From contig JAUNFS010000003.1 in NCBI GenBank assembly GCA_030524925.1, positions 2,146 to 66,145 of the forward strand: a stretch of DNA of 64,000 bases. The letters run 5' to 3'. The position numbers and the translations under genes were made by a program. Positions 1-64,000 of the stretch are shown piece by piece (the stretch's first letter is position 1; the number at the start of each line of letters is the position of its first letter). The notes under the pieces are model-generated. The model was not told where the DNA came from and ran no database searches. It saw only the letters and a list, made by a program, of their open reading frames with translations. The DNA comes from a bacterium. GTDB taxonomy: Bacteria > Bacillota_I > Bacilli_A > RF39 > UBA660.

Positions 1-955
1 CAATGGTATCTATTATTTTGATAAATGATGTGAAGTTTACTCTTGCATAATAGTTTACTTCGGTATCTAAAAGGTTACCTACAGTCTTAGCACTTTCTAA
101 GACACCATAAATACCGGCATGGGTTAACTTGTCTTTAGCGTTTTTACTATTTAAAGTTACATAATAGTCTCTTGGAATACTAATTATTAAGATTTTGCCA
201 CTTTTAGGATTTACAACAGCTGCTAGGTTAACATCACTTCTTGCTGATTTATTTACTTTACCACTTGTATCAATTCCACTTAAGTAAACTACAAAAGGCT
301 TCTTTGTCACATTTACTTCATTTAATTCACTTTCAGTTTTAATTTTTAAATCTATGCTTTCAAGATTTCTTATTTGATTTTCAATGTGATGATCTTCTAG
401 ATAAATATCCATTAAGCTGGAGTTGATATAAAGCCCTTCAGTTTCTTCATTTAGTAAAGAATTTACGGCATCATCTATATTAGTGTATTTTTTTTCTTTA
501 AAAGTTAGTTTCCTTTCAAGTTCCTTGATGGAAGAAGCAAATTCTTCTTCACCATTATCATATAGTGCTATTTTTTGATTTTTTAGCTCACTGATTTTTG
601 AATAGTCACTATTATTTAGGACATAAAGCTCGTAAGTTTCTGTTCTTTGCCCGTTATCAAAAATGTTGTTAAAAAAGGAAATTGTACCAAAAGCGTAGTT
701 AATTCCAATAATCATGATAATTATTAATATTATGCTAAAAAAGGAACTAACTAATTTAGTAAATAAACAAGTCTTGCGACATAATTTCTTAACAAGAAAG
801 AATATAATAATACTAAGTAATACGGTTCCAGGTATAAAATATTTAAGTGGTATAATATTAAAATAGATTAAGACAGAAAGTGCTAAAACAGTTACGATTA
901 CTAAGATAAGTGCTAGCACATGATAAAATTTGTCTTTTTTCTTTTTTTGTTTCAT
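1..955 (-). CDS. LCP (LytR/CpsA/Psr) family cell-envelope protein, 3' end outside window
   Basis: Own translation of the minus strand. ATG at 955 follows a GAGGT Shine-Dalgarno (SD). MKQKKKKDKFYHVLALILV... gives N-terminal TM segments, then ...SDVNLAAVVNPKSGKILIISIPRDYYV...LTHAGIYG, the LCP core. Absent from the ORF track because it runs off the window. Confidence 0.75.
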   Translation of the reverse strand, partial: MKQKKKKDKFYHVLALILVIVTVLALSVLIYFNIIPLKYFIPGTVLLSIIIFFLVKKLCRKTCLFTKLVSSFFSIILIIIMIIGINYAFGTISFFNNIFDNGQRTETYELYVLNNSDYSKISELKNQKIALYDNGEEEFASSIKELERKLTFKEKKYTNIDDAVNSLLNEETEGLYINSSLMDIYLEDHHIENQIRNLESIDLKIKTESELNEVNVTKKPFVVYLSGIDTSGKVNKSARSDVNLAAVVNPKSGKILIISIPRDYYVTLNSKNAKDKLTHAGIYGVLESAKTVGNLLDTEVNYYARVNFTSFIKIIDTI

Positions 956-1037
956 ATAAACAACCTCAAAGAAATCATATCATATTATAAAAAAAATAGG
1001 TTATTTTTGTAAATAAAACCTATTTTATTTGACATAA

Positions 1038-2369
1038 CTATTTTGATATAGTTTTTGTTTGCGGAGCACCATAAGTTACTCCAAGAGTAATTTCTGTTAG
1101 TTCTAACATTTGATTATATAGACCATCTATTTCGTTAATTTTTTTATTAACGCTATCATAAAATTTGTCTCCGTAAGCTACTCGTTGATCTATTATTTTC
1201 TTTAAGTCTTCTCTTTCCCAAGCCGCTCTAGAATATAAGCCACCATCCATATCTTTACGATAGCTTGTAAACATTTTTTCTTTATTACTTTTATAAAGTT
1301 CATTTTCGCTTGAAACGTTTGCATTGCGCCAAGTATCAAGAATAAAATATTCTTTACTAATCCAATCATCTTGGATACAGTCTATGTCAGCTATATCAGT
1401 GACAGTTGTCTTGTTGTTATTTTCTTGGTAAGCCTCAAAATTTACTCCAAGAGTAGTTTCCGTCAATTCTACCATCTTATTATATAGCCCATCTATCTCA
1501 TCAACCATATTTTGAATCTTATCATCGTCATATAAAGCTGGAATATCTAGCATATTTCTAAGTTTTTCTCTTTTAGCACTTACTCTTACACGCATGCCAC
1601 TATTTATTTCGCTTTCACCAATATTAAATAAAGCTTCTTTAGTGCTTTTATAAGGTTCATTTTCAACCGAAACTTTTGTCCTGTCCCATTCATCAAAGAC
1701 AAAAAAATCTTTTTTATCCCATTCTTCTTGTTTTGCGTCTATTGTACGTTCTAATTCAGTTTTTTCTGCATCTTTTGGTTCATTTACCTCGTCTTTGTTT
1801 TCATTATTTGATAATGGAGTTTGTTCATTTTGAGGAATAATTCCAAAGACATGTAGTTTTGATAGTGGTACCCAAAGAGAAATTTCCATTCCTGGATATA
1901 TTTTATTTGGATTATCTATATCATTATTTTTGCAAATACTTTTTACTTCTTCTTGGATTTTAGCATTTGAATCACAGTAAAGTGATGCGATTGCTGATAA
2001 ATTATCCCCATTTTCAACCGTATACACTACTCTTTGTTTTTCTTCTTCTACTACATTTACAATACCAGTTGGGTCATCTACTATCTTTTTATCTTTTCCT
2101 TGGGATAATGAACAGCCAGTCATACTAGTAAGCATAATAGTGCCAGCTAGAATTCCTGCTGTAACTCTTTTTAATTTTTGTTTGTTATAAATTGCTACGG
2201 TACCAAACTTTGCTACAAACTGTTTAAAGTTATCTCTGTACCCTGCGATAATTGATTTTTTAGGAATTTTGTTTAAAGTTTCGTTATAAACTGTTATTTT
2301 GCCGCTGGCATTAATTCCTTCAATTGTTCCGTTTACTTTAAAATTTTCTGATGTTTTCATACGACTCAC
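1038..2369 (-). CDS. LysM-domain envelope protein with an internal ~100-aa tandem duplication
   Basis: TM segment ending ...MLTSMTGC. LysM-like block YTVENGDNLSAIASLY...IYPGMEISLWVP. Two paralogous C-terminal repeats, each ending EIDGLYN(K/Q)M(V/L)ELTE.TLGV. Confidence 0.7.
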   Translation of the reverse strand: MSRMKTSENFKVNGTIEGINASGKITVYNETLNKIPKKSIIAGYRDNFKQFVAKFGTVAIYNKQKLKRVTAGILAGTIMLTSMTGCSLSQGKDKKIVDDPTGIVNVVEEEKQRVVYTVENGDNLSAIASLYCDSNAKIQEEVKSICKNNDIDNPNKIYPGMEISLWVPLSKLHVFGIIPQNEQTPLSNNENKDEVNEPKDAEKTELERTIDAKQEEWDKKDFFVFDEWDRTKVSVENEPYKSTKEALFNIGESEINSGMRVRVSAKREKLRNMLDIPALYDDDKIQNMVDEIDGLYNKMVELTETTLGVNFEAYQENNNKTTVTDIADIDCIQDDWISKEYFILDTWRNANVSSENELYKSNKEKMFTSYRKDMDGGLYSRAAWEREDLKKIIDQRVAYGDKFYDSVNKKINEIDGLYNQMLELTEITLGVTYGAPQTKTISK

Positions 2370-2422
2370 CTATTATAAGTATATAATATTATTTTTTAAT
2401 TGGCAAATAAAACTGTAAAGCA

Positions 2423-3694
2423 CTATTTACCGAGAATACTTGCTGTTAGCACTAGATTATCAAGACCAGTTATTTTAACTTCTACAAGCTTATTATGTGG
2501 CATACTTTGATCTACTTTTACTCTTAGATAATTTGTGGTGTATCCATAAGTATAGCCGTCTTTTTCTTCTTCGGTTAAGATTTCCATAGTTTTACCAATA
2601 AACTTTTTTAAATATTCTTTTTCACACTCATCTGATAGCGCTAGTAATTTATGTGCTCTATTTTTTTTATCTTCTTCGGTTACAACATTTTTCATTTTGG
2701 CTGCAGCAGTGCCATCTCTTTTAGAGTATGGAAATACATGAATTTTACCAAATTTGATTTTACGAGCAATTTCTAAACTTTCTTCAAAGTCTTCTTTGGT
2801 TTCAGTTGGGAAACCTACGATAAAGTCAGTTGTAATATTGATACTAGGACGCACTTTTTTGATGTTATTAATTATTTCCATATATGTTTCAATATCATAT
2901 TTACGGTTCATCATTTTTAAAGTACGATTGCAAGTATTTTGAACTGGAATATGCATGTGGTCACAAAGCTTAGGATTAGTTTTTAGTTCTTCTAGAAATT
3001 CAGGTGTATTTATCTCAGTTATTTCAATACTGCTGATGCGAATTCTTTTGATAGTATCTATTTTACTAATTTCTTTAATTAATTTTACTAAATTTGGATA
3101 ACGTCCTGTATGAATACCGGTTAAAACAATTTCTTTAAAACCTTTTTGAGCTAAGGCTTTAATTTCATTTAGAGCTGTATCAAATTCTTTAAATCTAACA
3201 TTACCACGAACATAAGGAATAATACAGTATGAACAGTAATTATCACAACCATCTTCTATTTTAATAAAAGCTCTAGTTCTATCATAAGTACTATCAACTG
3301 TCATGTCTTCAAATTGTACATCAGTTAAATCATATATTTTTTGAATTTTTTCTTGGGTTTTTAAATATTCTTCTACTAATGATACAATCTTAGTTTTATC
3401 TTTATTTCCAAGCATTATATCTATTTCTAAATCTTTTAAGTCTTCTTTAGCATGCTGAGTATAACAGCCACAAACTACGATAATTGCATCTTTGTTCATT
3501 CTTTTGGCTTTTCTGATTATTTTACGGTCTTTAGCATCGCTTTGATTAGTTACACTACATGTATTAATAACAACAATGTCTGGACTTTCTTCTAGTGAAA
3601 CTATTTGATAATTACTATTTAAAAATAAGCTTTTTATTACTTCTGATTCGTAATAATTTACTTTACAACCTAATGTTTCTATTGCTACTTTCAT
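2423..3694 (-). CDS. mtaB: tRNA methylthiotransferase (MiaB-like, MtaB type), radical SAM
   Basis: MKVAIETLGCKVNYYESE N-terminal MTTase domain. CDNYCSYC radical-SAM CxxxCxxC. Size ~423 aa. ATG at 3694 follows AAGGGTGG; the track start at 3703 is a GTG inside the SD. Confidence 0.8.
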   Translation of the reverse strand: MKVAIETLGCKVNYYESEVIKSLFLNSNYQIVSLEESPDIVVINTCSVTNQSDAKDRKIIRKAKRMNKDAIIVVCGCYTQHAKEDLKDLEIDIMLGNKDKTKIVSLVEEYLKTQEKIQKIYDLTDVQFEDMTVDSTYDRTRAFIKIEDGCDNYCSYCIIPYVRGNVRFKEFDTALNEIKALAQKGFKEIVLTGIHTGRYPNLVKLIKEISKIDTIKRIRISSIEITEINTPEFLEELKTNPKLCDHMHIPVQNTCNRTLKMMNRKYDIETYMEIINNIKKVRPSINITTDFIVGFPTETKEDFEESLEIARKIKFGKIHVFPYSKRDGTAAAKMKNVVTEEDKKNRAHKLLALSDECEKEYLKKFIGKTMEILTEEEKDGYTYGYTTNYLRVKVDQSMPHNKLVEVKITGLDNLVLTASILGK

Positions 3695-3719
3695 TTGTAC
3701 CACCCTTTAAAAAAAGCCA

Positions 3720-4208
3720 TTAATGGCTTAAATCTTTTTGTAATTGTTTTAATGCCTTTAGAAAATCTTCTTCTTCTTCATATTCAAACATTTTAACATC
3801 TAGTTTTGGCATTTCTAAAGTATTTTCAGTTTTTTCAGAGTTTAAATCTATTTTCTTAACACTAATTTCAGTTATTGGACTACTATATTCATCATCATAG
3901 TTAATGAACATTTTGTCTTTGTTTTTAATTAGTTCGTCATAACTAATAATTGCATTATTTTCTTGTTCTTCTTCATATGATGTTAATTTGATAGTTTCAG
4001 GTTTGTAATTTTTTTCAATATTTTTACAAACTGCTTCAATATCAAAGCCATCTTTTTTTTGAGGGACTTCTTCTGTGTCATCACATTTAATTAAATAAAT
4101 AATATAAATAAATAAGACAATAAGTAGGAATGTTCCAATAAAGAAGAAATAATCTCCCATACTTAATGAATATATAAATCCTAATAAATTTTCTAAAACT
4201 TCTTTCAC
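3720..4208 (-). CDS. hypothetical single-pass membrane protein with acidic C-terminal region
   Basis: One N-terminal TM (FFFIGTFLLIVLFIYIIYLI). No recognisable motif. Tightly linked to mtaB. Confidence 0.45.
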   Translation of the reverse strand: MKEVLENLLGFIYSLSMGDYFFFIGTFLLIVLFIYIIYLIKCDDTEEVPQKKDGFDIEAVCKNIEKNYKPETIKLTSYEEEQENNAIISYDELIKNKDKMFINYDDEYSSPITEISVKKIDLNSEKTENTLEMPKLDVKMFEYEEEEDFLKALKQLQKDLSH

Positions 4209-4256
4209 TTTAAATCACCAAAATTTCTTTCTATTATACAATATTTTTTATTTTTT

Positions 4257-4952
4257 TCAACTTATAATAAGTATTAAACTTACAAAGTTATTTATTCCAT
4301 GAATTATCATTGGATAGTAGATGTTTTCTTCACTTGCATAGATGTATGCTAGAGTGCAGCCAATTGCTACATAAGGAATGCTTGTAACTAGTGCATACGT
4401 TAAGTCTAAATCAGTTGGAAAAATATGAAGAAAGCCAAATATAAGACCACTTAGTACTATAAATGCTATCTTATTATTAATTACTTTTTTTAATCCTAAT
4501 CTAAAGATGCCCTCTTCTACAACTGGTGTTGTAATACTGGTTGTAAAGAGCATAAGTAGTGGTGCTGCCTCAATATAGCTATTGATTACTTTTTGATTTT
4601 CGCTAACATCTAGTTCAAACCCTAGAAGTAAGCACAGTACACTTGAAATAATGCCACTTCCGATTTTTACGATTATAAAGATTACTAAATATTTAAATAT
4701 TTTATTAATAAATGTTTTTCCCTTTAGTTCAGATAAATTTTTTGTAAATGTCTTTTGATATACAATGAATATAACTGATGCCATAATAATCTCAGCTGTA
4801 GTTGATAAAACTACTAAATCTTTATAATTATTTATTGTAAAACCTAAATATTTAATAGCGGTTACTAGTAAGGTAGATAAGTAAAAAAACATTATTACAA
4901 CACCAATTAGTTTTATGATATTAATTATTTTTTCTTTCATTTTAAACCTCAC
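4257..4952 (-). CDS. CPBP family (CAAX-type) intramembrane glutamic endopeptidase
   Basis: Polytopic protein with the three CPBP motifs EEGIFRLG, FGFLHIF and HGINNF. Confidence 0.8.
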   Translation of the reverse strand: MRFKMKEKIINIIKLIGVVIMFFYLSTLLVTAIKYLGFTINNYKDLVVLSTTAEIIMASVIFIVYQKTFTKNLSELKGKTFINKIFKYLVIFIIVKIGSGIISSVLCLLLGFELDVSENQKVINSYIEAAPLLMLFTTSITTPVVEEGIFRLGLKKVINNKIAFIVLSGLIFGFLHIFPTDLDLTYALVTSIPYVAIGCTLAYIYASEENIYYPMIIHGINNFVSLILIIS

Positions 4953-5629
4953 ATTATATTACTATATAAGATGCCAGCTAGAAGCATGTATAAACTATAA
5001 GTTGTAACACTAACTATAATATTATTATTTTTACGATATATTAGTGCTAGTAATAAGAATAAGACAAATGATGGAATGCTGTTTATTATCATGTTTGGTA
5101 AGGTTCCACCAATTAGATATGCATGATAAACTGCTGCTGATAGACCTGAGATAATAATACTTGCATTGTAGTCAAATAATTTGTTTACTCCAAGAGCAAA
5201 TACGGTTACTTTTAGATAAGGTATTAAGATAATACTTTTAATAAATAATAAGATTAATGCTAAGTTGAATGGTCTATTAAATATATTAAAGAAGCTTACA
5301 GGTGTATAGTTTAAGTAAAAACTTTTACCGATAACTTTACATAGGTAATTAGTTATTAAAATAACGATAAATATAACTAAGAAAGCTACAAATGAGTAAA
5401 TAAAGTTACTTAAGAGTTTTCTTTTATATTTTTTTATGCCACTTTTTAGTTCGTCTTTATAAATTATATAAAAGCATATTGATATGATTAAATATACGAT
5501 AAATTCAGTAAATGTCTTACTTAGATGAATATTTAAAGTACCTAATAGTTTATTAAAATATTCTTCAGCAAAAAGTAAAACTACAAAACTTATTAATAAT
5601 TTAATTAAATTTACTAAAAAATCTTTCAT
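4949..5629 (-). CDS. polytopic membrane protein, possibly a degenerate CPBP paralogue
   Basis: ~6 TM segments. ATGA overlap with the downstream CPBP gene. No intact EExxxR/HxxxN motifs seen. Confidence 0.45.
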   Translation of the reverse strand: MKDFLVNLIKLLISFVVLLFAEEYFNKLLGTLNIHLSKTFTEFIVYLIISICFYIIYKDELKSGIKKYKRKLLSNFIYSFVAFLVIFIVILITNYLCKVIGKSFYLNYTPVSFFNIFNRPFNLALILLFIKSIILIPYLKVTVFALGVNKLFDYNASIIISGLSAAVYHAYLIGGTLPNMIINSIPSFVLFLLLALIYRKNNNIIVSVTTYSLYMLLAGILYSNIM

Positions 5630-5710
5630 ACTGCTCTCCTATTATTATTGTAATAAATAAATGTAAACTATTCAATTTTATTTTGTAAACTTTCAATCAA
5701 GTTGACGCAA

Positions 5711-6364
5711 TTAGACATTTACTAAATCGCTGTTCTTAATAATGTAAATTTTTTTATTTTTATAAAATGCATAGAAGACATTACTTAAATCTATGTCTTG
5801 TTTTCTTAGGTAGTTAGTTAGCCAAAATTTACTGTGTTTAATTTCTTTTAAAGTTTTATCTTGAATGACCCCATCTATTATGAGAGCTAATGGATAAGTA
5901 CTATTAGTTTTAAATATATTATATTTAAAGATACTTAATTTGCCGTTAGTTTCTAAGAAAGCATATTCTACGTCTTCTATGGATTTAATGTTATTTTGAC
6001 GCAAGCTTAGTAAGAGATCGTCAAGAGAATATCTTTGTTTAATCATTTCTTTATAGTTGATAATTCCTTTATTTATGATGATACTTGGTTTACCATCTAA
6101 AAGATTTCTAAACTTTCTTGATTTGACACTGATAAAAGCAAAGAGGATTTCTACCACAACTAAAATGGTTATGGGCGCTACAGTTAGTACTAGGGGTTCA
6201 TCTATATTTTCAATACTTATTGCTACTAATTCAGCTATTAAGATTGATACTATAAGGTCAATAACTCCTAACTGCCCTATTTCTCTTTTGCCCATTAGAC
6301 GATAACTAATCATGATGAAGAAATAAAAAAATAGTGTTCTATATACTGCAATAAATAGTTTCAT
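5711..6364 (-). CDS. DUF421 (YetF-like) membrane protein
   Basis: YRLMGKREIGQLGVIDLIVSILIAE is the signature N-terminal block of DUF421/YetF proteins. ATG at 6364 follows GGTGA; the track start is 6376. Confidence 0.7.
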   Translation of the reverse strand: MKLFIAVYRTLFFYFFIMISYRLMGKREIGQLGVIDLIVSILIAELVAISIENIDEPLVLTVAPITILVVVEILFAFISVKSRKFRNLLDGKPSIIINKGIINYKEMIKQRYSLDDLLLSLRQNNIKSIEDVEYAFLETNGKLSIFKYNIFKTNSTYPLALIIDGVIQDKTLKEIKHSKFWLTNYLRKQDIDLSNVFYAFYKNKKIYIIKNSDLVNV

Positions 6365-6430
6365 ATGGTTCACCAATTATATAATGGAGTATTTATTAAA
6401 AATTTATTCAAAAAAACTTTAAAAAAAGAT

Positions 6431-7243
6431 TTAGTTGTCTTTCTTTAAAGTTTTCTTAGGATTATAATTAATTATTAATATTTGATCTGGTGAAATATTT
6501 TCTTTAACTGTAAGATGTTTACTTGCTAGAGTATTTTTTACTCTTTTTAAATAGCCTAGATCTGTTTCCTTAGAATTTCTTTTGGGAATTTCATCATCTA
6601 AAAAGCTTGCCCTAGGAACTAATAATACAGAGGAATTTTCATTTTTAAATACTTGATAATATTTTTCAAAGAAGTCTAGTACTTTTTGGGCTTCTAAAAC
6701 ATCAAGGTGGTTATCTTTTATTAATTTTTCAACGTTGTGAAGGCATGCTTCGTAGTCTCTATTTCTAAATGCTTCTTTATCATAATGATTTCTTTCCATA
6801 CCACCAGTTGTAAAGTGTAAAAACCATGATGGTGATGATACAGCATAATAAGCAGAAGACGCGATGGTTTCTGATAAATAAATTGGCGTTTTTTGTTCTC
6901 CTTGATATAAGCCAAAAATATTTTGCTTGCCATGATTACTAAATATCGTGCGAATTTCTTCTAGTTCGGTTAAAGACCAGGGTTTATTTTCTAGTATTAA
7001 ACCATTTTCACTTATTGAGGTTTCAAAAGCCCCATTAAAGGTATGAAATAAGTAGCCTTCTAAAAAATAGTTTTGAATAATCTCATTTACTTTAACGCCT
7101 TTTTGCAAAGCAAAGTTTGCTACACATTCAAAATAGTCATCATCGTGATATCTAAACTGTTCATCTTTTTCTAACTTTTCTTTTAAAATATTAGTTAGTT
7201 CTTCAAGATGCTCTTCACTTCTAGTCATTAAATAATACATCAA
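6431..7243 (-). CDS. hypothetical cytoplasmic protein; true start probably further upstream
   Basis: Long ORF with coding-like composition and no known motif. The frame stays open upstream to a TAAGGAGGG SD at 7337-7345 (see finding). Confidence 0.5.
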   Translation of the reverse strand: MMYYLMTRSEEHLEELTNILKEKLEKDEQFRYHDDDYFECVANFALQKGVKVNEIIQNYFLEGYLFHTFNGAFETSISENGLILENKPWSLTELEEIRTIFSNHGKQNIFGLYQGEQKTPIYLSETIASSAYYAVSSPSWFLHFTTGGMERNHYDKEAFRNRDYEACLHNVEKLIKDNHLDVLEAQKVLDFFEKYYQVFKNENSSVLLVPRASFLDDEIPKRNSKETDLGYLKRVKNTLASKHLTVKENISPDQILIINYNPKKTLKKDN

Positions 7244-7431
7244 TACTAAAGATTTTAATTTTAGTTCTTTTTCTAATTTTAGATTGCATTTTACTTTACT
7301 TAAAATGTGATTAATATTTTCTTTAATAAAAATCAGCCCTCCTTAGTACTACTTCTTTAATTTATCATTTTTGGTTCTTAAAATCAATCATACATCTTTT
7401 TATTATAAGTAAATTATGGTATGATATTTGT

Positions 7432-9051
7432 ATGAATAAGATAATGTTTAAGATAAGTTCAAATGTATTATTTGCTCAAATTTTAAATAAAGATATGCCA
7501 AAAGAGGATTTAAATAAAACTAATATCATTGATACTAGAGAGTTAGTTTTCAGTGAATATTATATTAAACAAAACCTTGATTTAGTATCTTCTTTTTTGA
7601 ATGTAATAATTATTAAAAGAAAACTTAGTAAGGTTATTGTTAAGGATTTTGAAATAATTGGACCAGTTTTAGATATTATCAGAAGTATTCCAAATATTAA
7701 AGAGCTTTCAGTAGTTCCTGATGTTTTAATTAATTATGATACTTTTTTAAAACTTTTAGAAAATAATTATTTAGAAAAAATAGATTGTTATGATTTTCCA
7801 AAGATACTTTTAGATAGATTAGATGTTAATAAAAATATTGAGGTAAAAACAAGAACGGAAATTCTTTTTGTTAGTAATTTCATGAAAATAAATAATTTAA
7901 ATACCTACTCCGATATTTACTATAAGAAAAGTATTGTTATAACTAACCCATTTAAAAAAGAAGATCTAGATGATTATATAACTTTTATCAAAATTAATAA
8001 TCATTTAAAGGAGATTGATTTTAAGGATTTTGATCAAGATGCGTTTTTTAATATAATGAATATTTTACTTTTAAATAGTAAAAAGAATATTAAAGTTATT
8101 CTTCATGATTTTAATAATTTAAATGAGGTAATTAATAATGTATCTAAGTTTAAAAAAGAAAATGAAAAGAAACTTATTGAAAATAATATTAACTTTAAAA
8201 TTAATTACAGTGATGAATATAAAAAGAATAATTTCTTAAAGCAGTTGAATCTTAATTTTTTAAAAATTTCTTTAGGCGGGGTTATTATTGTTTTACTAAT
8301 AATGATTGGCATTAATTACTATAAAAATTATGTAGATGAGCAAAATTATCTAGGCATTGAAAATAACTTAAAGGAGATTATTAAGAATAATCAAGCTGAG
8401 AAGGAAGAAGTTCCAGATATTGATATTATTGAGCCTGATGAAAATGATACAACTACTACTAGTAAAACAACAACGGTGTATGATATTCAGTATGAGAAAG
8501 TATTTTCTTCTTTACTTGAAATAAATAAAGATACAACTGGCTGGATCACAGTAAACAATACAAAGATTGATTATCCAGTTGTTCAAGCTAAAGATAATGA
8601 TTATTATTTAAAGAGAGATTATAATGGTGTTAAAAATAGACACGGATGGATTTTTATGGATTATCGTAATAATATTGATGAACTTGATGAAAACACGATT
8701 ATTTACGGACATAATCTAGCAAATCAAACAATGTTTGGAACTTTAAGATATGCTTTAAATCAAGGTTGGTATACAAAAAGTAAAAATCAAGTGATTACAT
8801 TTAATACATTAAAAAGTAATATGAAATGGCAGATATTTTCAGTATATACAATACCAGTAACAAATGATTATTTAGATGTTACTTTTGCTACTGCTGAACA
8901 ATATCAAAGCTTTATTGATATGATTACTGCTAGAAGTATTTATGACTTTCAGCAAACTGTTACTACTAATGATAAGATTTTAACTTTATCTACATGTGCT
9001 AATGGTCATGATAATAGATTAGTAGTTCATGCTAAATTAATCCAAGAATAA
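7432..9051 (+). CDS. srtB: class B sortase with a ~270-aa N-terminal cytoplasmic extension
   Basis: C-terminal 240 aa: TTGWITVNNTKIDYPVVQ, IIYGHN (His), LTLSTC (Cys), NRLVVHAKL (Arg). TM at LGGVIIVLLIMIGINYY. The N-terminal domain is repeat-like and of unknown function. Confidence 0.8.
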   Translation: MNKIMFKISSNVLFAQILNKDMPKEDLNKTNIIDTRELVFSEYYIKQNLDLVSSFLNVIIIKRKLSKVIVKDFEIIGPVLDIIRSIPNIKELSVVPDVLINYDTFLKLLENNYLEKIDCYDFPKILLDRLDVNKNIEVKTRTEILFVSNFMKINNLNTYSDIYYKKSIVITNPFKKEDLDDYITFIKINNHLKEIDFKDFDQDAFFNIMNILLLNSKKNIKVILHDFNNLNEVINNVSKFKKENEKKLIENNINFKINYSDEYKKNNFLKQLNLNFLKISLGGVIIVLLIMIGINYYKNYVDEQNYLGIENNLKEIIKNNQAEKEEVPDIDIIEPDENDTTTTSKTTTVYDIQYEKVFSSLLEINKDTTGWITVNNTKIDYPVVQAKDNDYYLKRDYNGVKNRHGWIFMDYRNNIDELDENTIIYGHNLANQTMFGTLRYALNQGWYTKSKNQVITFNTLKSNMKWQIFSVYTIPVTNDYLDVTFATAEQYQSFIDMITARSIYDFQQTVTTNDKILTLSTCANGHDNRLVVHAKLIQE

Positions 9052-9058
9052 AGGAGCC

Positions 9059-9859
9059 CTAAGCTCCTTTTTGATTTTCTTTGATTACTTCCAAGATTGC
9101 ACGCATTTGTCGATACTCTTCTAAAGTAAACATATCATTATCATTTTTCTTTTCAACCACAACGTATTCTATTTTTGGTTCTGGTTTTGGTTCTTCTTTA
9201 ATAATTGGCATTTCAATTGTTTCTTCTTTAGGTATTACGATTTTTTTCGGCATTTCAATTTCTTCTACTACTTCTTTAACTTTTGTTTTGTCATTTTTAT
9301 TTAAGAAGTAATTAATTATTTTAATTAATATTAGTGATATAATCCATAAAGCAAAGATACCAACACTTACTTCAAATAAAATCATTAAATGATCATTTGA
9401 ATAAATACTTATTTTACTTGCTAAATCAACTTCATTATTATCAATTTCATCTAATATTAAGAAGAATAAATACATATTAGCAGTAAAAACAATAGAATTA
9501 TAAACTCTTATATTACTTTTAATTTTTTTATTTGCTAAGCTATAAATTAGGATACCTAAACTAATTACAAGCATTATTATGTAATTTAGTACTGAAGGAA
9601 AATAAATCATTGTAACAATATTTTTTGATATTGTATTAAATATTTCTAAAATTGAGTCATAGTACATGTATATTAGTATTCCAATAATTATGATACTGAT
9701 AAATGTATATAACCATTTGGTAGTTTTATCTTTTTTATATATAAACTTAATATCTATGATGATTAGTATTAAACCAAATAATAGCACTAAAAAAAGAGGT
9801 GATGAAAAAATCAAACTAAAAATAGTTTTAACTTTTTCTAGTAAAGTAAACTCTACCAT
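9059..9859 (-). CDS. polytopic membrane protein with Glu/Lys/Pro-rich C-terminal tail
   Basis: 5-6 TM segments followed by EEIEMPKKIVIPKEETIEMPIIKEEPKPEPK. No known motif. Confidence 0.45.
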   Translation of the reverse strand: MVEFTLLEKVKTIFSLIFSSPLFLVLLFGLILIIIDIKFIYKKDKTTKWLYTFISIIIIGILIYMYYDSILEIFNTISKNIVTMIYFPSVLNYIIMLVISLGILIYSLANKKIKSNIRVYNSIVFTANMYLFFLILDEIDNNEVDLASKISIYSNDHLMILFEVSVGIFALWIISLILIKIINYFLNKNDKTKVKEVVEEIEMPKKIVIPKEETIEMPIIKEEPKPEPKIEYVVVEKKNDNDMFTLEEYRQMRAILEVIKENQKGA

Positions 9860-9885
9860 TTTATCACCTCTTCCCCTTTTTATTC

Positions 9886-10578
9886 TTAAATTAACTCACA
9901 AATATAAATTGTTTGTGTTTCTTTATCTCCTTTTGTACATGTTATTAATGTTAGTGTATTTTTATTTTTGTTTCTTTTAATAGCAACATCGCCATCTTTA
10001 ATATCTGTATAAATATTACTTATTTTATAGTGATATTCCTTATTATTGTAGGTGATATCGACCAAATCCCCAATTTCTAATTTATACAAATTTTTAAAGA
10101 ATGAAATTGAACTTGTTCCTGAATGGGCTGCTAATATAAAGTTCCCATTTTCAACATCCGGATAATCAGATACTGGAACAATATAGATGTTACGATTTAC
10201 GTTATTATATTTTGAGTCTTTACTAACAAAGCCTCTTTTTAAATCTATTTTAGGAATAGAAATATCACCAATATAGTATTTTGAATAATCAATAGTTTTA
10301 ATAACTGGCGCCTTTTTAGTTGTTGTAGGCACAGTCTCTTTTTCAGGTTCATTTTCACTTGGTGTTTCAGATGGAGTAGTATCTTCTTCTGAATTTACTT
10401 CCTCTTCTTCACTATCGCTTTCTTCAATACTTGCCATAATTTCTTCTAAATATTTTTCATTCATCTCATTAAAGACTTCATATTTTTGACTATTATAGTA
10501 AGTACTTAAAAGTAAGCAAATACCAACAAATGATATTACTACTCCAGATATAATTTTTATTTTAGTTTTCTTTGCCAT
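9886..10578 (-). CDS. sortase family transpeptidase (class uncertain)
   Basis: N-terminal TM, acidic linker, ISIPKIDL, LAAHSG (His), LTLITC (Cys). Start overlaps the adhesin stop by 17 nt. No Arg in the 16 residues after the Cys. Confidence 0.7.
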   Translation of the reverse strand: MAKKTKIKIISGVVISFVGICLLLSTYYNSQKYEVFNEMNEKYLEEIMASIEESDSEEEEVNSEEDTTPSETPSENEPEKETVPTTTKKAPVIKTIDYSKYYIGDISIPKIDLKRGFVSKDSKYNNVNRNIYIVPVSDYPDVENGNFILAAHSGTSSISFFKNLYKLEIGDLVDITYNNKEYHYKISNIYTDIKDGDVAIKRNKNKNTLTLITCTKGDKETQTIYICELI

Positions 10579-12406
10579 TTTTAATTAATACAGCAGCACC
10601 GCCAGCAAGGATTATTCCACCAGCTATATATGTTAATGTACTAGTTAATCCTGTTTTAGGAACTACGATAATTTCAGGTTCTTCCTTTTTGTTATATACA
10701 GTTAAGCTTACTGCATCAACATACTCGCCATTATTTTTAATTTTAATATTGCCTTCATCATCTACACTAAAGTAAATTTTTTCAGTTGTTAATTCATAAC
10801 CACTTGGAGCAGCTTCTTCTGATAAAACATACTCTCCTGCTTCTAATACAATATAACTAGCTGAATTAGTTGTAGTAATTGTAGCTACTGTTTCCCCTTT
10901 GCTATTCTTAATCATTAAGATTGCGCCACTAACATATTCTTTAGTTTCACTATCTAATTTATTAATTTTAATAGACTTTTTATCTTTTAATTCATTAACC
11001 ATTTTAATGTAATCAACTTTGATGAATGTTCCATTTACTTTTTCGTAAACGTTGTTGTTTTCATCAACTTTGAATGTTATAACTGTTTCACTTAATTTAT
11101 AACCTTTTGGTGCAATTGTTTCAGTTAAAGTATATTCTCCTGGTTTTAAATCTACATAATGAGCTGTTGTAGTAGAAACCCATTTATCAATTTCTTTACC
11201 AGTAGAATCTTTTAATACTAATGTTGCACCAGCAATTTCATTTGTACCAGTAATGTCAGTTTTGCTAATTCTAACTTTAGCAATTTTCTTATCTACCATA
11301 GTTACTTTATAAGTACCATCTTGAGCTGTAATATTTACTTTTTGTTTATTAGCAATTAAGTATCCTACTGGAGCACTTTCTTCTACTAAAGTATAAGTGC
11401 CTACTGGAACATCATCAAAATATTTATAATTTGCATCAGTTGTCCAACTTTTATATAGATTAGTTGATGCACAAGTTGTATTTGTACAATCGCCTTTATA
11501 TAAAGCTAGTTTAGCATTTTTTACATAGTTACCACTTTCGTCAACCTTATAAATTGTTAACTTATTATGTTTTTCTTCTTCTTTAGTAATACTAAATGAA
11601 ATATCATCGTCTACTGAATGAGACTCACTATATAATTCACCTAATAATACATACTGATGTGATGAATCATAAAAGTATTCATAAGCATGGTAAGTATAAT
11701 ATACTCCGCTTGCTTCAACTTTAAAGTTTACTGTTGAACCAGCAGCTACTGAACTAACTGGAACAGAAACTTGGAATGAATTACTAGTTTTATTAATAAT
11801 TTGAGCACCACTTGGAGCACCTACTAATTTTAAATTAACTGATTTTACATTTCTTTTAGAAATTGTTATTTCTCCTGAAACATAATTCCCATTGGAAATT
11901 GTAAATTTAGTGTTGCCACTTAAACTTATGCTTCCACTTGTTTGAGAAAATGCTTTTGCACCACTTACTAAATCATAAATTGCTTTTGAAACACTGTTGC
12001 TATTATATGAATTGATGATATTATTTTTAGCAGATGAACTTAAGTTACTAGTTCCACCTACTAAATCTTTAAACCACCAAACTGCAGTTTGCATAATGTA
12101 ATAGTCTACTGTACTATTTCCAGTATTTGGTTCATTATCAATGATGTAAACAAATCCTTGATGAGCTTCACGACTTAATGTCATTGTTGAATTTCTTGGG
12201 AATTTCTTATTTGCTTCTTCACAATAAATTGAAATTCCATCAGCAGTATTCTTAACATATACAGTTGGAACACCACTTACATATGATTTTACTTGTGTAA
12301 TTCCTGTAGTTTTAATAGTGCTTGGAGCACTTGCTGCGGTAACATTTTGAGCTAAGCCAAACATACCTAATACAAAAATTAAAATAGATAAAAATTTCTT
12401 TTTCAT
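10562..12406 (-). CDS. cell-wall-anchored adhesin: N-terminal thioester (TQxA-type) domain, CnaB/SpaA-like repeats, VPKTG sorting signal
   Basis: Signal peptide. IYCEE...DYYIMQTAVWWF (Cys62/Gln106 thioester pair pattern). Three repeats with (E)xAPxGY(x)L. C-terminus is VPKTG, then a hydrophobic stretch, then KNGKEN. Confidence 0.8.
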   Translation of the reverse strand: MKKKFLSILIFVLGMFGLAQNVTAASAPSTIKTTGITQVKSYVSGVPTVYVKNTADGISIYCEEANKKFPRNSTMTLSREAHQGFVYIIDNEPNTGNSTVDYYIMQTAVWWFKDLVGGTSNLSSSAKNNIINSYNSNSVSKAIYDLVSGAKAFSQTSGSISLSGNTKFTISNGNYVSGEITISKRNVKSVNLKLVGAPSGAQIINKTSNSFQVSVPVSSVAAGSTVNFKVEASGVYYTYHAYEYFYDSSHQYVLLGELYSESHSVDDDISFSITKEEEKHNKLTIYKVDESGNYVKNAKLALYKGDCTNTTCASTNLYKSWTTDANYKYFDDVPVGTYTLVEESAPVGYLIANKQKVNITAQDGTYKVTMVDKKIAKVRISKTDITGTNEIAGATLVLKDSTGKEIDKWVSTTTAHYVDLKPGEYTLTETIAPKGYKLSETVITFKVDENNNVYEKVNGTFIKVDYIKMVNELKDKKSIKINKLDSETKEYVSGAILMIKNSKGETVATITTTNSASYIVLEAGEYVLSEEAAPSGYELTTEKIYFSVDDEGNIKIKNNGEYVDAVSLTVYNKKEEPEIIVVPKTGLTSTLTYIAGGIILAGGAAVLIKNGKEN

Positions 12407-12516
12407 ACCAATTTACCCTCTTTCCTAACTCCTTTTTCTTTTTGCGCCATTTATACTACCACAAAACCAGAAAAAAATCAAGTTTTATGGTGCCTACAAG
12501 CGCCTATATGATAGTT

Positions 12517-13404
12517 TTATCTAAAAATATTACTTCTTATAGCACTGTCCATGATAGCTTCATATTCTCCATTAGAAATTGTAAGCCCATAATAAAGTCT
12601 TTTATCAAGAGACATAGCAGAGATTGCTGTAAAAAACTCCCTAAAATCTTTAATAGTATATCCAGCAATGCTAAGCCTATTTAGACTACCAAAATAATAA
12701 AGATTATTCAAAGTTGGTGCATTTGGAAATATGTCTGTACTTTCCTTATATCCATCTAATAATGTATATGCAAGTTCACTGTTTTGATGTCTTCTTACTT
12801 GTGGAATAGGCTTATTTATCATATTAAGTATGCTATTTGTAGTTTTATATGAGTCAATTTCGGCCATTCTTTCAGATGGATCGCTTTTGTAAAACTTTAA
12901 ATATTGATCTTTAAGTGGTTCTACTATGCTTTCAGCTTCTTCTCTACTTAGCCCCCTATTTAACAAATCTAAAGTACTTTTTAAATTTATATAGATTGGA
13001 CTTAATTCTAAAATGCAGGCATCTAAACCATTTTGACCAGTTGCTACCTTCTTAATTTGATTAGCATGTTCTAACTCATGAAGTAATGTTCTAGCAATTA
13101 TAATGTTTCTTATTAAATATACTTCTAATTCATTAAATTTAGGATCAACAAGTTTTAAATAATTTAGCTTGCTTTCTATATTGTCAAAGTCTACTACAAT
13201 ACTTCTATCAACGCTCATATAATAAGCAGCTGTTTTATCAGTTTTAGTTCCTTCTTCACCACGAATGTAATATGCATCTTTGACAAAATCATGTAATTCA
13301 CGATGATTTAAAACGATTTCTAATAATCTATCGCAAAAAGCGTTATCAGCTATCTTACGATTAATAGAATAATCAAATATTAAGGATAATAATTCTTCTT
13401 CCAT
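12517..13404 (-). CDS. hypothetical protein with HExxH zinc-metallopeptidase motif
   Basis: ARTLLHELEHANQ. No signal peptide. No further family recognised. Confidence 0.45.
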   Translation of the reverse strand: MEEELLSLIFDYSINRKIADNAFCDRLLEIVLNHRELHDFVKDAYYIRGEEGTKTDKTAAYYMSVDRSIVVDFDNIESKLNYLKLVDPKFNELEVYLIRNIIIARTLLHELEHANQIKKVATGQNGLDACILELSPIYINLKSTLDLLNRGLSREEAESIVEPLKDQYLKFYKSDPSERMAEIDSYKTTNSILNMINKPIPQVRRHQNSELAYTLLDGYKESTDIFPNAPTLNNLYYFGSLNRLSIAGYTIKDFREFFTAISAMSLDKRLYYGLTISNGEYEAIMDSAIRSNIFR

Positions 13405-13461
13405 ATAAAAACCCCCTTTTTTATGAGGGTTATCATACTATAAAATAAGAAAAAAAGCAAG

Positions 13462-14673
13462 TTATCTTGCACTACGGTAAGATTCACCTGCTACTAATGT
13501 TTTGTTTTTTAAGGTAAATAATTCGGATACAGAGACTACAGCATAGCCTTGCTCAGTTAAAATTGGCATTAATTCTTCTACGGCATTTTTGGTAGTTTCG
13601 TATAAATCATGAAATAGAATAATGTCTCCATCTTGTATGTTTTCTAAAACCATATTTTTAATTTTTTCGGTGTCTCTGCTTTCCCAATCTCTAGTATCTA
13701 AGCTCCAAAGAATAAGTGGAACACTTACTGAGGATTTAATATCCGCATTATAGGAACCATATGGAGGTCTTAAATAAGGCATGTCTGTGCCAGTTATTCC
13801 TTTATATAATTCGTTGTTATCATTTACTTTTCCGAGCATTTTATCAATAGTTAATTTAGTTAATTTTGAGTGATCTATAGTATGATTAGCTATTTCAAAA
13901 CCTCTATTATAGACTTCTTTAACTATGTCCTCATGATTTCTAATATTATAACCTACTTCAAAAAATGTAGCTTTAGCATTATATTTTTCTAAAGTACTAA
14001 TAATATCTAATGTATATTTACTAGGTCCATCGTCAAAAGTAAACGCTACTAACTTTTTATTTTCCAAATCTCTAACTACTTTAGTGGTTGTATAAGGGAC
14101 ATAATCTTTATTTAAATTAAATTTTAAACTAGAATAGTCTTTTACCTCATTATAATCTAGTTTTAAAAAAGTAATATCCCTTTGGTCATTATATTCACTT
14201 AAGTAAATGCTCATATCTTTATCGTTAAACAAGCAATCTATTTCGGCTTTACCTATTTGTTCGTCGGTAATATTTAAATCTAAATTTGCTTTAGCAATAA
14301 TAATTTTATTTCTTAAATCTTCTTCTTTAATAAGATCGTTTAAGTTAACTAAAGAGCCTTCTTTATCAAGCAAAAGTGTATGAACTTTAACTATTTTATC
14401 TTCACTATTAAAAAACTTGAATAAGACTGAGGTATATTTATCAGCAGTTCCTAGTGAATAATTTATTTTATAATTTTCATTTTGATAATCAGTAATATAA
14501 TTTTGAATTATTTCATCTTTCTTATCTTTAAAGTAAGGATAAACAATATCTTTTCCTATTTTCTTTTCACTATATGAATAACTTGAATTATCAAGTCTTA
14601 AAACTATTAAGTTAAGTAAAACTAATACTATTAAAAACGTTCCATATATGATTACACTTTTTTTATTTTTCAT
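13462..14673 (-). CDS. polysaccharide (peptidoglycan) deacetylase, NodB family, membrane anchored
   Basis: N-terminal TM. NodB motifs FTFDDGP, NHTIDH, LRPPYGSYN, ILFHD. Confidence 0.85.
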   Translation of the reverse strand: MKNKKSVIIYGTFLIVLVLLNLIVLRLDNSSYSYSEKKIGKDIVYPYFKDKKDEIIQNYITDYQNENYKINYSLGTADKYTSVLFKFFNSEDKIVKVHTLLLDKEGSLVNLNDLIKEEDLRNKIIIAKANLDLNITDEQIGKAEIDCLFNDKDMSIYLSEYNDQRDITFLKLDYNEVKDYSSLKFNLNKDYVPYTTTKVVRDLENKKLVAFTFDDGPSKYTLDIISTLEKYNAKATFFEVGYNIRNHEDIVKEVYNRGFEIANHTIDHSKLTKLTIDKMLGKVNDNNELYKGITGTDMPYLRPPYGSYNADIKSSVSVPLILWSLDTRDWESRDTEKIKNMVLENIQDGDIILFHDLYETTKNAVEELMPILTEQGYAVVSVSELFTLKNKTLVAGESYRSAR

Positions 14674-14752
14674 GCTACTACTCCATACTTCATCATTATT
14701 ATACCTCTTTTATAAAAAAATAATAGCACTTTTCTTAAAATTTAGTGCTAAT

Positions 14753-14893
14753 TTACTGTTCTTTATAATTTTCAAAAATGGTAGTTACAAGCTGAGCACG
14801 ATTACTAACTATTTTATTTAAAAAGTAAAATAAACCTAAAAAGAAGATAATTAATGATATAAAAATATAACTAAAGATTTTTCTTTTTTTCAT
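14753..14893 (-). CDS. possible 46-aa small membrane protein
   Basis: Own translation: MKKRKIFSYIFISLIIFFLGLFYFLNKIVSNRAQLVTTIFENYKEQ. One TM. Below the track size cut-off. Confidence 0.3.
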   Translation of the reverse strand: MKKRKIFSYIFISLIIFFLGLFYFLNKIVSNRAQLVTTIFENYKEQ

Positions 14894-14982
14894 ACAATCA
14901 CTTACTTTACTTTTTCTTATACTTTAATTATAAACTATATTCATTAAAATTACTATTTTTTTTAATTTTATTTAAAATATTC

Positions 14983-15011
14983 TTGCACAAATATATATGA
15001 TATGGTATATT
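14983..15011 (+). promoter_or_regulatory. candidate sigma-A promoter for the tRNA pair
   Basis: TTGCAC-N17-TATATT ending 12 nt before the first tRNA. Confidence 0.45.
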
Positions 15012-15023
15012 ATTAATTGTCAT

Positions 15024-15100
15024 GGATCTTTAGCTCAGTTGGTTAGAGCATCCGGCTCATAACCGGGCGGTCGTAGGTTCGAGTCCTACAAGATCCACCA
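15024..15100 (+). tRNA. tRNA with CAT anticodon (Met, or Ile2 if lysidine-modified), CCA encoded
   Basis: GGATCTTTAGCTCAGTTGGTTAGAGCATCCGGCTCATAACCGGGCGGTCGTAGGTTCGAGTCCTACAAGATCCACCA. Cloverleaf pairs by eye (acceptor GGATCTT/AAGATCC, anticodon stem CCGG..CCGG, T-arm GTAGG/CCTAC). The body resembles Bacillus tRNA-Ile2(CAU). Confidence 0.9.
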
Positions 15101-15109
15101 TTTTTATTT

Positions 15110-15194
15110 GCGGGTGTGGCGGAACTGGCAGACGCGCTAGACTTAGGATCTAGTGGATTAATCCGTGCAGGTTCAAGTCCTGTCACCCGCACCA
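15110..15194 (+). tRNA. tRNA-Leu (TAG anticodon), long variable arm, CCA encoded
   Basis: GCGGGTGTGGCGGAACTGGCAGACGCGCTAGACTTAGGATCTAGTGGATTAATCCGTGCAGGTTCAAGTCCTGTCACCCGCACCA. 85 nt class II tRNA. Confidence 0.9.
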
Positions 15195-15303
15195 ATTTGT
15201 TTATATACGAACATTACTTATTATTTAGGTGGGTTCGCTACTTATAAATCATTAAAATAGTGTTCGTTAGAACATTATTTTTTTGTTTCTGGGAGGTTTT
15301 GTT

Positions 15304-15969
15304 ATGAAAAGAAGTAAAATTATTATTGAGTTAATTAAGAATGAAATAAGTGTCGTACAAGCAATGGATATTTTAAATTTGTTATTACAAGATATAACGG
15401 ATAAAAAAATAAAGAAATGGCTCTATTGTGAAATTAATGGCTATAATGTTAAAGATAAAGTACCAGAATATAGAATTGTTAAGACTAATTTAAAAGGAAA
15501 TTTTGTTGCTGGCAATTATAAGTGCACAAGCCAAGATATTCCTTTAAAGCCACAATACATTAAAGATTATGCTACTACTAAAATCACTGCTAGCATATAT
15601 GAAATATCACAATTTGCAATAGCCGAGAAAGAAAATAAAAGTCATTCTCTAATAATACCTTTACACGCAGTTATAGCACAAGAGATATCAATGATAAATG
15701 GCGAAGTTATTAGTGCATATAGAGAATTACCACTATATTCACATACGAATATATTAAACAAAATAAAATCAAAATTATTACAAATATTTATTGAGTTAGA
15801 AAAAAAATACGGCAATTTAGATGGTTATTATATTGAATTTGCTAATGATAAAAAAGGAAAAGAAGTGGTTAAAGATATTACAAACATAATATATACGGAT
15901 AATTCGGTACACATAGGCGATGATAACAAGATAGAAAAATCAAATGTAGGTGTTGCAAATGAAAATTAA
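15304..15969 (+). CDS. AbiTii-like abortive-infection protein
   Basis: From ATG 15304, preceded by GGGAGG. N-terminal ...VVQAMDILNLLL...KIKKWLYCEINGYNVKDKVPEYRIVK matches the (W..ELNGY..VPxYR) AbiTii pattern. Asn-rich repeat tail. Confidence 0.55.
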   Translation: MKRSKIIIELIKNEISVVQAMDILNLLLQDITDKKIKKWLYCEINGYNVKDKVPEYRIVKTNLKGNFVAGNYKCTSQDIPLKPQYIKDYATTKITASIYEISQFAIAEKENKSHSLIIPLHAVIAQEISMINGEVISAYRELPLYSHTNILNKIKSKLLQIFIELEKKYGNLDGYYIEFANDKKGKEVVKDITNIIYTDNSVHIGDDNKIEKSNVGVANEN

Positions 15970-16123
15970 AATTGGAAATGGAAATAAAATCAAAAATTCT
16001 AATGTAGGCAAAAATAACAAAATTGAAAGCGAACAAACACCAAATAAAATTTTAATAGATATTTTAGTTGGTCTATTCATAACAATAGTTGGTGGGATAA
16101 TTCTATATTTCATAACAAATTAA
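15959..16123 (+). CDS. 54-aa ORF: repeat continuation plus TM helix, probably the frameshifted C-terminus of the AbiTii-like gene
   Basis: Own translation: MKIKIGNGNKIKNSNVGKNNKIESEQTPNKILIDILVGLFITIVGGIILYFITN. Repeats the IGxxNKIxxSNVG unit of the upstream ORF in the next frame. Confidence 0.4.
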   Translation: MKIKIGNGNKIKNSNVGKNNKIESEQTPNKILIDILVGLFITIVGGIILYFITN

Positions 16124-16140
16124 AACGATTAGTTTGTTTT

Positions 16141-16383
16141 CTAATCGTTTTCTTTTTTTATTAAATCATCTAATGTAACACCTAAAGCAACAGATATTCT
16201 ATAAAAGGTATCAACAGAAAAGTTATAACCGGCTTTATCACTTTGAATTTGTCTTATAAAATCGTGAGATAAATCTACCATTTCAGCAAGTTGCATTGAT
16301 GTTATGTTTTTTTCTTTTCTATATTTTCTAATGTTCTTTCTAATGGTATCGTAGATGTTGGCATCAAAAATTAATTTTTCCAT
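16141..16383 (-). CDS. XRE-family helix-turn-helix transcriptional regulator
   Basis: KNITSMQLAEMVDLSHDFIRQIQS HTH. 80 aa. AGGAGG SD. Confidence 0.8.
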   Translation of the reverse strand: MEKLIFDANIYDTIRKNIRKYRKEKNITSMQLAEMVDLSHDFIRQIQSDKAGYNFSVDTFYRISVALGVTLDDLIKKEND

Positions 16384-16397
16384 AATGTTATCTACCT

Positions 16398-16440
16398 CCT
16401 AACATAATTTTAAAGAAATATATCCAAAAAATATGTTAGG
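16398..16440. promoter_or_regulatory. 9-bp inverted repeat (CCTAACATA / TATGTTAGG), candidate operator
   Basis: Left arm overlaps the SD of the XRE gene. Right arm abuts the -35 of the rightward promoter. Confidence 0.35.
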
Positions 16441-16442
16441 TA

Positions 16443-16471
16443 TTGACTAACAACGATGTATGTGATAAAAT
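16443..16471 (+). promoter_or_regulatory. candidate promoter for the 200-aa membrane protein gene
   Basis: TTGACT-N17-TAAAAT. Confidence 0.45.
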
Positions 16472-16506
16472 TAAGTTATCATTAATAATATGATTTTATA
16501 TATGTT

Positions 16507-17109
16507 GTGAGGTGTTTAAAGGTGAAAAAATTCGGTAATATACTAATTGATATTGTATTGGTACTAGCATTTATAATAACTTGTGCTGGTACATTTGCAG
16601 AAAAAAGTGTTGGTTTTGGTGTTGCCACGATAATTATTATTGTATTGTTTATTTTAAATCTTAAAAAAGGTAATCAAGTTGTAGATAGTAAAGAAGTAAA
16701 AGATTTAGATGCTAAATATACAAATAGCAGTTGGCAAAAAATTGGAAGTTATGAAAATGCTTATCTATATATCAACGAAAATGATAAGAAAGTATTAATT
16801 AACAATCACGAATACAATTTTAAAGATATAATTTCTGCCGAAATAATGGAAAATGAAAAAGAACAAACATATACTGCAACAACTCAAAATGCTATATTCA
16901 CAAGGTCTTATAGTAGTGGTTCAAGAACTTATCATTATTGCAGTAAATTACAAGTAAAAATCGTTCTAAATTCAATAACTAGTCCACAAGAATATATTAC
17001 TTTTATAAGTAAAAAGACAAATAAAAATAGTAATAAATATAAAAGTGCTTATGATATGGCACAAAAATTCATATCAACTTTGCAAGTTATTATTAAGAAT
17101 AACCAATAA
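16507..17109 (+). CDS. two-TM membrane protein with C-terminal globular domain (element cargo)
   Basis: Two TM helices, then a ~130-aa soluble domain. Alternative GTG start at 16522 after GAGGTG. No family recognised. Confidence 0.5.
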   Translation: MRCLKVKKFGNILIDIVLVLAFIITCAGTFAEKSVGFGVATIIIIVLFILNLKKGNQVVDSKEVKDLDAKYTNSSWQKIGSYENAYLYINENDKKVLINNHEYNFKDIISAEIMENEKEQTYTATTQNAIFTRSYSSGSRTYHYCSKLQVKIVLNSITSPQEYITFISKKTNKNSNKYKSAYDMAQKFISTLQVIIKNNQ

Positions 17110-17140
17110 ATTAAGTCGTAAAGGCTTAATTTTTTAATTC

Positions 17141-17350
17141 TTATATATAAATGAAAATATATTTATCACTATTGTATTTATTAAAAATATAATCTTGAAG
17201 ATTTGCAATATTATTAAACTTTTTCCCTTTTTCTTCATAATTACTTATTATATACAAATTATTATTTCTAATTATAATGAATACTCCGGGATGCTTTTTA
17301 TCTAAAACTTTACTTTCTATTTTTGATATTCTTCTTTCTAGTGTATTCAT
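17141..17350 (-). CDS. hypothetical small protein (element)
   Basis: 69 aa. ATGA overlap with the upstream HTH gene. Confidence 0.4.
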   Translation of the reverse strand: MNTLERRISKIESKVLDKKHPGVFIIIRNNNLYIISNYEEKGKKFNNIANLQDYIFNKYNSDKYIFIYI

Positions 17351-17730
17351 TTTATATCAAGCCTTTCTTCTATATTATCAATTCTTTTTAATAATTCTAA
17401 TTGTTGATACTGCAAAATTCTATCTAATATAAAAGTAGATGCCTTTAATTGATTATTTTCATTTTCTGCATTATCAAGTATTGATAACAAATTATTTAGA
17501 GCCTTATCGCCTAAAGTATGCAATTTTATTTCTATACTTTGCAAGGCTTGTATTCTTAAATCAATTAATAGTTGTTTGAATACTGGGTCAGTTCGCCATC
17601 TATAAATTGTGTTTTCATCAACTCCAATTTTAGAGGCAACTACTTTGTTATTATCGCCAATTAAAAGTAAAGATAAAGCAGTTTGCTGTTTATCATTTAA
17701 TTTTTTAAAATTCTCTACAAAATTAGTCAT
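17347..17730 (-). CDS. small HTH protein (terminase-small-subunit-like / phBC6A51-type)
   Basis: LLLIGDNNKVVASKIGVDENTIYRWRTDPVFKQLL, an HTH followed by a coiled-coil tail. Confidence 0.5.
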   Translation of the reverse strand: MTNFVENFKKLNDKQQTALSLLLIGDNNKVVASKIGVDENTIYRWRTDPVFKQLLIDLRIQALQSIEIKLHTLGDKALNNLLSILDNAENENNQLKASTFILDRILQYQQLELLKRIDNIEERLDIK

Positions 17731-17784
17731 TTTCTATCATATCCTTTCATTAGTGTATTATTTGTAGAAAATGTAGTTATTGTA

Positions 17785-19521
17785 TTACTTTGTAATAATT
17801 ACATTATCTACACTTTCTACATTTACTACATTCTTTTTAATAGGTATTTTGTAAAAGACTTTTTGTCTTTCACTTTTTCCAGTTAGTTCGTTTTTAACTG
17901 GGTTTGGTGTTGTATAATAACCGATGCCATCATATTTCTTCAATAATGGTTTTATGGGGTCTAACATTGAATTTTTAACTTTATTATCTGCGAGGTTAGA
18001 ATATAATTTTTGCAGTTCTATTCCTAACTCTTTTAAACTACCAGCCCATTTTCCATTATTCTTGTTTACTAAAGTTTTTATAGTATCAACTAAAGGGTTA
18101 TTATTATATTCTTCTAATTCATTTCGCATCACTTTTTCTTCATAAGATGAAATCATCTGCCATTTACAACTTTCTTTATTGAAGTTTAAAATATATTGAT
18201 TTTGGTCTACATCTCTACCAGTAATAGATAAAATAGTTTCTTTATCGTATCTATTTTGTTTATCTAAAACTATTGTTGTATCAGCAGTACCAGTTATACC
18301 ATTTGTTCCGGATACTTTTCCAAAAACATCATTGTCATTGCCTTTTTTAAGATGATGTATTAAAATAATTGCCAAGCCATTTTCATCAGCAAAATCTTTA
18401 ATAGTTCCAACTTCTTTATAATCATTTGCATAATTGTTTTTTCCATTATAATCACTTCTAATTTTTTGAAGTGTATCTATTACTATAACCTTAATATAAG
18501 GTTCTTTTTTTATAATGCTTTTAATCTCATTAATTAAGCCATTTTCTATATCATCACACCTAGTTGCATAAATAAAATTATCTGGTGCTATTTTGCCATC
18601 TAATACCTTATTTAATCTGCTTTTAAGCCTATGTTCGCTATCTTCTAGTGCTAGATATAAGCATCCAGTTTTAAGTGTCTTAAAGCCTAAGAATGGCATA
18701 CCTTTACTAATACTTAAACATAAATCTAAAGCCATCCAACTTTTTCCTATTTTAGGTAAACTGCAAATTAAAGTAAGTCCTTGAGGTATTAAACTATCTA
18801 CATAAAATGTTATTGGTGGTAAATCTTTATCTTGTAATGATTTGGCAGTTGCATATTGAATATTATTTATCTTATCTTTATTTTTAATTTTATTAGTTTC
18901 TTTTTTTAGAGCACTTTTAACAATATTATTTAATTCTGCTTTTTTTAGTTTATCTTCAAAAACAATATTATTAATTATATTTGCTACATCTTTAATATTC
19001 ATTTCCGGATATGTTTCTTTTATTAATAATAGATGCTTATATAAATGGTTGTTTCTAGCATCACCATCAAGCATTCCAGTTAAATTATTTTTTGCTTTAT
19101 ATAATGGATAAAATTGCAATGGTAGTTCTGGTAAATTATCAATATTTAATTCTCTATTCATTTCTCTAGTTTTGCCATTTAATTTAATGACTGCATAGGC
19201 ATTTTTCCCGGTTAAATAATCACATTGAAAGCCTAAAACAGATATTACATCTGTGTTTCTTTTAAAACTATATCCAGTAGGCATTTTATAGTAGTAATGC
19301 TTTCCTTTAGTTGTTTTAACTCTTAAGGTGGGATAGTTTGCATCTATATAATCACATATTATATTTTCATTTATATTGTCATTGTCAAAATCTAAAACAA
19401 TTACATCATCACCAATAATAAGACCAGCATTTTCTAAATTATCAAAAGTAGTTTGATAGTATTGTTGGTTCATTGATTTAATATTAGGTGATTTATCATT
19501 TTTTAGTGGTATAAATTGCAT
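17785..19521 (-). CDS. replication protein: N-terminal Prim-Pol domain fused to RepA/AAA_25-type P-loop ATPase
   Basis: VLDFDND (DxD) and TTKGKHYYYK in the N-domain. Walker A SLPKIGKS. CLYLALEDS. Walker B VIVIDTLQKI. Confidence 0.75.
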   Translation of the reverse strand: MQFIPLKNDKSPNIKSMNQQYYQTTFDNLENAGLIIGDDVIVLDFDNDNINENIICDYIDANYPTLRVKTTKGKHYYYKMPTGYSFKRNTDVISVLGFQCDYLTGKNAYAVIKLNGKTREMNRELNIDNLPELPLQFYPLYKAKNNLTGMLDGDARNNHLYKHLLLIKETYPEMNIKDVANIINNIVFEDKLKKAELNNIVKSALKKETNKIKNKDKINNIQYATAKSLQDKDLPPITFYVDSLIPQGLTLICSLPKIGKSWMALDLCLSISKGMPFLGFKTLKTGCLYLALEDSEHRLKSRLNKVLDGKIAPDNFIYATRCDDIENGLINEIKSIIKKEPYIKVIVIDTLQKIRSDYNGKNNYANDYKEVGTIKDFADENGLAIILIHHLKKGNDNDVFGKVSGTNGITGTADTTIVLDKQNRYDKETILSITGRDVDQNQYILNFNKESCKWQMISSYEEKVMRNELEEYNNNPLVDTIKTLVNKNNGKWAGSLKELGIELQKLYSNLADNKVKNSMLDPIKPLLKKYDGIGYYTTPNPVKNELTGKSERQKVFYKIPIKKNVVNVESVDNVIITK

Positions 19522-19687
19522 CTTTTTTTATCCTTTCTTCATTATTGATTTTTTTCTTCTTTTCATCCTTGCTGGAAAGCCATTTTTTATATTCTTCTTT
19601 GTGATTATCAATATAGGTTGTTACATCATCAACTAAAATGCCAGAGGCAAATTCTTTTATTAGTTCATCACTAATCATAATTTTCAC
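19496..19687 (-). CDS. hypothetical small protein (element)
   Basis: 63 aa, overlaps neighbours on both sides in an operon-like way. Confidence 0.35.
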   Translation of the reverse strand: MKIMISDELIKEFASGILVDDVTTYIDNHKEEYKKWLSSKDEKKKKINNEERIKKDAIYTTKK

Positions 19688-19868
19688 CTGCTTTAATTAA
19701 CTCTTTGGCTTTCTTTTCCCAGAAAGTGGCATTGTGTTTTTTTACTTTATCTGGGTTATTCTTTCGCCAGTTTTTAAAATATAATTTTCTGGCATCATCA
19801 ATTTGCTTAGTTGAATATTTGTTAATAGCATTACTAAATTGTTTTTCATCATTTTTATTATTATTCAT
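19671..19868 (-). CDS. hypothetical small basic protein (element)
   Basis: ATG at 19868 follows AAAGGAGG; the track start 19886 lies upstream of the SD. Confidence 0.4.
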   Translation of the reverse strand: MNNNKNDEKQFSNAINKYSTKQIDDARKLYFKNWRKNNPDKVKKHNATFWEKKAKELIKAGENYD

Positions 19869-19905
19869 ACAAGAGCCTCCTTTCAAATTTTTTTCTTTTA
19901 TTTTC

Positions 19906-19934
19906 TTGCATTTTTTTGAAAAATGATATATTAT
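19906..19934 (+). promoter_or_regulatory. candidate rightward promoter of the element switch region
   Basis: TTGCAT-N17-TATTAT. Confidence 0.4.
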
Positions 19935-19938
19935 ATAA

Positions 19939-19968
19939 ATGTAAAAGTTATTTCCTTTTCTTTTACAT
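19939..19968. promoter_or_regulatory. 9-bp inverted repeat ATGTAAAAG-N12-CTTTTACAT, candidate operator
   Basis: Perfect arms, located between the two face-to-face candidate promoters. Confidence 0.35.
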
Positions 19969-19988
19969 AAGTGAAGTTTAACACAGAA

Positions 19989-20016
19989 ATTATAGAAAAG
20001 GGATAAAAATATACAA
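19989..20016 (-). promoter_or_regulatory. candidate leftward promoter for the replication operon
   Basis: Minus strand TTGTAT-N16-TATAAT. Confidence 0.4.
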
Positions 20017-20070
20017 AAAAAAATATTTGTTAATTTTGATAAATAAATTTCACAAAAAGGAAGGATAATT

Positions 20071-20658
20071 ATGGAAAGAAAAGAGAGAGAAAAAAATCAT
20101 ATTGACCCAGAAGTTATTAAAGAAAATGTTAATAATACAAAATATACAAATGACATTAAGCAAATGTTATTGTGCTTTTCATTAGAACTTAATAGGTTGC
20201 TATATAAAAAAGAAATAAGTCAAGAAGATTTTTCTAAAATAACAAAAATAGGTCAAACAAGTATTTCTAAATATAGAAATGGTACTGCACTACCAAAACA
20301 AGAAAATATTGATATTATTGCAAAGGCTCTTGGAGTATCAAGTGAATATTTAGTTGGTAAAAGCAAAACAAAAGACTATTCATATAATCAATTAAATAAA
20401 TTATTTGGCTTTAATGATGAAACAATTAATAATCTTTCAAGTTGTTTTAACAAAGACTATCTAAATAATATGTTTGGTGGTGAATTAGATAGTATTAATT
20501 ACTTTCTTGAAAGACTAAAAAATTATGTTGATGCCAAAAATGAATATAAAAAAGAAAAAAAGGAATTAAACAAGGCTTGGGATAAAAATAAAATTGATGA
20601 GGCTAAATATTATTTAACAAATTCACTAATTGATTTAATAGATGAAAATTTAAAATAG
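20071..20658 (+). CDS. XRE-family HTH regulator (repressor-like) with C-terminal extension
   Basis: ISQEDFSKITKIGQTSISKYRNGTALPKQENIDIIAKALGVSSEYLVG. AGGAAGGA SD. Confidence 0.75.
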   Translation: MERKEREKNHIDPEVIKENVNNTKYTNDIKQMLLCFSLELNRLLYKKEISQEDFSKITKIGQTSISKYRNGTALPKQENIDIIAKALGVSSEYLVGKSKTKDYSYNQLNKLFGFNDETINNLSSCFNKDYLNNMFGGELDSINYFLERLKNYVDAKNEYKKEKKELNKAWDKNKIDEAKYYLTNSLIDLIDENLK

Positions 20659-20673
20659 AAAGGAGTTTATATT

Positions 20674-22218
20674 ATGAATATTGCACTTTATTTAAGATAT
20701 AGTTCACAAAATCAAACAGAGGCATCTATTGAGGGACAAAGAGAGGTTTGCCAAGAATATGCCAGAGTAAAAAAATATAATATTATATGCGAATATATTG
20801 ACAGAGCCCACTCGGCTACAACAGATAATCGCCCAGAATTCAAAAGAATGATTAAAGATAGTTCTAAAGGTTTATTTGATGCAGTAGTAGTTTATCAATT
20901 TGATAGATTTGCAAGAAATAGATTAGATAGTCAAAAATATAAACAACTTTTAAAGAAAAATAATGTAATGGTTTTATCTGCTCGTGAGGAAATACCAGAA
21001 GATGCTTCTGGTATACTTATGGAAAGTGTTTTAGAGGGGATGGCAGAATATTATAGTGTTGAGTTAGGACAAAAGGTTTCTCGTGGAATGAAAACAAATG
21101 CCAGTAAATGCTATTATAATGGTGGTTCAGTTCCTTTAGGTTTAAAACTAGAGGTTGTAGAAAAAATACAAACATCTGGTAAAATAAAAGAAAAAAAGAA
21201 ATTTGTTATTGATGAAGAAAAAGCCTCTATTATAAAAACTATATTTGAAAAATTTAACAAAGGCGAAAGTATGATTAAAATTATAAATTATCTAAATAAA
21301 TTAGGCATTAAAACAAGCAAAAATAAGCCATTTAATAAAAATAGTATGAGAAGAATATTAGAAAATAAAAAGTATATTGGTATCTATTCTTATGATGGTG
21401 TAGATACTCCAGATGCTATTCCAAGAATAATTAGTGATGATTTATTTTATAAAGTACAAGATAAACTTGGCAAATATAGATGTGCTCCCGGTAGACAAAA
21501 AGCCAGAACGGAATATCTTTTAACAACTAAATTATTCTGTGGTTATTGTGAAAATATGATGGTTGGTGTTGCCGGTACTTCTAAAAATGGTACATTGCAT
21601 AATTACTATACTTGTAAGGGCAGAAAAACTTGTGGATGCAAAAAAGCCAATATCAAGAAAATATACATTGAGGATATAGTTGTAGATATGGCAAGAGAGG
21701 TCTTGACAGATAAAGAAATACCTATTATTGCTAAAAATGTGGTTGAATATGCAGAAAGCCACGATAACAGCGATTTAAAATATTTGCAAGATAAATTAAA
21801 AAATTTAAACAAACAAAATGAAAGTTTAACTAATAGTTTGAAATATTGTGAAGTTGATGCTGTAAGAAAAACAATTATTGATGAAATGACAAAAATTGAA
21901 AATGAAAAAATAAATACTCTTGAGGCAATTAAAGAAGAAGAAAAAAATCATACTTATATTGAATATGACAAAGTAGTATATTTTCTAGAACAAATGAGAA
22001 AAGGCGATATAAACGATATGAGGTATAGACAAAGACTTATAAATTGCTTTATTAATAAGGTGTTCTTATGGGATGATAAAATTATTACTACTTTTAATAT
22101 TAAAAAAAGTGATATTTCTACTAAATTGCCTAATTTAAAAGACTTGGAGTGTTCGTTTGAAGTTTCAAATGGTGCACCATTGATAAATTTGTTCGGACTA
22201 TTCGGACTTTATATATAG
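20674..22218 (+). CDS. large serine recombinase (resolvase/invertase N-domain, recombinase domain, zinc ribbon, coiled coil)
   Basis: IALYLRYSSQNQ...IEGQ catalytic Ser region. VVVYQFDRFARN. CGYC...YYTCKGRKTCGC zinc ribbon. 514 aa. Confidence 0.9.
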   Translation: MNIALYLRYSSQNQTEASIEGQREVCQEYARVKKYNIICEYIDRAHSATTDNRPEFKRMIKDSSKGLFDAVVVYQFDRFARNRLDSQKYKQLLKKNNVMVLSAREEIPEDASGILMESVLEGMAEYYSVELGQKVSRGMKTNASKCYYNGGSVPLGLKLEVVEKIQTSGKIKEKKKFVIDEEKASIIKTIFEKFNKGESMIKIINYLNKLGIKTSKNKPFNKNSMRRILENKKYIGIYSYDGVDTPDAIPRIISDDLFYKVQDKLGKYRCAPGRQKARTEYLLTTKLFCGYCENMMVGVAGTSKNGTLHNYYTCKGRKTCGCKKANIKKIYIEDIVVDMAREVLTDKEIPIIAKNVVEYAESHDNSDLKYLQDKLKNLNKQNESLTNSLKYCEVDAVRKTIIDEMTKIENEKINTLEAIKEEEKNHTYIEYDKVVYFLEQMRKGDINDMRYRQRLINCFINKVFLWDDKIITTFNIKKSDISTKLPNLKDLECSFEVSNGAPLINLFGLFGLYI

Positions 22219-22245
22219 AATCAATCGCATGATTGATTTTTTTTT
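22219..22245 (+). terminator. rho-independent terminator after the recombinase gene
   Basis: AATCAATC-GCAT-GATTGATT followed by T7. Confidence 0.6.
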
Positions 22246-22266
22246 ATAAAACGAAAAAATCATGAA

Positions 22267-22479
22267 ATGGTTGAATTATATTATAATATAAGACAGACAA
22301 TAAATGAGCTTATTGATGAGTATAATTTAGAAAAATCACAAAACGAAATAATTAAATCTTTTTCTAATAAACTTACAAAACAATTTGGGCAAGGTTTTAG
22401 TGTTCCAAGTTTAAAGAAGATGAAAAAATTTTATCAAGTATTTAACGGTGGTTCCACACTGTGGAACCACTTGAAATAA
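22267..22479 (+). pseudogene. internal fragment of a DUF1016 (YhcG-like PDDEXK nuclease) gene
   Basis: ELYYNIRQTI...IIKSFSNKLTKQFGQGFSVPSLKKMKKFYQVF resembles the LYWEIG...LSKDL..EFG.GFS..NL..MR.FY N-domain. The nuclease domain is missing. Confidence 0.4.
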
Positions 22480-22722
22480 AAATCACAAATTCGGGAAAAT
22501 ATGAATAATTAAGTAGCATTAAATTATTGCTACTTTTTCTATTCTTTGGTAAAAAATGTATAGTGATTGATTTTTTTGTTTATGATAATTTATAATAACA
22601 AGTGCAACACCAGCTGATGTAATTGAAATTTAACTTAGAAATAAAGTGATTTTTTCTTTTTTATTTGTACTTTGATTTACTCAGCATTTAATATATGTTA
22701 TATTATAATCAAGGGAGGTCAA

Positions 22723-22998
22723 ATGGATAATCGTTTAATTGAAAAACTAAAGTGCTTAGATGAATCAATGGCAAGAACACATTTAAAAATTACCAGAGAT
22801 AATTTAAATGAACTACAAGCAGATCAAGCTTTAAATTTATTACATAGCCAGTATAAAGATTGTCTAACAATATTGTCACTTTTAGGTGAAGAATTTGTTT
22901 ATCGTTTTAGATACGCTATATTAAGTGATATAGAAGCACTATTAGTTAAGACTAACTACTTTAAAAAAACAACTGGACAAGCTGGGATTATGAAATGA
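22723..22998 (+). CDS. hypothetical 91-aa protein
   Basis: ATG 22723 follows AAGGGAGG; the track start 22672 is upstream of the SD. Followed by a terminator. Confidence 0.4.
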   Translation: MDNRLIEKLKCLDESMARTHLKITRDNLNELQADQALNLLHSQYKDCLTILSLLGEEFVYRFRYAILSDIEALLVKTNYFKKTTGQAGIMK

Positions 22999-23022
22999 CA
23001 CTTTAAATAGTGTCTTTTTTTT
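22997..23022 (+). terminator. rho-independent terminator
   Basis: GACACT-TTAAAT-AGTGTC followed by T8. Confidence 0.6.
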
Positions 23023-23023
23023 G

Positions 23024-23052
23024 CAAAAGAAAAAATCTCCGAAGAGATTTTG
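23024..23052 (-). terminator. rho-independent terminator closing the seven-gene operon
   Basis: Minus strand AAATCTC-TTCG-GAGATTT followed by a T-rich tract, 10 nt after the stop at 23062. Confidence 0.55.
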
Positions 23053-23061
23053 ATTTGTTTG

Positions 23062-23394
23062 TTAATTACAGTTCCAAGGTTCTAAGACACAATCTTGGCA
23101 TTTTTGGAAATTACTTGCTGGCATTTCACGATAACCATTAATTGTACTAAATAACCACATAACGATTGTTGGTACAAAGAAAATTAATACACCGGCAATA
23201 GCACGATACATTAAACTCTTACTAGCCTTCTTAATGTCATCTTCTTTACCACCTACTACGGCTTTTCCTAAATCAAACATTCCATATCCAATAATTAATA
23301 ATGGAATAGCTATTTTAAATACTGTTAGTATCCAACCTACAAATCCTAAAACGTCTGCTGCTTGATCACAAAAACCAGTTATATTCATACTCAC
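23062..23394 (-). CDS. 110-aa two-TM protein, VirB2/TrbC-pilin-like topology, Cys-rich tail
   Basis: TM1 VLGFVGWILTVFKIAIPLLIIGYGMF. Basic loop DLGKAVVGGKEDDIKKASKSLMYR. TM2 AIAGVLIFFVPTIVMWLF. Tail FQKCQDCVLEPWNCN. Confidence 0.5.
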   Translation of the reverse strand: MSMNITGFCDQAADVLGFVGWILTVFKIAIPLLIIGYGMFDLGKAVVGGKEDDIKKASKSLMYRAIAGVLIFFVPTIVMWLFSTINGYREMPASNFQKCQDCVLEPWNCN

Positions 23395-23446
23395 ATCTCC
23401 CTTACATACTTAAATTCTATATGAATTTATGGTAATTGTCAACAAA

Positions 23447-24562
23447 TTATTTAAATATACCAAAAATTCTACTGCCTTCTTGTCTACTAAAACCTAGTTT
23501 TACAAGAAGTCTATCTACTGCTAACAATCTATCTGCCCTGTCGTTAATGACTGGCATGTTATAGAAGACTTTAAATTTTGTTTCATATTCAAAATTTGTT
23601 AGTTCTTCATCTTTGATAGCGCTTTGATTTAATATTATTTTTCCATCTTTGACTTTTTCACGTAAATTGTTATCTTTTTTTAAAGCTTTATTTAAACTAA
23701 TGATACCTGGATTAACTAAGTATAGTATATCCGTACATAGTTGTTTTTCTGGTAAATCATTTAAATCTATTAATACAATATCAATATTTCTAAGTGCATT
23801 TATTTTGAATCTTAATTCTTCTACTGATGTACAAAAAGAAATATCTTGATCATTAAAGTAGATAGAATCTTGTTTAAACATTTCAAAAGCAATTACTTTA
23901 TAATTGGCTTTCAATTGTTTTAACATCATGTGCATTAGAGTTGTTGCACCAGCATGGTCTGTGACATTTTGAAGACCAATGATTCTAGCTCTAACTTTAA
24001 TTTGTTCTTCTTCTCTAACATAGTCTACATTACTAAATACGTTAGGATTAGTAAATGCAGGTCTATATTCATCATTATTAAGATTTACATTACTATTTGG
24101 ATTAGCAATGTATGATTGATTACCAAAAGAATTTGGTGAAGCACTTACAGTTTGATTCATCATATTTTGATTTTGATAAGATGATTCACTTAAATACTTT
24201 TTAACATTATCTAATGTATTTGGATGATTTAATAAATAATTTATTCCAGCAGCATTTCTAGTAAAGTTATAATAACCGTTTTCAACTAAATATCTTAGAT
24301 AATTATTACTACTGACAAGTTCACTATCATTAAGAAGTATAATTACTTTTGATGCTGGAAAGAAACTTAAAAAGTTTAAAACCTCTTTAATATCAAAATA
24401 ATTCTTAATTGCTGTTATATCAATTATTGCTTTACTATATATAAAGTTAGATAACTGACTTTCTAGCATATCTCTAGTAAACTCACCACTTAAAGTTTTA
24501 ATGGTATCTAAATTAGCACTATCAATGATAATTCCATTAAGATTTTTTATTGCAATATACAT
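23447..24562 (-). CDS. TadZ/CpaE-like protein: receiver-like N-domain, Asn/Gln-rich linker, MinD/ParA-like domain with degenerate P-loop
   Basis: N-domain IIDITAIKN...KVIILLND...LVENGYYNF. Linker SYQNQNMMNQTVSASPNSFGNQSYIANPNSNVNLNN. IIGLQNVTDHAGATT replaces xKGGxGKT. VLIDLN is Walker-B-like. Confidence 0.5.
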   Translation of the reverse strand: MYIAIKNLNGIIIDSANLDTIKTLSGEFTRDMLESQLSNFIYSKAIIDITAIKNYFDIKEVLNFLSFFPASKVIILLNDSELVSSNNYLRYLVENGYYNFTRNAAGINYLLNHPNTLDNVKKYLSESSYQNQNMMNQTVSASPNSFGNQSYIANPNSNVNLNNDEYRPAFTNPNVFSNVDYVREEEQIKVRARIIGLQNVTDHAGATTLMHMMLKQLKANYKVIAFEMFKQDSIYFNDQDISFCTSVEELRFKINALRNIDIVLIDLNDLPEKQLCTDILYLVNPGIISLNKALKKDNNLREKVKDGKIILNQSAIKDEELTNFEYETKFKVFYNMPVINDRADRLLAVDRLLVKLGFSRQEGSRIFGIFK

Positions 24563-24570
24563 TTAATCAC

Positions 24571-25047
24571 CTAATTCCATCCTGGTACTTCATCTTTGGC
24601 AAAGTATATAGGTTTAGTTTCACCTGATATAGGAAATGTAAATATTTCACCTAATATTGGTAGATCTACTCTAAAAAAGACGGTTACTTTGTAATAACTT
24701 TTTTTGATATTACCACTATCGTCAACGGTTTTAGCAACGCAATATCTATATTTGGTTGCATCTGCGGCATAGGGATCAAACCCGCTTACAAGAGTGCCGT
24801 CACCTTGTTCAGTTAGATTTTTAGGACATTTGCTATATACTAAATAACCAACTGTTGATAAATAATCTTTAATTTCTTGTTGACTATCATCACTAAGTCC
24901 CTCTTTTTTTTCAATGATATTTACGATACCATTTTTAACCTTAAATGCCTTAGAGTAATTAATTGAAAGCGCTAAAAAGCTTGAAAATAAAACTATAAAA
25001 ACTAAAACAATTGTTAAAAGCCAAGTTCCACCAATTGCTTCTCTCAT
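24571..25047 (-). CDS. TadE-like pseudopilin candidate (158 aa)
   Basis: MREAIGG, hydrophobic TWLLTIVLVFIVLFSSFLAL, then SINYSKAFKVKNGIVN, which resembles the post-TM block of TadE-family proteins. Confidence 0.5.
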   Translation of the reverse strand: MREAIGGTWLLTIVLVFIVLFSSFLALSINYSKAFKVKNGIVNIIEKKEGLSDDSQQEIKDYLSTVGYLVYSKCPKNLTEQGDGTLVSGFDPYAADATKYRYCVAKTVDDSGNIKKSYYKVTVFFRVDLPILGEIFTFPISGETKPIYFAKDEVPGWN

Positions 25048-25062
25048 TTATATTATTGCTTT

Positions 25063-25311
25063 CTAATTAGTGTCCTTATTTGGGCATTGAACAGATTGTG
25101 GATTAGTGCAATTGTCATCTTGACAATAAAGGCAACTACACATTTTTGCTCCTGACGTACAATTACAACTAAAGGCTTGTGTACACTTTGTACTCCTTGT
25201 GATATTTGACTTAATTGATGGCCATATTAATGTAGTAAATACTACTCCTATTGCGGCGATTGCTACTACTGCTACTGCAGTCATACTTAATTCGCCTGAT
25301 GCTTCTTTCAT
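25063..25311 (-). CDS. 82-aa Flp/pilin-like protein with Cys-rich C-terminal module
   Basis: MKEASGE, then LSMTAVAVVAIAAIGVVFTTLIW, then 8 Cys in the last 40 residues. Strong SD TAGGAGGA. Own promoter. Confidence 0.55.
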   Translation of the reverse strand: MKEASGELSMTAVAVVAIAAIGVVFTTLIWPSIKSNITRSTKCTQAFSCNCTSGAKMCSCLYCQDDNCTNPQSVQCPNKDTN

Positions 25312-25336
25312 TTTTTATTCCTCCTATCTTAAAATA

Positions 25337-25365
25337 ATTATAATATAGTTTAACTTCTAAATCAA
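25337..25365 (-). promoter_or_regulatory. consensus-like sigma-A promoter for the 82-aa pilin candidate
   Basis: Minus strand TTGATT-N17-TATAAT, about 25 nt upstream of the SD. Confidence 0.55.
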
Positions 25366-25372
25366 TATTTAT

Positions 25373-25404
25373 GTAAAAAAAAGATAACAATTTCTTGTTA
25401 TCTT
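25373..25404 (-). terminator. rho-independent terminator/attenuator after the 153-aa gene
   Basis: Perfect 10-bp stem AAGATAACAA/TTGTTATCTT with a 4-nt loop, followed on the minus strand by T8. The stop codon lies in the stem. Confidence 0.6.
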
Positions 25405-25859
25405 GAACTAATACCTGTACGATCTGGGAAGTATGTACTTGGCTTATTCTTACTATTATGGGCATCTTCTAAAATGCCATCAATTTTGTTTACTACAGCA
25501 TAATTTTCTTGGGTACTCTCAACGTTGAATGAGCCAGTCACGGTTGCTACTTTAACACTTACTTTTGGTGGTGCTTCATATATATCATAGAAAGATATTT
25601 TGTAGTTTTTATTAATATTTATGGTTTCTGAAAATCTTCTAATAAAGTTTTCTACAAATTTTTCTTTAATAATTCTTATTTCCCCGTACTTACGATAATG
25701 AGCTAAATCTAATGAATCTCCTAGAGCTGCATCTGTTATTTCTTTAATTAAATATACGTCTTGTTCGTTAGTGGTTGAATAGTTTTGTAAGATTAGCATT
25801 ATTCCTAGAATACCTAGTCCAAAAACTATAATCCAATATCCCCATACACTTTCTTTCAT
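25398..25859 (-). CDS. pseudopilin-like protein (153 aa)
   Basis: MKESVWG, hydrophobic YWIIVFGLGILGIMLIL, then a soluble domain. AGGAGGTG SD. Confidence 0.5.
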   Translation of the reverse strand: MKESVWGYWIIVFGLGILGIMLILQNYSTTNEQDVYLIKEITDAALGDSLDLAHYRKYGEIRIIKEKFVENFIRRFSETININKNYKISFYDIYEAPPKVSVKVATVTGSFNVESTQENYAVVNKIDGILEDAHNSKNKPSTYFPDRTGISSR

Positions 25860-25874
25860 TTACTTTTGCACCTC

Positions 25875-28800
25875 CTATGGATAGATAATACTATCATCGT
25901 CAATATTTACGTCTGGATAGCCGTCTGGCAATAACTGTCTCATTGTACCTACTTTAAATTGATTATCGCTAGCAAAATAGTATTTGTACTTTTGTCTACC
26001 AGATGTATTACTTGCATATCTTGTAACAAAGCTACTTATACATTCTTTGCCATCACTGTTACAGCTAAATAAGCCGCCTGAATAGCCACTGCTCCAGTCA
26101 TAGTAGTTACTATTCTTATTATATTTCTTGATTTCTTGCATTGTTTTAGTATCTAAATTAAATACATATTCAAGAGTTTCGGAATCTGGTGTATCGTCAA
26201 ACATTCCGTCTTTTAAACCAATTTGCTTGATTCGGCTTTCAGCTGCCTCGCCTTTGGCATTTGACCAGTTATCACCTAAATCTCCACTATCTTTACGATT
26301 ATTTGGATCCATGTTGCTAGGATTTATAGTTCTATAAATGTATTCTGGATAGAAATCTTCGCTTTCTCTTCCATCGCAATCAGGTCCTTGACAGCACTCC
26401 GCTCCAAAACAACAAGTAGGACAATCACGGTCGTATAGCACCTCTCTATTACAATATACACATAAACTTTCAAATACGTTTCCTTCTGCTAATTTTTGAT
26501 TTATACGATATTGTACATTAGATTCATTTTTACTTTTACCCTTAGGCTCTATTTCTAAGTGGCCATTATTTTCAATTGTAAACCAAGTTCTATATTTACC
26601 TTGATAATTTGTTATTTGTACATTAAATACATAACCTATTTCTAAAACATCAGGATAACTATAACTTTGCTGGTCAGTAATATATAAACCGCTTGGTACT
26701 AAGCTATAGTAGCCAACTGTTGGTTTATAGTATAGGTCAGCTTTACCAGTTTTTTCACTGTCAGCTTCTCCTCTATCTGTTTCCTCAACATTTTCATAAG
26801 CTGTGTTATAACCTTTTGAATAATCATTTGCTCCTAATTTTCCATAAAGAGGGCCTTCATGCTTACCGCTTGTATCTTTGTAATTTACATTTGTACTATT
26901 TGTTGTTGCTCCAGATGTATTTGGAAGTGTACTTACATGTGTCCAATATTTGCCATCTGATTCTACAGATTTAACAAACTCTACTTCTTGCTCTACAACT
27001 TTAGTATTACCACTTACTGAATCGTAGTATTGTTGCGTATATGTAAATGATAGATCAGGATCTAAAATATATTTCCATGAATTTTTAAAATTACTATTAG
27101 CTTTTTGACAAGAAGTCTTTTTTTCTTCTAGGCCTTGACGTTTTTCGTATGCTTTAACATATGCGTTATGAGCACCTACAACATTTGTTGATGGTTTTGG
27201 TGACACGGCGCAAATTTGTGATGTTGTCCATGAAACAGTTTCTTTTCCTCTTACTCCACTATTGTAAACACCATAATAATAATCATCTTGGGTTCTACCT
27301 GTATATGTAATATATTTTTCTTGTGACCAGCCTAAGCAATGATTATCTTCAGGGTCACGACCACCAGAACAATACCAACAACTGGAATTCATTGGGTGAC
27401 TTGCAGAATCATCTATTGCATCTTGCAGATTAGCTTCTTTTTGCCATGCATCAAATTTTGCCTTTTCATCTCTTACAGCAGCAAGATAATCTCTTTGCCA
27501 TACGTCGTAAGCTGTATAGAAGAAGGCAGTGATTTCACCTTTAACTTCTGGCTGAGAATATTGTCCATCGGAGTCTTTAGTAAATACGAAGAATCTACCA
27601 CTTGTAGATGCAGTTGTCATTGGGTAAATCATGTGATTATTCTCTGTTGTATAAAGTTTGCAATATTCGTTTGTTTCAATATTATTATTGTTATTGAATG
27701 TTTTATCACGCCAGTATTGCATTGCATTTTTTGTATAGTTTTGAAAGCTATCTAAAGTTGCTTGATTATTCATAACTTTATCTTCATATTTTTTTAATTT
27801 GCTCAATAATCCATCACGATTTACTTGTTCTACAGATGAATCTGATGGCATTTGGTTTACTGTTGAGCCATCTGACGCACATTCGCCTTGACAATCCATT
27901 ATTAAATTAACATGGTCTTGATCTTTGCATTGTTCATTATAAATTTCTTCTTGAGATTTTGAAAGATTGAAATTTTCAAGTCCTTCACAACATCCTGCGT
28001 TAATGTATTCTTCTATAGTTGCGTTTTTATTCCCTAATTTTAATTGGCCATTTTCATATTTACATACATTTGGTAGAGTGATGTCTAAGTCAAATGTTAG
28101 TTTGTGATGCATGCTGTCTAAGTAGCCAACCATTCTTTGGTTTGATTCATTTGGGCTTTCTACTAATAAGCCTACGCCTGATGCTCCAAATGGGAAGAAA
28201 TATTTATAGTCAATTTCAACTGTTATTTTAGGATTTGAAGCTATTTCTTCATAACTTCCGTATACTTCTAGTTCAAATGTATCATCGCCATTTAACAAGT
28301 CTGTTCCTTCAGAAATGTTTGCTTTGCACTCACCTTTTGAACAGCTTACTTTTTCAAAGGTTATTTCTGGGTTTAGATATGCAAGGCCATAACTTGAGAT
28401 TGCATTTTTAATATCCTCAATACCTTCAACTTTTACTTTTACTTTTTTATGGTAGCCGTATGATGAACCAGGAACATCTTCTGGAGTTCCGTCTACGACA
28501 AATTCTATATTATAATCTTTGGTTTCTGCTGTATAAATTCCTCCGTAGCCACTTAAAAATGTTCTACAGAAAGCACTTGAGCCACCTGCTAGTTTACCAG
28601 CACAGTAGATTGCTTGAGATGCTTGGTAGTTTTGGTCAGTCTTAAGTGTTGGAAATTTAGGATATTTAGGTTCTAAACCTTCAAAAGCGTTAGCTCCATT
28701 AATATATTTTTCAATGCTTTCCCATTCAGCTCCACCACTTTTGCCATAACCTAGGCCGGCATTAAAAAATCTTACTGCGGTATTGATATCAATATAATCT

Positions 28801-29156
28801 ACAGAATTTTTTTCTGCCAAATAGATTTGATGCATCTTTATAAGTCCAGCATCATAACCACCATTATCAACTGATAACTCTTTACCATAATATAATGTTT
28901 TAGGAGTGTTTCTGTTTGGGTCAATACAATATAAGTCAACTTCAGTGCCTTCAATTGTTGTTTTGTGATGCCAGCTAGTTGTTGTATATCCATCAGTAAA
29001 TACATAACCAGTAGTTTCTGTTGGGTTATCTGTAAGAGGAGTTTCTAATAAACAGTAGCCATTAGCTGCTGAAGGTCTGCCATCACATATACCATTTGAG
29101 GCATCAACATTTATAGTTACAAATAAAAGAGATATTAATAATAGATACTTCTTCAT
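25875..29156 (-). CDS. 1093-aa secreted Cys-rich protein, N-terminal thioester-domain-like region, no cell-wall sorting signal
   Basis: Signal peptide MKKYLLLISLLFVTINVDAS. LYCIDPNRNTP...NSVDYIDINTAVRFF parallels the adhesin motif at 12089-12223. About 29 Cys, including CPTCCFGAECCQGPDC. C-terminus lacks LPxTG and a TM. Confidence 0.6.
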   Translation of the reverse strand: MKKYLLLISLLFVTINVDASNGICDGRPSAANGYCLLETPLTDNPTETTGYVFTDGYTTTSWHHKTTIEGTEVDLYCIDPNRNTPKTLYYGKELSVDNGGYDAGLIKMHQIYLAEKNSVDYIDINTAVRFFNAGLGYGKSGGAEWESIEKYINGANAFEGLEPKYPKFPTLKTDQNYQASQAIYCAGKLAGGSSAFCRTFLSGYGGIYTAETKDYNIEFVVDGTPEDVPGSSYGYHKKVKVKVEGIEDIKNAISSYGLAYLNPEITFEKVSCSKGECKANISEGTDLLNGDDTFELEVYGSYEEIASNPKITVEIDYKYFFPFGASGVGLLVESPNESNQRMVGYLDSMHHKLTFDLDITLPNVCKYENGQLKLGNKNATIEEYINAGCCEGLENFNLSKSQEEIYNEQCKDQDHVNLIMDCQGECASDGSTVNQMPSDSSVEQVNRDGLLSKLKKYEDKVMNNQATLDSFQNYTKNAMQYWRDKTFNNNNNIETNEYCKLYTTENNHMIYPMTTASTSGRFFVFTKDSDGQYSQPEVKGEITAFFYTAYDVWQRDYLAAVRDEKAKFDAWQKEANLQDAIDDSASHPMNSSCWYCSGGRDPEDNHCLGWSQEKYITYTGRTQDDYYYGVYNSGVRGKETVSWTTSQICAVSPKPSTNVVGAHNAYVKAYEKRQGLEEKKTSCQKANSNFKNSWKYILDPDLSFTYTQQYYDSVSGNTKVVEQEVEFVKSVESDGKYWTHVSTLPNTSGATTNSTNVNYKDTSGKHEGPLYGKLGANDYSKGYNTAYENVEETDRGEADSEKTGKADLYYKPTVGYYSLVPSGLYITDQQSYSYPDVLEIGYVFNVQITNYQGKYRTWFTIENNGHLEIEPKGKSKNESNVQYRINQKLAEGNVFESLCVYCNREVLYDRDCPTCCFGAECCQGPDCDGRESEDFYPEYIYRTINPSNMDPNNRKDSGDLGDNWSNAKGEAAESRIKQIGLKDGMFDDTPDSETLEYVFNLDTKTMQEIKKYNKNSNYYDWSSGYSGGLFSCNSDGKECISSFVTRYASNTSGRQKYKYYFASDNQFKVGTMRQLLPDGYPDVNIDDDSIIYP

Positions 29157-29854
29157 TATAATACACGCTTCTTTCTATAAATTATCACACCTACTACACC
29201 ACCAGCTATTAAAACTGTTCCCCCAATTATGTATAGATAATTTTCTTTTAAGAACTTTAAAAACTTATTTTCTTTAGTTGGATCAGCATCGCCGTCTTTG
29301 CCATTTTCTATCTCTGTTATTTTATTTACTATTTGAGTAATATCCATGTCTACTTCTTTAGTAACAAAAGTTTGACAGTATGGTAAGTCTTCATGCCCTT
29401 TACATACTAAATATTCTGAATAAGGATTATATTTTGGTTTAGTAAATGAAAAACTTCTTAATCTTTTTCTACCGCAATTTTCAGTGCTTGAATATACAAT
29501 AATGTCATAAGATATGATATTATCTTGATCTTCTGATGTTATTGTATATTTACCATTTTCAGTATCACTGTAATATATTGATTTTTTTTCTTTGGTTTTA
29601 GAGTCAGTTACTTCTAATGATAAATTTTCAGTTATATTATAAAAAGATATAATAAAGTTATAACTTATTTGCTCGTACTCGCCACCGCCTTCACTAGTAA
29701 CTTTATTTTTGATTTCTTTTAATTCATAATTTGCTTGTACTAGTGCTGCTTCTTTATTTAGATTTGCTTGTTCTTTGTATGAACATTCAGCGGCATAAAC
29801 GTTAACATAAAAAAACAATAAAGGTATTAATATTTTAAAATATTTCACATCCAT
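29156..29854 (-). CDS. signal-peptide protein with C-terminal TM anchor (about 230 aa)
   Basis: KYFKILIPLLFFYVNVYA-AEC signal. C-terminal YIIGGTVLIAGGVVGVIIYRKKRVL. Start is ambiguous (ATG 29854 or GTG 29848 after AGGTGA). Stop overlaps the next start (ATGA). Confidence 0.55.
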   Translation of the reverse strand: MDVKYFKILIPLLFFYVNVYAAECSYKEQANLNKEAALVQANYELKEIKNKVTSEGGGEYEQISYNFIISFYNITENLSLEVTDSKTKEKKSIYYSDTENGKYTITSEDQDNIISYDIIVYSSTENCGRKRLRSFSFTKPKYNPYSEYLVCKGHEDLPYCQTFVTKEVDMDITQIVNKITEIENGKDGDADPTKENKFLKFLKENYLYIIGGTVLIAGGVVGVIIYRKKRVL

Positions 29855-29870
29855 CACCTATCCTATGACA

Positions 29871-29899
29871 AGTATAGCATAACTAAGTGTCATTTTCAA
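29871..29899 (-). promoter_or_regulatory. candidate promoter of the seven-gene operon
   Basis: Minus strand TTGAAA-N17-TATACT. Confidence 0.5.
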
Positions 29900-29955
29900 A
29901 CTATTTTAAGGTGTTAAACGATGAATTTTTATGGTATATTAGTGTTGGTGAAATA

Positions 29956-30510
29956 ATGAAAAAGTATAAAACTATTAAAATCTTATTTATATTTTTAGTT
30001 GCTTCTAGTATTTCAAATAAATATCCTTTATTTGGTGGATTATTTGGAGTATTATTAATTTACTTTTTAAATTTTAAAGATGTTAATAAAAAACTTAGTT
30101 TTAGTAAGAGAAATTTAAAGTATTTACTTTTTGGATCACTTGTTTGTTTGTTATTTTTTATTAAGTATTTTATAGGAAATAGTGAGCATGATAGTTTTTT
30201 AATTTCATTAATAAATGCGAGAGCTTGGTATTATTTTATATATTTGGTAATACTTTCCCCTATTTTGGAAGAGCTTACTTTTAGATATGGGTTTGATACT
30301 ATTAAAAATGAGTATTTGTATTTAATAATTAGTTCTTTATTATTTAGTGTTATTAGAGTTAATAGTTTATCTGAATATTTATATTTTATTATTGCTTTTA
30401 TATTTAGTTTACTTTTAGGTTATGTTTATAGGAAAAGTGATGATATTAAGTTACCAATATGTTTTCATATGTTATATAATTTGTTATTTTATTTAATGGT
30501 GGTGTTCTAA
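29956..30510 (+). CDS. CPBP family intramembrane protease
   Basis: LEELTFRYGF and CFHMLYNL motifs, polytopic. ATG 29956 follows GGTGAA; the track start 29887 is unlikely. Confidence 0.7.
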   Translation: MKKYKTIKILFIFLVASSISNKYPLFGGLFGVLLIYFLNFKDVNKKLSFSKRNLKYLLFGSLVCLLFFIKYFIGNSEHDSFLISLINARAWYYFIYLVILSPILEELTFRYGFDTIKNEYLYLIISSLLFSVIRVNSLSEYLYFIIAFIFSLLLGYVYRKSDDIKLPICFHMLYNLLFYLMVVF

Positions 30511-31349
30511 TGAAGAAAGAAAATAAAAAGGGATTGTTATATAGGATTATTATTTTTTTAGTTATCTTAGTGTTTTTAACCTATTTAGATGCTAGATATA
30601 TTGGTACTAAGGGTTTAGTTATTAGAGAAGAAGCTATTACTAGTGAGAATTTACCAGAAGCTTTTAATGGGTTTAAGATAGTTCACTTTTCTGATTTACA
30701 TTATGGGACAACAGTGTTTTTAGAAGAACTTGAAAATTTAGTTGAGAAGATCAATTTATTAAATCCGGATATTGTGGTTTTTACTGGTGATTTAATAGAT
30801 AAGAATTATAAGTTAACTGATGAAGAAAAGAATGATGTTATTAATGTACTTAAAAAAATAAATCCTAAAGAGGAAGTTTATGCAGTTAGAGGTAATCATG
30901 ATAGTAATGATTATTTTGAAAGTATTATGTCACTTTCTAATATTATTTTACTTAATAATAGTAATGTTAATATTTATAATGGTTCTTTAGATTATATTAG
31001 TTTGATTGGTTTAGATGATTATTTAGAAGGTAATTTAGATTTAAGTAAGGCTTATGAAGGAATATCTGATGATAGTTATAAGATTATGCTTACGCATGCT
31101 CCGGATGTTATTGATAAGTTAGAGGTATTACCAGATTTAATACTTGCTGGTCACTCTCATAATGGTCAAGTTAGAATTCCGTTTATACCACCTTTATTTA
31201 AGGTTAATGGTGCTAGAACTTATAATGATGAGAAGTATGTACTTGATAATTCTTTACTTTATATTAGTGGTGGTGTTGGTACTAGTAGATATCCACTTAG
31301 GTTATTTAATAAGCCTTCTATTAATTTATATCGCTTTTATAGTAAATAA
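30510..31349 (+). CDS. membrane-anchored metallophosphoesterase (YkuE/calcineurin-like)
   Basis: HFSDLHYG, TGDLID, RGNHD, AGHSHNGQ. Confidence 0.8.
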   Translation: MKKENKKGLLYRIIIFLVILVFLTYLDARYIGTKGLVIREEAITSENLPEAFNGFKIVHFSDLHYGTTVFLEELENLVEKINLLNPDIVVFTGDLIDKNYKLTDEEKNDVINVLKKINPKEEVYAVRGNHDSNDYFESIMSLSNIILLNNSNVNIYNGSLDYISLIGLDDYLEGNLDLSKAYEGISDDSYKIMLTHAPDVIDKLEVLPDLILAGHSHNGQVRIPFIPPLFKVNGARTYNDEKYVLDNSLLYISGGVGTSRYPLRLFNKPSINLYRFYSK

Positions 31350-31376
31350 CATATAATACTCTGAGAGGAGTTTATT

Positions 31377-31607
31377 ATGTATTACAATTATCAAAATTAT
31401 CCTAATATGAGTGGTGAAAGACAATTTTGGTTTCCTTTTTTACTTGGAGGACTTGGTGGAGCTGCTGTAGTATCTGCTTCTAGACCAAGACCAGTGTATG
31501 CTGTAAATAATATGCCATACCAAGGTAATTATCAAATGCCACCTACTATGCCACCTTATGGATATAATTACTATGGAGGATATAATTATTATCCACCTTA
31601 TAGATAA
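31377..31607 (+). CDS. 76-aa Tyr/Pro/Asn/Gly-rich protein with one central hydrophobic segment
   Basis: GAGAGGAG SD. MYYNYQNYPN...FWFPFLLGGLGGAAVV...PPYGYNYYGGYNYYPPYR. Confidence 0.45.
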   Translation: MYYNYQNYPNMSGERQFWFPFLLGGLGGAAVVSASRPRPVYAVNNMPYQGNYQMPPTMPPYGYNYYGGYNYYPPYR

Positions 31608-32680
31608 GTATCATCTGATACTTTTTTTAGTGTTAGAGTAAGTAAGATCATATTAGATAATAAGCTAGAGCCACCATATGATAGAAATGGTAGTGTGATG
31701 CCGATTATTGGAAATAAACCGATGTTCATAAGGACGTTGATAGTTAACTGAATTGTCACAACTGATAAAAGAGATATTTTTAGGTATTTATCAGTTTTTA
31801 ATTTGGTTATTAGGATGAGCATTGCTAGGTAAATTATTAAAAAGATGCTTGCTCCCATGATACCACATGATGCTAGTAAAAGTGTAAAAGCAAAGTCAGT
31901 AGTGCTTTCTGGAAAGTATAAATAGTCTTTGATACCAAAAATAGATGATGATTTAATGCTGTCTAGTGCAGTGTTTATTTGGTACCCTTCTCCTTTGGTA
32001 AATGAAGTTATGCGGTCCATACGGTAGAAAAATGAGGTTCCAAAGATATTTATGAATAAGTCTTGTTTTTGATAGTATAAATATAGGAATAGCCCACCAA
32101 ATATTAGGATGATGGATGCTAGAATAAAGTATATTTTTTTAGGATATTTATAGAGAAATAAAAATGATAAATAGATGATTAAATAGATGATAACGGCACC
32201 CGTGTCTGGCTCTAAGAAGGTTAAAAGACTCGGTATTAAAGTAAGCATTGTACTATAAATAAAAAATTTTAATTTACTATATCTTTTTAGAGAAATGGTT
32301 CTAAGTGATAGAATAAGAGCAATTTTCATAAACTCGCTTGTTTGAAAACTGATACTACCTATTTGAAGCCAGCACCTACTGCCACCAACATTGACACCAA
32401 ATATAAGAGTTACTAGTAGTAAAATGTTTCCTAGAATATAAAAATATTTGGAATTATTTAAGATAAAGTTAGAGTTTATTTTTGATGATAAGTAAATTAG
32501 AGCAAATGAAAAAATATACCAAATAAGCTGTTTTAAGTAGAGATTTTGGTATGATAGTGAAATAAATTTTGCACAGTATAAATTATAAATGCTTATTATA
32601 GATATTAAAAAGATAGTAATTAAAATATAATATTTCTTTTTCATGTTATTATTGTGGCAAATTATGTATTTTTTAATCAT
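31598..32680 (-). CDS. SEDS family glycosyltransferase (FtsW/RodA/SpoVE)
   Basis: 10 TM, SEFMK, LPFLSYGGSS C-terminal motif. Start ambiguous (32680 or 32644). Confidence 0.8.
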   Translation of the reverse strand: MIKKYIICHNNNMKKKYYILITIFLISIISIYNLYCAKFISLSYQNLYLKQLIWYIFSFALIYLSSKINSNFILNNSKYFYILGNILLLVTLIFGVNVGGSRCWLQIGSISFQTSEFMKIALILSLRTISLKRYSKLKFFIYSTMLTLIPSLLTFLEPDTGAVIIYLIIYLSFLFLYKYPKKIYFILASIILIFGGLFLYLYYQKQDLFINIFGTSFFYRMDRITSFTKGEGYQINTALDSIKSSSIFGIKDYLYFPESTTDFAFTLLLASCGIMGASIFLIIYLAMLILITKLKTDKYLKISLLSVVTIQLTINVLMNIGLFPIIGITLPFLSYGGSSLLSNMILLTLTLKKVSDDTYL

Positions 32681-32694
32681 ATATTTTATTAAAG

Positions 32695-32931
32695 GTGATT
32701 AATGTGAGTAATTTATATAAAAATGAGTTTGATGAAGATATCGTGAAGTATACATTTCCAATAAATGAGAGAAGTAAGGATCCTTTTGAGGTGCTTCCTG
32801 CTAGAATTAAGTTTAAGGTTAATGGCAAAGTATCAGAGAGAATTATAATTGGTGCTACGGATAATTATATTGTGACAAGTTTTAAGGAAGTAATTGATAA
32901 AAAAAATGTTTCAGATATTGAAACATTATGA
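32695..32931 (+). CDS. hypothetical 78-aa protein
   Basis: GTG start after AAAGGTGA. No motif recognised. Confidence 0.35.
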   Translation: MINVSNLYKNEFDEDIVKYTFPINERSKDPFEVLPARIKFKVNGKVSERIIIGATDNYIVTSFKEVIDKKNVSDIETL

Positions 32932-33687
32932 GATTTTACTGTATTTAAGTATGTAATAGTCAATTGTTGGGATAGTATTTATTAGAAATTCGTAGTTATT
33001 AAAATACATAAATATTTCAGATGGATTTCCTAGCGAATAGTATCCTCTTGGGGCATCATAAGCTTGTTCTAGGGTGTCGTCAAAATATTTTATGAAGTAT
33101 TTATTAGCTTTATTTATTTTATTTAGATATGATTTAGCTTTTTTATCATTACCCATTTTATAGTATAGAGCAAATAATGGAAATAACATTTCTAGAGATT
33201 CTTCGGGATACTTTTTGTAAAATTTTAGCATTTCGCTTTCTTCTTCTAAACAAGCAAGTAAGGCCATTTTTAAATATCTAGTACCAGTATTGTCATTTTC
33301 ATTTAATCTTAGTATTTCATCGCATACACTAAGGGCTTGTTTTATTTTGCCATCATTTGCTAGGTAAGATGCTTTTAAATAAAGGGCTCTAATGTAGGGT
33401 CTTGTTTCAAAAACACCGTAAAATATTCCTATATAATCTTTTTCAAAGTACCCTTCTTTTGTTAATTTGTTTTTTTCTTTTTCTATTGAATCATTTAGGA
33501 GTTTATCTCTTTTTAAGGGATTTTCTTCCATACGAATTTGAAAAAGTGTAGCATCTAAGAAATCCGGGCAAATTTTAAGGGCCTCTTTTGATAATCTTAG
33601 AGCTTCTTTCTTGGTTTTAGCATATTCTGCTGTTTCTAATAAGTCAAATGCTTGAGCTTTAGGACTTATTTCATAGTCTGTTTTCAT
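32926..33687 (-). CDS. TPR-like helical repeat protein
   Basis: Helical repeats with A/L/Y spacing (ALRLSKEALKICPDF, ALYLKASYLANDGKIKQALSVCDEILRLN). Confidence 0.5.
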   Translation of the reverse strand: MKTDYEISPKAQAFDLLETAEYAKTKKEALRLSKEALKICPDFLDATLFQIRMEENPLKRDKLLNDSIEKEKNKLTKEGYFEKDYIGIFYGVFETRPYIRALYLKASYLANDGKIKQALSVCDEILRLNENDNTGTRYLKMALLACLEEESEMLKFYKKYPEESLEMLFPLFALYYKMGNDKKAKSYLNKINKANKYFIKYFDDTLEQAYDAPRGYYSLGNPSEIFMYFNNYEFLINTIPTIDYYILKYSKIS

Positions 33688-33738
33688 TATAATACCTCTT
33701 TTCTACTTATTTAATAACCAATCAATTTTTTGAATTTA

Positions 33739-34698
33739 TTATTCGTAAACTTTATTAAAATATTCTTTAATCTTGTTAGTATTAATTGTTTTTTTATTTT
33801 CAGTATTAGTCCATGGTTCTTCGTCATGAGTTAAATTAATCAAGGTTCCAGCTTCCATCTGTCCATAGCTTGATACAACTAATTCTATTATTTTTTTTAG
33901 ACCATCACATATAATACAACTTGCTTTTGGCGTAGAAATTGGGTTACGTCCTTTGTATTTTTGATAAATGGCTTCTATTACTGGGCCATACTGCCACGCA
34001 ACTATATTATCGGAATATGCTGGTTTATCATAAATCCTTAGGGTTAATCCCTGTATATAATATAATAATTTTTGAAGTTTTAATGGCGTAATGTATTCTG
34101 CTTTAGCACAGTTATCTTCTATTCCATATTTTTTGCTAACGTTATCTATTTGTGTGTTATATTCAATAATTAACCAATTAGCAACATTGTCAACTGTTTC
34201 TGTTTTGAAATCCAAATTAATATAGTCATTAATATTAAAATTCGCAATTTTATGATGTTTTAATTTTTTTAAGGCAATAACTTTATTTAGAAATTTATTA
34301 AAGTCATTATTTGATAAATTATTTTGATTTTTAATAAGTAAATTATACATTATATCAGGATCTTCACTTAATTTAATAATTGAATCAACTGATTCGGTTT
34401 GAATAGAACCATTTTCAAAACGATGAATGGTAATTTCTCCAACGCCAATTGCTAAAGCAAATTCTTTTTGATTCATATCATATTTTTTTCTTATATCTTT
34501 TATTTCTGATGATGTTAATAAATTCACTTGCTTTTTATAGAGATCATATAACCTCGTATCATTTTCAATTTCAATATTTCTATCAAATATTTCTTCACCT
34601 GTTACTGGGTCAATTTTGTAATATTCTTCAAATTCTATATTGATACCCTTAACATTTGCTTCTACTTTTCTTATTTTAACATTTTCTCTTTTATCCAT
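33739..34698 (-). CDS. antitoxin: MqsA-like N-terminal/HTH region fused to a Panacea (DUF4065/SocA) domain
   Basis: IRKKYDMNQKEFALAIGVGEITIHRFENGSIQTESVDSIIKL aligns by eye to the MqsA HTH. LKLQKLLYYIQG...AWQYGPVIEAIYQKYKG is the DUF4065 core. Confidence 0.65.
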   Translation of the reverse strand: MDKRENVKIRKVEANVKGINIEFEEYYKIDPVTGEEIFDRNIEIENDTRLYDLYKKQVNLLTSSEIKDIRKKYDMNQKEFALAIGVGEITIHRFENGSIQTESVDSIIKLSEDPDIMYNLLIKNQNNLSNNDFNKFLNKVIALKKLKHHKIANFNINDYINLDFKTETVDNVANWLIIEYNTQIDNVSKKYGIEDNCAKAEYITPLKLQKLLYYIQGLTLRIYDKPAYSDNIVAWQYGPVIEAIYQKYKGRNPISTPKASCIICDGLKKIIELVVSSYGQMEAGTLINLTHDEEPWTNTENKKTINTNKIKEYFNKVYE

Positions 34699-34709
34699 AA
34701 CTATTCCTC

Positions 34710-35018
34710 CTAAGTTTCATCCTCGTGACAAGATAAAATTTTAATTTGATTATTTTTATATTTTAACTTAATATAAAAAATAACATCTGGTTTTATCTCC
34801 TTTTTAAAGATGAATAATTCCTCCCCTGGGTAATCACGATCTGGTTCTGGACCTTTAAATAAATCTTCTACTTCTAAACTTGCAATATAATCTTCAATAT
34901 CATATTGTGATAGTCCGTATTTTCGCTTAGAATTTTTATTTTTTTCTGTTGGAACCAAATCATAATTCTTAAATTCTATGGATGATTTTATTTTTGCTAT
35001 TATTTCTGATACATCCAA
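34710..35018 (-). CDS. MqsR-like toxin (102 aa)
   Basis: YGLSQYDIEDYIASLEVEDLFKG...VIFYIKLKYKNNQIKILSCHEDE parallels E. coli MqsR LGLDFDGMCNVIIGLSESDFYKS...QVYLKITVIHDVLIVSFKEK. The toxin gene comes first, as in mqsRA. Confidence 0.6.
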   Translation of the reverse strand: MDVSEIIAKIKSSIEFKNYDLVPTEKNKNSKRKYGLSQYDIEDYIASLEVEDLFKGPEPDRDYPGEELFIFKKEIKPDVIFYIKLKYKNNQIKILSCHEDET

Positions 35019-35150
35019 TTTTAATCACCAATAATATTATACATTGTTTTTGCTAAATTATCAATTGATAATTTAAAATTTATATTACATTCTATTTTAT
35101 GCTTTGTCAAGCTATTAATATACACTTTTTCCATATAATAAAAAAGAGGC

Positions 35151-35768
35151 CTAACCTCTTAATATTTCTATGCTTTTTTCATAGTCGTTAGATTCACAGA
35201 TGAATGAGCCACTGATGGCCATATCAGCTTTTTTTACTAGTTTGATTGTTTCAGCATTGATTCCACCATCTACTGCTAGAATGTAATCGCCAAGGTTATT
35301 TAGCTTATCTATTTTCTTGGTCATTTCTTCTATAAAGGTTTGGCCACCTTTTCCTGGATGGACAGTCATTATTAGAACTTCATCTATTCTATCTAAATAT
35401 GGTTTTATTTTTTCTACACTGGTTTCAGGATTAAGACTGATACCAGCTTTGATTCCATAAGAATGAATTAAGTCAATAATTTCATTTACTTTATCGGTTG
35501 CTTCTACATGGAATGTAATGCATTTAACATTTAAGTGAGCTAGGCCTTCAATATAACTTTCAGGATTTAGCACCATTAAATGAATATCTAAAAGTTTACT
35601 TGTATGTTTTGCTAGGTTTACAATGTCTTCCACACTGTAATTTTTTTGACCAGCAAATTTTCCATCCATGATATCTACGTGCAAGTAGTCAGCACTTGTT
35701 TCATCTATTTTTTGAATTGTTGTGATATCGTCATATTTACTTTTAATAAAAGAAACTGCTATTTTCAT
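35151..35768 (-). CDS. rpe: ribulose-phosphate 3-epimerase
   Basis: LHVDIMDGKF, HLMV, HVE, MTVHPGKGGQ, DGGIN. Confidence 0.85.
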   Translation of the reverse strand: MKIAVSFIKSKYDDITTIQKIDETSADYLHVDIMDGKFAGQKNYSVEDIVNLAKHTSKLLDIHLMVLNPESYIEGLAHLNVKCITFHVEATDKVNEIIDLIHSYGIKAGISLNPETSVEKIKPYLDRIDEVLIMTVHPGKGGQTFIEEMTKKIDKLNNLGDYILAVDGGINAETIKLVKKADMAISGSFICESNDYEKSIEILRG

Positions 35769-36607
35769 AATTCCCCCATAAATTTTAAATAATTTTCGTA
35801 TCTTGATTTTAATATTTTACCTGAGTTAACCATTTTCTTTACCTCACAGTTTTTCTCATTTTGATGATTACAGTCTTTGTATTCACAGTTTAAGTTAAAC
35901 TCTATAAAAGTATTTTTTAGTTCTTTTTTAGGTATTTTATTTAGTTCTAGAGCACTAAATCCTGGAGTATCAGCAATTAGTGAGGTTTTATATTTAAATA
36001 GTTCTACGTGCCTTGTTGTATGTTTTCCTCGGCCTAGAGCTTTGCTAATTTCATTGGTTTCAAGATTTAAATTAGGATTTAGTTTGTTAAGTAGTGTACT
36101 TTTTCCTGCTCCTGTTTGCCCAGTTAGAACGACAATTTTATGGGCTATCATTTTAGTTAACTTTGATAATTTTTTATTGGTTGTTACTTTTATACCAATT
36201 TTTTCGTAGTATTTCATTATTTTCTTTAGTTCTCTTTTTTCTTTAAATGATAAAAGATCGGTTTTAGTAAAGCAAATTATTGGCTCTATTTTTTCATAGA
36301 TAACATTTGATAACATTTTATCTAGTAAGTTAAGTGAAAGGTCTGGTTTTTTTACACTTGTTACAATGATGCAACTATCAACATTACTAATTAGAGGCCT
36401 AGCAAGTTCGTTTTTTCTAGGCTTAATTTTAAGAATATATTTATTTTCAGGGTCTATCTCTACAATATCCCCAACGATTGGGGATATTTTTTCGTGATAG
36501 AACTTACCTCTTGGTTTACAATCATATAGATTGCCATTTGCTTCTACTGTAACTAAGTTACTAATTATTTTAACTATTGTTCCTTCCATATTACTCATCC
36601 ACAGCAT
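35765..36607 (-). CDS. rsgA: ribosome small-subunit-dependent GTPase A
   Basis: NVDSCIIV, FTKTDL, GQTGAGKSTLLN, zinc knuckle C..CNHQNEKNCEV. The start is probably one of the internal Met at 36598/36589. Confidence 0.85.
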   Translation of the reverse strand: MLWMSNMEGTIVKIISNLVTVEANGNLYDCKPRGKFYHEKISPIVGDIVEIDPENKYILKIKPRKNELARPLISNVDSCIIVTSVKKPDLSLNLLDKMLSNVIYEKIEPIICFTKTDLLSFKEKRELKKIMKYYEKIGIKVTTNKKLSKLTKMIAHKIVVLTGQTGAGKSTLLNKLNPNLNLETNEISKALGRGKHTTRHVELFKYKTSLIADTPGFSALELNKIPKKELKNTFIEFNLNCEYKDCNHQNEKNCEVKKMVNSGKILKSRYENYLKFMGEL

Positions 36608-38318
36608 CTGGATCTAGAGCTTCAGCAATAATTATTTTTAAAGTCATATTACTAATTATTGAGGAACCTGCTAGTCTTGATTGACTGATAATTGCTCCTT
36701 GTTCATATTCATCAGTTGATTTATATTCTACTTGTAGTTCTAATTTATATTTTTCACAGAAGGCTTCAATATCTTTTAAACTGTAGCTTCCATTAGTAAA
36801 GTCTGGGTATGTATCGGTAATATCTGGAACGTATAATGTTATAGTATCTCCTTCTTTTACCTCACTGCCAGCAGCAGGTTCTTGACGAATTATTTCATCT
36901 TTTTCGTAGTTGTCACCATTTTTAACTTCTTCAGTCTTTTGGATAACAAATAGTTTATGAACTTGTTCTAAGATTGTTTTAGTTTCAATATAGTTTTTAC
37001 CTGTATAATCTTCTAAGGTAATTGTACCACTACCGATTGATTCATATAATACTACCTCAGAACCTTTTTTTACAGTTCTTCCTTTACTTGGACTTGTTTT
37101 AACTATTTTACCTTTTTCTACAGTATCACTTGTTGTTGTTTTGTTTTCAGCACTAATTCTTAGTCCTAATTTTGTTAGCTCGTCTATTGCTTCATCTACA
37201 GTCATATTGGTTACATCTGGAACTACTAAATCTTTTGATGATGTAAGTTTAGGAATTAGTAAGACTACAGATGTAGTGATAACTACTAGAGCTGCAAATA
37301 TAAATGCTAGGACTACTAGAGTTTTATTTTCTTTTTTATGAGAATCTATATCTTTTTCAGTTATTTTTTTCACATCAACAACTTCTTTCTTTACAGTTTT
37401 TTCTTCAGGTAAAGATTTGGTTATAACTTTTTCTTTCTTTTCTTTTTCATCATATTCAGGATAGTTATATACGTATTTTGGTTCATTTGCTCTTGATTTA
37501 TCCAAGCAAGTTTTTAGGTCTTCGTGCATTTCTCTGGCATCGGCATATCTATTCTTAGGATTTTTAGCACAAGCTTTTAAAATGATATTTTCTACTGGCA
37601 CTGGTATATTTGGTAATTCTTCTCTAATGCTTGGTAGTGGATCTTTTAAGTGTTTAAGTGCTATTTCTACGGCATTATCTCCTTTATATGGAAGAGTACC
37701 AGTAAGTAGTTCGTAAAATAAGATACCCATTGAGTATACATCACTTTGGATGGTTGAGCCTTTTCCTGATGCTTGCTCTGGTGGCAGATAGTGAACACTA
37801 CCCATAACGCTATTTGTTTGCGTAAGCTGGGTACTATTTAAAGCCATTGCAATACCAAAGTCAGTTATTTTTACTAAACCATTTTCTAAAATCATAATGT
37901 TTTGAGGTTTAATATCTCTATGAATAATGTAAGAGTCATGAGCACAAGCCATTCCATCAGTTACTTGAAGCATGATATCTACAGCTTCTTCAGTTGTTAG
38001 TTTACCTCTTCTTTTTAGAAGCTGTTTAAGATGTTTGCCTTCAATATATTCCATTACGATGTAGTAAATTCCATTGTCTTCACCGACGTCATAAACTTCA
38101 ACGATATTTGGATGAGATAGTGAGCTTGCACTTAGAGCTTCTCTTTGAAAACGTCTTACAAATTTTTCATCGTTTGCTAGGTCTCCTCTTAATACTTTTA
38201 CTGCAACATTTCTTTCTAAAATTGTATCAAACGCTAAGTATACGTTAGCCATTCCACCTTCACCAATAGATTTAATTATTTGGTAACGGCCGTTTATTTT
38301 TTGCCCCTTTTGTATCAT
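36591..38318 (-). CDS. prkC: Ser/Thr protein kinase with PASTA repeats
   Basis: GEGGMANVY, HRDIKPQN, DFGIA, TM, then three PASTA-like repeats. Confidence 0.9.
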   Translation of the reverse strand: MIQKGQKINGRYQIIKSIGEGGMANVYLAFDTILERNVAVKVLRGDLANDEKFVRRFQREALSASSLSHPNIVEVYDVGEDNGIYYIVMEYIEGKHLKQLLKRRGKLTTEEAVDIMLQVTDGMACAHDSYIIHRDIKPQNIMILENGLVKITDFGIAMALNSTQLTQTNSVMGSVHYLPPEQASGKGSTIQSDVYSMGILFYELLTGTLPYKGDNAVEIALKHLKDPLPSIREELPNIPVPVENIILKACAKNPKNRYADAREMHEDLKTCLDKSRANEPKYVYNYPEYDEKEKKEKVITKSLPEEKTVKKEVVDVKKITEKDIDSHKKENKTLVVLAFIFAALVVITTSVVLLIPKLTSSKDLVVPDVTNMTVDEAIDELTKLGLRISAENKTTTSDTVEKGKIVKTSPSKGRTVKKGSEVVLYESIGSGTITLEDYTGKNYIETKTILEQVHKLFVIQKTEEVKNGDNYEKDEIIRQEPAAGSEVKEGDTITLYVPDITDTYPDFTNGSYSLKDIEAFCEKYKLELQVEYKSTDEYEQGAIISQSRLAGSSIISNMTLKIIIAEALDPDAVDE

Positions 38319-39058
38319 TCTATACCACCTTCTTTAACAAGATACGCTATTGATATATTGTCTGTTCCCCCTCTTACGTTACATTTTTTGATTAGTTTAA
38401 TTAATTTTGTTTCTTCATTAAGTTCTGGATCTATTAATACTTTCTCTATTTGATCTTTTGTTAGCATGTTAGTTAGGCCATCGCTACATAATAAGACGGC
38501 ATCAACGTTTGGATCTACGTCAAAGATGTCTAGGTCTTGTTTGTCTGCGGCACCCAAAGCACGCATAAGGACATTTTTCTTTGGATGATTTTCAGCCTCA
38601 GCTGCTGATAACTCACCGCTTTCTACTAAAAGATTAACTAGAGTGTGGTCCTTAGTGATTTTATGAAGTTTATTATTTTTTAGAACGAAACCACTTGAAT
38701 CGCCAATGTTGCCAAAGATTAGAAAGTCTTTTGTTAAAAGTGCCATAACAACGGTTGTTCCAAGACCCATTGAGTCAGGATTTTCTTCGGCATATTTAAT
38801 AATATTAGTATTTATTTCGTTAATGTTTTCATTTAGCCAAGCCGCGGCGTCTAATTTTGAACCAATACTTGATAGTTCACTAAAGCGAGAGCCAATATGA
38901 GTTACGACCATTGAGGAAGCAACTTCACCAGCACGGTGTCCGCCCATGCCATCAGCGACAATCATTAAGTGCTCGCCACTAGCGTTTTTTACAATTGTTA
39001 CGGAGTCTTCATTGTGACTTCTTACTTTTCCTGTGTCTGTTAAATAAAATGATTTCAT
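38315..39058 (-). CDS. stp: PP2C-family Ser/Thr phosphatase
   Basis: RSHNEDS, ADGMGGHRAGEVAS, GGTDNIS. Overlaps prkC by 4 nt. Confidence 0.9.
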   Translation of the reverse strand: MKSFYLTDTGKVRSHNEDSVTIVKNASGEHLMIVADGMGGHRAGEVASSMVVTHIGSRFSELSSIGSKLDAAAWLNENINEINTNIIKYAEENPDSMGLGTTVVMALLTKDFLIFGNIGDSSGFVLKNNKLHKITKDHTLVNLLVESGELSAAEAENHPKKNVLMRALGAADKQDLDIFDVDPNVDAVLLCSDGLTNMLTKDQIEKVLIDPELNEETKLIKLIKKCNVRGGTDNISIAYLVKEGGIE

Positions 39059-40072
39059 CTACTTCACCTCTTTTGCTCTTAATTGTCCACATGCTGCGTC
39101 TATGTTTCCACCAAATTCTCTTCTAACAGTTACATTTATTCCGCATTTTTTTAATGTATCATAAAAATTATTTATATTATCACTTCTTTTAAATTCTAAA
39201 TGACTAGTTTCATTATATGGAATTAGATTAACATAAACATTCATTCCTTTAAGTAGGTGTGCTAGTTCTAATGCATTTTTATTACTATCATTTACATTAT
39301 TAAGCATAACATACTCTATGGTTACTCGTCTATTAGTTTTTGCAATATATTCTTTTAAAACGTTAACTAAATCGTCAAGTGGATAGGCATTACTTATAGG
39401 CATTATTTGTTTTCTAAGTTCGTTATTTGTTGCATGCAAGCTAATTGCCAGATTGACTTGTAGTGGCAATATCATAAACTCTTTGATTTTAGGGATGATT
39501 CCGCAAGTACTAATGGTTATGTGTCTTGCGCCAATTGCTAAGCCATAAGAGTTATTGATGATTTTAACAAACTTGATAATGTTATCGTAGTTATCAAACG
39601 GCTCACCAATTCCCATGATGACAACGCTTGAAATTCTTTCGTTTATATCATTTGAGACTAGAATAATTTGACTAATGATTTCGCCAGCTTCTAGGTTTCT
39701 TACTTTTTTAAGTCTACCACTTTCACAAAAGGCACAGCCCATATTACAACCAACTTGACTAGATACACATATTGAAAGGCCATAGTCGTGTCTCATTAGA
39801 ACGGCTTCTATGAAGTTGCCGTCAAACAGTTCAAATAAGTATTTGTTTGTTAGTTTACTTTCTTGTTTTTTTAATATTTTAATATTTGGAAATGTAAAGT
39901 TTTCTTCTAGTTTTGATATTAAATCTTTACCTAAGTTAGTCATCTCCTTAAATGATGAGACTTTTTTTTGGTATAGCCACTCCCATATTTGGCGAGTACG
40001 ATATTTTTTTTCGCCTAATTCTATTAATTTATTTTCTAATTCTTGATAATCATAATTATATATATTTTGCAT
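39059..40072 (-). CDS. rlmN: 23S rRNA/tRNA m2A methyltransferase RlmN (radical SAM)
   Basis: KYRTRQIWEWLY, GCNMGCAFC, MGIGEP, C-terminal AACGQL. Confidence 0.9.
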   Translation of the reverse strand: MQNIYNYDYQELENKLIELGEKKYRTRQIWEWLYQKKVSSFKEMTNLGKDLISKLEENFTFPNIKILKKQESKLTNKYLFELFDGNFIEAVLMRHDYGLSICVSSQVGCNMGCAFCESGRLKKVRNLEAGEIISQIILVSNDINERISSVVIMGIGEPFDNYDNIIKFVKIINNSYGLAIGARHITISTCGIIPKIKEFMILPLQVNLAISLHATNNELRKQIMPISNAYPLDDLVNVLKEYIAKTNRRVTIEYVMLNNVNDSNKNALELAHLLKGMNVYVNLIPYNETSHLEFKRSDNINNFYDTLKKCGINVTVRREFGGNIDAACGQLRAKEVK

Positions 40073-40119
40073 TAATGCACCCCACTTAATTATATAGCAA
40101 AAAAGACTTATTTAAAAGT

Positions 40120-41364
40120 CTATTTCTTTGTTACTACTTTATTTGTTTCGGAATTTATTCTTTCAATAGTGCCGTATTCTTCGTTTTCAGTTGGCAACTT
40201 TTTATTTCTTAGTCTATTGATGATTTTGTTATCTAAATAGCCGTAGATAAGAGCAAATACTGGTACTGCTACTAACATGCCTACGATACCAAAGGCGTTA
40301 CCGAATAGTAAGATTGATGCTAGGACCCAGAAACTTTTTAGACCAGTTCTTGAGCCACATAGTCTTGGTTCAATTAGGTAACTATCTACTTGTTGTAAGG
40401 CAATGATAAATAGAACAAATACTAAACACTTAGCTGGACTATCCATAAGAATTAATAAGGCACTTGGAATGGTACCAATGTATGGACCAAAGTATGGAAT
40501 CATATTAGTTACACCAATTAAGACACCAATTAATAATGAGTATGGATAACCAAAGATTGTTAAGAAAACAAAGGTTATAAAACCGATTACAGCGCCATCA
40601 AGAAGTTTACCAATGATAAAGTTACCGAAGATATAGTCTGTATGTCTAGCATTTTCAATTACTTTATTAGCACTTTTTACTGGTAAAACTGCATAGGTTA
40701 ATCTCTTAGTTCCATTAATAAAGCATTCTTTATCAGCAAGATAATAGATAGAAATTACAAAGCCCATAACAATATTAAAGATAACTTTAACAGCGCCAAA
40801 GACACCGTCAGAAAGTACTACTAACCACTCTTCTACTTGTGGTAAAAGTTTAGTATTTAAAATGTTAGTTAGATAGTTATTGATTGCATCATAGTTATTT
40901 AGTACGATTTTTTGAATTTCTTCATGGTCTTTTAATCTAGCAAGTAAATAATTTTTAGCTTCATTAATATAGCTTGGCATATTAAGACCAATTTTTTCAA
41001 TACTCTTTAATAGTTCTGGTAAGATAAAACTAAATAGTAAAATAATTATTCCTAAGAAAATTATGATTGTTACAAAGATACTTATGTTATTCACTAATTT
41101 GTTTTTCTTATCTTCTTTTAGTTTAGAGTTTTTAAAACATTTAGATATTACTTTTTTATTAAAGAAGTTAACTATTGGATTTAAGAGATATGCAAAGATG
41201 AAGCCAATAATAAATGGTGTAAAGAAACCAATAAAGGCTTTTAAGTATGCATAGATAAGTCCTAGTTTAAATATTAAAAAATAGAATACGATAGCTGCAG
41301 CTATAACGATAAAAGCAGTTAAACCAATTTGAAAGTATTTATTTTCTTTTAGATTTTTTCTCAT
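40120..41364 (-). CDS. AI-2E family (PerM/UPF0118) transporter
   Basis: 8 TM. NMIPYFGPYIGTIP and QQVDSYLIEPRL motifs. Confidence 0.75.
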   Translation of the reverse strand: MRKNLKENKYFQIGLTAFIVIAAAIVFYFLIFKLGLIYAYLKAFIGFFTPFIIGFIFAYLLNPIVNFFNKKVISKCFKNSKLKEDKKNKLVNNISIFVTIIIFLGIIILLFSFILPELLKSIEKIGLNMPSYINEAKNYLLARLKDHEEIQKIVLNNYDAINNYLTNILNTKLLPQVEEWLVVLSDGVFGAVKVIFNIVMGFVISIYYLADKECFINGTKRLTYAVLPVKSANKVIENARHTDYIFGNFIIGKLLDGAVIGFITFVFLTIFGYPYSLLIGVLIGVTNMIPYFGPYIGTIPSALLILMDSPAKCLVFVLFIIALQQVDSYLIEPRLCGSRTGLKSFWVLASILLFGNAFGIVGMLVAVPVFALIYGYLDNKIINRLRNKKLPTENEEYGTIERINSETNKVVTKK

Positions 41365-42103
41365 TTTTCTTTTCCTCTCCTAACCTTTGTAATAGTGGTT
41401 CTTTTTTAGTTTTTTGATAATATTCGGTGTCAAATAAAGCAAAGAGTAAATCATCTTTTTTCTTAAGTTGGTACTCTTTGGCTTTTAGGCCTTGCTCTTT
41501 GGCTTTTTTGATTTCACTTTTGTTTCTTGAACGGTAATCTGCTGCTACCATGATATCACAGCCAGCACAAACTGATGCAAGAATAGAAATAACTGCTTCT
41601 TTATGTTTTATTATATATGTAAAAAGATTAATTAATTCATTACCTATTTTAGTTGTTTCATTAAATAGTAAAATAATGTCTTCTGAATACAGTGTGAAGA
41701 AACCAAAGACGATTGCAATGCCAAAAATCCAGGTTTTGAATTTTCCTAAGAATGAACTTTCGGTTGAGCCACCATTTGCAGCTCCATTAGTATTTATTAA
41801 ACAAATAAGGGTTTCGGTTATAATTGGCAAAAACATTATTGGATAACTAAAAGCTAGAACTGCTAGAGTTGCTATACCTAAAAGTTTATCGGCAACTGCA
41901 TCTAGAAGAGCGCCAAATGTTGTGCAAGCATTTAATCTTCTAGCCATAATGCCGTCTATGCTGTCTGTTAATAGTAAAATGATAATATAAAATATAACTT
42001 CACTAGGAGTCATTATCATACTTACAAATGGCATAATTAATGTACCAATAACTCTAACCATTGTTATAGAATTAACAAAGATCTTAGCTTTCATATTCTT
42101 CAT
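41339..42103 (-). CDS. CDP-alcohol phosphatidyltransferase family protein
   Basis: DSIDGIMARRLNACTTFGALLDAVADK = D(x2)DG(x2)AR(x8)G(x3)D(x3)D. Confidence 0.75.
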   Translation of the reverse strand: MKNMKAKIFVNSITMVRVIGTLIMPFVSMIMTPSEVIFYIIILLLTDSIDGIMARRLNACTTFGALLDAVADKLLGIATLAVLAFSYPIMFLPIITETLICLINTNGAANGGSTESSFLGKFKTWIFGIAIVFGFFTLYSEDIILLFNETTKIGNELINLFTYIIKHKEAVISILASVCAGCDIMVAADYRSRNKSEIKKAKEQGLKAKEYQLKKKDDLLFALFDTEYYQKTKKEPLLQRLGEEKKNEKKSKRK

Positions 42104-42181
42104 AGTTTACCTCACGATATAATTGTACTAAAAAAAAAGAAAAAAGTCTACGATGTATGGTAGACTTTGTAATTAATTTGA

Positions 42182-44197
42182 TTAGACAGCGATTTTGTAT
42201 GGGTCGGTTGCTGTACCGGTACCTGATGATATTTTGATATTTGAAACAAGTGAGATTGATGGTCTAATATATGCTTGGTCTAACTCATCATGTGTTCCAA
42301 AATCATATAATCCATCTGATTCTATTAGCCATGTTCTGGCAACTCCATAAGCATATGAATGTGGAGATAATAACCACCAATCTTTTAATGCATTTTGATA
42401 TAAATAATATGAACTATTTGGTCTACGCGCTGCACCTCCAGCAAATGTAATTTCGTCTATAGTTAAAAGTCCAATTTTTTTAGACAAATCTCCATTACCG
42501 TTAATGGTATCGCTTACGGTAAATTTTGACAAATTTCCTCCTAGATTATCATTTGGACAGATTAAACTTGGTTCACCGGCTGATATTCTTATAGCTGGTG
42601 CATATGATGTCGTGTTTTCTCCATATCCTAACGAAATCGTATTTTCGGTTTTTTTATCATTACACCATATGGTATCAGCCAATTGGTCATCATTAAAGCC
42701 GCTTTGTTTAGAAAGTACATTATCGTACCATTCTTCTAAATTTATTAATATTGTACTTTTGTTAATATTGGCGTGCGCTTCTAAATATGATGAAGAATTC
42801 TTCCAAGTGCCGCCCGCTTCTAAGCAAGCTTTTTCACGCAAAGAAATTCCATCTGAACATCCAATATTACCATACATCAACCCTTCGTGTGCATTGTCCG
42901 CTCCGAATCTGTTAAAGTATACACTATTATATGTTTGATTATAACTTACAAAACTTAATTCAGCACCTGTCTCATTGCATGGTGTTTTACTTGCTACATT
43001 AAAACCGTTTTCAGTTAATCCATTATAATTATATAAGACTAATTTTATGGAACCGTCGCCAGTTACTCTTACTATTCGCCAACACATATTTGCATACTCA
43101 ACGTAATTATTTTCTACTGCGCCTCTAAAATAATAACTCGTGCCATAATCGTCTTGCGTGCTAGAAAGAATTTTTTCTGTAACATTTTTAGTTGAAGACA
43201 ATACCTTATATGTAAATTCATTTGCTGTAGCACTTACTATATAATATATTTTGTTTAAATTAGTAGTATTTTTCAATACGGTAGAGGTACTAGATCCAGA
43301 GTAGTTTATTGAATTAGAATTAATATATTTTCCAACTAGGGTAGCATAAGAGTTTGTGTAAGTACTTGGTGTTACTGTTACTCCTGTTAAATTAAAATTT
43401 GTGCCGTTTGATTCCCAACCAGTACCATAAGTAACATAATAGGATCTTGCTGTTGAATATACACCGCTAGTGAAAGTTCTGACACTCTCTAAAGTGTGAG
43501 CATTAACTTCTTTTCCTGGAATCGTTAAAGTATCGTTTACAGTGTTATTACTTTTGATAGCCGCAAGTAATGTCCCGTCTTCAGGGTTATCCCAGGTTGG
43601 TAACTTAGTTTCCGCTACTGCACTTACTACTACGCTACCTTTCCAGGTTTTATTTAAACCTTGTTCTACGGTTACGCTTTCATCCATCCATAGTCTTAAG
43701 TCATATTCTTTTTCTTCATTAGCTTCTAGCCAAGTTTCTTTTATTACATAACCTTGATTGCCATTATCTATTTCTTTTAAGGTTTGTTCTGTTAATATTA
43801 CTGAAGGTGCGGTTGTTTCTCCTTTTAGATTTATATTTTCTCTTATATAACTATCGCTTAAATATGATGAACTAGTACTAGTTCTGTATGTACTATCTAT
43901 TGTAACGTAGACTTTTACTGGCTTATCACAGTTATTTGTTAATTTGAAAGTAAAAGGTGTTGTTTCTAAGCCTTTTTCGTGAGTTAAAGGATAAGCTTTG
44001 TCCAAAGTTATCTTGCTTGTTTCTTCTGTTAAAGATGTACTGAAACAAGTTCTTGTTGCTAGACTATTATTTTCTGTTTGTTTTAAAAATATTGTAAATA
44101 GTGCGTATGTAAGCCCAATAAGGCAGATTACAGTCACTAATAGTGATATATATATTTTTCTTCTATTTTCTTTAGATTTGACTATATTTTCATTCAT
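42182..44197 (-). CDS. large extracellular protein with TasA/SipW-type-like N-terminal signal-anchor
   Basis: ATG 44197 follows AGGTGA. RRKIYISLLVTVICLIGLTYALFT. C-terminal ...DWWLLSP...IRPSISL...GTGTATDPYKI block. Confidence 0.55.
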   Translation of the reverse strand: MNENIVKSKENRRKIYISLLVTVICLIGLTYALFTIFLKQTENNSLATRTCFSTSLTEETSKITLDKAYPLTHEKGLETTPFTFKLTNNCDKPVKVYVTIDSTYRTSTSSSYLSDSYIRENINLKGETTAPSVILTEQTLKEIDNGNQGYVIKETWLEANEEKEYDLRLWMDESVTVEQGLNKTWKGSVVVSAVAETKLPTWDNPEDGTLLAAIKSNNTVNDTLTIPGKEVNAHTLESVRTFTSGVYSTARSYYVTYGTGWESNGTNFNLTGVTVTPSTYTNSYATLVGKYINSNSINYSGSSTSTVLKNTTNLNKIYYIVSATANEFTYKVLSSTKNVTEKILSSTQDDYGTSYYFRGAVENNYVEYANMCWRIVRVTGDGSIKLVLYNYNGLTENGFNVASKTPCNETGAELSFVSYNQTYNSVYFNRFGADNAHEGLMYGNIGCSDGISLREKACLEAGGTWKNSSSYLEAHANINKSTILINLEEWYDNVLSKQSGFNDDQLADTIWCNDKKTENTISLGYGENTTSYAPAIRISAGEPSLICPNDNLGGNLSKFTVSDTINGNGDLSKKIGLLTIDEITFAGGAARRPNSSYYLYQNALKDWWLLSPHSYAYGVARTWLIESDGLYDFGTHDELDQAYIRPSISLVSNIKISSGTGTATDPYKIAV

Positions 44198-44252
44198 AAT
44201 TCTCACCTATTTTTTCTAATAATATTCTATAATATTTTTAGATGTTGGTCAA

Positions 44253-44985
44253 TTATTTATTGCACTCGATGTTTGTTATTATGAATCTATCAGGTATATA
44301 ATCTACTACAGCGTTACAATATTCACATCTACCATTTTCATGAACTACGATTTTTTCACCACAATTTGGGCAGATTACTAATGGGTCATTACTAGAATCT
44401 TTAGCAAAAGTTACCATGTATTCTTTGTCTACTTTACTGGAAGAACTTCCCTTTATCACTTTATTAGTGTTTGTATCAATTATGTAATCGTATAATATGA
44501 CATGAATGTAAGTCATTATAACTGTTACATCATTATCTTCTTCTGCTGTGAGAATTTTAATTTCGATTTTTTCAAAGTCTTTTAAGATATTTTGTTCATT
44601 TCTTTGTTTTAGTGTTTCAAGTTCGTTTAGATAGTTAAAGTATGTTTGACCTGTAACATTTTGTTTTAGGGTTTCTTCATCAAAATTCATATATGCGGTT
44701 AAAGTCTCGGTAAATATTTTGAAGGCTTGCTCTTTAAATTCACTTGTTGTTAGTCCCATTAGTTCCAGCTTATCTTCACAATCTTGATTTTTTAAGTTTT
44801 CAAAATCAATGTTTGGATTTTTTCTTTTAGTACCAACATAAAATACGATTATTGCGATACCTATAAAAAGTACAATGTCAGTTATTATGCTTTTAATGTT
44901 AAAGCCAGTTATTTTATTGTTTATTAAAATGAATATTATACCTACTATTATTATTTTAATTATTTGAATTTTTTTTATTTTTCAT
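44253..44985 (-). pseudogene. membrane-anchored Tim44-like/zinc-ribbon protein interrupted by a frameshift in an A8 tract
   Basis: GAGGT SD then ATG 44985: MKNKKNSNN-stop. Removing one A of the A8 run (44969-44976) joins it to the TM segment and the 168-aa ORF (44253-44759), which ends CPNCGEKIV...CEYCNAVV. Confidence 0.55.
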
Positions 44986-44994
44986 ATTACCTCT

Positions 44995-45480
44995 TTATTC
45001 ATATTTATAAGTTATATTATACGTGTCAGTAGCGCCTGTAATTGTTACTTTGGTTATTTTATCTTCTTTGGTTGTTACTTCTATTTTGGTTTCGTTGATG
45101 TCGTAGATATAGACATTTTCTTCATCTTTTACTTTTAGGATGTATTCGTTTGCATCTAATAAATTTATTAATTTAGATGGGTTTAAGTATTCTTCGTTTA
45201 GGTTACTAGTTTGTGATGAATAAAGGGTATTATCTTGGTAGATTAGTTTACCTTCTTCTTCGTTTACTTGATATTCTATTTCTAGTTTAGATGAGACAAA
45301 TTTATTTTTTATTTCTTTGTAGGTTATCTTTGGAGTTTCTACTTCTTTTTTTGAGCCGTCATCTAATTTTGGTGATAAGCGCATTAGTAAAATTAGTATT
45401 ATAAAAAAGATTGCCCATAAGAGTAGTTTTATTAATGCTTGATATTGAGGATTTTGCCATAGATTTTTTAATTCTTTCAT
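44995..45480 (-). CDS. hypothetical membrane-anchored protein (161 aa)
   Basis: N-terminal TM ALIKLLLWAIFFIILILLM. No motif. Confidence 0.45.
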   Translation of the reverse strand: MKELKNLWQNPQYQALIKLLLWAIFFIILILLMRLSPKLDDGSKKEVETPKITYKEIKNKFVSSKLEIEYQVNEEEGKLIYQDNTLYSSQTSNLNEEYLNPSKLINLLDANEYILKVKDEENVYIYDINETKIEVTTKEDKITKVTITGATDTYNITYKYE

Positions 45481-45481
45481 A

Positions 45482-46408
45482 TTAGTTTACTTTCTTTCCT
45501 AGGAGTTTTTCTTTATAACCGTTTTTAAATTCTTTAATTGTCATGATGTTTTTACCTACTGGTTTTATTTTAGTTATTTTAAGACTATTTTCTTGGCATG
45601 CGATGGTTATACTATCTTTTTCTTCTTTGATGATACTATTTGGCGTTCCTGTTTCACTAGTGACTTCACACTCTGCTACTTTATATTCTTTTTCATCTAA
45701 AATAAAGTATGGAAGCGGACTTGGTGATAGCGCTCTAAATCTATTAAAGTTTGCGGTGGCACTTTCTAAGAAGTTAAGTTGTTCATCTGATCTTTTAATT
45801 ATTTTAGCAAAGGTTACTTTACTTTCATCTTGCTTTTCGCCTTTTATTTTACCTGTGATGATATCTTCTAGGTATTTGATAATCATGTTTGCTCCTAGAT
45901 TAGATAGTTTTAGTGATAGAGTTTCTATGTTATCATTTTTAGTTATTTCTACTTTTTCTTGTACTAAAGCATCTCCACTATCCATCTTTTCATCCATGTA
46001 CATTAAAGTAATGCCAGTTTCGGTTTCACCGTCCATGATTGCTCTATGGATTGGTGCTCCACCACGATATTTTGGTAATAGTGATGCATGGATATTAATA
46101 CATTTATATTTTGGGATATCTAAGACAGCTTTTGGGATTATTTGACCATAAGCACATGTTATAATAACATCAGGATTTAAGTCTTTAATTATTTGATAGT
46201 CTTCTTTAATGTTTGCTGGACTAAAGACATTGATGTTGTGCTCTAAGGCACATTTTTTTACTTCACATGGAGTTAAAATTTTTTTTCTGCCAACAGGGGC
46301 ATCTTTTTGAGTTACTACTAATACAACATTGGTATTTTTTATTAGGTTTTCTAGGATTGGGACACTGAAAAATGGCGTACCCATAAATATTACTTTTAAG
46401 TCTTTCAT
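45482..46408 (-). CDS. fmt: methionyl-tRNA formyltransferase
   Basis: VIFMGTPFFSVPIL, HASLLPKYRGGAPI. Confidence 0.9.
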   Translation of the reverse strand: MKDLKVIFMGTPFFSVPILENLIKNTNVVLVVTQKDAPVGRKKILTPCEVKKCALEHNINVFSPANIKEDYQIIKDLNPDVIITCAYGQIIPKAVLDIPKYKCINIHASLLPKYRGGAPIHRAIMDGETETGITLMYMDEKMDSGDALVQEKVEITKNDNIETLSLKLSNLGANMIIKYLEDIITGKIKGEKQDESKVTFAKIIKRSDEQLNFLESATANFNRFRALSPSPLPYFILDEKEYKVAECEVTSETGTPNSIIKEEKDSITIACQENSLKITKIKPVGKNIMTIKEFKNGYKEKLLGKKVN

Positions 46409-46472
46409 TTGTATATCACCTTCTAGTTATATTTTATCAAAGTATATTAAATATTTAAAGAAAAAAAGAAGA

Positions 46473-47429
46473 CTATGCGTTAGTCTCCTTATAAGTCTTA
46501 CAAGCTTCGTCTAGTTCTTTAAATAGTTTGTTTATGTCATCTTCATTTTTTATTCTTGCACCTGAGGCAAATTTATGACCACCACCGTTAAAGTGTGAAG
46601 CTATTTCATTGATAACTGGGCCTCTTGAACGAATATTTACTTTGTATAGTTCTTGTTTTTCATCGTATGAGACAAATGACCAAGCAATAACTTCTTTGAT
46701 GTAATTAAAGTTATTTACCATATTAGAGGCACTTCCAGCATCAACACCGAATTCTTTAATCATTTCATTAGTTATTTTCATGTAAGCAAAACCATTTTCA
46801 GTTACAGTCATATTAATTGCTAGATAGCCTTGAAAACGAAATTCATTTAGGGGTCTATCGTATAGATGTTTATAGCTTTCTTTTAGATCTATATTATAAT
46901 TTTTTACTAAGTATGAGGCAACATCTAAAGTTCTTGAGGTTGTCGTAGATAGTAAGAATCTATCTGAGTCAGCAACCATTCCTAAATATAGGTTTTCAGC
47001 TATTTTGTCATTCATTTTTAGTTTAGTTTTATTTATTAGTAATGAAACTAATTCACAGGTAGAAGATGATGTTGTATCTACAATTTCTATTTTGCCCATT
47101 TTATCTTCGTATGGATGATGGTCTATTTTAATTACTTCTGCGTAATTTTTGATATTTGCACCATCTATGCGAGCAATATTAGGAACGTCTAGTACGATTA
47201 AAAGTGCGTTTTCTAGAGTACTATCATCTATGTGATCTAGGGTACCAAAATATTTAAATCTTGATACACTTAAACCTACTGCATAAACATTTTTATTAGG
47301 AAAAGTTAATTTAATAGATTCTTTTAAGGCTAGCTGACTACATACCGCATCTGGGTCAGGTCCTATATGCCTTGCTAATACTATATTATCGTATTTACTA
47401 ATTTTTTTATATATACTTTTTTCTTTCAA
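46473..47429 (-). CDS. nrnA: DHH/DHHA1 phosphoesterase (NrnA-type oligoribonuclease/pAp phosphatase)
   Basis: HIGPDPDAVCS, KIDHHP, GGGHKFASG. Confidence 0.85.
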   Translation of the reverse strand: MKEKSIYKKISKYDNIVLARHIGPDPDAVCSQLALKESIKLTFPNKNVYAVGLSVSRFKYFGTLDHIDDSTLENALLIVLDVPNIARIDGANIKNYAEVIKIDHHPYEDKMGKIEIVDTTSSSTCELVSLLINKTKLKMNDKIAENLYLGMVADSDRFLLSTTTSRTLDVASYLVKNYNIDLKESYKHLYDRPLNEFRFQGYLAINMTVTENGFAYMKITNEMIKEFGVDAGSASNMVNNFNYIKEVIAWSFVSYDEKQELYKVNIRSRGPVINEIASHFNGGGHKFASGARIKNEDDINKLFKELDEACKTYKETNA

Positions 47430-47448
47430 TTAACTTCCCTCCTTATTT

Positions 47449-48627
47449 CTATTTTACTAAGTTGTATGTATCTTTTGCTATCATTAGTTCTTCGTTAGTT
47501 GGTACTATGTAGCATGGTATTTTAGATTCTTCTTTAGTAATTAATGTGAATTTGCCACGAGTGTTATTAGCTTCTTCGTCTAAGACAATTCCTAGTTTAG
47601 ATAGTTTATTAATTATATCTTTTCTTGTCATGCTTGAGTTTTCACCAATTCCACCAGTAAAGCAGATTGCATCTATTTTGTCCATGAAGATTGCTAGTTT
47701 GCCAATGTAGCCAACTATTCTATTTGTAAATAGTTCTTGAGCTAGAATGCATCTTTCATTTCCTGATTCTACGCCTTCTTCAATGTCTCTTGAGTCATTA
47801 CTGATTCCTGATACACCAAGAAGTCCACCTTTTTTATTTAAGCTATCAAGTACTTCTTCCATAGTCATTCCTGATTCTTTCATAACGTATGGAACGATAA
47901 ATGCATCAATGTCTCCTGAACGAGTTCCCATGATTAGTCCTGAGTTAGTTGAGAAGCTCATTGATGTATCAAAGCATTTTCCATCTTTAATACTATACAT
48001 TGAGCAGCCACCACCTAAGTGACAAGTAATTAGATTTACATCTTTCTTGCCTAGATAGTTTTGCATGTACTCAGTAATATATTGATGACTAATTCCATGG
48101 TATGCATATCTTCTTACACCATATTTTTCATACCATTCGTAAGGAGCTGCATACATGTAATTTTCTTTTGGCATTGTTTGATGGAAGCCAGTATCAAATA
48201 CAGCTACTTCTTTAGCATCTGGAATAAATTCTTGGAATGCTTCAATTCCCATTAGATTTGATGGATTATGTAATGGTGCTAGATGGAATAAGTTACGGAT
48301 TGTGTTTGTTACATCTTCAGTAATTATTACACTGTCAGCATATTTATCGCCACCATGAACTACTCTATGTCCTACTCCACCAATTTCATGTAAGTCTTTT
48401 ACTACATTATAATTGATTAATTCTTCTGTTAAAATTTTTACTGCTTCTTCATGATTTTTTAAAACGCAGTCTTTTTTAATTTTTTCACCATTCATTTTAA
48501 TTGAATATAAAGATGTTTCTTCTCCTATTCTTTCAAAAACCCCACTTATTATTTCTTTTTCTTCTGGCATTTCAAATAAAGTAAACTTTAATGAAGATGA
48601 TCCAGCATTTACACTTAAAATTTTCAT
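47449..48627 (-). CDS. ackA: acetate kinase
   Basis: MKILSVNAGSSSLKF, VGHRVVHGG, HLGGGCS, TGGIGENS. ATG 48627 is preferred over the track start 48654. Confidence 0.9.
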   Translation of the reverse strand: MKILSVNAGSSSLKFTLFEMPEEKEIISGVFERIGEETSLYSIKMNGEKIKKDCVLKNHEEAVKILTEELINYNVVKDLHEIGGVGHRVVHGGDKYADSVIITEDVTNTIRNLFHLAPLHNPSNLMGIEAFQEFIPDAKEVAVFDTGFHQTMPKENYMYAAPYEWYEKYGVRRYAYHGISHQYITEYMQNYLGKKDVNLITCHLGGGCSMYSIKDGKCFDTSMSFSTNSGLIMGTRSGDIDAFIVPYVMKESGMTMEEVLDSLNKKGGLLGVSGISNDSRDIEEGVESGNERCILAQELFTNRIVGYIGKLAIFMDKIDAICFTGGIGENSSMTRKDIINKLSKLGIVLDEEANNTRGKFTLITKEESKIPCYIVPTNEELMIAKDTYNLVK

Positions 48628-48820
48628 TTCTTTCACCCGTTTTAATTTTATCAAAAAAAAAAGAGTTTTACCACTTTTATTAAACTAATATGTCATTTTT
48701 TGATTTTTTAGCAAAAAAATAGGACTCCATCATTTGACAGTGTCCATGCAAAAATGATTAAACATTTTTTTCTCACATAGATAATATATCATCCTTAGTT
48801 GCGTGTGTCAATAACTTAAA

Positions 48821-48852
48821 CAAGAAAAAATATGACGTGTGATTGTCATATT
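48821..48852 (-). terminator. rho-independent terminator
   Basis: Minus strand AATATGAC-loop-GTCATATT followed by TTTTTTCTT. Confidence 0.5.
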
Positions 48853-48997
48853 ATTTTCTTTTGATATTAGTAAAGTTTTGATTATGGGGTTTAAAATATT
48901 CTTTGAATATATCTGGTTCTATTTCTTTAAAGTTGTAGCCATAATCGTTAGTGTAGTCTTTTAATCTTTCTTTTTTTAATGCACTATAATCTTTCAC
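48851..48997 (-). CDS. possible 48-aa protein downstream of thiI
   Basis: Own translation: GTG after GGGTGG, VKDYSALKKERLKDYTNDYGYNFKEIEPDIFKEYFKPHNQNFTNIKRK. Ends in the terminator. Confidence 0.3.
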   Translation of the reverse strand: MKDYSALKKERLKDYTNDYGYNFKEIEPDIFKEYFKPHNQNFTNIKRK

Positions 48998-49029
48998 TTT
49001 TAACCACCCATTATATTATGGGTAGATTT

Positions 49030-50211
49030 TTATAAAATATTAGAAAACTCAGATTTTTCTTCAGGTAATTTAATAGTATTTTTATTTTTTACTGATTGTA
49101 AGTTTAGAGTTCTAAAGTCAAAGGCTTCTTCATATGTTCTTGCTAGTTTTCTTTCAGGGTTAATTACAGGATGTTCAGGAACAAAGATAGTACAACAGTC
49201 TTCGTATGGTAAAATGCTGGTTTCATAGGTATCTATCTTTTTCGCAATATCTATAATTTCTAGTTTATCTAGGCAGCATACTGGTCTTATTACTGGAGTT
49301 GTTATAACTTCATTAATAGTACTAATGCTGGTTAGGGTTTGACTTGCTACTTGACCAATACTTTCCCCGTTAATTATACATTTACAGTTTTCTCTTCTTG
49401 CTAGTAGTTCAGCGATGCGGTACATTTGTCTTCTCATGATTGTGATCATATATTCTTTTGGACAATTTTTATAGATTTGTTCTTGAATTTCGGTAAAGTG
49501 AATGATGTGAAGTTTAATATCATTTTGGTAAGTAGATAAGATACTTGCTAGCTCTTTTACTTTGTTTAGGGCTTCTTTACTAGTATGAGGGGGACTATCA
49601 AAGTAGATGCATTCTAATTTGATTCCTCTTTTCATGGCAAGGTAGCCAGCTACTGGGGAGTCAATTCCGCCACTTAACATCAGCATGCCTTTTCCTAGGG
49701 TACCAACTGGGTAGCCACCGATTCCTTTGATTTTTTCAAAATAGATGTAGGCTTCATTTTTTCTAATTTCAATATTTATTTCTAAATTTGGATTATGAAC
49801 GTCTACTTCTATGTTTGGAATATTCTTTAAAATAGTACCTCCTACTTTTTTACTTATTTCCATACTATTTATTGGGTATGATTTATCACTTCTTTTAGTA
49901 GTTACTTTGAAAGTTTTAAATTCTTTGTCTTTAAGTAGGTTTAGTAATTCAGCATTTATTTCTTCTAAGCTGTTAGTTTTTAGTTTATAACCGATATTTA
50001 TTTCATGTATACCGAATGTTTTTTTTAAGATGTTTAAAACGTTTTCGTAGTCGCTTGTTTCAATAAACATTCTACCGTGGTCATAGATAATTTTGTTATC
50101 GATATCTTTTAGAGATTTTTTTATATTATCTCTTAAGGCATTTATAAAATAGTTAATATTATCTTTTTTGGTAGTTAGTTCACCGTATTTAATTATTATT
50201 ATTTTTTCCAT
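49030..50211 (-). CDS. thiI: tRNA 4-thiouridine synthase
   Basis: THUMP-like N-domain. PP-loop LSGGIDSPVA. Confidence 0.9.
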   Translation of the reverse strand: MEKIIIIKYGELTTKKDNINYFINALRDNIKKSLKDIDNKIIYDHGRMFIETSDYENVLNILKKTFGIHEINIGYKLKTNSLEEINAELLNLLKDKEFKTFKVTTKRSDKSYPINSMEISKKVGGTILKNIPNIEVDVHNPNLEINIEIRKNEAYIYFEKIKGIGGYPVGTLGKGMLMLSGGIDSPVAGYLAMKRGIKLECIYFDSPPHTSKEALNKVKELASILSTYQNDIKLHIIHFTEIQEQIYKNCPKEYMITIMRRQMYRIAELLARRENCKCIINGESIGQVASQTLTSISTINEVITTPVIRPVCCLDKLEIIDIAKKIDTYETSILPYEDCCTIFVPEHPVINPERKLARTYEEAFDFRTLNLQSVKNKNTIKLPEEKSEFSNIL

Positions 50212-50271
50212 GGTAACTCCTTTGCAAACGTTACTTATTATAACACGGATTTTTTGGTAGTAAATAATTTT

Positions 50272-51405
50272 TTATTGGGCTTTGTCTGCTAGCTCGCTTA
50301 GTTTGGTATAGACGTTATTAAAGATTGTTAAAAATTCGTCTATTTCTTCGGTGGTTGTTAAGTAAGATAGACTAATTCTAATTGTAGTAAGGGCTCTTAC
50401 TTTATCGCGATATAAATTAAATACAGTTGGGCTCATTTTACCACTTGCACAGGCAGTGTTGCTACCAACATAAACTTCATGTTTTTCTAGGGCATGAATA
50501 AAAGTTTCAGGTTTAATGTCCATCAGACTTATATTTAATACATAAGGAATAGTATTTTTATTTTTATTAATTAATATTTTTGGATATTCTTTTAATTTAT
50601 TGCATATTTTTTCGTTTAGTTTAGTTACTTTTTCGTTTTTAGCTGGTATGTCTTCTAAAGCAATTCTTAGAGCTTTAGAGAATGATGCGATTAAGGGAAC
50701 TATTGGAGTTCCTGGTCTTAGTTCATTTTTTGAGCCGTAGAATAATGGTTTTATTTTGACTTTGGTATTTTTGTATAGCATGCCTATTCCTTTGACTCCA
50801 TAGATTTTTTGACTGTCAAATGATGCCATGTCTACGTCGGCTAGATTGATTGGTATTTTGCCGACGGCAGCTGTCATATCACTGTGGAATATACAGTTAG
50901 GATTTTCTTTATTAATTACTTGTTTGATTATTTTTAGTGGTTGTCTGATTCCCATTTCACTATTTACAGCGCTTATTGTAACTAAAATTGTATCATTCGT
51001 TACTTTCTTTTTTAAGTCTTCAAAGTCAATTAGGCCATTTTCATCGTTGTTAACGTAGTCAATGATAAAGCCGTTTTTTTCTAGGTAAGAACAAATTTCA
51101 TAGATGCTTTCATGTTCTAGTTTGCTTGTTAGAATGTGCGATCCTCTTTTACCTTTTTCTAGAGCTAGGCCAATGATTGCCATGTTGTTACTTTCTGTTG
51201 AACCACTTGTATAGATTACTTCGTTTTCTTTGATTTTTAGTAAGCTACTTATTTGTTTTGTGGCATTTAAAAGAAGTTCATGGGATTTGATTCCAAGTGA
51301 ATGAAGACTATTTGGATTGGCAAAATAGTCAGTACTTACTTTGTTAAAGCTTTCTAGGATTTCTTTAAGTACTGGGGTTGTACTACTATAATCTAAATAT
51401 ATCAT
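50272..51405 (-). CDS. class V aminotransferase / cysteine desulfurase (NifS/IscS-like)
   Basis: IYLDYSSTTP, TSGSTESNN, SFDSQKIYGVKGIG (PLP-Lys region), TACASG. Paired with thiI as in Bacillus nifZ-thiI. Confidence 0.8.
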   Translation of the reverse strand: MIYLDYSSTTPVLKEILESFNKVSTDYFANPNSLHSLGIKSHELLLNATKQISSLLKIKENEVIYTSGSTESNNMAIIGLALEKGKRGSHILTSKLEHESIYEICSYLEKNGFIIDYVNNDENGLIDFEDLKKKVTNDTILVTISAVNSEMGIRQPLKIIKQVINKENPNCIFHSDMTAAVGKIPINLADVDMASFDSQKIYGVKGIGMLYKNTKVKIKPLFYGSKNELRPGTPIVPLIASFSKALRIALEDIPAKNEKVTKLNEKICNKLKEYPKILINKNKNTIPYVLNISLMDIKPETFIHALEKHEVYVGSNTACASGKMSPTVFNLYRDKVRALTTIRISLSYLTTTEEIDEFLTIFNNVYTKLSELADKAQ

Positions 51406-51454
51406 TTTTAATTACTCCTTTATTTGTTGACATGAGCAAAAATAAGCTTAACGC

Positions 51455-53173
51455 TTATTTATTACTTACTTTTAATATTTTACTGTGGATGTCTGGATCT
51501 GCTTCGCTTACAGCGTTTATTGCTAGTTCTAGACTATTTTTATAATTTCCTTTATAGAATTCTTTTTCAGCTTTGGCAAGGCCAGCATCTACTTTGATGC
51601 TTTCGCTTCTAAATCTGTTTCCGTAGACAATAGTATTTTCGCTTAGTCTTGCGGCTTTAATATAGTCTGTTGTTGTTTTATATAGTTTTAACACTAGGTC
51701 CCTTGCGGTATCTACACGAATATTTAATACTTTAATAGATATTGGTTTTTTGTTTAGTTCATTTATCATATTATCTAGGGCATCAGATGCTTCTAGGGTT
51801 TCAGTATAGTATTCTTTAGGTATTACTGGTAGTTTGTACGATAATAAAGCATTTTCACATTTTTTAAAGATTTCTCTAATTTCATCTAACTGCTCTCTTG
51901 CACGAATTTCATCTTCTTTTAGACTACTTAGATTTCTAAGAGTTAGTTCTAGTTTGTCTTCTTCTTTAACTAAGCGAAAGTTTAAATTAACTAGTTCATC
52001 ATTTAGTTTTGAGTATGCAAAAGATTTATTGCGGTAGTTTTCTACAACAACTTCATAGTCGCTTTGAATGGATTTGATATTTAAATTTAGTTCATCTATG
52101 ATTTTTACTTCATCGTCGTTTAGGTCGTAGCTGTATTTGATGTCTTCTATTTTTGATGTTAAGTTTTTGATGATTGCTAGTAGTTTTTTACATTTAACTC
52201 CCATTTTACGAGCATTTTCTTCATAAGCTTTTTTGCTGTCTTTTTCTTTTTCAAAATCATTATATAGTTCGTCAAAGTAGTTTACGATGGTTTCTAGTTC
52301 CATTACACTGTCAGTTAGGTTTAGGACGTTTAGTCTATCAAAAACATCAGCAATTTTTTTCTCGGCTTCTGAGATATTATAGTCTATATTTAGATAATCT
52401 AAGTTATAGCCTTCACTAATTAGTTTATTACTGATTCTTTCAATGTCGGCAATTTTTTCAGGGATTAATTTTTTACCCATAACGATGACGCTTGGAGACT
52501 CGTCTATAACAACTTTTAAGTTACCTACGGCATCATCTAGGGCTTTTACTATTTTAGGTGCTTCGGCATAGGCGTTATTTTCCATTGTTAATTCAAAGGA
52601 TGCAAATAGTTTATCTACGTTTTCAAATTGGAGTTCAATAGCTTTTTTTATTAGTTCGTAGTCATCTATATTGTGATGATATTTTAGGTATATTTCGCGG
52701 TAGTCTTTTTTTAGTCTTGTGATTATTTCTCTGTTTTTGGTTTCACTTAAAGTTATTTCTTTGATATCTCTAAGCAAGAATTCACTTTTAGATTTTACAT
52801 AGTAAAGTTCTAGTTCTAGTTTGGCGATAGCTTCATTTATTTTGCGAAACTTACGTGTTTTAAAAAGATTTTCTAATTCATTTAGTTTATCATCTAAGTC
52901 AGGAATATCTTCTTCTTTAATCTTTTTGTAACGATTTTGCCAAATTATATAACTTTTTTCTAGATCTTTGTTATTGATTAAAGTTGATAGTTTGTTTAGT
53001 TCTGTAAGAATTGAGCCAGATAATATAAGATTTTTGTTACGTTCTAGTTCTCTTAATATTTCTTCGTATTTCTTTTTGTTGTGTTTATCAACAAGCACTA
53101 AACATAAGACAATTAAAATAATTGCCACAATAATATAGATAATTCCTAAAACCATACTTGTTTTATCACTCAT
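51455..53173 (-). CDS. ezrA: septation ring formation regulator EzrA
   Basis: Single N-terminal TM then ~540 aa of coiled coil. Size and position upstream of the desulfurase/thiI pair match Bacillus. Confidence 0.7.
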   Translation of the reverse strand: MSDKTSMVLGIIYIIVAIILIVLCLVLVDKHNKKKYEEILRELERNKNLILSGSILTELNKLSTLINNKDLEKSYIIWQNRYKKIKEEDIPDLDDKLNELENLFKTRKFRKINEAIAKLELELYYVKSKSEFLLRDIKEITLSETKNREIITRLKKDYREIYLKYHHNIDDYELIKKAIELQFENVDKLFASFELTMENNAYAEAPKIVKALDDAVGNLKVVIDESPSVIVMGKKLIPEKIADIERISNKLISEGYNLDYLNIDYNISEAEKKIADVFDRLNVLNLTDSVMELETIVNYFDELYNDFEKEKDSKKAYEENARKMGVKCKKLLAIIKNLTSKIEDIKYSYDLNDDEVKIIDELNLNIKSIQSDYEVVVENYRNKSFAYSKLNDELVNLNFRLVKEEDKLELTLRNLSSLKEDEIRAREQLDEIREIFKKCENALLSYKLPVIPKEYYTETLEASDALDNMINELNKKPISIKVLNIRVDTARDLVLKLYKTTTDYIKAARLSENTIVYGNRFRSESIKVDAGLAKAEKEFYKGNYKNSLELAINAVSEADPDIHSKILKVSNK

Positions 53174-53251
53174 AACTATACCTCTATTATCATTTTATCA
53201 TATTTATTTTATTATTTATACTAAAAGTTTTAGTCCTACTTTGTAATCTTT

Positions 53252-54055
53252 TTATTTTTGACAGTTTTCACAGTAGTAAGTACTGCGTCCACCTAACTTG
53301 GTCCTTTTAATGATAGTGCCGCATTTACAGGCTTGGCCTTCTTTTTTATGGACCTTTAGAAAATTTTGATAGTTGCCAATTACGCCTAGAGATGATGTAT
53401 AACTTTTGATGGTTGTTCCGCCTTCTTCTATTGCTTTGGTTAAAATTTCTTTGGCACTGGTTATGATGTTTTCACACTCTTCTAAAGTGATTGTGCTTCC
53501 TAGTCTAAATGGACTAATTTTTGATTGATATAGAACTTCATCAGCATAGATGTTTCCTAGGCCGGCAATGATATCTTGTTCTAAAAGTAAGCTTTTGATG
53601 GGTTTATTTTTGGTGTGAACGTGAGAATAAAGTTTTTCTTTGTCCATCGTAAATGGCTCATCAGCTAGTTTTTTTAGAGCGGGATAATTCATTACATCTT
53701 CCTTGTTTACGATGCACATTCTACCAAATTTTCTAGTGTCGTGATATCTTAGAGAAACGTTATCAAAGTTAATTATAATATGCTCGTGTTTTTCTATAGC
53801 GTCATCTTTTTCTTTAATGAAGTATTTACCTTCCATTCTTAAATGGCTTATTAAGGTAAGCGCTTCAAAGTTAAATAGTAAGTATTTGCCTTTAGTTTCT
53901 ATGTCTTTTAGTGTGCTACCTATTAAACTATTTAGGGGCATGCTTTCTGGTTCAATGATTTTAGGATAAATTATGATGGTTTCCGTAACGGTTTTACCAA
54001 TAAGTTTTCTTTTTAGGGTGCTTGCTACGGTTCTTACTTCTGCTAATTCTGGCAT
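53252..54055 (-). CDS. mutM: formamidopyrimidine-DNA glycosylase
   Basis: MPELAEV N-terminus, GNIYADE, C-terminal zinc finger CKCG...YYCENCQ. Confidence 0.9.
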   Translation of the reverse strand: MPELAEVRTVASTLKRKLIGKTVTETIIIYPKIIEPESMPLNSLIGSTLKDIETKGKYLLFNFEALTLISHLRMEGKYFIKEKDDAIEKHEHIIINFDNVSLRYHDTRKFGRMCIVNKEDVMNYPALKKLADEPFTMDKEKLYSHVHTKNKPIKSLLLEQDIIAGLGNIYADEVLYQSKISPFRLGSTITLEECENIITSAKEILTKAIEEGGTTIKSYTSSLGVIGNYQNFLKVHKKEGQACKCGTIIKRTKLGGRSTYYCENCQK

Positions 54056-54064
54056 AATTATCTC

Positions 54065-56620
54065 CTACTTTGCTTCGTAAAGGTCAGTTCCTGAGTCAAT
54101 ACTTACTTTTAGTGGAACTTTTAAGCTGACAATATTTTCCATTTCCGATTTAATTAAGTTAACTAGTTTTTCTTTTTCGCTATTTACTACGTCAAATACA
54201 AGTTCGTCATGAATTTGTAAAAGCATTTTACTTTGAAAGTTTTCTTCAGTCATTTTTTCGTCTATTTTAATCATCGCCATTTTAATAATGTCGGCAGCAG
54301 TTCCTTGGATTGGCGTATTAAGGGCGATTCTTTCACCAGCCATTTTAATCATGTAGTTTTTATTGTTTAGTTCTTCTATGGTTCTTTTGCGGTTAAATAG
54401 AGTTCTTACGGAGCCATAGATATGAGCTTCTTCTTTGATTTCGTCCATATATTTTTTAACGCCTGGATATTTTTCTAGATATTTATCAATGAACTTTTTA
54501 GCGTCTGCTGGTTTGATGTTTAAGTTTTCACCTAGGCCAAAACCACTGATACCATAAACGATTCCGAAAATTACGGCTTTAGCAGTTCTTCTCATTGATT
54601 TTGTTACTTCTTCTTTAGGAACATCAAAGATATCACTTGCAACAGTTTTATGAATGTCTTCATCGTTTTTAAAGGCATTAATCATTTCTTCAGAGTTACT
54701 GATGTGTGATAAGACTCTTAGTTCTATTTGGGAATAGTCTGCACTTATAAAGATGTCTTTTTCAGGAATGAATGCTTTACGAACTTTGCGGTCAGTTTCA
54801 TCTCTAGTTGGAATATTTTGAAGGTTTGGCTCAGCACTTGATAGTCTACCGGTTCTTGTTAGAGTTTGTTTATAGATTGTATGAATTTTACCATCTGCTA
54901 AAATATAGTTGTTTAAACCTTCTAGGTAAGTACTTTTTAATTTTGCTAAATTACGGTATTCAAGAATTAATTCAATGATTGGATGAACACCAATTAGTTT
55001 TTCTAAGATGCTGGCATCAGTACTGTATGATTTATTTTTAACCAGCTTTTTAGGGTATGGTAGCCCCATTTTGTCAAAGAGAATTACACCTAATTGTTTA
55101 GGACTAGATACATTAAATTCTTCTTTAGCGTAAGAATATATTTCATTTTGGATGTTTTCTATTTTTTTGCCTACTTCATCGTTCATGTTTTTTAGAATGG
55201 CTTTATCGCATTTAATTCCATTAAATTCCATTTTTGCTAGGACTTTAACTAAAGGCATTTCTACATTGTTAAATAAATCAAACATTTCTTCCATTTTTAG
55301 TTTTTTGATAAGGTCATCTCTTGTATCATAGATGTATTTAGCTTTTAAAGTTACAGCTATTTTTAAGTCTTCTTCATTTTTTAGAGCGTCACTGTAAAAA
55401 GGAACGTCAATACCTTCATTGTTCATTAGGTAAGCTAAGTCTTCTTTGATTTGATAGTTTAAAAGGTAAGTTGCTATCATGTTATCAAAGATAGTATTTA
55501 GGTTAAAGTCTTTTAGTAGTATCATGTTCTTTTTTAGATCGTATGTGTATTTTATACTGTTTCTTATATAATCAATAACTTCTTTAACTTTTTCTTTTTC
55601 TACGTAAAATAAGTTTTCGCCATCGTATACGCCTGCACCTAAAATGTTTGCTAGGTGATAGTTTTCTTTATCACATTCTATATAATAAGAAATGATTTTG
55701 TCTTTGTTTATTTCATTTACATCTTTTAAAATTTTGTATTCTTTTTGATAGTTTTTTTCTTTTTGAGGAATCTTTTTTAGTAGTGAATAAAATTCTAGTT
55801 CTGCAAATAGTTCATCTAGCATTGGTGTACTTCCCGTATATACCATGTCTTTTAATTCATCTTTTAGAGGTACTTCTTTATAAATAGTACAGATGTCTTT
55901 ACTAAAGAAAGCACTGTCACGGTCGTTTACTAGTTTGTCATGGACACTTCCTTTAATCATGTCTATGTTAGCATAGATGTTTTCTAGGGAGCCATATTCT
56001 TTTAAAAGTTTTAGGGCAGTTTTTTCACCAATTCCTTTAACGCCAGGAACGTTATCAGATGCATCACCACTTAAGGCTTTTAGGTCTATTATTCTTATTG
56101 GTTCAATGCCATAGTCTTCTTTAAATGTCTTCGGATTATATCTAACGTAGCCTTTTTGTTTTAGAAGTTTTACGTCTACTACATCGCTTATTAACTGCAA
56201 TAGGTCACGGTCTGACGAGACAATTGTCGCATCAAATTCAGGGTCTTTATCAGCATAGGCAGCGATAGTACCAATGATATCATCTGCTTCAAAGTTTTCT
56301 ACTTCATAGTGTTTAATGCCCATAGCGTCTAATATTTTGTGAGCAATTACCATTTGAGATTTTAAATCTTCAGGTGTTTCTCTTCTTCCTTCTTTGTAAT
56401 GATCATATTTTTCGTGTCTAAAATTTTTACCGATATCAAACGCTACGGCCATATATTTGGGTTTTTCTTCTTCAATTATTTTATTAATCATGGTTGTAAA
56501 ACCGTATAAGGCATTAGTTACAACGCCTTTGCTATTTTTCATAATAGAGCCACTATAAAGGGTCGCATAGTAGCTTCTAAACATTAGATTATTTCCGTCA
56601 ATTAGGATAACTTTTTTCAT
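54065..56620 (-). CDS. polA: DNA polymerase I
   Basis: 5' nuclease LIDGNNLMFRSYYA. Pol motifs DYSQIELR, RRTAKAVIFGIVYG, QIHDELVF. Confidence 0.95.
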   Translation of the reverse strand: MKKVILIDGNNLMFRSYYATLYSGSIMKNSKGVVTNALYGFTTMINKIIEEEKPKYMAVAFDIGKNFRHEKYDHYKEGRRETPEDLKSQMVIAHKILDAMGIKHYEVENFEADDIIGTIAAYADKDPEFDATIVSSDRDLLQLISDVVDVKLLKQKGYVRYNPKTFKEDYGIEPIRIIDLKALSGDASDNVPGVKGIGEKTALKLLKEYGSLENIYANIDMIKGSVHDKLVNDRDSAFFSKDICTIYKEVPLKDELKDMVYTGSTPMLDELFAELEFYSLLKKIPQKEKNYQKEYKILKDVNEINKDKIISYYIECDKENYHLANILGAGVYDGENLFYVEKEKVKEVIDYIRNSIKYTYDLKKNMILLKDFNLNTIFDNMIATYLLNYQIKEDLAYLMNNEGIDVPFYSDALKNEEDLKIAVTLKAKYIYDTRDDLIKKLKMEEMFDLFNNVEMPLVKVLAKMEFNGIKCDKAILKNMNDEVGKKIENIQNEIYSYAKEEFNVSSPKQLGVILFDKMGLPYPKKLVKNKSYSTDASILEKLIGVHPIIELILEYRNLAKLKSTYLEGLNNYILADGKIHTIYKQTLTRTGRLSSAEPNLQNIPTRDETDRKVRKAFIPEKDIFISADYSQIELRVLSHISNSEEMINAFKNDEDIHKTVASDIFDVPKEEVTKSMRRTAKAVIFGIVYGISGFGLGENLNIKPADAKKFIDKYLEKYPGVKKYMDEIKEEAHIYGSVRTLFNRKRTIEELNNKNYMIKMAGERIALNTPIQGTAADIIKMAMIKIDEKMTEENFQSKMLLQIHDELVFDVVNSEKEKLVNLIKSEMENIVSLKVPLKVSIDSGTDLYEAK

Positions 56621-56686
56621 ATATTTCACCTACATTTATTATAGTATAATTTAGTTTTTTTATAAAGAAAAAATAGGTTTATTTCC

Positions 56687-56881
56687 CTATTTTATCTTGA
56701 TTAGTCCTGCATCTATCTCTTCTAGTGCTCTACCTAGTTCTTTTTTGTTTTTGTATTCGTTTTCTTTCATTTGTAGCCAGCCAGTTTCTTGGATTTGTTT
56801 AGCACGAGTTGCTATTACATGAACTAATTTGTACTTACTGTCAATTTGATTTAAGATTTTATCAACTGATGGATATAACAT
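56687..56881 (-). CDS. rpoZ: DNA-directed RNA polymerase subunit omega
   Basis: From ATG 56881 after GGAGAG: MLYPSVDKILNQIDSKYKLVHVIATRAKQIQ matches Bacillus RpoZ [31 protein letters not shown]. The upstream part of the track ORF is not coding. Confidence 0.8.
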   Translation of the reverse strand: MLYPSVDKILNQIDSKYKLVHVIATRAKQIQETGWLQMKENEYKNKKELGRALEEIDAGLIKIK

Positions 56882-56968
56882 TTTAATCACTCTCCTATTA
56901 ATACTAATATAATATAATTTTTTTAATAAAACATCGTTATGGACTAATTTTAGACATTTTATTGACAA

Positions 56969-57652
56969 CTATTTTAATTTACTATCTCCGTTTAGGTAAT
57001 TTATTTCTATTCCGTCTTGGACATTGTAGACGTAGACATTAAATTTTAAGCCGGCTCCGTTATCTTCAACACTTAGTGCTTCCATATGAATTCCACTTGC
57101 TAGAAGGTTATCGTTTTCAAAGATTGGGGTAACACGGTACATAACATGATTGCTTGTTTCTTTAATGTAGTCTGCTACTTTATTTTCAAATTCTAGCATA
57201 GTTTGACTGTTAGTTTGTCTTGTACAGGTTATTAAATTGTTTTTGTTAGCATTTTGGCCAGTTAATTGAAAGCCAATTAGATGACATCTATTATATAGGT
57301 ATTTACCATCTACTATGTCATATTTTACTGTGTGCCAGCCACTTGGTTTGATCATGCCGATACCAGTACGTTTTTCAGTTGGCATGAGGTCTTTTCCTAG
57401 GGATGCATAAGCAACAGTGCACCTACCAAGATCATCTAAGTCTCCATAAAGTTCAAAAGATTCAGTTGTTAGACTATTAAAACTTGGCTCATTATTATTT
57501 ATTTCTATATAGGCTTTATCAGCGTATGCTGGAATATTTTCCATGGTTATATTTGTAGCACTTAAAGTATCGGGTACTTTATTATTTTCATTGATATATG
57601 TGTATAGGCTAAATACACTAATTAGGATTATTAAACTTAAAAACTTCTTCAT
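56969..57652 (-). CDS. secreted/membrane DNA-RNA non-specific endonuclease (NucA/EndA-like)
   Basis: Signal anchor. YNRCHLIGFQLTGQNANKNNL catalytic region. Confidence 0.75.
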   Translation of the reverse strand: MKKFLSLIILISVFSLYTYINENNKVPDTLSATNITMENIPAYADKAYIEINNNEPSFNSLTTESFELYGDLDDLGRCTVAYASLGKDLMPTEKRTGIGMIKPSGWHTVKYDIVDGKYLYNRCHLIGFQLTGQNANKNNLITCTRQTNSQTMLEFENKVADYIKETSNHVMYRVTPIFENDNLLASGIHMEALSVEDNGAGLKFNVYVYNVQDGIEINYLNGDSKLK

Positions 57653-57727
57653 TTTTTACCTCACAAAAGAATTATACTTTATTTAGTGAAAAAGAAAAAG
57701 TCTATTATGTAAGACTTTTGTAAAGAT

Positions 57728-58153
57728 TTATTTCTTTTTTAGTAAATCTCTTATTTCTTCTAAAAGAATAGTTTTATCATCCTTTTTAGGTGGTGCTGGT
57801 GGTGTTTCTTTTTTACGATTAAATTTATTAATTATTTTTACAAATATAAAGATGCATAGTGCTACTATTAAAAAGTCAAGAATGTTTTGTAAAAATACAC
57901 CATAGTTTACCGTAGCATCTCCTAGTTTTAGAGTAAGATTTGTTAAGTTAATGCCACCAATTACGATACCGATTAAAGGCATAATGATGTCGTTTACTAG
58001 TGATGAGACAATTTTACTAAAAGCACCACCAATGATTACACCTACTGCTAAGTCTATTACGTTACCTTTAGAGATAAATTCTTTAAATTCTTTGATAGTT
58101 TTACCACTTTTGGTTTTAATTTCTTTTCTGATTTCTTTATTATTTTTTTTCAT
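57728..58153 (-). CDS. mscL: large-conductance mechanosensitive channel
   Basis: [40 protein letters not shown]. Confidence 0.9.
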
Positions 58154-58164
58154 GTTACTTCCTC

Positions 58165-59802
58165 TTATATTTCTTGAATTACAGCGATTATCATTGGTTT
58201 ACATTCAGTTTCTACGTAGAAGTATTTACCTAGTTTTTCTCTTATTTCAGCTTTGATGTTATTATAATCAACATAACCATTATTTGTATTATTGATAATT
58301 ACTTCTAGGGATATTCTTTTAATTTCTTCAATCATTTCTTTACTGTCTTTTACATAGATGAAACCTCTTGTTGTTACTTCGGGCCCAACGATAACATGTT
58401 TATCTTTTTTAGATAGAGTTGCACTTACTAGGACAATGCCGTTTTCTGATAGCATTTCTCTGTCTTTGATTACTAGGTCGCCTACGTCATCAGAGCTAGT
58501 TCCATCAATTAAAACGTCATCTATAAACATGTGCTCAAAGTTATCTTCTAGTTTTTTATTAGTAATAGTTACAATGTCACCATTTTGTTTTAGTAAGATA
58601 TTTTCTTTTTTGTAGCCTAGGTCACTCGCTAGGTTTGCGGCTCCGACCATATAACGATACTCGCCTTTTACTGGCATAAAGTATTTTGGTTTTAGAAGAT
58701 TTATCATTAACATTAAGTCTTCAGATGAAGCATGAAGGGAAATACCTTTATCTTTAGGAATGCTAATTGTGTTAATACCTTTATATGCTAGTTCATTTTC
58801 TAGTTTTACGATAATTTTTTCGTTTTCGTCATATTTTGGTTCAGCAAAACAGAAAGTGTCACTGCTTCTTAGTTTGATAAATTTATCATTGCCAGCTACT
58901 ATTTTTTCTATGGCATTATATGGATGAGAGCGATCATCACAAACTAATAAGATAGCGTTTTCATCTTCAATGTTTGATAGATCACCAATTAGGTTTTCGC
59001 CGACTATCATATATTTTTCTTTAATAGCCATATTAATAATGTTTTGTAGTTTCTTACCCATAATGACAATTTTACGATGAGTGTTTCTAGCAGCATTAAA
59101 GATGCCTTCAATAGTATAAAGATGGATATGGAGAACACTAAAAATTACTCTACCATTTGCTTTATTGATAACGTTTTTAAAGAATGAACTCATGTGATGA
59201 CTTGGACTAGTATGGCCAATGTTTTCCGAAAAAGATGATTCACATAATAGTGCTAGAACTCCTTGTTTACCAACATAAGCGATTTTCCCTAAGTCCATAT
59301 TATATGCTCCCATCATTGATGGATCTATAATAAAGTCACCAGTATAGGCGATAGCACCATCTTTCGTATTTAGAACGTACATAACAGCATCTGGTACTGA
59401 ATGATTAACATTTATTGGAAATACGCTTAAGTCTTTATCAAAAACAATCTTTTTGTGGGCTTCTATTAGATTTAAGTTTTTATCATTAATTCCTTCTAGT
59501 TTCATTTGATTGATAGTGTATTTAGTTGCATAAATTTTAATGTCAGGAATGTCTTTAATTAAGTCTGATACTCCGCCATAACTTTCTGGATGCGCATGAG
59601 TGATAAAGACTCCAACTATTTTTTTACTATTTTTTTCTAGATATGAATAGTCTGGCAAAATATAATCTACTCCGTACATACTGTCGTTTGCAAATTTTAA
59701 ACCAGCGTCAAATACAAATATTTTATTATCTACTTCTATGATATAAGTGTTTTTACCATTTTCGTTAAGTCCACCCATACCAAAAATTTTTATTTTACTC
59801 AT
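58165..59802 (-). CDS. rnj: RNase J family protein with degenerate metallo-beta-lactamase motifs
   Basis: Colinear with B. subtilis RNase J1 ([39 protein letters not shown]). HGHEDH is replaced by HAHPES. Confidence 0.8.
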
Positions 59803-59920
59803 AAAATTCCTCTTTCTATATTTTAAATTAAATTACAAGTTTGGTAATTGCTTAATAAGTATAGCAAATTTTAGTTACTTTTTCAAATTTTTCTCTTTAA
59901 ACTTAGGAAATGAAAAAAAC

Positions 59921-60352
59921 TTAGTTTAGCTGTCCTAAGTTTATTACAGGGTCATTGGCTTCTTCTTCAGTCATTTGATCATACTTTTGAACAAAGTCTT
60001 CAATTAGTTTAATAAATGTTATATCGTTGTTTGTAAAAGAGATTTCTTTAACGTATTTTTTTAAGCTTTTGGGCAAGTTATTATTTAATGAAAAGAATAG
60101 TTTTGGTTTTTCTACTTGACTTAGCCATTTAAGTTCTAGTTTTAGACCAAAAGATGGAGTTGATACTTCAGCTACTACTAGGTCTGCTTTATTGATTAAG
60201 TCTTTCGCGTATTTTTCTTTATATGTTTTTGTTAGTGGCAGCATTAGTTCATGTTTATTTAGAATTGGACTACTTAAAATGTCTTTATATAGTAAGTTAT
60301 TATAGTCGTATCTTGATGAGTGAATAAAGTATATTTTTAGTCTTCTTTTCAT
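59921..60352 (-). CDS. hypothetical protein (nucleoside 2-deoxyribosyltransferase-like fold suspected)
   Basis: 143 aa, IYFIHSS...ADLVVAEVS pattern. Weak. Confidence 0.35.
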   Translation of the reverse strand: MKRRLKIYFIHSSRYDYNNLLYKDILSSPILNKHELMLPLTKTYKEKYAKDLINKADLVVAEVSTPSFGLKLELKWLSQVEKPKLFFSLNNNLPKSLKKYVKEISFTNNDITFIKLIEDFVQKYDQMTEEEANDPVINLGQLN

Positions 60353-60421
60353 ATTATCACCAAAATAATAATATCATAAGTTTTAAAGTTTTGCTATAAT
60401 TAAAGACGGAGGGATAGCTTT

Positions 60422-61519
60422 ATGGATGTTATTGGAATAGTTGCTGAGTATAATCCTTTTCATAATGGGCATATTTATCAAATTAAAAAAGTTAGAGAGC
60501 TTTATAAGGATGCAATCATCATCGTGGTTGTAAATGGCTATTTTTTAGAACGCGGTGAGATAAGTATTTTATCTAAGGATGAAAAAACGCGAATTTGTTT
60601 AGAGTACGGCGTAGATTTAGTGGTAGAACTTCCTTTTGTATTTGGTAGTAATTCCGCAGATATATTTGCTGAAAGTGCGGTTACTATTTTAAATAAGCTT
60701 GGCGTAAATAAACTAATTTTTGGCAGTGAAAGCAATAATTTAGATTTACTTTATGAAAGTGCTAGAAAGCAGTTAGATAGTTCTTTTGATGATTTAGTTA
60801 GTAAGCAGATGAAAAGTGGTGTTAACTACCCTACTACTATTAATAATTTGGTGGGCATTTCTATTTCTACGCCTAATGATTTACTTGGAGTATCTTATAT
60901 TAAAGCAATTCTTAAAAATGATTTTAAAATTCAGCCAGTAGCTATTCAAAGGACGAATGATTTTCATGATGTATGTTTAGATGAGCAAGTTGTTAGTGCT
61001 TCAAATGTAAGAAATAGACTATTAAATGGTGAGGATGTTTCTAAGTATACGCCTTGCACTAAATTTAATAAAGTAGATAAAGATTTACTATTTAAACTTT
61101 TAAGGTATAAGATTATTACATGTAAGGATTTGAGCATTTATCTAACTGTTGATGAAGGAATAGAATATAAGATAAAAAAAGAGATTGGTAAAGCTAATAG
61201 TTTAGATGATTTAATTTTAAGAGTTAAGTCTAAGCGTTATACTTATAATAGAATACAAAGAATGTTTATGCATATTTTAGTGGGATTTACTAAGGAAGAT
61301 AAAGAAAAATTAAAATTAGAATATATTAAAGTTTTGGGATTTAACGAGACAGGAAAGAAATATTTAAAGGGTATTAAATCAGATATTCTAGTTAGTAGAA
61401 AGATTAGTGAAGAGTTTCTTGCACAAAGATATGAACTTACTGCTTCGTTACTATATGATTTGGTTACTTTAGATAATACTTATAATTTTGAGGTTAATAA
61501 TAAACCTGTTATTAAATAA
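60422..61519 (+). CDS. tmcAL: tRNA(Met) cytidine acetate ligase (YlbM/UPF0348)
   Basis: GIVAEYNPFHNGHIYQI, VVNGYFLERGE. Confidence 0.85.
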   Translation: MDVIGIVAEYNPFHNGHIYQIKKVRELYKDAIIIVVVNGYFLERGEISILSKDEKTRICLEYGVDLVVELPFVFGSNSADIFAESAVTILNKLGVNKLIFGSESNNLDLLYESARKQLDSSFDDLVSKQMKSGVNYPTTINNLVGISISTPNDLLGVSYIKAILKNDFKIQPVAIQRTNDFHDVCLDEQVVSASNVRNRLLNGEDVSKYTPCTKFNKVDKDLLFKLLRYKIITCKDLSIYLTVDEGIEYKIKKEIGKANSLDDLILRVKSKRYTYNRIQRMFMHILVGFTKEDKEKLKLEYIKVLGFNETGKKYLKGIKSDILVSRKISEEFLAQRYELTASLLYDLVTLDNTYNFEVNNKPVIK

Positions 61520-61531
61520 AAAAATATCGGC

Positions 61532-61783
61532 TTAAAATGAGTCGATATTTATTTTGACACGATTTAGTTCATGGATATAAGCATAGGCTTGAACTAGAGT
61601 TCTAATACTATTAGCCATTTTACCATTTCTACCAATTACAGCACCCATATCACTTTCATGAACAATGATTTCTAACATTATTTCAGCATCATCGCCACTA
61701 AATTCTTGAACACTTACCATGTCTGGTTCTTTACAAATGTTTTTTACTAAGTCTAAAGTAAAATCAATTAAATCTTGATGCAT
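61532..61783 (-). CDS. KH-domain RNA-binding protein (YlqC-like)
   Basis: DMGAVIGRNGKMANSIRTLV. Immediately downstream of rpsP, as in Bacillus. Confidence 0.8.
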   Translation of the reverse strand: MHQDLIDFTLDLVKNICKEPDMVSVQEFSGDDAEIMLEIIVHESDMGAVIGRNGKMANSIRTLVQAYAYIHELNRVKINIDSF

Positions 61784-61785
61784 AA

Positions 61786-62061
61786 TTATTTACCACTTTT
61801 CTTAGTTTCTTTGAATTTTGACCATACGCCTGATTTTTGAAAGATATTTTTTACTGTATCAGTTGGGATAGCGCCATTGTTTAGCCATTTCATAGCTTTT
61901 TCTTCATCTACAGTAATATTGTTTTCTTTATAGATTGGTGCATAAGTTCCGACAACTTCAATGAATCTTCCATCTCTTGGACTTCTTGAATCAGCAGCTA
62001 CAATACGATAAAATGGTCTAGCTTTTGATCCCATTCTTTTTAATCTTAATTTTACAGCCAT
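61786..62061 (-). CDS. rpsP: 30S ribosomal protein S16
   Basis: [35 protein letters not shown]. Confidence 0.95.
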
Positions 62062-62096
62062 TATAATATGCCTCCTTTTTCTAACAATATGTTAGC

Positions 62097-62137
62097 AAAA
62101 AAAAAACATGATGTCAACTATTTTTGGTTGACATCAT
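62097..62137 (-). terminator. rho-independent terminator after cotE
   Basis: 11-bp stem ATGATGTCAAC/GTTGACATCAT followed by T10 on the minus strand. Confidence 0.65.
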
Positions 62138-62630
62138 TTAGGTAGTCTTCTTTAATATCAATATCTTCGTCTTCGATCTCTTCATAGTCATCTGCTTCAT
62201 CATAAGCATTTACTTTAACTTTAGTTTCGCCAATAACTTCAATACCTAGTTCTTTTTCAACACTTAAAGTTACTACATTTTCGTTAATATCTGCCTTAGA
62301 TACATTTGGTGCGGTTAAGGCTTTAACAGTTACATCAGTAGCTTCGTTTGGATTTTTTAGTTTCATTTCAAATTTTTCTTCATAGTTAATTGTTTTTACT
62401 AGGACACTAGTTTTAGTATTATTATCATAAGAGTACCAAAGATTTAAATCATAACTACCTCTTACTAAGTACCCGCTTTCGTTTTTCTCGCCTTTAAATG
62501 AATGATTTATGATCCAACAACCAAGCACCTTATCTATTTTTATTTCAGTAATGATTTTGATATCTTCAGTGTTTTTCTTTTTACTTTTACCGATAACTGC
62601 TTTAGTTACTATTTCTTTAAGATTAGCCAT
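62118..62630 (-). CDS. cotE: outer spore coat morphogenetic protein CotE
   Basis: LKEIVTKAVIGKSKK...VLGCWIINHSF...YDLNLWYSYDNNTKT...VIGETKV, then an acidic tail. Colinear with B. subtilis CotE. Confidence 0.8.
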   Translation of the reverse strand: MANLKEIVTKAVIGKSKKKNTEDIKIITEIKIDKVLGCWIINHSFKGEKNESGYLVRGSYDLNLWYSYDNNTKTSVLVKTINYEEKFEMKLKNPNEATDVTVKALTAPNVSKADINENVVTLSVEKELGIEVIGETKVKVNAYDEADDYEEIEDEDIDIKEDYLNDVNQK

Positions 62631-62718
62631 TTATATTCCCCCTCAATTTAATTTATGCTTTTGCCTAAGAAAAGTGTACTATTTTATAATTAAAAAAACC
62701 CTTTTGTAAGGGTTAATT

Positions 62719-64000
62719 TTAAAGCACTGAGAATAATACTAATACTAAGATATTAACAAGTGCTATTGTTAAAACTACTTTAAATGCCCATTTAAACCAT
62801 GTAGAGTATTCTACTTTAGCTAGTGCTAAACCTCCCATGATAGCTCCGCAAGTTGGGGTAATTAAGTTTACTAAACCATTTGCAGATACGATGGTCATTA
62901 TTGATACTTCAGTACTATAACCTAGATTAGCAGTAAGTGGTGCAATAATTGGTGTTGATAGGGTTGCTAATCCTGATGATGATGGTACTAAAATAGATAA
63001 TACTATATGTAATACATAATTTAGTGGTACAAATAGTATTTCTGGTAATTTTGATAGGAAGTCACTTGCATTATAGATAATAAAGTTATCTAAGAATGTT
63101 TGACTCATTAAAACGCTTGCTCCTCTAGCAACAGCAATTACTAGAATTACACCGATCATATCATCTGCGCCGTCAACAAATGTGTCAACAAAGTCTTTTT
63201 CTCCATAGCCATTTATAAATGAAATTATTAATGACATAATGAAGAACCATAATGCAGCTTCATAGAACCACCAATCTCCTAGAGCTTCACCTGTTAACCA
63301 GCCAGTAAAACTACTAAAGAATGAGATATTAAATTCTCCCCATGGAATAAATCCGATAATCATTATTACAAATGTTAATGCGAATAACCATAGTGTTACT
63401 TTTTGTTTTCCAGTTAGATGAGCTTTTTCTTTAGAAGCTTCTACAAATTTTCCGAATGCTTTTTCGGCTTTTTGTTGTTCTCTTAGTGAAAGAATTGTTG
63501 ATCCTTTGTCTTTCTTTACTTTTTTAGCATATGCTAAGACGAATAGTGTAGATATCGCATATGTTGTTAGCCATAGTACAACTGCAATAAATATTACTAA
63601 ACCTTGATTTGCTGCTACTCCACTAGGTAATGAACTTAAGGCAACGCCTGTTGCAAATGGGTTGATTGTAGAGCCTAAAACTCCTGAACCAGCTCCTAAT
63701 AGAATAACTGCTGAACCAACTAATGGGTCCATACCTGCGGCAAACATGGTTGCTGCTAGTAAAACGTAAAAGCCAACTGTTTCTTCTAACATTCCGTATG
63801 TAGTTCCACAAATTGAGAAGATAAACATTAAGATTGGTATTAACCATAGTTCTCTTCCATGTAATTTTTGAACTAATACTTTGATTCCTGTCTCTAAGGC
63901 TTTTGTTTTATCCATTATTTTTAGGAATCCACCTAGTATCATGATGAATATTGCAACATCTATTGCGTTTTCAAAACCTAAAATTGGGGCTTTTAATACT
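62719..64000 (-). CDS. YfcC/C4-dicarboxylate-anaerobic-carrier-type membrane transporter, 5' end outside window
   Basis: Polytopic. The frame stays open upstream of the track Met to the window edge (VLKAPILGFENAIDVAIFIMILGGFLKIM). Confidence 0.65.
   Translation of the reverse strand, partial: VLKAPILGFENAIDVAIFIMILGGFLKIMDKTKALETGIKVLVQKLHGRELWLIPILMFIFSICGTTYGMLEETVGFYVLLAATMFAAGMDPLVGSAVILLGAGSGVLGSTINPFATGVALSSLPSGVAANQGLVIFIAVVLWLTTYAISTLFVLAYAKKVKKDKGSTILSLREQQKAEKAFGKFVEASKEKAHLTGKQKVTLWLFALTFVIMIIGFIPWGEFNISFFSSFTGWLTGEALGDWWFYEAALWFFIMSLIISFINGYGEKDFVDTFVDGADDMIGVILVIAVARGASVLMSQTFLDNFIIYNASDFLSKLPEILFVPLNYVLHIVLSILVPSSSGLATLSTPIIAPLTANLGYSTEVSIMTIVSANGLVNLITPTCGAIMGGLALAKVEYSTWFKWAFKVVLTIALVNILVLVLFSVL

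Follow-up and report, generated by a model that had tools for sequence, protein, structure and literature searches.

The 64,000-nt window analysed here harbors a mobile element of 6,985 bp (positions 15195–22179) from an uncultured small-genome gut bacterium, which is inserted precisely at the 3′ tip of a tRNA-Leu gene and carries the 6-bp core GCACCA at both ends (Table 1). Its limits were established by the comparison with relatives that the original prediction had proposed. The nearest relative, G017, contains an intact empty site in which tRNA-Leu is followed directly by the sequence found in the window from position 22180 onward. The flanks in G017 are 87–99% identical to those of the window, and the joined window flanks align over the G017 junction. 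As predicted, the element starts directly after the 3′ end of tRNA-Leu, the core being the last six bases of the tRNA, and tRNA-Leu(UAG) is whole after integration, with the same sequence in G017. The original prediction had allowed for a locus without an empty site or for a recombinase belonging to a larger element, but neither was found, and an empty site exists. All genes listed in the original prediction were found where it had placed them. The right end had been put at 22260 and is corrected to 22179: recombinase codons 22180–22218 and the terminator are host DNA. The host B′ arm is collinear with the G017 sequence directly after tRNA-Leu and contains terminator-like sites, the terminator serving the integrated recombinase gene. 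Directly outside the element lies a fragment of a DUF1016 gene.

Table 1. Features of the element and its borders in the window
Feature	Position	Strand	Remarks
tRNA-Met	15024–15100		ARAGORN
tRNA-Leu(UAG)	15110–15194	+	ARAGORN (tag); left (B) arm of attachment site
GCACCA core at attL	15189–15194	+	final 6 tRNA bases including CCA; junction mapped against G017
P′ arm of attP	15195–15260	+	in the circle encodes conserved recombinase tail ICLYTNITYYLGGFATYKSLK, then stop
Small hairpin with T-run	~15258–15284		after P′ arm
AbiTii-domain protein, cargo slot	15304–15969	+	PF18864 4.8e-24; PADLOC AbiTii 5.1e-23
Small transmembrane ORF, ~54 aa	15959–16123	+	ATG overlaps AbiTii stop
XRE-family HTH protein, 80 aa (XRE80)	16141–16383	-	HTH_19/HTH_3
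Membrane protein, 200 aa	16507–17109	+	divergent from XRE80; phrog_888 7e-10; homologues in L038, L059
69-aa ORF	17141–17350	-	last gene of leftward operon; conserved in L036, L037, L078, L059
TerS-like phBC6A51-type protein, 127 aa	17347–17730	-	HTH, then long helical hairpin
Iteron block	17754–17832		~4 direct and 3–4 inverted TGTAG(A/T) repeats, ~10–11 bp spacing
Primase-polymerase + AAA_25 (RepA/DnaB-like) replicase, 578 aa	17785–19521	-	AAA_25 2e-22; PHROGs 906, 695, 239
Small ORFs of 63 and 71 aa	19496–19886	-	head of leftward operon; conserved in all relatives
Divergent control region	19887–20070		rightward promoter and 9-bp inverted repeat
XRE repressor-like protein, 195 aa	20071–20658	+	HTH_3 8e-11; RstR-family 6e-11; PHROGs 8, 4, 3 repressors
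Large serine recombinase, element-encoded part	20674–22179	+	residues 1–502, ending ...NGAP
GCACCA core at attR	22174–22179	+	codons Ala-Pro of recombinase, 13 codons before ORF stop
Host B′ arm	22180–22250	+	last 13 recombinase codons (LINLFGLFGLYI + stop), then terminator

At its distal end, the element encodes a serine rather than a tyrosine recombinase, as had been read from the sequence of this tRNA-adjacent locus. The protein matches the profiles Resolvase (PF00239, 1.4e-27, residues 4–144), Recombinase (PF07508, 2.9e-22), and Zn_ribbon_recom (PF13408, 8.3e-9) as well as the integrase family phrog_95 (1.5e-107), and the motif R8-Y-S10 including the serine nucleophile is seen in the translation. 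The sequences most similar to its catalytic domain are those of TP901-1 Int, TnpX, and a recombinase from a conjugative transposon. The integrated gene encodes 514 aa, and 523 aa are predicted for the circle (class range approximately 450–700 aa).

A feature missed by the original prediction is the location of the attachment site within the recombinase ORF. Sequence conservation among all homologues extends to NGAP and is lost beyond it. Since the integrase gene spans the recombination site, insertion swaps the tail of the enzyme: the tail of the circular form consists of 21 conserved residues, in place of which integration puts 12 host-encoded ones, and the host-encoded tails of integrated copies range from 1 to 30 residues. 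The P′ arm is conserved beside the tRNA in 7/7 full copies and is fused to the recombinase 3′ end in L038. Its reading frame is kept in all seven, with the stop at the same codon in six and one codon earlier in L040. Past the first 27 nt, there are 4, 3, and 8 variable columns at codon positions 1, 2, and 3, respectively, so that variation favours third positions. The attP of L038 and the attB of G017 share only the 6-bp core, without long direct repeats. This comparison shows that the recombinase has joined an attP embedded in the 3′-terminal part of its own ORF with the extreme 3′ tip of tRNA-Leu(UAG), the crossover falling in GCACCA.

The repressor and the integrase face a divergent operon including small ORFs, the Prim-Pol/AAA_25 replicase, iterons, and the TerS-like gene. 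The 195-aa XRE protein is encoded 15 nt upstream of the integrase gene in the same orientation, which is the position of Stl in SaPIs. In the control region, the rightward promoter (TTGCAT at 19906–19911, 17 nt, TATTAT at 19929–19934) is followed by a 9-bp inverted repeat (ATGTAAAAG at 19939–19947 and CTTTTACAT at 19960–19968), and an alignment of six elements revealed mostly invariant columns for both. XRE80 is the most conserved protein of the element family, being 90–94% identical in relatives with a replicase identity of 59–90%. The two XRE regulators of the original prediction were thus recovered, each at a divergent intergenic region. No family match identifies a recombination directionality factor (RDF) among the element ORFs. 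To judge from position only, the 63-aa ORF and the 71-aa ORF (orf71) are candidates for a Cro-like regulator or an RDF, and the 69-aa ORF is a further RDF candidate on the same grounds; orf71 matches phrog_14214 at 5.6e-8.

In the replicase, the AEP motifs D44xD46, G73-K-H75, and D101 are legible in the translation; the Pfam Prim-Pol match is weak (E 0.009) and PHROG 695 covers residues 5–216. The iteron block, in which the inverted repeats I1 and I9 were detected, spans the replicase stop codon, and TGTAGA arrays are likewise placed in L036, L037, L038, and L040, whose replicases are only 54–90% identical. This block is a candidate replication origin or, alternatively, a packaging site. The predicted TerS/phBC6A51-like HTH protein is present and matches PHROGs 2538 (4e-14) and 7344 (1e-11), both described as ‘terminase small subunit’, but scores 26.1 bits on PF13022, just below the cut-off of 27.9. 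The best PDB fold match of its AF2 model (pLDDT 84.5) is 2ao9 (E 1e-3, TM ~0.5), and its BFVD matches include named TerS proteins. A PDB profile search did not reach 2ao9 and gave no sequence-level PDB match. The protein is termed TerS-like at the profile and fold level only; an HTH with a coiled coil could also be a regulator.

The predicted defence cargo was identified by both PF18864 and PADLOC as an AbiTii protein, which scores 86.1 bits on PF18864 (cut-off 27.6). Its start is likely ATG 15304 instead of the TTG 15283 given by the ORF lister; relatives begin with MKRSK. Together with the small transmembrane ORF it forms a conserved two-gene module, with the same overlap and protein in L036, L037, L045, and L047. 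The cargo slot beside attL is variable and holds RnlAB or an AAA_13 ATPase in relatives. A role of the 200-aa membrane protein in exclusion or abortive infection is a guess.

A search of 23 further species genomes of the genus did not find the element, and its TerS-like gene was detected in a single one of the 24 genomes from the genus and in six of the 301 from the order. Six further full copies, with recombinases 71–96% identical to that of the window, are located at tRNA-Leu(UAG) or tRNA-Leu(CAA) tips and comprise 6.9–7.05 kb, in one case 9.0 kb. Their right flanks mostly differ, that of L078 resembling the flank in the window, and copies with 94–96% identical integrases occupy different host contexts. 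In the L040 copy the core reads GTACCA in place of GCACCA, as it does in the tRNA targeted there, and the core thus co-varies with its target. In the relative L038, the P arm is joined to the P′ arm in an intact attP without a tRNA, the gene order is circularly permuted, and the replicase gene is split over both contig ends. This contig may represent an excised or concatemeric form, although tandem copies could also give the attP junction. Among the contigs of the metagenome-assembled genome (MAG) itself, no attP or attB contig was found. Solo P′-arm scars beside tRNA-Leu occur in genomes without the recombinase, showing that such elements do decay. Taken together, the empty site, the absence from the other genus genomes searched, the six copies at tRNA-Leu tips, and the attP-form contig support the view that the element is mobile.

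SatelliteFinder models PICIs by five core components, of which the capsid-morphogenesis gene is often absent in Gram-positive PICIs (PMC10085698). Four of the five are matched by the element, two of them (the regulator and TerS) tentatively, TerS by profile and fold only. An integrase, for which tyrosine and serine types are exchangeable, and a primase-replicase are present; the 195-aa XRE protein is a candidate regulator from its HTH_3, RstR, and PHROG matches, where SatelliteFinder uses alpA/merR/stl. In searches with Pfam and PHROG profiles, no element ORF matched a capsid-morphogenesis family. Profile searches likewise revealed no capsid, tail, portal, holin, TerL, or lysis genes within the element, in agreement with the original prediction. 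Classification by gene-content rules, which it had suggested, gave four core components, the regulator and TerS being putative, with the forbidden structural genes absent. We consider the element to be integrative and self-replicating with a PICI-like layout, and most probably (at roughly 0.55) a minimal phage satellite from gut Bacilli that are uncultured and have small genomes; its dependence on a helper phage is what we infer. Of the minimal satellite originally proposed, the mobility, the four components (two of them putative), and the lack of structural genes stand, while the status as a satellite is a probable one.

As a phage satellite, the integrated element would have its leftward operon kept off by the 195-aa XRE repressor-like protein, bound at the divergent promoter to the conserved 9-bp inverted repeat, and derepression would presumably be caused by a helper-phage protein. 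The recombinase would then excise the element with a directionality factor, either the product of a small ORF or helper-encoded as in PLE, and the Prim-Pol/AAA_25 replicase would fire an origin at the TGTAGA iterons immediately downstream of its gene. By redirecting the large terminase of the helper, the TerS-like protein would have the element packaged, and the slot beside attL would carry interchangeable defence cargo.

A possible but less probable alternative is an integrative plasmid-like element without a phage helper, which excises, replicates as a small circle from its own origin, and is spread by vesicles, transformation, or mobilisation, the 127-aa protein being a regulator or a partition-type DNA binder. 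The element's own replicase and iterons and the unintegrated form assembled in L038 are in accordance with this, as is the only moderate TerS evidence. No helper phage was found: the 85%-complete MAG is without Pfam matches to TerL, HK97-capsid, or portal, searches of IMG/VR viral contigs found relatives of neither the integrase nor the TerS-like protein, nor a P′ arm, and a phage collection gave only distant matches. Tycheposons with similar modules are vesicle-enriched (bioRxiv 10.1101/2020.12.28.424599). Further points against the satellite reading are the size of 7 kb, which is small for a headful mechanism if multimers are not packaged, and the lack of a capsid-morphogenesis gene. On the other hand, the element lacks a relaxase, an oriT-type protein, and partition genes, the 127-aa protein has its best matches, by profile and by fold, among phage small terminases, and the layout, in which repressor and integrase are opposed to small ORFs, primase-replicase, origin, and terS, follows the PICI order.

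An immobile locus, either a fixed defence island or a decayed prophage remnant, is improbable. The solo scars in recombinase-free genomes and the DUF1016 fragment adjoining from outside would suit such a locus, but all ten ORFs are intact, 94–96% identical integrases occur in different host contexts, the nearest relative has an empty site, size is tightly kept (6.9–7.05 kb), and remnants of virion genes are absent. Still less credible is a complete miniature temperate virus with unrecognised structural proteins. Five ORFs are indeed without functional assignment (200, 69, 63, and 71 aa and the small transmembrane one), yet these sum to ~450 residues without capsid-family matches, and the presence of a TerS-type protein without a TerL partner implies borrowed packaging machinery.

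Large serine integrases of phages generally target protein-coding or intergenic sites and have attP outside the ORF. The enzyme described here resembles the TP901-1, A118, and TnpX group in domain architecture, catalytic motif, and short att core, but targets a tRNA CCA tip, and attP falls within the sequence that encodes it. With the SaPI-type PICIs of Gram-positive bacteria the element shares the order from integrase, HTH repressor, and divergent promoter through small ORFs and primase-replicase, with the candidate origin directly after the latter, to the terS-like gene, as well as accessory and defence genes at one end, the lack of structural and lysis genes, and site-specific integration. 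It differs from them in its large serine integrase, its size of 7.0 kb compared to a PICI median of 9.5 kb (PMC10085698), the absence of a recognised capsid-morphogenesis or packaging-interference gene, a helper dependence that is inferred only, and its host, an uncultured small-genome lineage of gut Bacilli. Large serine recombinases are also used by two groups of phage satellites, the Vibrio cholerae PLEs and the marine VEIME module 3 satellites. PLE relies on a directionality factor supplied by its helper, which would be a fitting model here, as no RDF was identified; however, PLEs are ~18 kb long, target V. cholerae repeats instead of tRNA genes, and belong to Proteobacteria (PMC9618062, PMC9638900).

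A parallel to the overlapping attachment site is found in the ssrA islands of Dehalococcoides, where the DsiB ORF always overlaps att at the 3′ end of the tmRNA gene and its C-terminus consequently varies between integrated copies; the authors suggested that full function of the enzyme may be confined to the circular form (PMC3146451). These islands differ in their ssrA T-loop target, 20-bp repeat, and metabolic cargo, pair a small DsiA with the large DsiB in contrast to the single recombinase gene at tRNA-Leu, and have no reported layout of replicase and TerS (PMC3146451). Tycheposons are tRNA-targeting integrative elements with replication modules as well, some of them PICI-like with terS, but they reside in marine cyanobacteria, show ~40-nt partial-tRNA repeats, and overwhelmingly use tyrosine recombinases, only 27 of 937 having a large serine recombinase (bioRxiv 10.1101/2020.12.28.424599).

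Tentatively, and with less than even confidence, we suggest that attP inside the ORF may act as a state switch: the conserved tail (LYTNIxYYLGGFAxYK) of the enzyme made from the circle would be required for integration or tune it, and the enzyme of every integrated copy, with its arbitrary host-encoded tail, would behave differently. For example, it may perform only RDF-dependent excision or differ in stability.

To our knowledge, next to nothing is known of phage satellites, or of the defence cargo that they carry, in uncultured small-genome gut Bacilli. The element family comes with exactly defined ends and att sites as well as candidates for the origin and the operator, all testable in heterologous hosts, and the cargo slot is a ready-made site for finding new defence genes. 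CCA-tip serine integrases spanning attP are barely documented, the sole example found in the literature being the remark on DsiB (PMC3146451). The natural pairing of a conserved tRNA-arm half-site with a very tolerant second half-site is relevant to recombinase tools. If the state switch proves true, these enzymes would constitute a widespread, undescribed class of tRNA-tip serine integrases, in which directionality or dosage is coupled to the integration state and whose carriers are minimal phage satellites of small-genome bacteria not yet in culture.

The ten-ORF block behind tRNA-Leu(UAG) constitutes, with a probability of about 0.95, a real, precisely delimited and recently mobile element. 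An empty site in a related genome, for which the original prediction had proposed to search, is present in the nearest relative (G017) and provided the exact ends. There, the tRNA pair is located at the start of contig C32 with 99% identity and is directly followed by the right flank of the window, the junction being ...CACCCGCACCA followed by TTGACAAGTTTGTTCGAACTATTCGAAC...; the right junction of the window reads ...AATGGTGCACCA followed by TTGATAAATTTGTTCGGACTATTCGGAC.... Joining positions 15028-15194 and 22180-22800 of the window gives a sequence collinear with G017 through the junction, and the element therefore has a length of 6,985 bp. The hexamer GCACCA is found at both ends, on the left as the last six bases of the tRNA (attL) and on the right within the ORF of the large serine recombinase (LSR), where it codes for Ala-Pro (attR). 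Host DNA provides the final 12 residues of the integrated LSR gene, together with its stop codon and terminator.

Positions of the element and of neighbouring features in the window
Feature	Position	Strand
tRNA-Met	15024-15100	+
tRNA-Leu(UAG)	15110-15194	+
GCACCA, left copy	15189-15194	
Element	15195-22179	
P' arm	15195-15260	
AbiTii	15304-15969	
Small transmembrane ORF	15959-16123	
XRE80	16141-16383	
Sequence quoted around the right junction	22168-22207	
GCACCA, right copy	22174-22179	
Indel of about 335 bp	22250-22563	
Tad-like pilus gene cluster	23062-29899	

The source MAG is 85% complete with a size of 0.9 Mb and a G+C content of about 26%, and the window is its contig C2; according to the record titles, related loci come from uncultured small-genome gut Bacilli, some of them labelled 'Tenericutes' or 'Mycoplasmatota'. 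Family and profile matches of the ten ORFs agree with the gene list predicted originally. The first half of the block comprises AbiTii, an 80-aa XRE protein (XRE80), a 200-aa membrane protein, a 69-aa ORF and a 127-aa HTH protein, and the second half a 578-aa Prim-Pol/AAA_25 replicase, two small ORFs, a 195-aa XRE protein (XRE195) and the 514-aa LSR. Structural and lysis genes are absent from the element, also as predicted, and families of TerL, HK97 capsid and portal gave no match across the whole MAG. The pilus gene cluster of the right host flank is conserved in the genus and lies outside the element.

A profile of the TerS-like 127-aa protein detected the element in one of 24 genomes of the genus and in six of 301 sampled genomes of the order. 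In a large protein collection, LSRs with 69-94% identity were found, all of which are conserved as far as ...NGAP and diverge immediately beyond. Contigs of LSR homologues and contigs matching the P' arm pattern yielded six further full copies. With the window counted, six of the seven copies measure 6,904-7,042 bp (L040: 9,043 bp). Their right flanks are mostly unrelated, and attB is conserved on the tRNA side only. Samples containing the 94-96% relatives are ERZ1767601 and OLNZ01002881. Both junctions of L040 read GTACCA, as does its target tRNA; therefore, the core co-varies with the target and the crossover takes place in or next to that position.

Further full copies of the element (identities relative to the window)
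Locus	Identity	Target	Remarks
L036	LSR 94%	tRNA-Leu(tag)	different host context
L078	LSR 96%	tRNA-Leu(tag)	right flank resembles that of the window
L045	TerS-like protein 87%	tRNA-Leu(tag)	short flanks only
L047	TerS-like protein 72%	tRNA 3' end, last bases GCACCA	short flanks only
L037	LSR 76%	tRNA-Leu(caa)	
L040/L041	LSR 71%	tRNA-Leu(caa)	9.0 kb, larger cargo

Contigs L045 and L047, each of 7.1 kb, were considered as possible circles and rejected as such, being integrated copies with short flanks. Integrase homologues of other genera with 40-56% identity are not located at tRNA-Leu and were set aside as uninformative on this att site. In two contigs (L070 and L076) the P' arm follows tRNA-Glu(ttc) with the core CACCA, which points to a change of target tRNA in one sub-lineage of the family. 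A related element (L059, G249:C63) shares the integrase (50% identity), the TerS-like protein (46%) and the membrane protein (43%) and carries a different 692-aa replicase instead of Prim-Pol/AAA_25, with no tRNA within the available sequence; this case shows a modular exchange of the replication module. Most conserved in the family is XRE80, which is 90% identical in L037, compared with 76% for the integrase and 59% for the replicase. Such conservation suggests a strongly constrained interaction.

The unintegrated form is probably represented by L038, a contig without a tRNA whose LSR is 73% identical. Its LSR ORF reads through GCACCA into the P' arm and ends with ...GAPYSLYTNIVYYLGGFAVYKRLK and a stop codon, and its gene order is circularly permuted; the contig opens with the N-terminus of the replicase and closes with its C-terminus. 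We read L038 as an element excised as a circle, or else as a concatemer, to which a tandem integrated dimer would be the alternative. When the P and P' arms of the window are joined and translated, the predicted tail is ICLYTNITYYLGGFATYKSLK and ends at a stop codon. All seven P' arms maintain the same frame with near-identical tails, the stop being at the same codon in six and one codon earlier in L040. Beyond the first 27 nt, variable columns are most frequent at the third codon position, with 4, 3 and 8 at positions 1, 2 and 3, respectively. The conserved stretch of about 66 nt exceeds a serine-integrase half-site and is for this reason read, with moderate confidence, as putatively coding. 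Tails of integrated copies consist of 1-30 unrelated residues. The same overlap of ORF and att site was described for DsiB at ssrA by McMurdie et al. (PMC3146451), who proposed that this gene is perhaps fully functional only on the circle. No attP junctions were found in the scanned JGI metagenome contigs, nor attP or attB contigs in the source MAG itself.

TGTAG(A/T) repeats, four of them direct and three to four inverted, are spaced by about one helical turn and span the replicase stop codon and the short spacer ahead of the TerS-like gene. An array in the same place occurs in L036, L037, L038 and L040, the replicases of which are 54-90% identical to that of the window. Origins of SaPIs are located just there, at the replicase end and before the terS-like position. 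We read the array as a candidate origin, with a pac site as the alternative reading, and consider it quite probable that the element replicates itself once excised. In the int-proximal divergent region, the promoter TTGCAT-17-TATTAT precedes an inverted repeat with arms of 9 bp (ATGTAAAAG and CTTTTACAT), and the columns of both are mostly invariant in an alignment of six elements. This repeat is likely to be an operator for XRE195.

The TerS-like 127-aa protein matches PHROG 2538 (4e-14) and 7344 (1e-11), both annotated as small terminase, and scores 26.1 bits against PF13022 (cut-off 27.9). With 18 family members as input, AlphaFold gave a model (pLDDT 84.5) in which two long helices come after an HTH. 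Among PDB structures, this model is most similar to the phBC6A51 protein 2ao9, an entry with chains A to I that is described as a nonameric ring; the match covers 112 of the 127 residues (E 1e-3, TM about 0.5). Those BFVD matches that bear a name are small terminases, and a sequence-profile search of the PDB returned generic HTH regulators only. On balance, a TerS is the somewhat favoured assignment. More distant TerS-like homologues in the order are encoded, next to tRNA-His or tRNA-Trp, by further small islands that bear an LSR, and never lie beside a large terminase. A second kind of island, about 6-10 kb long, is thereby seen at tRNA-Trp or tRNA-His (L055-L058 in G286, G218, G294 and G103), with a TerS-like protein of 33-36% identity and, at the far end, a distantly related LSR (27% identity; L055 and L056) or a 562-aa ORF (L058).

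Checked against the SatelliteFinder description of PICIs, in line with the gene-content comparison that the original prediction had proposed, the element combines an integrase and a primase-replicase with a putative regulator and a probable terS, and forbidden genes are absent. It differs from the full PICI set in lacking a capsid-morphogenesis gene and so resembles PICIs of Type B. The SatelliteFinder model (PMC10085698) counts serine integrases as exchangeable; among characterised satellites, they are known from PLEs and the marine VEIME module 3 (PMC9618062, PMC9638900) and from a minority of tycheposons (bioRxiv 10.1101/2020.12.28.424599). Megablast of the element against plasmid and phage collections gave no match, and in IMG/VR nothing was found with the integrase, with an alignment of the TerS-like protein or with the pattern of the P' arm. 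Small 'Bacteriophage sp.' virome records with distant replicase or TerS-like similarity only, and no integrase, were discounted as evidence. A helper-dependent satellite is favoured by a narrow margin at best.

The attL-side slot carries variable cargo, namely AbiTii with the small membrane ORF in the window and four relatives, RnlA/RnlB in L038 and an 841-aa AAA_13 ATPase in L040. The AbiTii stop overlaps the ATG of the small transmembrane ORF (ATGAAAATTAA), and both products carry the motif IGxxNKIxxSN(V/I)G. A frameshifted AbiTii was rejected in favour of a two-gene module, because the overlap is kept in five relatives; it recurs together with the same small protein in L036, L037, L045 and L047.

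Solo P' arms, about 70-80 bp long and with the recombinase tail still encoded in them, are located directly behind tRNA-Leu(tag) in genome contigs (L061, L064, L065, L066, L067) and metagenome contigs (L068, L069, L071, L073, L077, L080). In the available DNA around them, element proteins had no matches; housekeeping genes follow the arm in L067, and five whole genomes searched (L061, L063, L064-L066) contain no close LSR homologue. Since the arm occurs element-free in several genomes, it could be taken for native host sequence downstream of tRNA-Leu. This reading was rejected because the arm is absent from the empty site of G017 and because L038, which lacks a tRNA, has it fused directly to the 3' end of the recombinase gene. 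The solo arms rather look like scars of lost elements. The B' arm of the window looks like a P' arm in decay; the indel, which is separate from the element and absent from G017, is bounded by two copies of the right half of the tRNA terminator (TGATTGATTTTTTT). It encodes a 70-aa DUF1016_N fragment at the place where the cargo of an older element would be, and this fragment may be leftover cargo of an earlier occupant. The presence of solo arms in genomes without a close LSR homologue indicates that such elements also decay in place, the arms perhaps being kept because they supply the terminator of the tRNA operon.

Follow-up and report, generated by a model that had tools for sequence, protein, structure and literature searches.

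A conserved AbiTii-domain gene and an overlapping gene for a small membrane peptide bearing the same motif: a probable two-gene abortive-infection cassette

When a putative defence gene appears to be interrupted by a change of reading frame, is it one damaged gene or two intact ones? The question is raised by positions 15304-16123 of the 64,000-nucleotide stretch of bacterial DNA analysed here (the window), in which an AbiTii-like open reading frame is followed, one frame over, by a short frame encoding a hydrophobic segment. The initial annotation described a gene split by a 1-nt frameshift and offered three readings: a recently inactivated gene, a sequencing indel, or a deliberate two-part pair of sensor and membrane effector. 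We conclude with high confidence that the two frames constitute a conserved, co-transcribed and translationally coupled two-gene cassette rather than one broken gene. In our opinion, the best explanation overall, and a probable one, is that the cassette serves abortive infection and consists of an AbiTii sensor and a membrane-peptide effector linked by a motif that both carry.

The upstream gene, ORF1 (15304-15969, + strand; ATG at 15304, TAA at 15967-15969), encodes a 221-aa AbiTii-domain protein that has no transmembrane (TM) segment and ends in ...HIGDDNKIEKSNVGVANEN. A Shine-Dalgarno element, GGGAGG, can be read in the sequence 7 nt 5' of its ATG (15291-15296, +). The AbiTii domain occupies residues 6-184 (15319-15855, +; Pfam PF18864, E 4.3e-24, 86.2 bits against a curated cut-off of 27.6), and the PADLOC model AbiTii (PDLC02334) matches the same protein with an E-value of 4.6e-23. 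These profile matches place ORF1 in the AbiTii domain family. The AF2 model of residues 1-200 is a mixture of helices and strands with pLDDT values above 83, mostly above 90, and a block mean of at least 91 over residues 1-170. Fold and sequence searches against the PDB gave no significant match (best Foldseek E 0.64, best HMM E 0.36), and the fold is therefore silent on function.

The downstream gene, ORF2 (15959-16123, +; ATG at 15959, TAA at 16121-16123), lies in the +1 frame relative to ORF1 and encodes the 54-aa peptide MKIKIGNGNKIKNSNVGKNNKIESEQTPNKILIDILVGLFITIVGGIILYFITN. From its start to the ORF1 stop, the two genes overlap by 11 nt (ATGAAAATTAA, 15959-15969, +), and a Shine-Dalgarno-like AGGTG (15948-15952, +) is found 6 nt 5' of its ATG. 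Thus, the positions of the two frames, the AbiTii-like nature of the first and the presence of a separate ATG within its end, as given in the initial annotation, are all borne out. An 18-residue motif rich in Asn and Lys, IGxxNKIxxSN[VI]Gxxxxx, occurs once in each protein, forming the C-terminus of ORF1 and lying at the N-terminus of ORF2. Copy 1 (IGDDNKIEKSNVGVANEN, 15913-15966, +) comprises the last 18 residues of ORF1, and copy 2 (IGNGNKIKNSNVGKNNKI, 15971-16024, +), which begins 58 nt past the start of copy 1, comprises residues 5-22 of ORF2, immediately after MKIK.

Residues 31-52 of ORF2 form a predicted TM helix (ILIDILVGLFITIVGGIILYFI, 16049-16114, +). The prediction of a single such helix comes both from hydropathy (the segment ILIDILVGLFITIVGGIIL has a 19-residue Kyte-Doolittle mean of 2.76) and from AF2, in which the segment is a confidently modelled helix at 247-271 of a virtual fusion; it agrees with the C-terminal TM helix that had been proposed for the second frame. 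The virtual fusion is the continuous 272-aa chain, AbiTii...VANENKIGNGNKIKNSNVG...TM, obtained by a four-base step at the ORF1 stop, and its existence confirms the earlier remark that a one-base change yields a continuous TM protein. The N-terminal 30 residues of ORF2 carry a net charge of +5, from which it follows that the ORF2 motif should face the cytoplasm, the side on which the soluble ORF1 resides. Directly 3' of ORF2 lies an intrinsic terminator with an 11-bp stem and a T run (16122-16160, +), which is bidirectional and shared with a convergent XRE gene (16141-16383); the terminator scan found 2 terminators as against 0.2 expected in shuffles, and none was found between ORF1 and ORF2.

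No Pfam family matches ORF2 above its cut-off, and none was found in NCBIfam or PADLOC. The best match, and the only significant one, is between 15959-16120 and phrog_31700, a 47-position model with no assigned function (E 5.8e-7), indicating that similar motif-TM peptides exist in phage genomes. A match to the holin family phrog_689 (E 0.046) is not significant.

Evidence that the split is not accidental comes from its conservation. A word-indexed search retrieved 65 relatives of ORF1 at 38-94% identity, nearly all of which are 220-225 aa long and end in ...NEN. In an alignment of 23 ORF1 relatives, the C-terminus ...IGDxNKIxxSN[VI]GxxNEN is kept through the last residue; G205, I210 and G216 are invariant across these 23 sequences, as are E43, E108 and E166, each a candidate for the glutamate published for this domain. 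A scan of species-representative genomes identified 13 related loci, 11 of them with a full-length gene (35-87% identity), in uncultured Bacilli, a 'Mycoplasma sp.' MAG, Clostridia, Erysipelotrichaceae and three Saccharibacteria. In the window and in all 11 full-length loci (12/12), the ORF2 ATG precedes the ORF1 stop by exactly 8 nt. The +1 frame of all 11 reads M[KR]IxIGNxNKIKNSNIG, followed by a polar linker and a TM helix, while the third frame at this position is full of stops. The ORF1 stop codon itself differs among loci, being TAA, TGA or TAG; what is conserved is therefore the position of the stop and not one particular mutation.

A TAGG[T/A/C]G pattern precedes the ORF2 ATG in 12/12 loci, and the same bases supply both a TAG in the ORF2 frame and the Shine-Dalgarno-like element, which appears across loci as AGGTG or AGGAG, 6-7 nt 5' of the ATG. 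Because the TAG, three codons before the ATG, closes the ORF2 frame in every locus, ORF2 can start only there. Pairwise dN/dS values for ORF2, computed with the overlap excluded, range from 0.03 to 0.38, with dS mostly above 0.6 and near saturation; the values for ORF1 are 0.06-0.30. These ratios indicate purifying selection on ORF2. In 20 clusters, ORF2 homologues appear as separately called genes of 50-59 aa. Moreover, in independent NCBI, ENA and Logan assemblies, the exact 221-aa ORF1 occurs on 6 contigs and the exact 54-aa ORF2 on 13, and variants more than 90% identical to them, always of 221 and 54 aa, occur on 128 and 165 contigs, respectively.

It should be noted that alternative genetic code 4 was considered and rejected. 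Reading through TGA lengthens the TGA-ending ORF1 genes by only about 4 residues; the ORF1 stop in the window is TAA, and TGA closes 6 of the 55 long open reading frames in the window, so that code 4 is irrelevant at this locus.

The two-gene arrangement extends beyond the close relatives. Two more distant loci, L015 and L016, encode AbiTii proteins with about 25% identity to ORF1, and in both a small motif-and-TM gene lies directly downstream. The junction of L015 is a 14-nt overlap into the +1 frame, and that of L016 is TAATG, into the other frame. Three different junctions, including that of the window clade, cannot be accounted for by one frameshift, and a two-gene architecture fits all of them. 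In L015 (2142-3365, -) and L016 (40-1464, +), the AbiTii/TM-peptide pair lies immediately 3' of an Eco57I-type restriction-modification methylase gene. The distribution of the module is patchy: of 400 genomes of the phylum searched with the Pfam AbiTii model, 3 have a match above the cut-off, those of L015 and L016 among them, and none of the 16 genomes of the family to which the source organism belongs has one.

The pair heads the cargo of an element of about 7 kb in the window (15195-22260), which lies between tRNA-Leu and a large serine recombinase (20674-22218). The left boundary is marked by two tRNA genes identified with ARAGORN, tRNA-Met (15024-15100, +) and tRNA-Leu(TAG) (15110-15194, +). 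Other genes of the island include a Prim-Pol/AAA_25 replicase and two XRE regulators, whereas genes for phage structural proteins are absent. A gene at 16507-17109 (+), oriented divergently from the XRE gene at 16141-16383, encodes a 200-aa protein whose N-terminal part contains two hydrophobic segments; the protein has no match in Pfam or PADLOC and could be further cargo of the island. Neither AbiTi nor any other known defence partner was found near the window pair.

Comparison of 14 related loci indicates that the AbiTii gene is the only open reading frame of at least 70 aa in common with the window neighbourhood; ORF2, which falls below this size cut-off, is also conserved in the full-length loci. 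The flanks differ by locus and include a T4SS coupling protein, a TrbL-like gene, Fic/DOC, Eco57I-type methylases, resolvase fragments and housekeeping genes. These comparisons show the AbiTii/ORF2 pair to be an autonomous cassette. A tblastn search with ORF1 gave no match in the INPHARED phage collection, and IMG/VR contains one distant relative; the module is not typically phage-borne.

Several neighbourhoods deserve mention in their own right. At L009, a 298-aa Fic/DOC-family gene (1270-2166) lies directly 5' of the AbiTii gene and overlaps its start, and a 298-aa open reading frame occupies the matching position in L010 (3097-3993) and L012 (3097-3993); a three-gene arrangement of Fic/DOC and the AbiTii pair is thus possible in these Saccharibacteria. 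On the Enterococcus faecium plasmid pDY32-optrA (NZ_MW207675.1; L019, 1501-2698), an AbiTii-like gene of 208 aa and 27% identity overlaps by 8 nt a gene for a 192-aa 'hypothetical protein' composed of an N-terminal TM helix and a soluble domain and lacking the shared motif, and this pairing of AbiTii with a membrane protein is repeated on 8 other E. faecium plasmids. On a Lactococcus lactis plasmid (NZ_CP129293.1; L020, 1501-2400), a 299-aa AbiTii-domain protein has a helical C-terminal extension of about 90 residues that closes with a hydrophobic tail, and adjoins a TIR-domain protein and an Fst-type type I toxin.

What the two proteins have in common is the motif. In an 89-row MAFFT alignment, the N-terminal motif of each ORF2 homologue is aligned onto the C-terminal motif of ORF1, with I210 and G216 invariant, in agreement with the observation that the IGxxNKIxxSNVG unit continues on both sides of the frame change in the window. 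As judged from the aligned copies, the repetition across ORF1 and ORF2 exceeds chance. Copies from the same locus resemble each other more than copies from different loci, with a mean identity of 8.1 versus 7.2 of 15 positions in 13 related loci (permutation p = 0.003) and of 8.75 versus 7.09 of 15 in 8 clade representatives (exact permutation p = 0.0003), a co-variation among related, not independent, loci that fits a co-evolving homotypic contact and also gene conversion between the DNA copies. The same tendency is apparent between clades: L015 and L016 share N[LIF]A[GE] across their two copies, where the window clade has N[VI]G in each.

Structure prediction gave no folded or paired motif in the virtual fusion: the motif region (201-246) has pLDDT values below 50 and contains no strands, in a model for which MAFFT had placed the ORF2 motifs onto that of ORF1, leaving the second copy without alignment depth in the composite input. 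An identity with left-handed beta-helix or hexapeptide-repeat proteins was likewise considered for the repeat and rejected, since LbH_EIF2B scores 18.3 bits on the virtual fusion, against a cut-off of 54, and no strands are modelled.

An exhaustive AbiTii profile search gave 2747 representative clusters at E <= 0.001, and the best 150 of these 2747 were classed by form. The majority (118) are short proteins of 205-239 aa that end just past one motif copy; 8 are single-chain AbiTii proteins with a C-terminal TM helix, 14 have longer tails, several of which close with basic amphipathic segments such as KKGFWSWFKRIFGKNN, and 10 are fragments of fewer than 205 aa. In a set of AbiTii proteins of 253-286 aa (P0157, P0161, P0187, P0188, P0193, P0204 and P0208), several degenerate motif copies are followed by a short basic amphipathic segment of this kind and not by a TM helix; these tails may bind the membrane peripherally.

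One natural fused protein, P0094 (254 aa), can be aligned over its whole length to the virtual fusion of the window (33% identity), its TM helix LLIPLIITVVGGIIV being aligned with the corresponding segment of ORF2. The sole gap in this alignment is 19 residues long and corresponds to exactly one motif copy. On this comparison, the split pair amounts to the fused form plus a duplicated motif: fused chains have one copy, and split pairs have one per protein. Since natural chains have a single copy, the two-copy 272-aa chain made by 'repair' is not the form found in nature.

A quick maximum-likelihood tree of AbiTii domains, rooted at its midpoint without an outgroup, places the window in a clade (SH-aLRT 98, 19 rows) that contains split or short forms only. 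All fused forms fall in another clade (SH-aLRT 100, 40 rows), where they are scattered among short forms and imply at least 4 changes; fusion or fission has therefore happened repeatedly. The initial annotation had proposed that alignment to homologues would tell whether the fused or the split form is ancestral; with the midpoint root and the scatter of fused forms, the tree is compatible with either order for the family as a whole.

A decayed locus provides a natural example of the halves joined again. L011 (CAJUGF010000004.1, 3614-4321) encodes a 235-aa chimera in which the N-terminus of a serine recombinase is joined to AbiTii residues 147-219. Here, the ORF1 motif passes directly and in frame into the ORF2 linker and TM helix (...IESSNVG-INNKIEKDES...FVAVVGGIILYFIT), a re-fusion that corresponds to the loss of 58 nt between the motif copies (window 15940 versus 15998). 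One repeat period (3n+1 nt) is the exact offset between the ORF1 and ORF2 frames. Two proteins, P0064 and P0065, group with the L011 chimera; P0064 is the same chimera in split form, ending in ...SNIGVNSEN, and the L011 deletion is therefore secondary. L011 shows that the two DNA copies of the motif can recombine.

These observations allow the single-gene explanations to be weighed. An extra T interrupting what was one AbiTii-TM gene, whether through recent inactivation or an assembly indel, would account for the fact that a one-base deletion restores the frame across the repeated motif in an A/T-rich run. It would not account for a split that is present in all relatives down to 35% identity and closed by three different stop codons, for purifying selection on ORF2, or for the many independent assemblies of identical proteins, and we consider its probability negligible; the first two readings offered in the initial annotation are therefore set aside. 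A 1-nt frameshift is thus contradicted as a recent event and is conceivable only as an ancient one in the window clade, given the junctions of L015 and L016.

A programmed +1 ribosomal frameshift at the ORF1 stop, regulated as in prfB and yielding the 272-aa AbiTii-motif-motif-TM fusion, is another single-product explanation. A +1 step at this stop does open the fusion frame, the overlap geometry is strictly conserved in the window clade, and single-chain AbiTii-TM relatives exist. Nevertheless, the pre-stop codon varies (AAT, CAT or CAC), as does the next base, with no conserved slippery site at which a P-site tRNA could re-pair in the +1 frame. The ATG of ORF2 and its AGGTG/AGGAG element are conserved in 12/12 loci; the L016 pair is joined in the other frame through TAATG; and natural fusions have one motif copy, not two. 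For these reasons, a programmed frameshift is, in our judgement, very improbable. The third reading, a deliberate two-part pair, is the one supported by the conserved two-gene architecture, its function being a matter of analogy.

How might the two-gene cassette work? Domain homology and genomic context make a role in defence somewhat the likelier assignment. By analogy with other AbiTii proteins, ORF1 would be a soluble cytoplasmic phage sensor or regulator, and ORF2, which uses an ATG of its own, would be a tail-anchored membrane peptide acting as the effector. The motif copies of the two proteins would pair, either tethering the sensor to the peptide or allowing the sensor to restrain it. 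Upon infection, the ORF2 peptide would be released or would cluster, the membrane would be damaged and the infection would be aborted. The single-chain AbiTii/motif/TM relatives would do the same in one polypeptide, and the split lineage would have duplicated the motif, each half keeping one copy. That coupling is mediated by the motif and that ORF2 is the killing component is, in our estimate, slightly short of an even chance.

Within the two-gene interpretation, the main rival accepts the pair but reduces ORF2 to a membrane anchor or localisation factor for the AbiTii protein, killing being done by the AbiTii domain or by an unlinked host factor. It is consistent with the lack of a recognisable toxic domain in ORF2, whose holin match is not significant, and with the basic amphipathic tails that replace the TM helix in some relatives, as would befit membrane attachment. 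However, no other conserved gene travels with the pair, and in type I toxin-antitoxin systems a small peptide with a single TM helix suffices as the toxin. In other AbiTii architectures, moreover, the effector is the partner or fused domain, HEPN or AbiTi (PMC3710099), and the AbiTi of Coprococcus catus is toxic (PMC3985639). We regard a purely anchoring role as unlikely and prefer ORF2 as the effector.

A further proposal, which we put forward tentatively, is that the 18-residue motif recognises itself and acts as an adaptor, rebuilding a sensor and a membrane effector non-covalently after they have been split. Fission would then be viable through duplication of the linker motif, and repeat-mediated deletion of 58 nt, as in L011, could fuse the halves again. 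If this is true, defence proteins would have a simple and general means of splitting and re-joining, and the motif would be a minimal peptide tag coupling a cytoplasmic sensor to a membrane-killing peptide.

There are also practical implications. The AbiTii-domain family is large, as the number of clusters recovered by the profile search illustrates, and current annotation names the AbiTii gene alone. A membrane peptide as a regular partner provides a testable effector for this branch of the family, and recognition of ORF2 keeps such loci from being mis-annotated as frameshifted pseudogenes. The locus is, in addition, a compact natural example of the split and fused versions of one sensor-effector unit.

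Several known systems offer points of comparison. RexA/RexB of phage lambda, the TM effectors of CBASS and Pycsar, and CRISPR Cam1 combine a cytoplasmic sensor with a membrane protein proposed to collapse the membrane potential and abort infection. RexB is a multi-pass channel protein, whereas ORF2 is predicted to be a single tail-anchored helix, and the likeness is one of mechanistic analogy; of the systems compared, the window pair would work most like RexAB and the CBASS TM effectors. In the EAD concept of the Aravind laboratory, the same short module reportedly occurs on the core protein and on a separate effector of NTPase conflict systems, and homotypic recruitment has been proposed. Unlike EAD pairs, the window pair has no NTPase, and its module is an 18-residue low-complexity motif rather than a folded Death-like domain.

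Lactococcal AbiT is a two-component abortive-infection system consisting of AbiTi and AbiTii (Bouchard et al. 2002, as cited in PMC13064643 and PMC3985639). It requires both genes, and the mutations by which phages escape it lie in the major capsid protein and in early genes (PMC13064643). The lactococcal AbiTi and AbiTii are non-toxic, while in the Coprococcus catus homologue AbiTi is toxic in E. coli and is not counteracted by AbiTii (PMC3985639). The window pair resembles this system in having an AbiTii protein of about 210-220 aa that is bicistronic with a small partner and located on mobile DNA; in AbiT, the partner AbiTi is the toxic or effector component. The window differs in that AbiTi is absent, a tRNA lies upstream, and no neighbour matches the PADLOC models of the AbiT system (AbiTi, AbiTii); the lack of AbiTi places the locus outside the lactococcal AbiT system. 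The partner in the window is instead encoded downstream with an 11-nt overlap and is a 54-aa TM peptide that has the 18-residue motif in common with the AbiTii protein, whereas AbiTi is a 127-aa RNase-like protein. Among the papers searched, the passages on AbiT or AbiTii describe no membrane partner.

The AbiTii domain is an alpha+beta module that occurs N-terminal to HEPN RNases or beside AbiTi (PMC3710099; for the pairing with AbiTi, also PMC13064643), and it has been proposed to be the phage-interacting part of its systems (PMC3710099). Like the AbiTii-HEPN fusions of the c2405 and Ymh families (Anantharaman et al. 2013, PMC3710099), the window pair would combine an N-terminal AbiTii alpha+beta domain with an effector, that is, a sensor with a swappable effector. 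AbiTii is the only Pfam family above cut-off on ORF1 and on the virtual fusion, with no C-terminal HEPN; the putative effector of the window is a TM helix or peptide, which in this clade is a separate polypeptide. Further counterparts are single-chain AbiTii-motif-TM proteins such as P0094, P0172, P0196 and P0199. Their AbiTii domain and their TM helix, which contains GG, are homologous to those of the window pair, and the motif is the same; unlike the window pair, they are built as one polypeptide with one motif copy and all belong to a different clade of the tree.

Follow-up and report, generated by a model that had tools for sequence, protein, structure and literature searches.

The window, a 64 kb stretch of DNA, carries seven co-directional ORFs on its minus strand between positions 23062 and 29899 (Table 1), all of which were found where the initial annotation had put them. 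The signal peptides, C-terminal TM helix and hydrophobic N-termini that it described can be read directly in the translations. Intergenic gaps across the cluster are 15, 86, 15, 8 and 52 nt. The two most upstream genes share a single base at 29156 (TAATG), not the ATGA proposed earlier, and an alternative start of the 233-aa gene at ATG 29854 is possible. Comparison with ∼ 170 related loci (80 genome loci and 80 metagenome loci were counted for layout) shows that the genes form two modules. U_B consists of the anchored 233-aa protein, the variable Cys-rich secreted 1093-aa protein and a DUF5411 protein; P consists of an Flp-like 82-aa protein, a pilin-like 158-aa protein, a TadZ-like pseudo-ATPase and a VirB2-like protein.

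Table 1. Positions of genes, signals and the module junction in the window.
Feature	Position	Strand	Basis and remarks
Upstream promoter-like site, TTGAAA-N17-TATACT	29871..29899	-	10/12 positions + TG extension; precedes 233-aa gene
233-aa protein, signal peptide and C-terminal TM anchor, first U_B gene	29156..29857	-	Translation
1093-aa secreted protein, 29 Cys, rapidly evolving, U_B	25875..29156	-	Translation
153-aa DUF5411 protein, N-terminal TM helix (MKESVWGYW...), last U_B gene	25398..25859	-	Pfam PF17424, E = 1.4e-54, 184 bits
U_B/P junction, place of M in relatives	25366..25464		UMGS1021 homology breakpoints
Internal promoter TTGATT-N17-TATAAT, then AGGAGG ribosome-binding site	25337..25365	-	Serves 82-aa gene
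82-aa Flp-like candidate major pilin, first P gene	25063..25311	-	Invariant N-terminus MKEA[ST]GEL + hydrophobic helix; Cys-rich tail
158-aa pilin-like protein, candidate minor pilin	24571..25047	-	AlphaFold model
371-aa TadZ-like protein	23447..24562	-	Receiver-like N-domain; disordered linker (residues 127-188); MinD/ParA-fold C-domain without Walker-A lysine
Internal promoter TTGACA-N17-TAGAAT	23414..23442	-	Serves 110-aa gene; 11/12 positions
110-aa VirB2-like two-TM protein, Cys-containing tail, last P gene	23062..23394	-	PF18895 T4SS_pilin, 26.0 bits vs cut-off 26.6 (borderline)
Intrinsic-terminator-like hairpin AAAAUCUC-UUCG-GAGAUUUU + U-run	23024..23051	-	z = -4.6 vs shuffles

The cluster probably comprises three transcription units and not the single operon first proposed, because it contains two internal promoters, one for the 82-aa gene and one for the 110-aa gene, that are conserved between species. 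The promoter of the 82-aa gene is a strong one, and almost every related locus has the element TTGAT[AT]-N17-TATAAT ahead of its first Flp-like gene; the promoter of the 110-aa gene is conserved in L007, L015–L018, L003, L055, L064 and L081. The promoter postulated in front of the 233-aa gene is present as a sequence, but this AT-rich region has about as many such matches as expected by chance (49 versus 43.3 ± 6.0). The terminator proposed at the other end was borne out by comparison with shuffled sequences; the hairpin itself spans 23051–23032 and the U-run follows.

The 1093-aa protein has no match in Pfam, NCBIfam or PHROG and is a putative fibre-associated adhesin. It is 75% identical between strains, with a central part (27110–27463) that lacks nucleotide similarity, and 37% identical to its orthologue in the nearest relative, UMGS1021. 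Type-B loci encode a ∼ 1100–1270-aa protein in the same position, and homologues of the 233-aa protein head type-B clusters. The 233-aa and DUF5411 proteins are 46% and 77% identical to their UMGS1021 orthologues, with dN/dS values of 0.07 and 0.03, respectively, between the window and strain L007. In Clostridia, DUF5411 has been reported alongside CpaF and PilC (PMC9523054). The initial annotation held that none of the proteins could be placed in a family; Pfam accommodates two of them, the DUF5411 protein and, at borderline score, the 110-aa protein.

The 82-aa protein contains 8 Cys among its 82 residues and is 63–73% identical in relatives whose TadZ-like protein is 45–50% identical; in type-B loci its homologue adjoins a TadC-like gene. 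The AlphaFold model of the 158-aa protein (pLDDT 81) has a long N-terminal helix (residues 5–47), a second helix and a four-stranded sheet, and found no significant fold match in the PDB. Its family comprises 1489 clusters at 50% identity, and in its longer members InlB B-repeat domains (adhesin repeats) extend the C-terminus. Prepilin/TadE-like N-termini had been ascribed to the 82-, 158- and 153-aa proteins. Their hydrophobic character stands, but all three lack the canonical prepilin motif G/xxxxE[YF] and match neither the Flp nor the TadE profile of Pfam. Alignment of the three families with hhalign revealed no relation beyond a weak N-terminal match.

The TadZ/CpaE architecture proposed for the 371-aa protein, which has 743 homologues, is supported by its model: Foldseek matches MinD, FlhG and ParA structures and, across both domains, Eubacterium rectale TadZ (3fkq). 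TadZ has an atypical Walker A motif and acts in localization and as a recruitment hub (PMC6668835). At the P-loop position the 371-aa protein reads HAGATT. The P-loop had been called dead and the lysine is indeed absent, but it is missing in all of ∼ 90 family members, including those from motor-bearing loci, and is no sign of decay; dN/dS is 0.08 between the window and L007. The VirB2-like nature of the 110-aa protein, also suggested earlier, agrees with PF18895 matches in 20 of 30 members of its family. The protein has 4 Cys, is 84% identical to its UMGS1021 orthologue and has a dN/dS of 0.05. At loci with enough flank, the TadZ-like gene is accompanied by the Flp-like gene in 70 of 74 cases, the 158-like gene in 72/74 and the VirB2-like gene in 58/74.

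In relatives, a third module (M) sits exactly between U_B and P. It encodes a CpaB-like protein, a hexameric CpaF/VirB11-like ATPase and two polytopic proteins, and the U_B–M–P layout occurs in 34 of the 80 genome loci and in most of the 80 metagenome loci. The M genes match RcpC/CpaB (PF16976, TIGR03177) and T2SSE. The Walker A motif of the ATPase is intact (GETGSGKTE) and its VirB11 score in NCBIfam is as good as its TadA score; the polytopic proteins are predicted to be TadB/C-like (platform-like) from position and topology only. In other relatives, P immediately precedes a chromosomal VirB4/VirD4 type IV secretion system (T4SS). The Tad/Flp flavour recognized at the outset is supported by the company that the homologues keep in the U_B–M–P loci. 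A split full Tad locus or a conjugation module had been named as origins that would overturn the first reading; in relatives, the genes do form part of complete Tad-like clusters or directly precede a VirB4/VirD4 T4SS.

Neither apparatus was detected in the window. Searching the six-frame translation of the whole 64 kb with relatives' proteins (CpaB-like, CpaF-like, both polytopic proteins, VirB6-like, VirB4, T4CP and others) yielded no match at E ≤ 0.1, and Pfam scans of nearly all window ORFs of at least 90 aa gave no T4F or T4SS component. The absence of a motor from the locus and the rest of the window, as initially reported, therefore holds. The A24 prepilin peptidase motif was found in none of the loci, although this is a weak test. 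With the four motor genes absent from the locus, the fibre either draws on a motor encoded elsewhere in the genome or does not form at all.

UMGS1021 shows how such a separation can look. Its 582,527-bp contig carries U_B–M (L121) and U_A–P–T4SS (L015) ∼ 62 kb apart, U_A being a different upstream module that encodes proteins of ∼ 1000–1300, 200 and 380 aa followed by a VirB2-like protein. L121 is the window's syntenic site: FtsW, metallophosphoesterase and CAAX protease genes lie upstream together with the 233-aa, 1093-aa and DUF5411 orthologues, and the products of these genes are 41–77% identical to those of the window. Homology to L121 extends from window position 29996 to 25464 and homology to L015 from 25366 to 23015. 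A split system is plausible because this arrangement exists and because motor-only (L129–L131), U_A–M (L122) and P-only (L056, L058) loci are also found. As the best explanation, to which we give an even chance, we propose that the cluster is the non-motor part (adhesin, pilin and targeting) of a modular, clade-specific Tad-like (type IVc-related) pilus system whose motor most likely acts in trans.

The same junction can be read as a loss, since it looks as though M had been cleanly excised. The species would then have lost the T4SS as well as its CpaB-like, CpaF-like and platform-like genes, and the remainder would work without polymerization, for example in membrane-anchored display of the 1093-aa adhesin, or be a leftover heading to decay. 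In every other genome seen, the DUF5411 gene is followed by CpaB-like and CpaF-like genes; the window's species, UMGS1372, is the only exception, which is compatible with loss as well as with relocation. No motor lies within the 64 kb, strain L007 has the same motor-less layout, and loss would be plausible given the small genomes of the lineage (contigs of relatives are up to ∼ 1.15 Mb long, and one closed chromosome measures 1.52 Mb). However, all seven genes are under purifying selection. Between the window and L007, dN/dS is 0.03–0.34 over dS values of 0.24–0.85, similar to the flanking housekeeping genes (0.055–0.15). With all seven ORFs intact as well, decay is not under way, and the conserved promoters are still present. 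Furthermore, pilin-like and TadZ-like proteins are not known to function without platform and ATPase (established type IV filament knowledge; PMC6668835). We consider loss of the motor unlikely, though it deserves serious consideration.

L007 also bears on the accessory context that the initial annotation had assumed. A serine-recombinase island (∼ 15195–22610) lies 60–450 nt from the cluster; L007 lacks it but has retained the seven genes along with the flanks on either side. The island is a separate, strain-specific insertion that has not truncated the cluster, and the locus is chromosomal and syntenic with UMGS1021. That the genes are cargo from a prophage tail, a conjugative element or the adjacent island, as the closeness of the island and the VirB2-like gene might suggest, is contradicted by both comparisons; the PHROG search returned no matches and the cluster contains no relaxase, VirB4, T4CP or integrase. 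We regard such an origin as extremely improbable.

A connection of P with secretion is somewhat less remote. The window's P is most similar to P modules beside a VirB4 T4SS, rather than beside a Tad-type motor: its genes are 64–84% identical to those of modules that directly precede VirB6-like, VirB4, hydrolase and T4CP genes in UMGS1021 and > 30 other species, at loci that have no CpaF within 10 kb. The final P gene is itself VirB2-like, and in 11 of 39 fully flanked loci both motors share one super-cluster. P might accordingly belong functionally to a chromosomal VirB4/VirD4 T4SS encoded elsewhere, e.g. by forming or positioning a contact pilus. However, 10 of the 39 loci combine P with a CpaF-type motor and have no VirB4 within 10 kb, and TadZ and CpaB are Tad-specific parts (PMC6668835). 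UMGS1021 has a Tad-type motor elsewhere on the same contig, so adjacency to a T4SS need not mean dependence, and VirB4 and T4CP were not found in the window. On balance, we judge this assignment improbable. The T4SS beside P in relatives (a VirB4/T4CP/VirB6-like/hydrolase cluster with several PF18895 genes, in which no relaxase was detected) recalls the monoderm MPF_FATA-type T4SS and the relaxase-less VirB2-array T4SS of Patescibacteria (PMC12102498); the window differs in lacking this machinery, and only the VirB2-like gene is left.

Among known systems, Tad/Flp pili (type IVc; Aggregatibacter tad, Caulobacter cpa, Bifidobacterium breve tad) share with the relatives' loci a CpaB/RcpC-like protein, a CpaF/TadA-family ATPase, two platform-sized polytopic proteins, a receiver-like plus MinD-like TadZ-like protein, a small protein with a hydrophobic N-terminus and its own strong promoter, and larger pilin-like proteins. 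The window departs from them in the missing ATPase, platform and CpaB, and none of the loci showed a TadV peptidase. Its pilin candidates have no G/xxxxE[YF] motif and no Flp or TadE profile, one has a Cys-rich tail, the TadZ-like protein lacks the Walker-A lysine, and the DUF5411, VirB2-like, 233-aa and ∼ 1100-aa surface proteins are additional. Both domains of E. rectale TadZ align and its Walker A is likewise atypical, but there is no sequence-level match, TMq is only 0.32, the domain orientation differs and the 371-aa protein has a long disordered linker.

The DUF5411–CpaF–PilC operon of Roseburia, Ruminococcus and Eubacterium (Miller et al., 2022; PMC9523054) likewise combines DUF5411 with a CpaF-type ATPase and includes an Internalin-B-like protein, comparable to the InlB B-repeats of the 158-aa family. 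In contrast, it is clostridial, includes its motor and is predicted computationally only, and an association with TadZ-like or VirB2-like proteins was not reported there. The pilus cluster of TANB77 (Nat Commun 2024, PMC11680825) is also Tad-like, comes from an uncultured gut Firmicutes clade and encodes CpaB, TadZ/CpaE, TadA and TadBC, then several short proteins with an N-terminal TM helix, which are pilins unrecognizable by sequence, each with its own promoter. It belongs to another lineage with other protein families, has a fused TadBC and a motor within the cluster, and lacks DUF5411, the VirB2-like gene and a T4SS neighbour.

For the Tad-like pilus that we favour, we speculate that the TadZ-like protein marks the assembly site, where a CpaF/TadBC-type motor encoded elsewhere in the chromosome would build a thin fibre by polymerizing the 82-aa protein. 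Priming or decoration of this fibre may fall to the 158-aa and DUF5411 proteins, and the 1093-aa and 233-aa surface proteins could confer strain-variable adhesion. The system belongs to uncultured gut Bacilli that form spores and have small genomes; sequence records label them 'uncultured Tenericutes/Bacilli'.

The seven genes comprise two modules that also occur apart from each other in relatives. Scanning one genome per species gave 97 relatives; 80 of the loci were read, and contig look-ups and local phmmer annotation supplemented them. Module U_B encodes the anchored 233-aa-like protein, a secreted protein of ~ 1100–1270 aa and DUF5411; module P encodes Flp-like (~ 80 aa), pilin-like (~ 150 aa), TadZ-like and VirB2-like proteins. 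The initial annotation had made co-location in other genomes a test of its operon, and the P genes are indeed found together: among 74 adequately flanked loci the Flp-like gene is present in 70, the 158-aa-like gene in 72 and the VirB2-like gene in 58. Three further modules accompany them. Module M, a Tad-type motor, consists of a CpaB-like protein, a CpaF/VirB11-like ATPase and polytopic proteins of ~ 300 and 262 aa. Module T, a VirB4/VirD4 type IV secretion system (T4SS), comprises VirB6-like, small, TraC-like (185 aa) and VirB4 proteins, an M23/lysozyme hydrolase, further proteins and T4CP. Module U_A, an alternative upstream module, encodes proteins of ~ 1000–1300, 200 and 380 aa (cadherin-like) and, last, one that is VirB2-like. 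Type-B loci have the order U_B–M–P, sometimes followed by T, and type-A loci the order U_A–P–T, between dnaB/dnaI and core genes.

The CpaB-like protein of module M matches PF16976 and TIGR03177, and its ATPase belongs to the T2SSE family, with an invariant Walker A sequence (GETGSGKTE). The two polytopic proteins match nothing in Pfam, NCBIfam or the PDB, and hhalign shows no relation between the two families; their position and topology suggest that they are TadB/C-like. When genes within 10 kb were tallied for the 39 loci with both flanks long enough, 16 had VirB4 only, 10 had CpaF only and 11 had both. The two loci with neither (L056 and L058, from rabbit-gut MAGs) have duplicated Flp-like and pilin-like genes in their P module, and neither flank shows a CpaF-like or VirB4 gene within 10 kb; they too exemplify pilin/TadZ modules apart from any motor. 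Among the loci seen, it is only in the window's species that DUF5411 is not followed by motor genes. Some genomes (L012, L043) hold a second, paralogous cluster (see table).

The initial annotation described a Tad/Flp-flavoured operon without motor, platform or peptidase, and the absence of a motor was borne out. The relatives' CpaB-like, CpaF-like, VirB6-like, VirB4, T4CP and other proteins, together with both platform-like proteins, were searched against a six-frame translation of the whole 64-kb window and gave no match at E ≤ 0.1. The window thus contains no CpaF/TadA ATPase, which 34 of the 80 relatives' loci possess, and no TadB/TadC platform; nor does it contain VirB4, T4CP, the VirB6-like channel or the cell-wall hydrolase, all of which adjoin module P in relatives. 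Pfam scans of nearly all its ORFs of 90 aa or more revealed no A24 prepilin peptidase (TadV). Of the components by which Tad membership would be judged, the ATPase, the platform, the peptidase and a canonical Flp are all missing from the window. The A24 motif G.GD[VAILFM]K, a weak test as a regular expression, is absent from all loci examined (∼ 170). The prepilin peptidase may be one that a second system, encoded elsewhere, also uses (PMC6668835).

Comparison with the nearest relative, UMGS1021, locates the point at which the motor is missing. By BLASTP, the 82-, 158-, 371- and 110-aa proteins are 64–84% identical to those of the UMGS1021 group and 45–73% identical to those of the type-A loci L003, L005 and L010, where nothing corresponds to the 233-, 1093- and 153-aa proteins. 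Scanning metagenomes with the ATPase profile gave 80 loci, among them L121, which appears to lie with L015 of UMGS1021 on a single contig of 582,527 bp. There, U_B–M and U_A–P–T occupy separate positions (see table). Upstream (5′) of U_B in L121 the genes for FtsW, a metallophosphoesterase and a CAAX protease are found just as they are in the window, with products 41–58% identical, and the U_B proteins themselves are 46% (233 aa), 37% (1093 aa) and 77% (DUF5411) identical. The limits of nucleotide homology to L121 and L015 show that in the window U_B directly adjoins P: M is missing from a junction of ∼ 100 nt, and no T follows the terminator. Another locus, L122 (dnaB–dnaI–U_A–M), was considered as the missing motor locus of the species and rejected, since its nucleotide identity is only ∼ 66%.

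Positions of features in the window and, where a locus or contig is named, in relatives
Feature	Position	Strand	Description
Seven-gene cluster	23062–29899	minus	Intergenic gaps of 15, 86, 15, 8 and 52 nt
Promoter-like sequence	29899–29871		TTGAAA-N17-TATACT
Gene overlap	29156		One base, TAATG
Hairpin	23051–23032		Followed by a U-run
Homology to L121	29996 to 25464		Nucleotide level
Homology to L015	25366 to 23015		Nucleotide level; 82-aa gene promoter through terminator after 110-aa gene
Centre of 1093-aa gene	27110–27463		No nucleotide similarity to L007; both flanks ∼ 85% identical
Sortase-dependent pilus locus	7432–12406		614-aa SpaA-domain protein, sortases of 230 and 539 aa, unannotated neighbours
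Island	15195–22610		At 3′ end of tRNA-Leu; AbiTii, AAA_25 (DnaB-like), HTH regulators, large serine recombinase, DUF1016_N fragment
Repeat	22174–22251		83-bp copy of sequence flanking tRNA-Leu
76-aa ORF	31377–31607		Extreme Tyr/Pro/Gly/Asn content, hydrophobic centre; also a called gene in L007 and L008
Antitoxin-like gene	33739–34698		Between FtsW gene and rpe; SocA/Panacea domain with HTH and MqsA-like regions
674-aa protein gene	42182–44206		Signal-anchored, extracellular, Ser/Thr/Asn-rich, no Pfam match
CotE homologue	62118–62630		Outer spore coat protein E
U_B–M	49–70 kb		UMGS1021 contig
U_A–P–T	112–133 kb		UMGS1021 contig
Paralogous cluster	10001–20867		L012 (also in L043); TadZ-like paralogue (320 aa), small proteins of 202, 84 and 145 aa, LysM, lysozyme-like, 1544-aa FtsK/SpoIIIE protein
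Homologue of 674-aa protein	12904–14835		L122; 50% identity, directly 3′ of TadC-like gene

The view that none of the seven proteins could be placed in a family has to be revised. The 153-aa protein is a member of DUF5411 (PF17424; 184.1 bits against a cut-off of 30, covering positions 1–132 of the 134 in the profile). The 110-aa protein, with two hydrophobic segments in its sequence, falls just below the T4SS_pilin cut-off (PF18895; 26.0 versus 26.6 bits), and 20 of 30 members of its family match this profile at E ≤ 0.1 (best 8.7e-6). NCBIfam and PHROGs added nothing to these Pfam placements for any of the seven.

The 371-aa protein has 743 homologues, all in uncultured ‘Bacilli’, ‘Tenericutes’ or ‘Mollicutes’ MAGs. 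Its AlphaFold model (pLDDT 76) comprises an alpha/beta N-domain, a disordered linker (residues 127–188) and a C-domain that in Foldseek matches HypB, MinD, FlhG, BcsQ and ParA; both domains match 3fkq (E. rectale TadZ). The predicted fold is thus that of TadZ/CpaE, a receiver-like domain joined to a ParA/MinD-type domain. The P-loop, previously called dead, does lack the Walker A lysine. Since every family member reads HAG[AS]TT at this position, with or without a motor nearby, the missing lysine is a family trait and not a sign of decay; decay following motor loss was rejected as its cause because the P-loop is identical in loci with motors. TadZ has been described as having an atypical Walker A and acting as a recruitment hub (PMC6668835).

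The identity of the small proteins as pilins is suggested by context and topology, not by profiles. The DUF5411, 82-aa and 158-aa families have a common N-terminus, in which a hydrophobic helix comes after M-[KR]-E-[AS]-x-x-G. Compared by hhalign the three show no relation beyond a weak N-terminal signal over 23 residues (E = 0.0013, probability 18%), and the G/xxxxE[YF] motif is absent from the pilin-candidate families. The 82-aa family begins MKEA[ST]GELSMT..., without EY, and none of 35 members matches Pfam Flp (Flp_Fap) at E ≤ 0.1. The 158-aa protein does not match Pfam TadE; its model (pLDDT 81) has a long, pilin-like N-terminal helix of 43 residues, a second helix and a four-stranded sheet, and finds no significant Foldseek match in the PDB (best E-value 0.4). 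Profile searches of the PDB with the TadZ-like, 158-aa and both platform-like families likewise gave nothing. The 158-aa family is large (1489 clusters at 50% identity), and seven longer members of 328–489 aa (P0437, P0460, P0462, P0464, P0468, P0481 and P0486) carry C-terminal Listeria-Bacteroides/InlB B-repeats (PF09479); these look like modular pilins, a pilin-like module fused to adhesin repeats.

The seven minus-strand ORFs lie where first annotated, tightly spaced, with the supposed ATGA overlap corrected to TAATG. The terminal hairpin was upheld, as it folds far better than shuffled sequences (z = −4.6). The promoter-like sequence 5′ of the cluster is present, but such matches occur as often as in shuffled sequence (49 versus 43.3 ± 6.0). 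In nearly all loci the first Flp-like gene has a TTGAT[AT]-N17-TATAAT promoter and an AGGAGG site in front of it; in many, the VirB2-like gene is likewise preceded by a promoter, TTGACA-N17-TA[GA]AAT. Because these internal promoters are conserved, the single operon originally proposed is probably three transcription units, and the 82-aa small pilin candidate is probably expressed strongly and separately.

A second strain, L007 (contigs of 176–200 kb), has the same layout, with a TadZ-like protein 90% identical to that of the window. Between the two, dS is 0.24–0.85 and dN/dS is 0.07 (233 aa), 0.22 (1093 aa), 0.03 (DUF5411), 0.34 (82 aa), 0.14 (158 aa), 0.08 (371 aa) and 0.05 (110 aa), compared with 0.055–0.15 for flanking housekeeping genes. 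M and T are missing from the locus in both strains, so it is the motor-less arrangement that has been under selection. The 1093-aa protein, whose homologues are confined to its own species and the UMGS1021 group, matches no domain in any library searched and is 75% identical between the strains; such divergence is what one typically sees in a surface protein that is exposed and diversifying, and the centre of its gene appears from the alignment to be a hypervariable cassette in a putative adhesin. No other layout seen fuses the adhesin and pilin modules and has both motors off the locus; selection nevertheless maintains all seven genes.

Most likely the ‘missing motor’ has a mundane answer. 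Of the explanations considered, the likeliest, at about even odds, is that the cluster is part of a split Tad-like system with its motor encoded elsewhere in the genome: the nearest relative shows just such a split, loci with only a motor or only P occur, and selection keeps the genes. The cluster would then illustrate clearly how a type IV filament system can be split. We regard it as rather unlikely that the motor was lost and that the genes retain a residual role independent of polymerisation; were the motor absent, pilin-like and TadZ-like proteins would have a role that does not depend on a motor.

The neighbouring island is strain-specific and absent from L007 and L008. The idea that this serine-recombinase island had split the operon was rejected, because L007, which has no island, shares both the gene set and the genes downstream of it; the island is an unrelated insertion that truncated nothing. 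The same observation, that L007 keeps the cluster without the island, excludes an origin of the seven genes as mobile-element or prophage cargo, as do the lack of PHROG matches and the chromosomal synteny with UMGS1021.

In more than 30 species module P adjoins module T, which is consistent with P serving the VirB4 T4SS as an accessory; for the window's genes we consider this improbable. The chromosomal T4SS of relatives (L013/L012, L015, L094–L100), not found in the window, lies beside P between dnaB/dnaI and core genes and contains VirB6-like, VirB4, M23/lysozyme hydrolase, T4CP and several VirB2-like genes. No relaxase was detected in it, and it resembles the relaxase-less T4SS of Patescibacteria with VirB2-like arrays (PMC12102498). 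Its VirB4 (596 aa, > 7200 relatives) is 85–92% identical across lineages whose TadZ-like proteins share 45–66%, and a separate 185-aa protein matches the N-terminal part of mycoplasma ICE VirB4 (NF045975). Because of this uniform identity no VirB4 can be assigned to the species by an identity gap; two candidates, P0283 and P0269, were rejected as they come from other species with complete P–T4SS loci.

We speculate, with little confidence, that P is a filament cassette that is portable, ∼ 2.35 kb long and equipped with promoters and a terminator. Either of two unrelated motors, a CpaF-type Tad or a VirB4-type T4SS motor, would serve it; as none of the ∼ 170 loci encodes a prepilin peptidase, it would perhaps need none, and here it would have a non-adjacent, a non-canonical or no motor. 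Its contents would be short-leader or leaderless Flp-like, modular pilin-like, lysine-less TadZ-like and VirB2-like proteins. If so, it would offer a natural test of whether motors and filaments are promiscuous across type IV filaments and type IV secretion.

TadZ, CpaB and the ATPase family are common to the Tad/Flp pilus and the relatives' system, which by analogy may work alike. As precedents, two Tad-like clusters known from computational descriptions in gut Firmicutes come closest: the DUF5411–CpaF operon (PMC9523054) and that of TANB77 (PMC11680825). In Roseburia, Ruminococcus and Eubacterium, a predicted secretion operon places DUF5411 beside CpaF and PilC/GspF (PMC9523054, the only paper found that mentions DUF5411); the Clostridial system has an Internalin-B-like protein, of which the InlB B-repeats in members of the 158-aa family are reminiscent. 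Host immune effects have been reported for the gut Tad-like pilins of TANB77 (PMC11680825). The cluster opens a view on a widespread, uncharacterised surface apparatus of uncultured small-genome gut Bacilli, built of shuffled modules (adhesins, Tad-type motor, pilin/TadZ cassette and a chromosomal T4SS without detected relaxase) and unusual in this modularity and in its Tad–T4SS association.

The window has a G+C content of ∼ 28%. Its remainder holds ordinary chromosomal genes (rpe, rsgA, pknB, PP2C, rlmN, fmt, ackA, thiI, polA, fpg, ezrA, RNase J and cotE) and the further ORFs of the table. The sortase-dependent locus, 10 kb away from the seven genes, represents another surface-fibre system, unrelated to theirs. 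With a CotE homologue in the window, the organism probably forms spores, although related MAGs are labelled ‘Tenericutes’.
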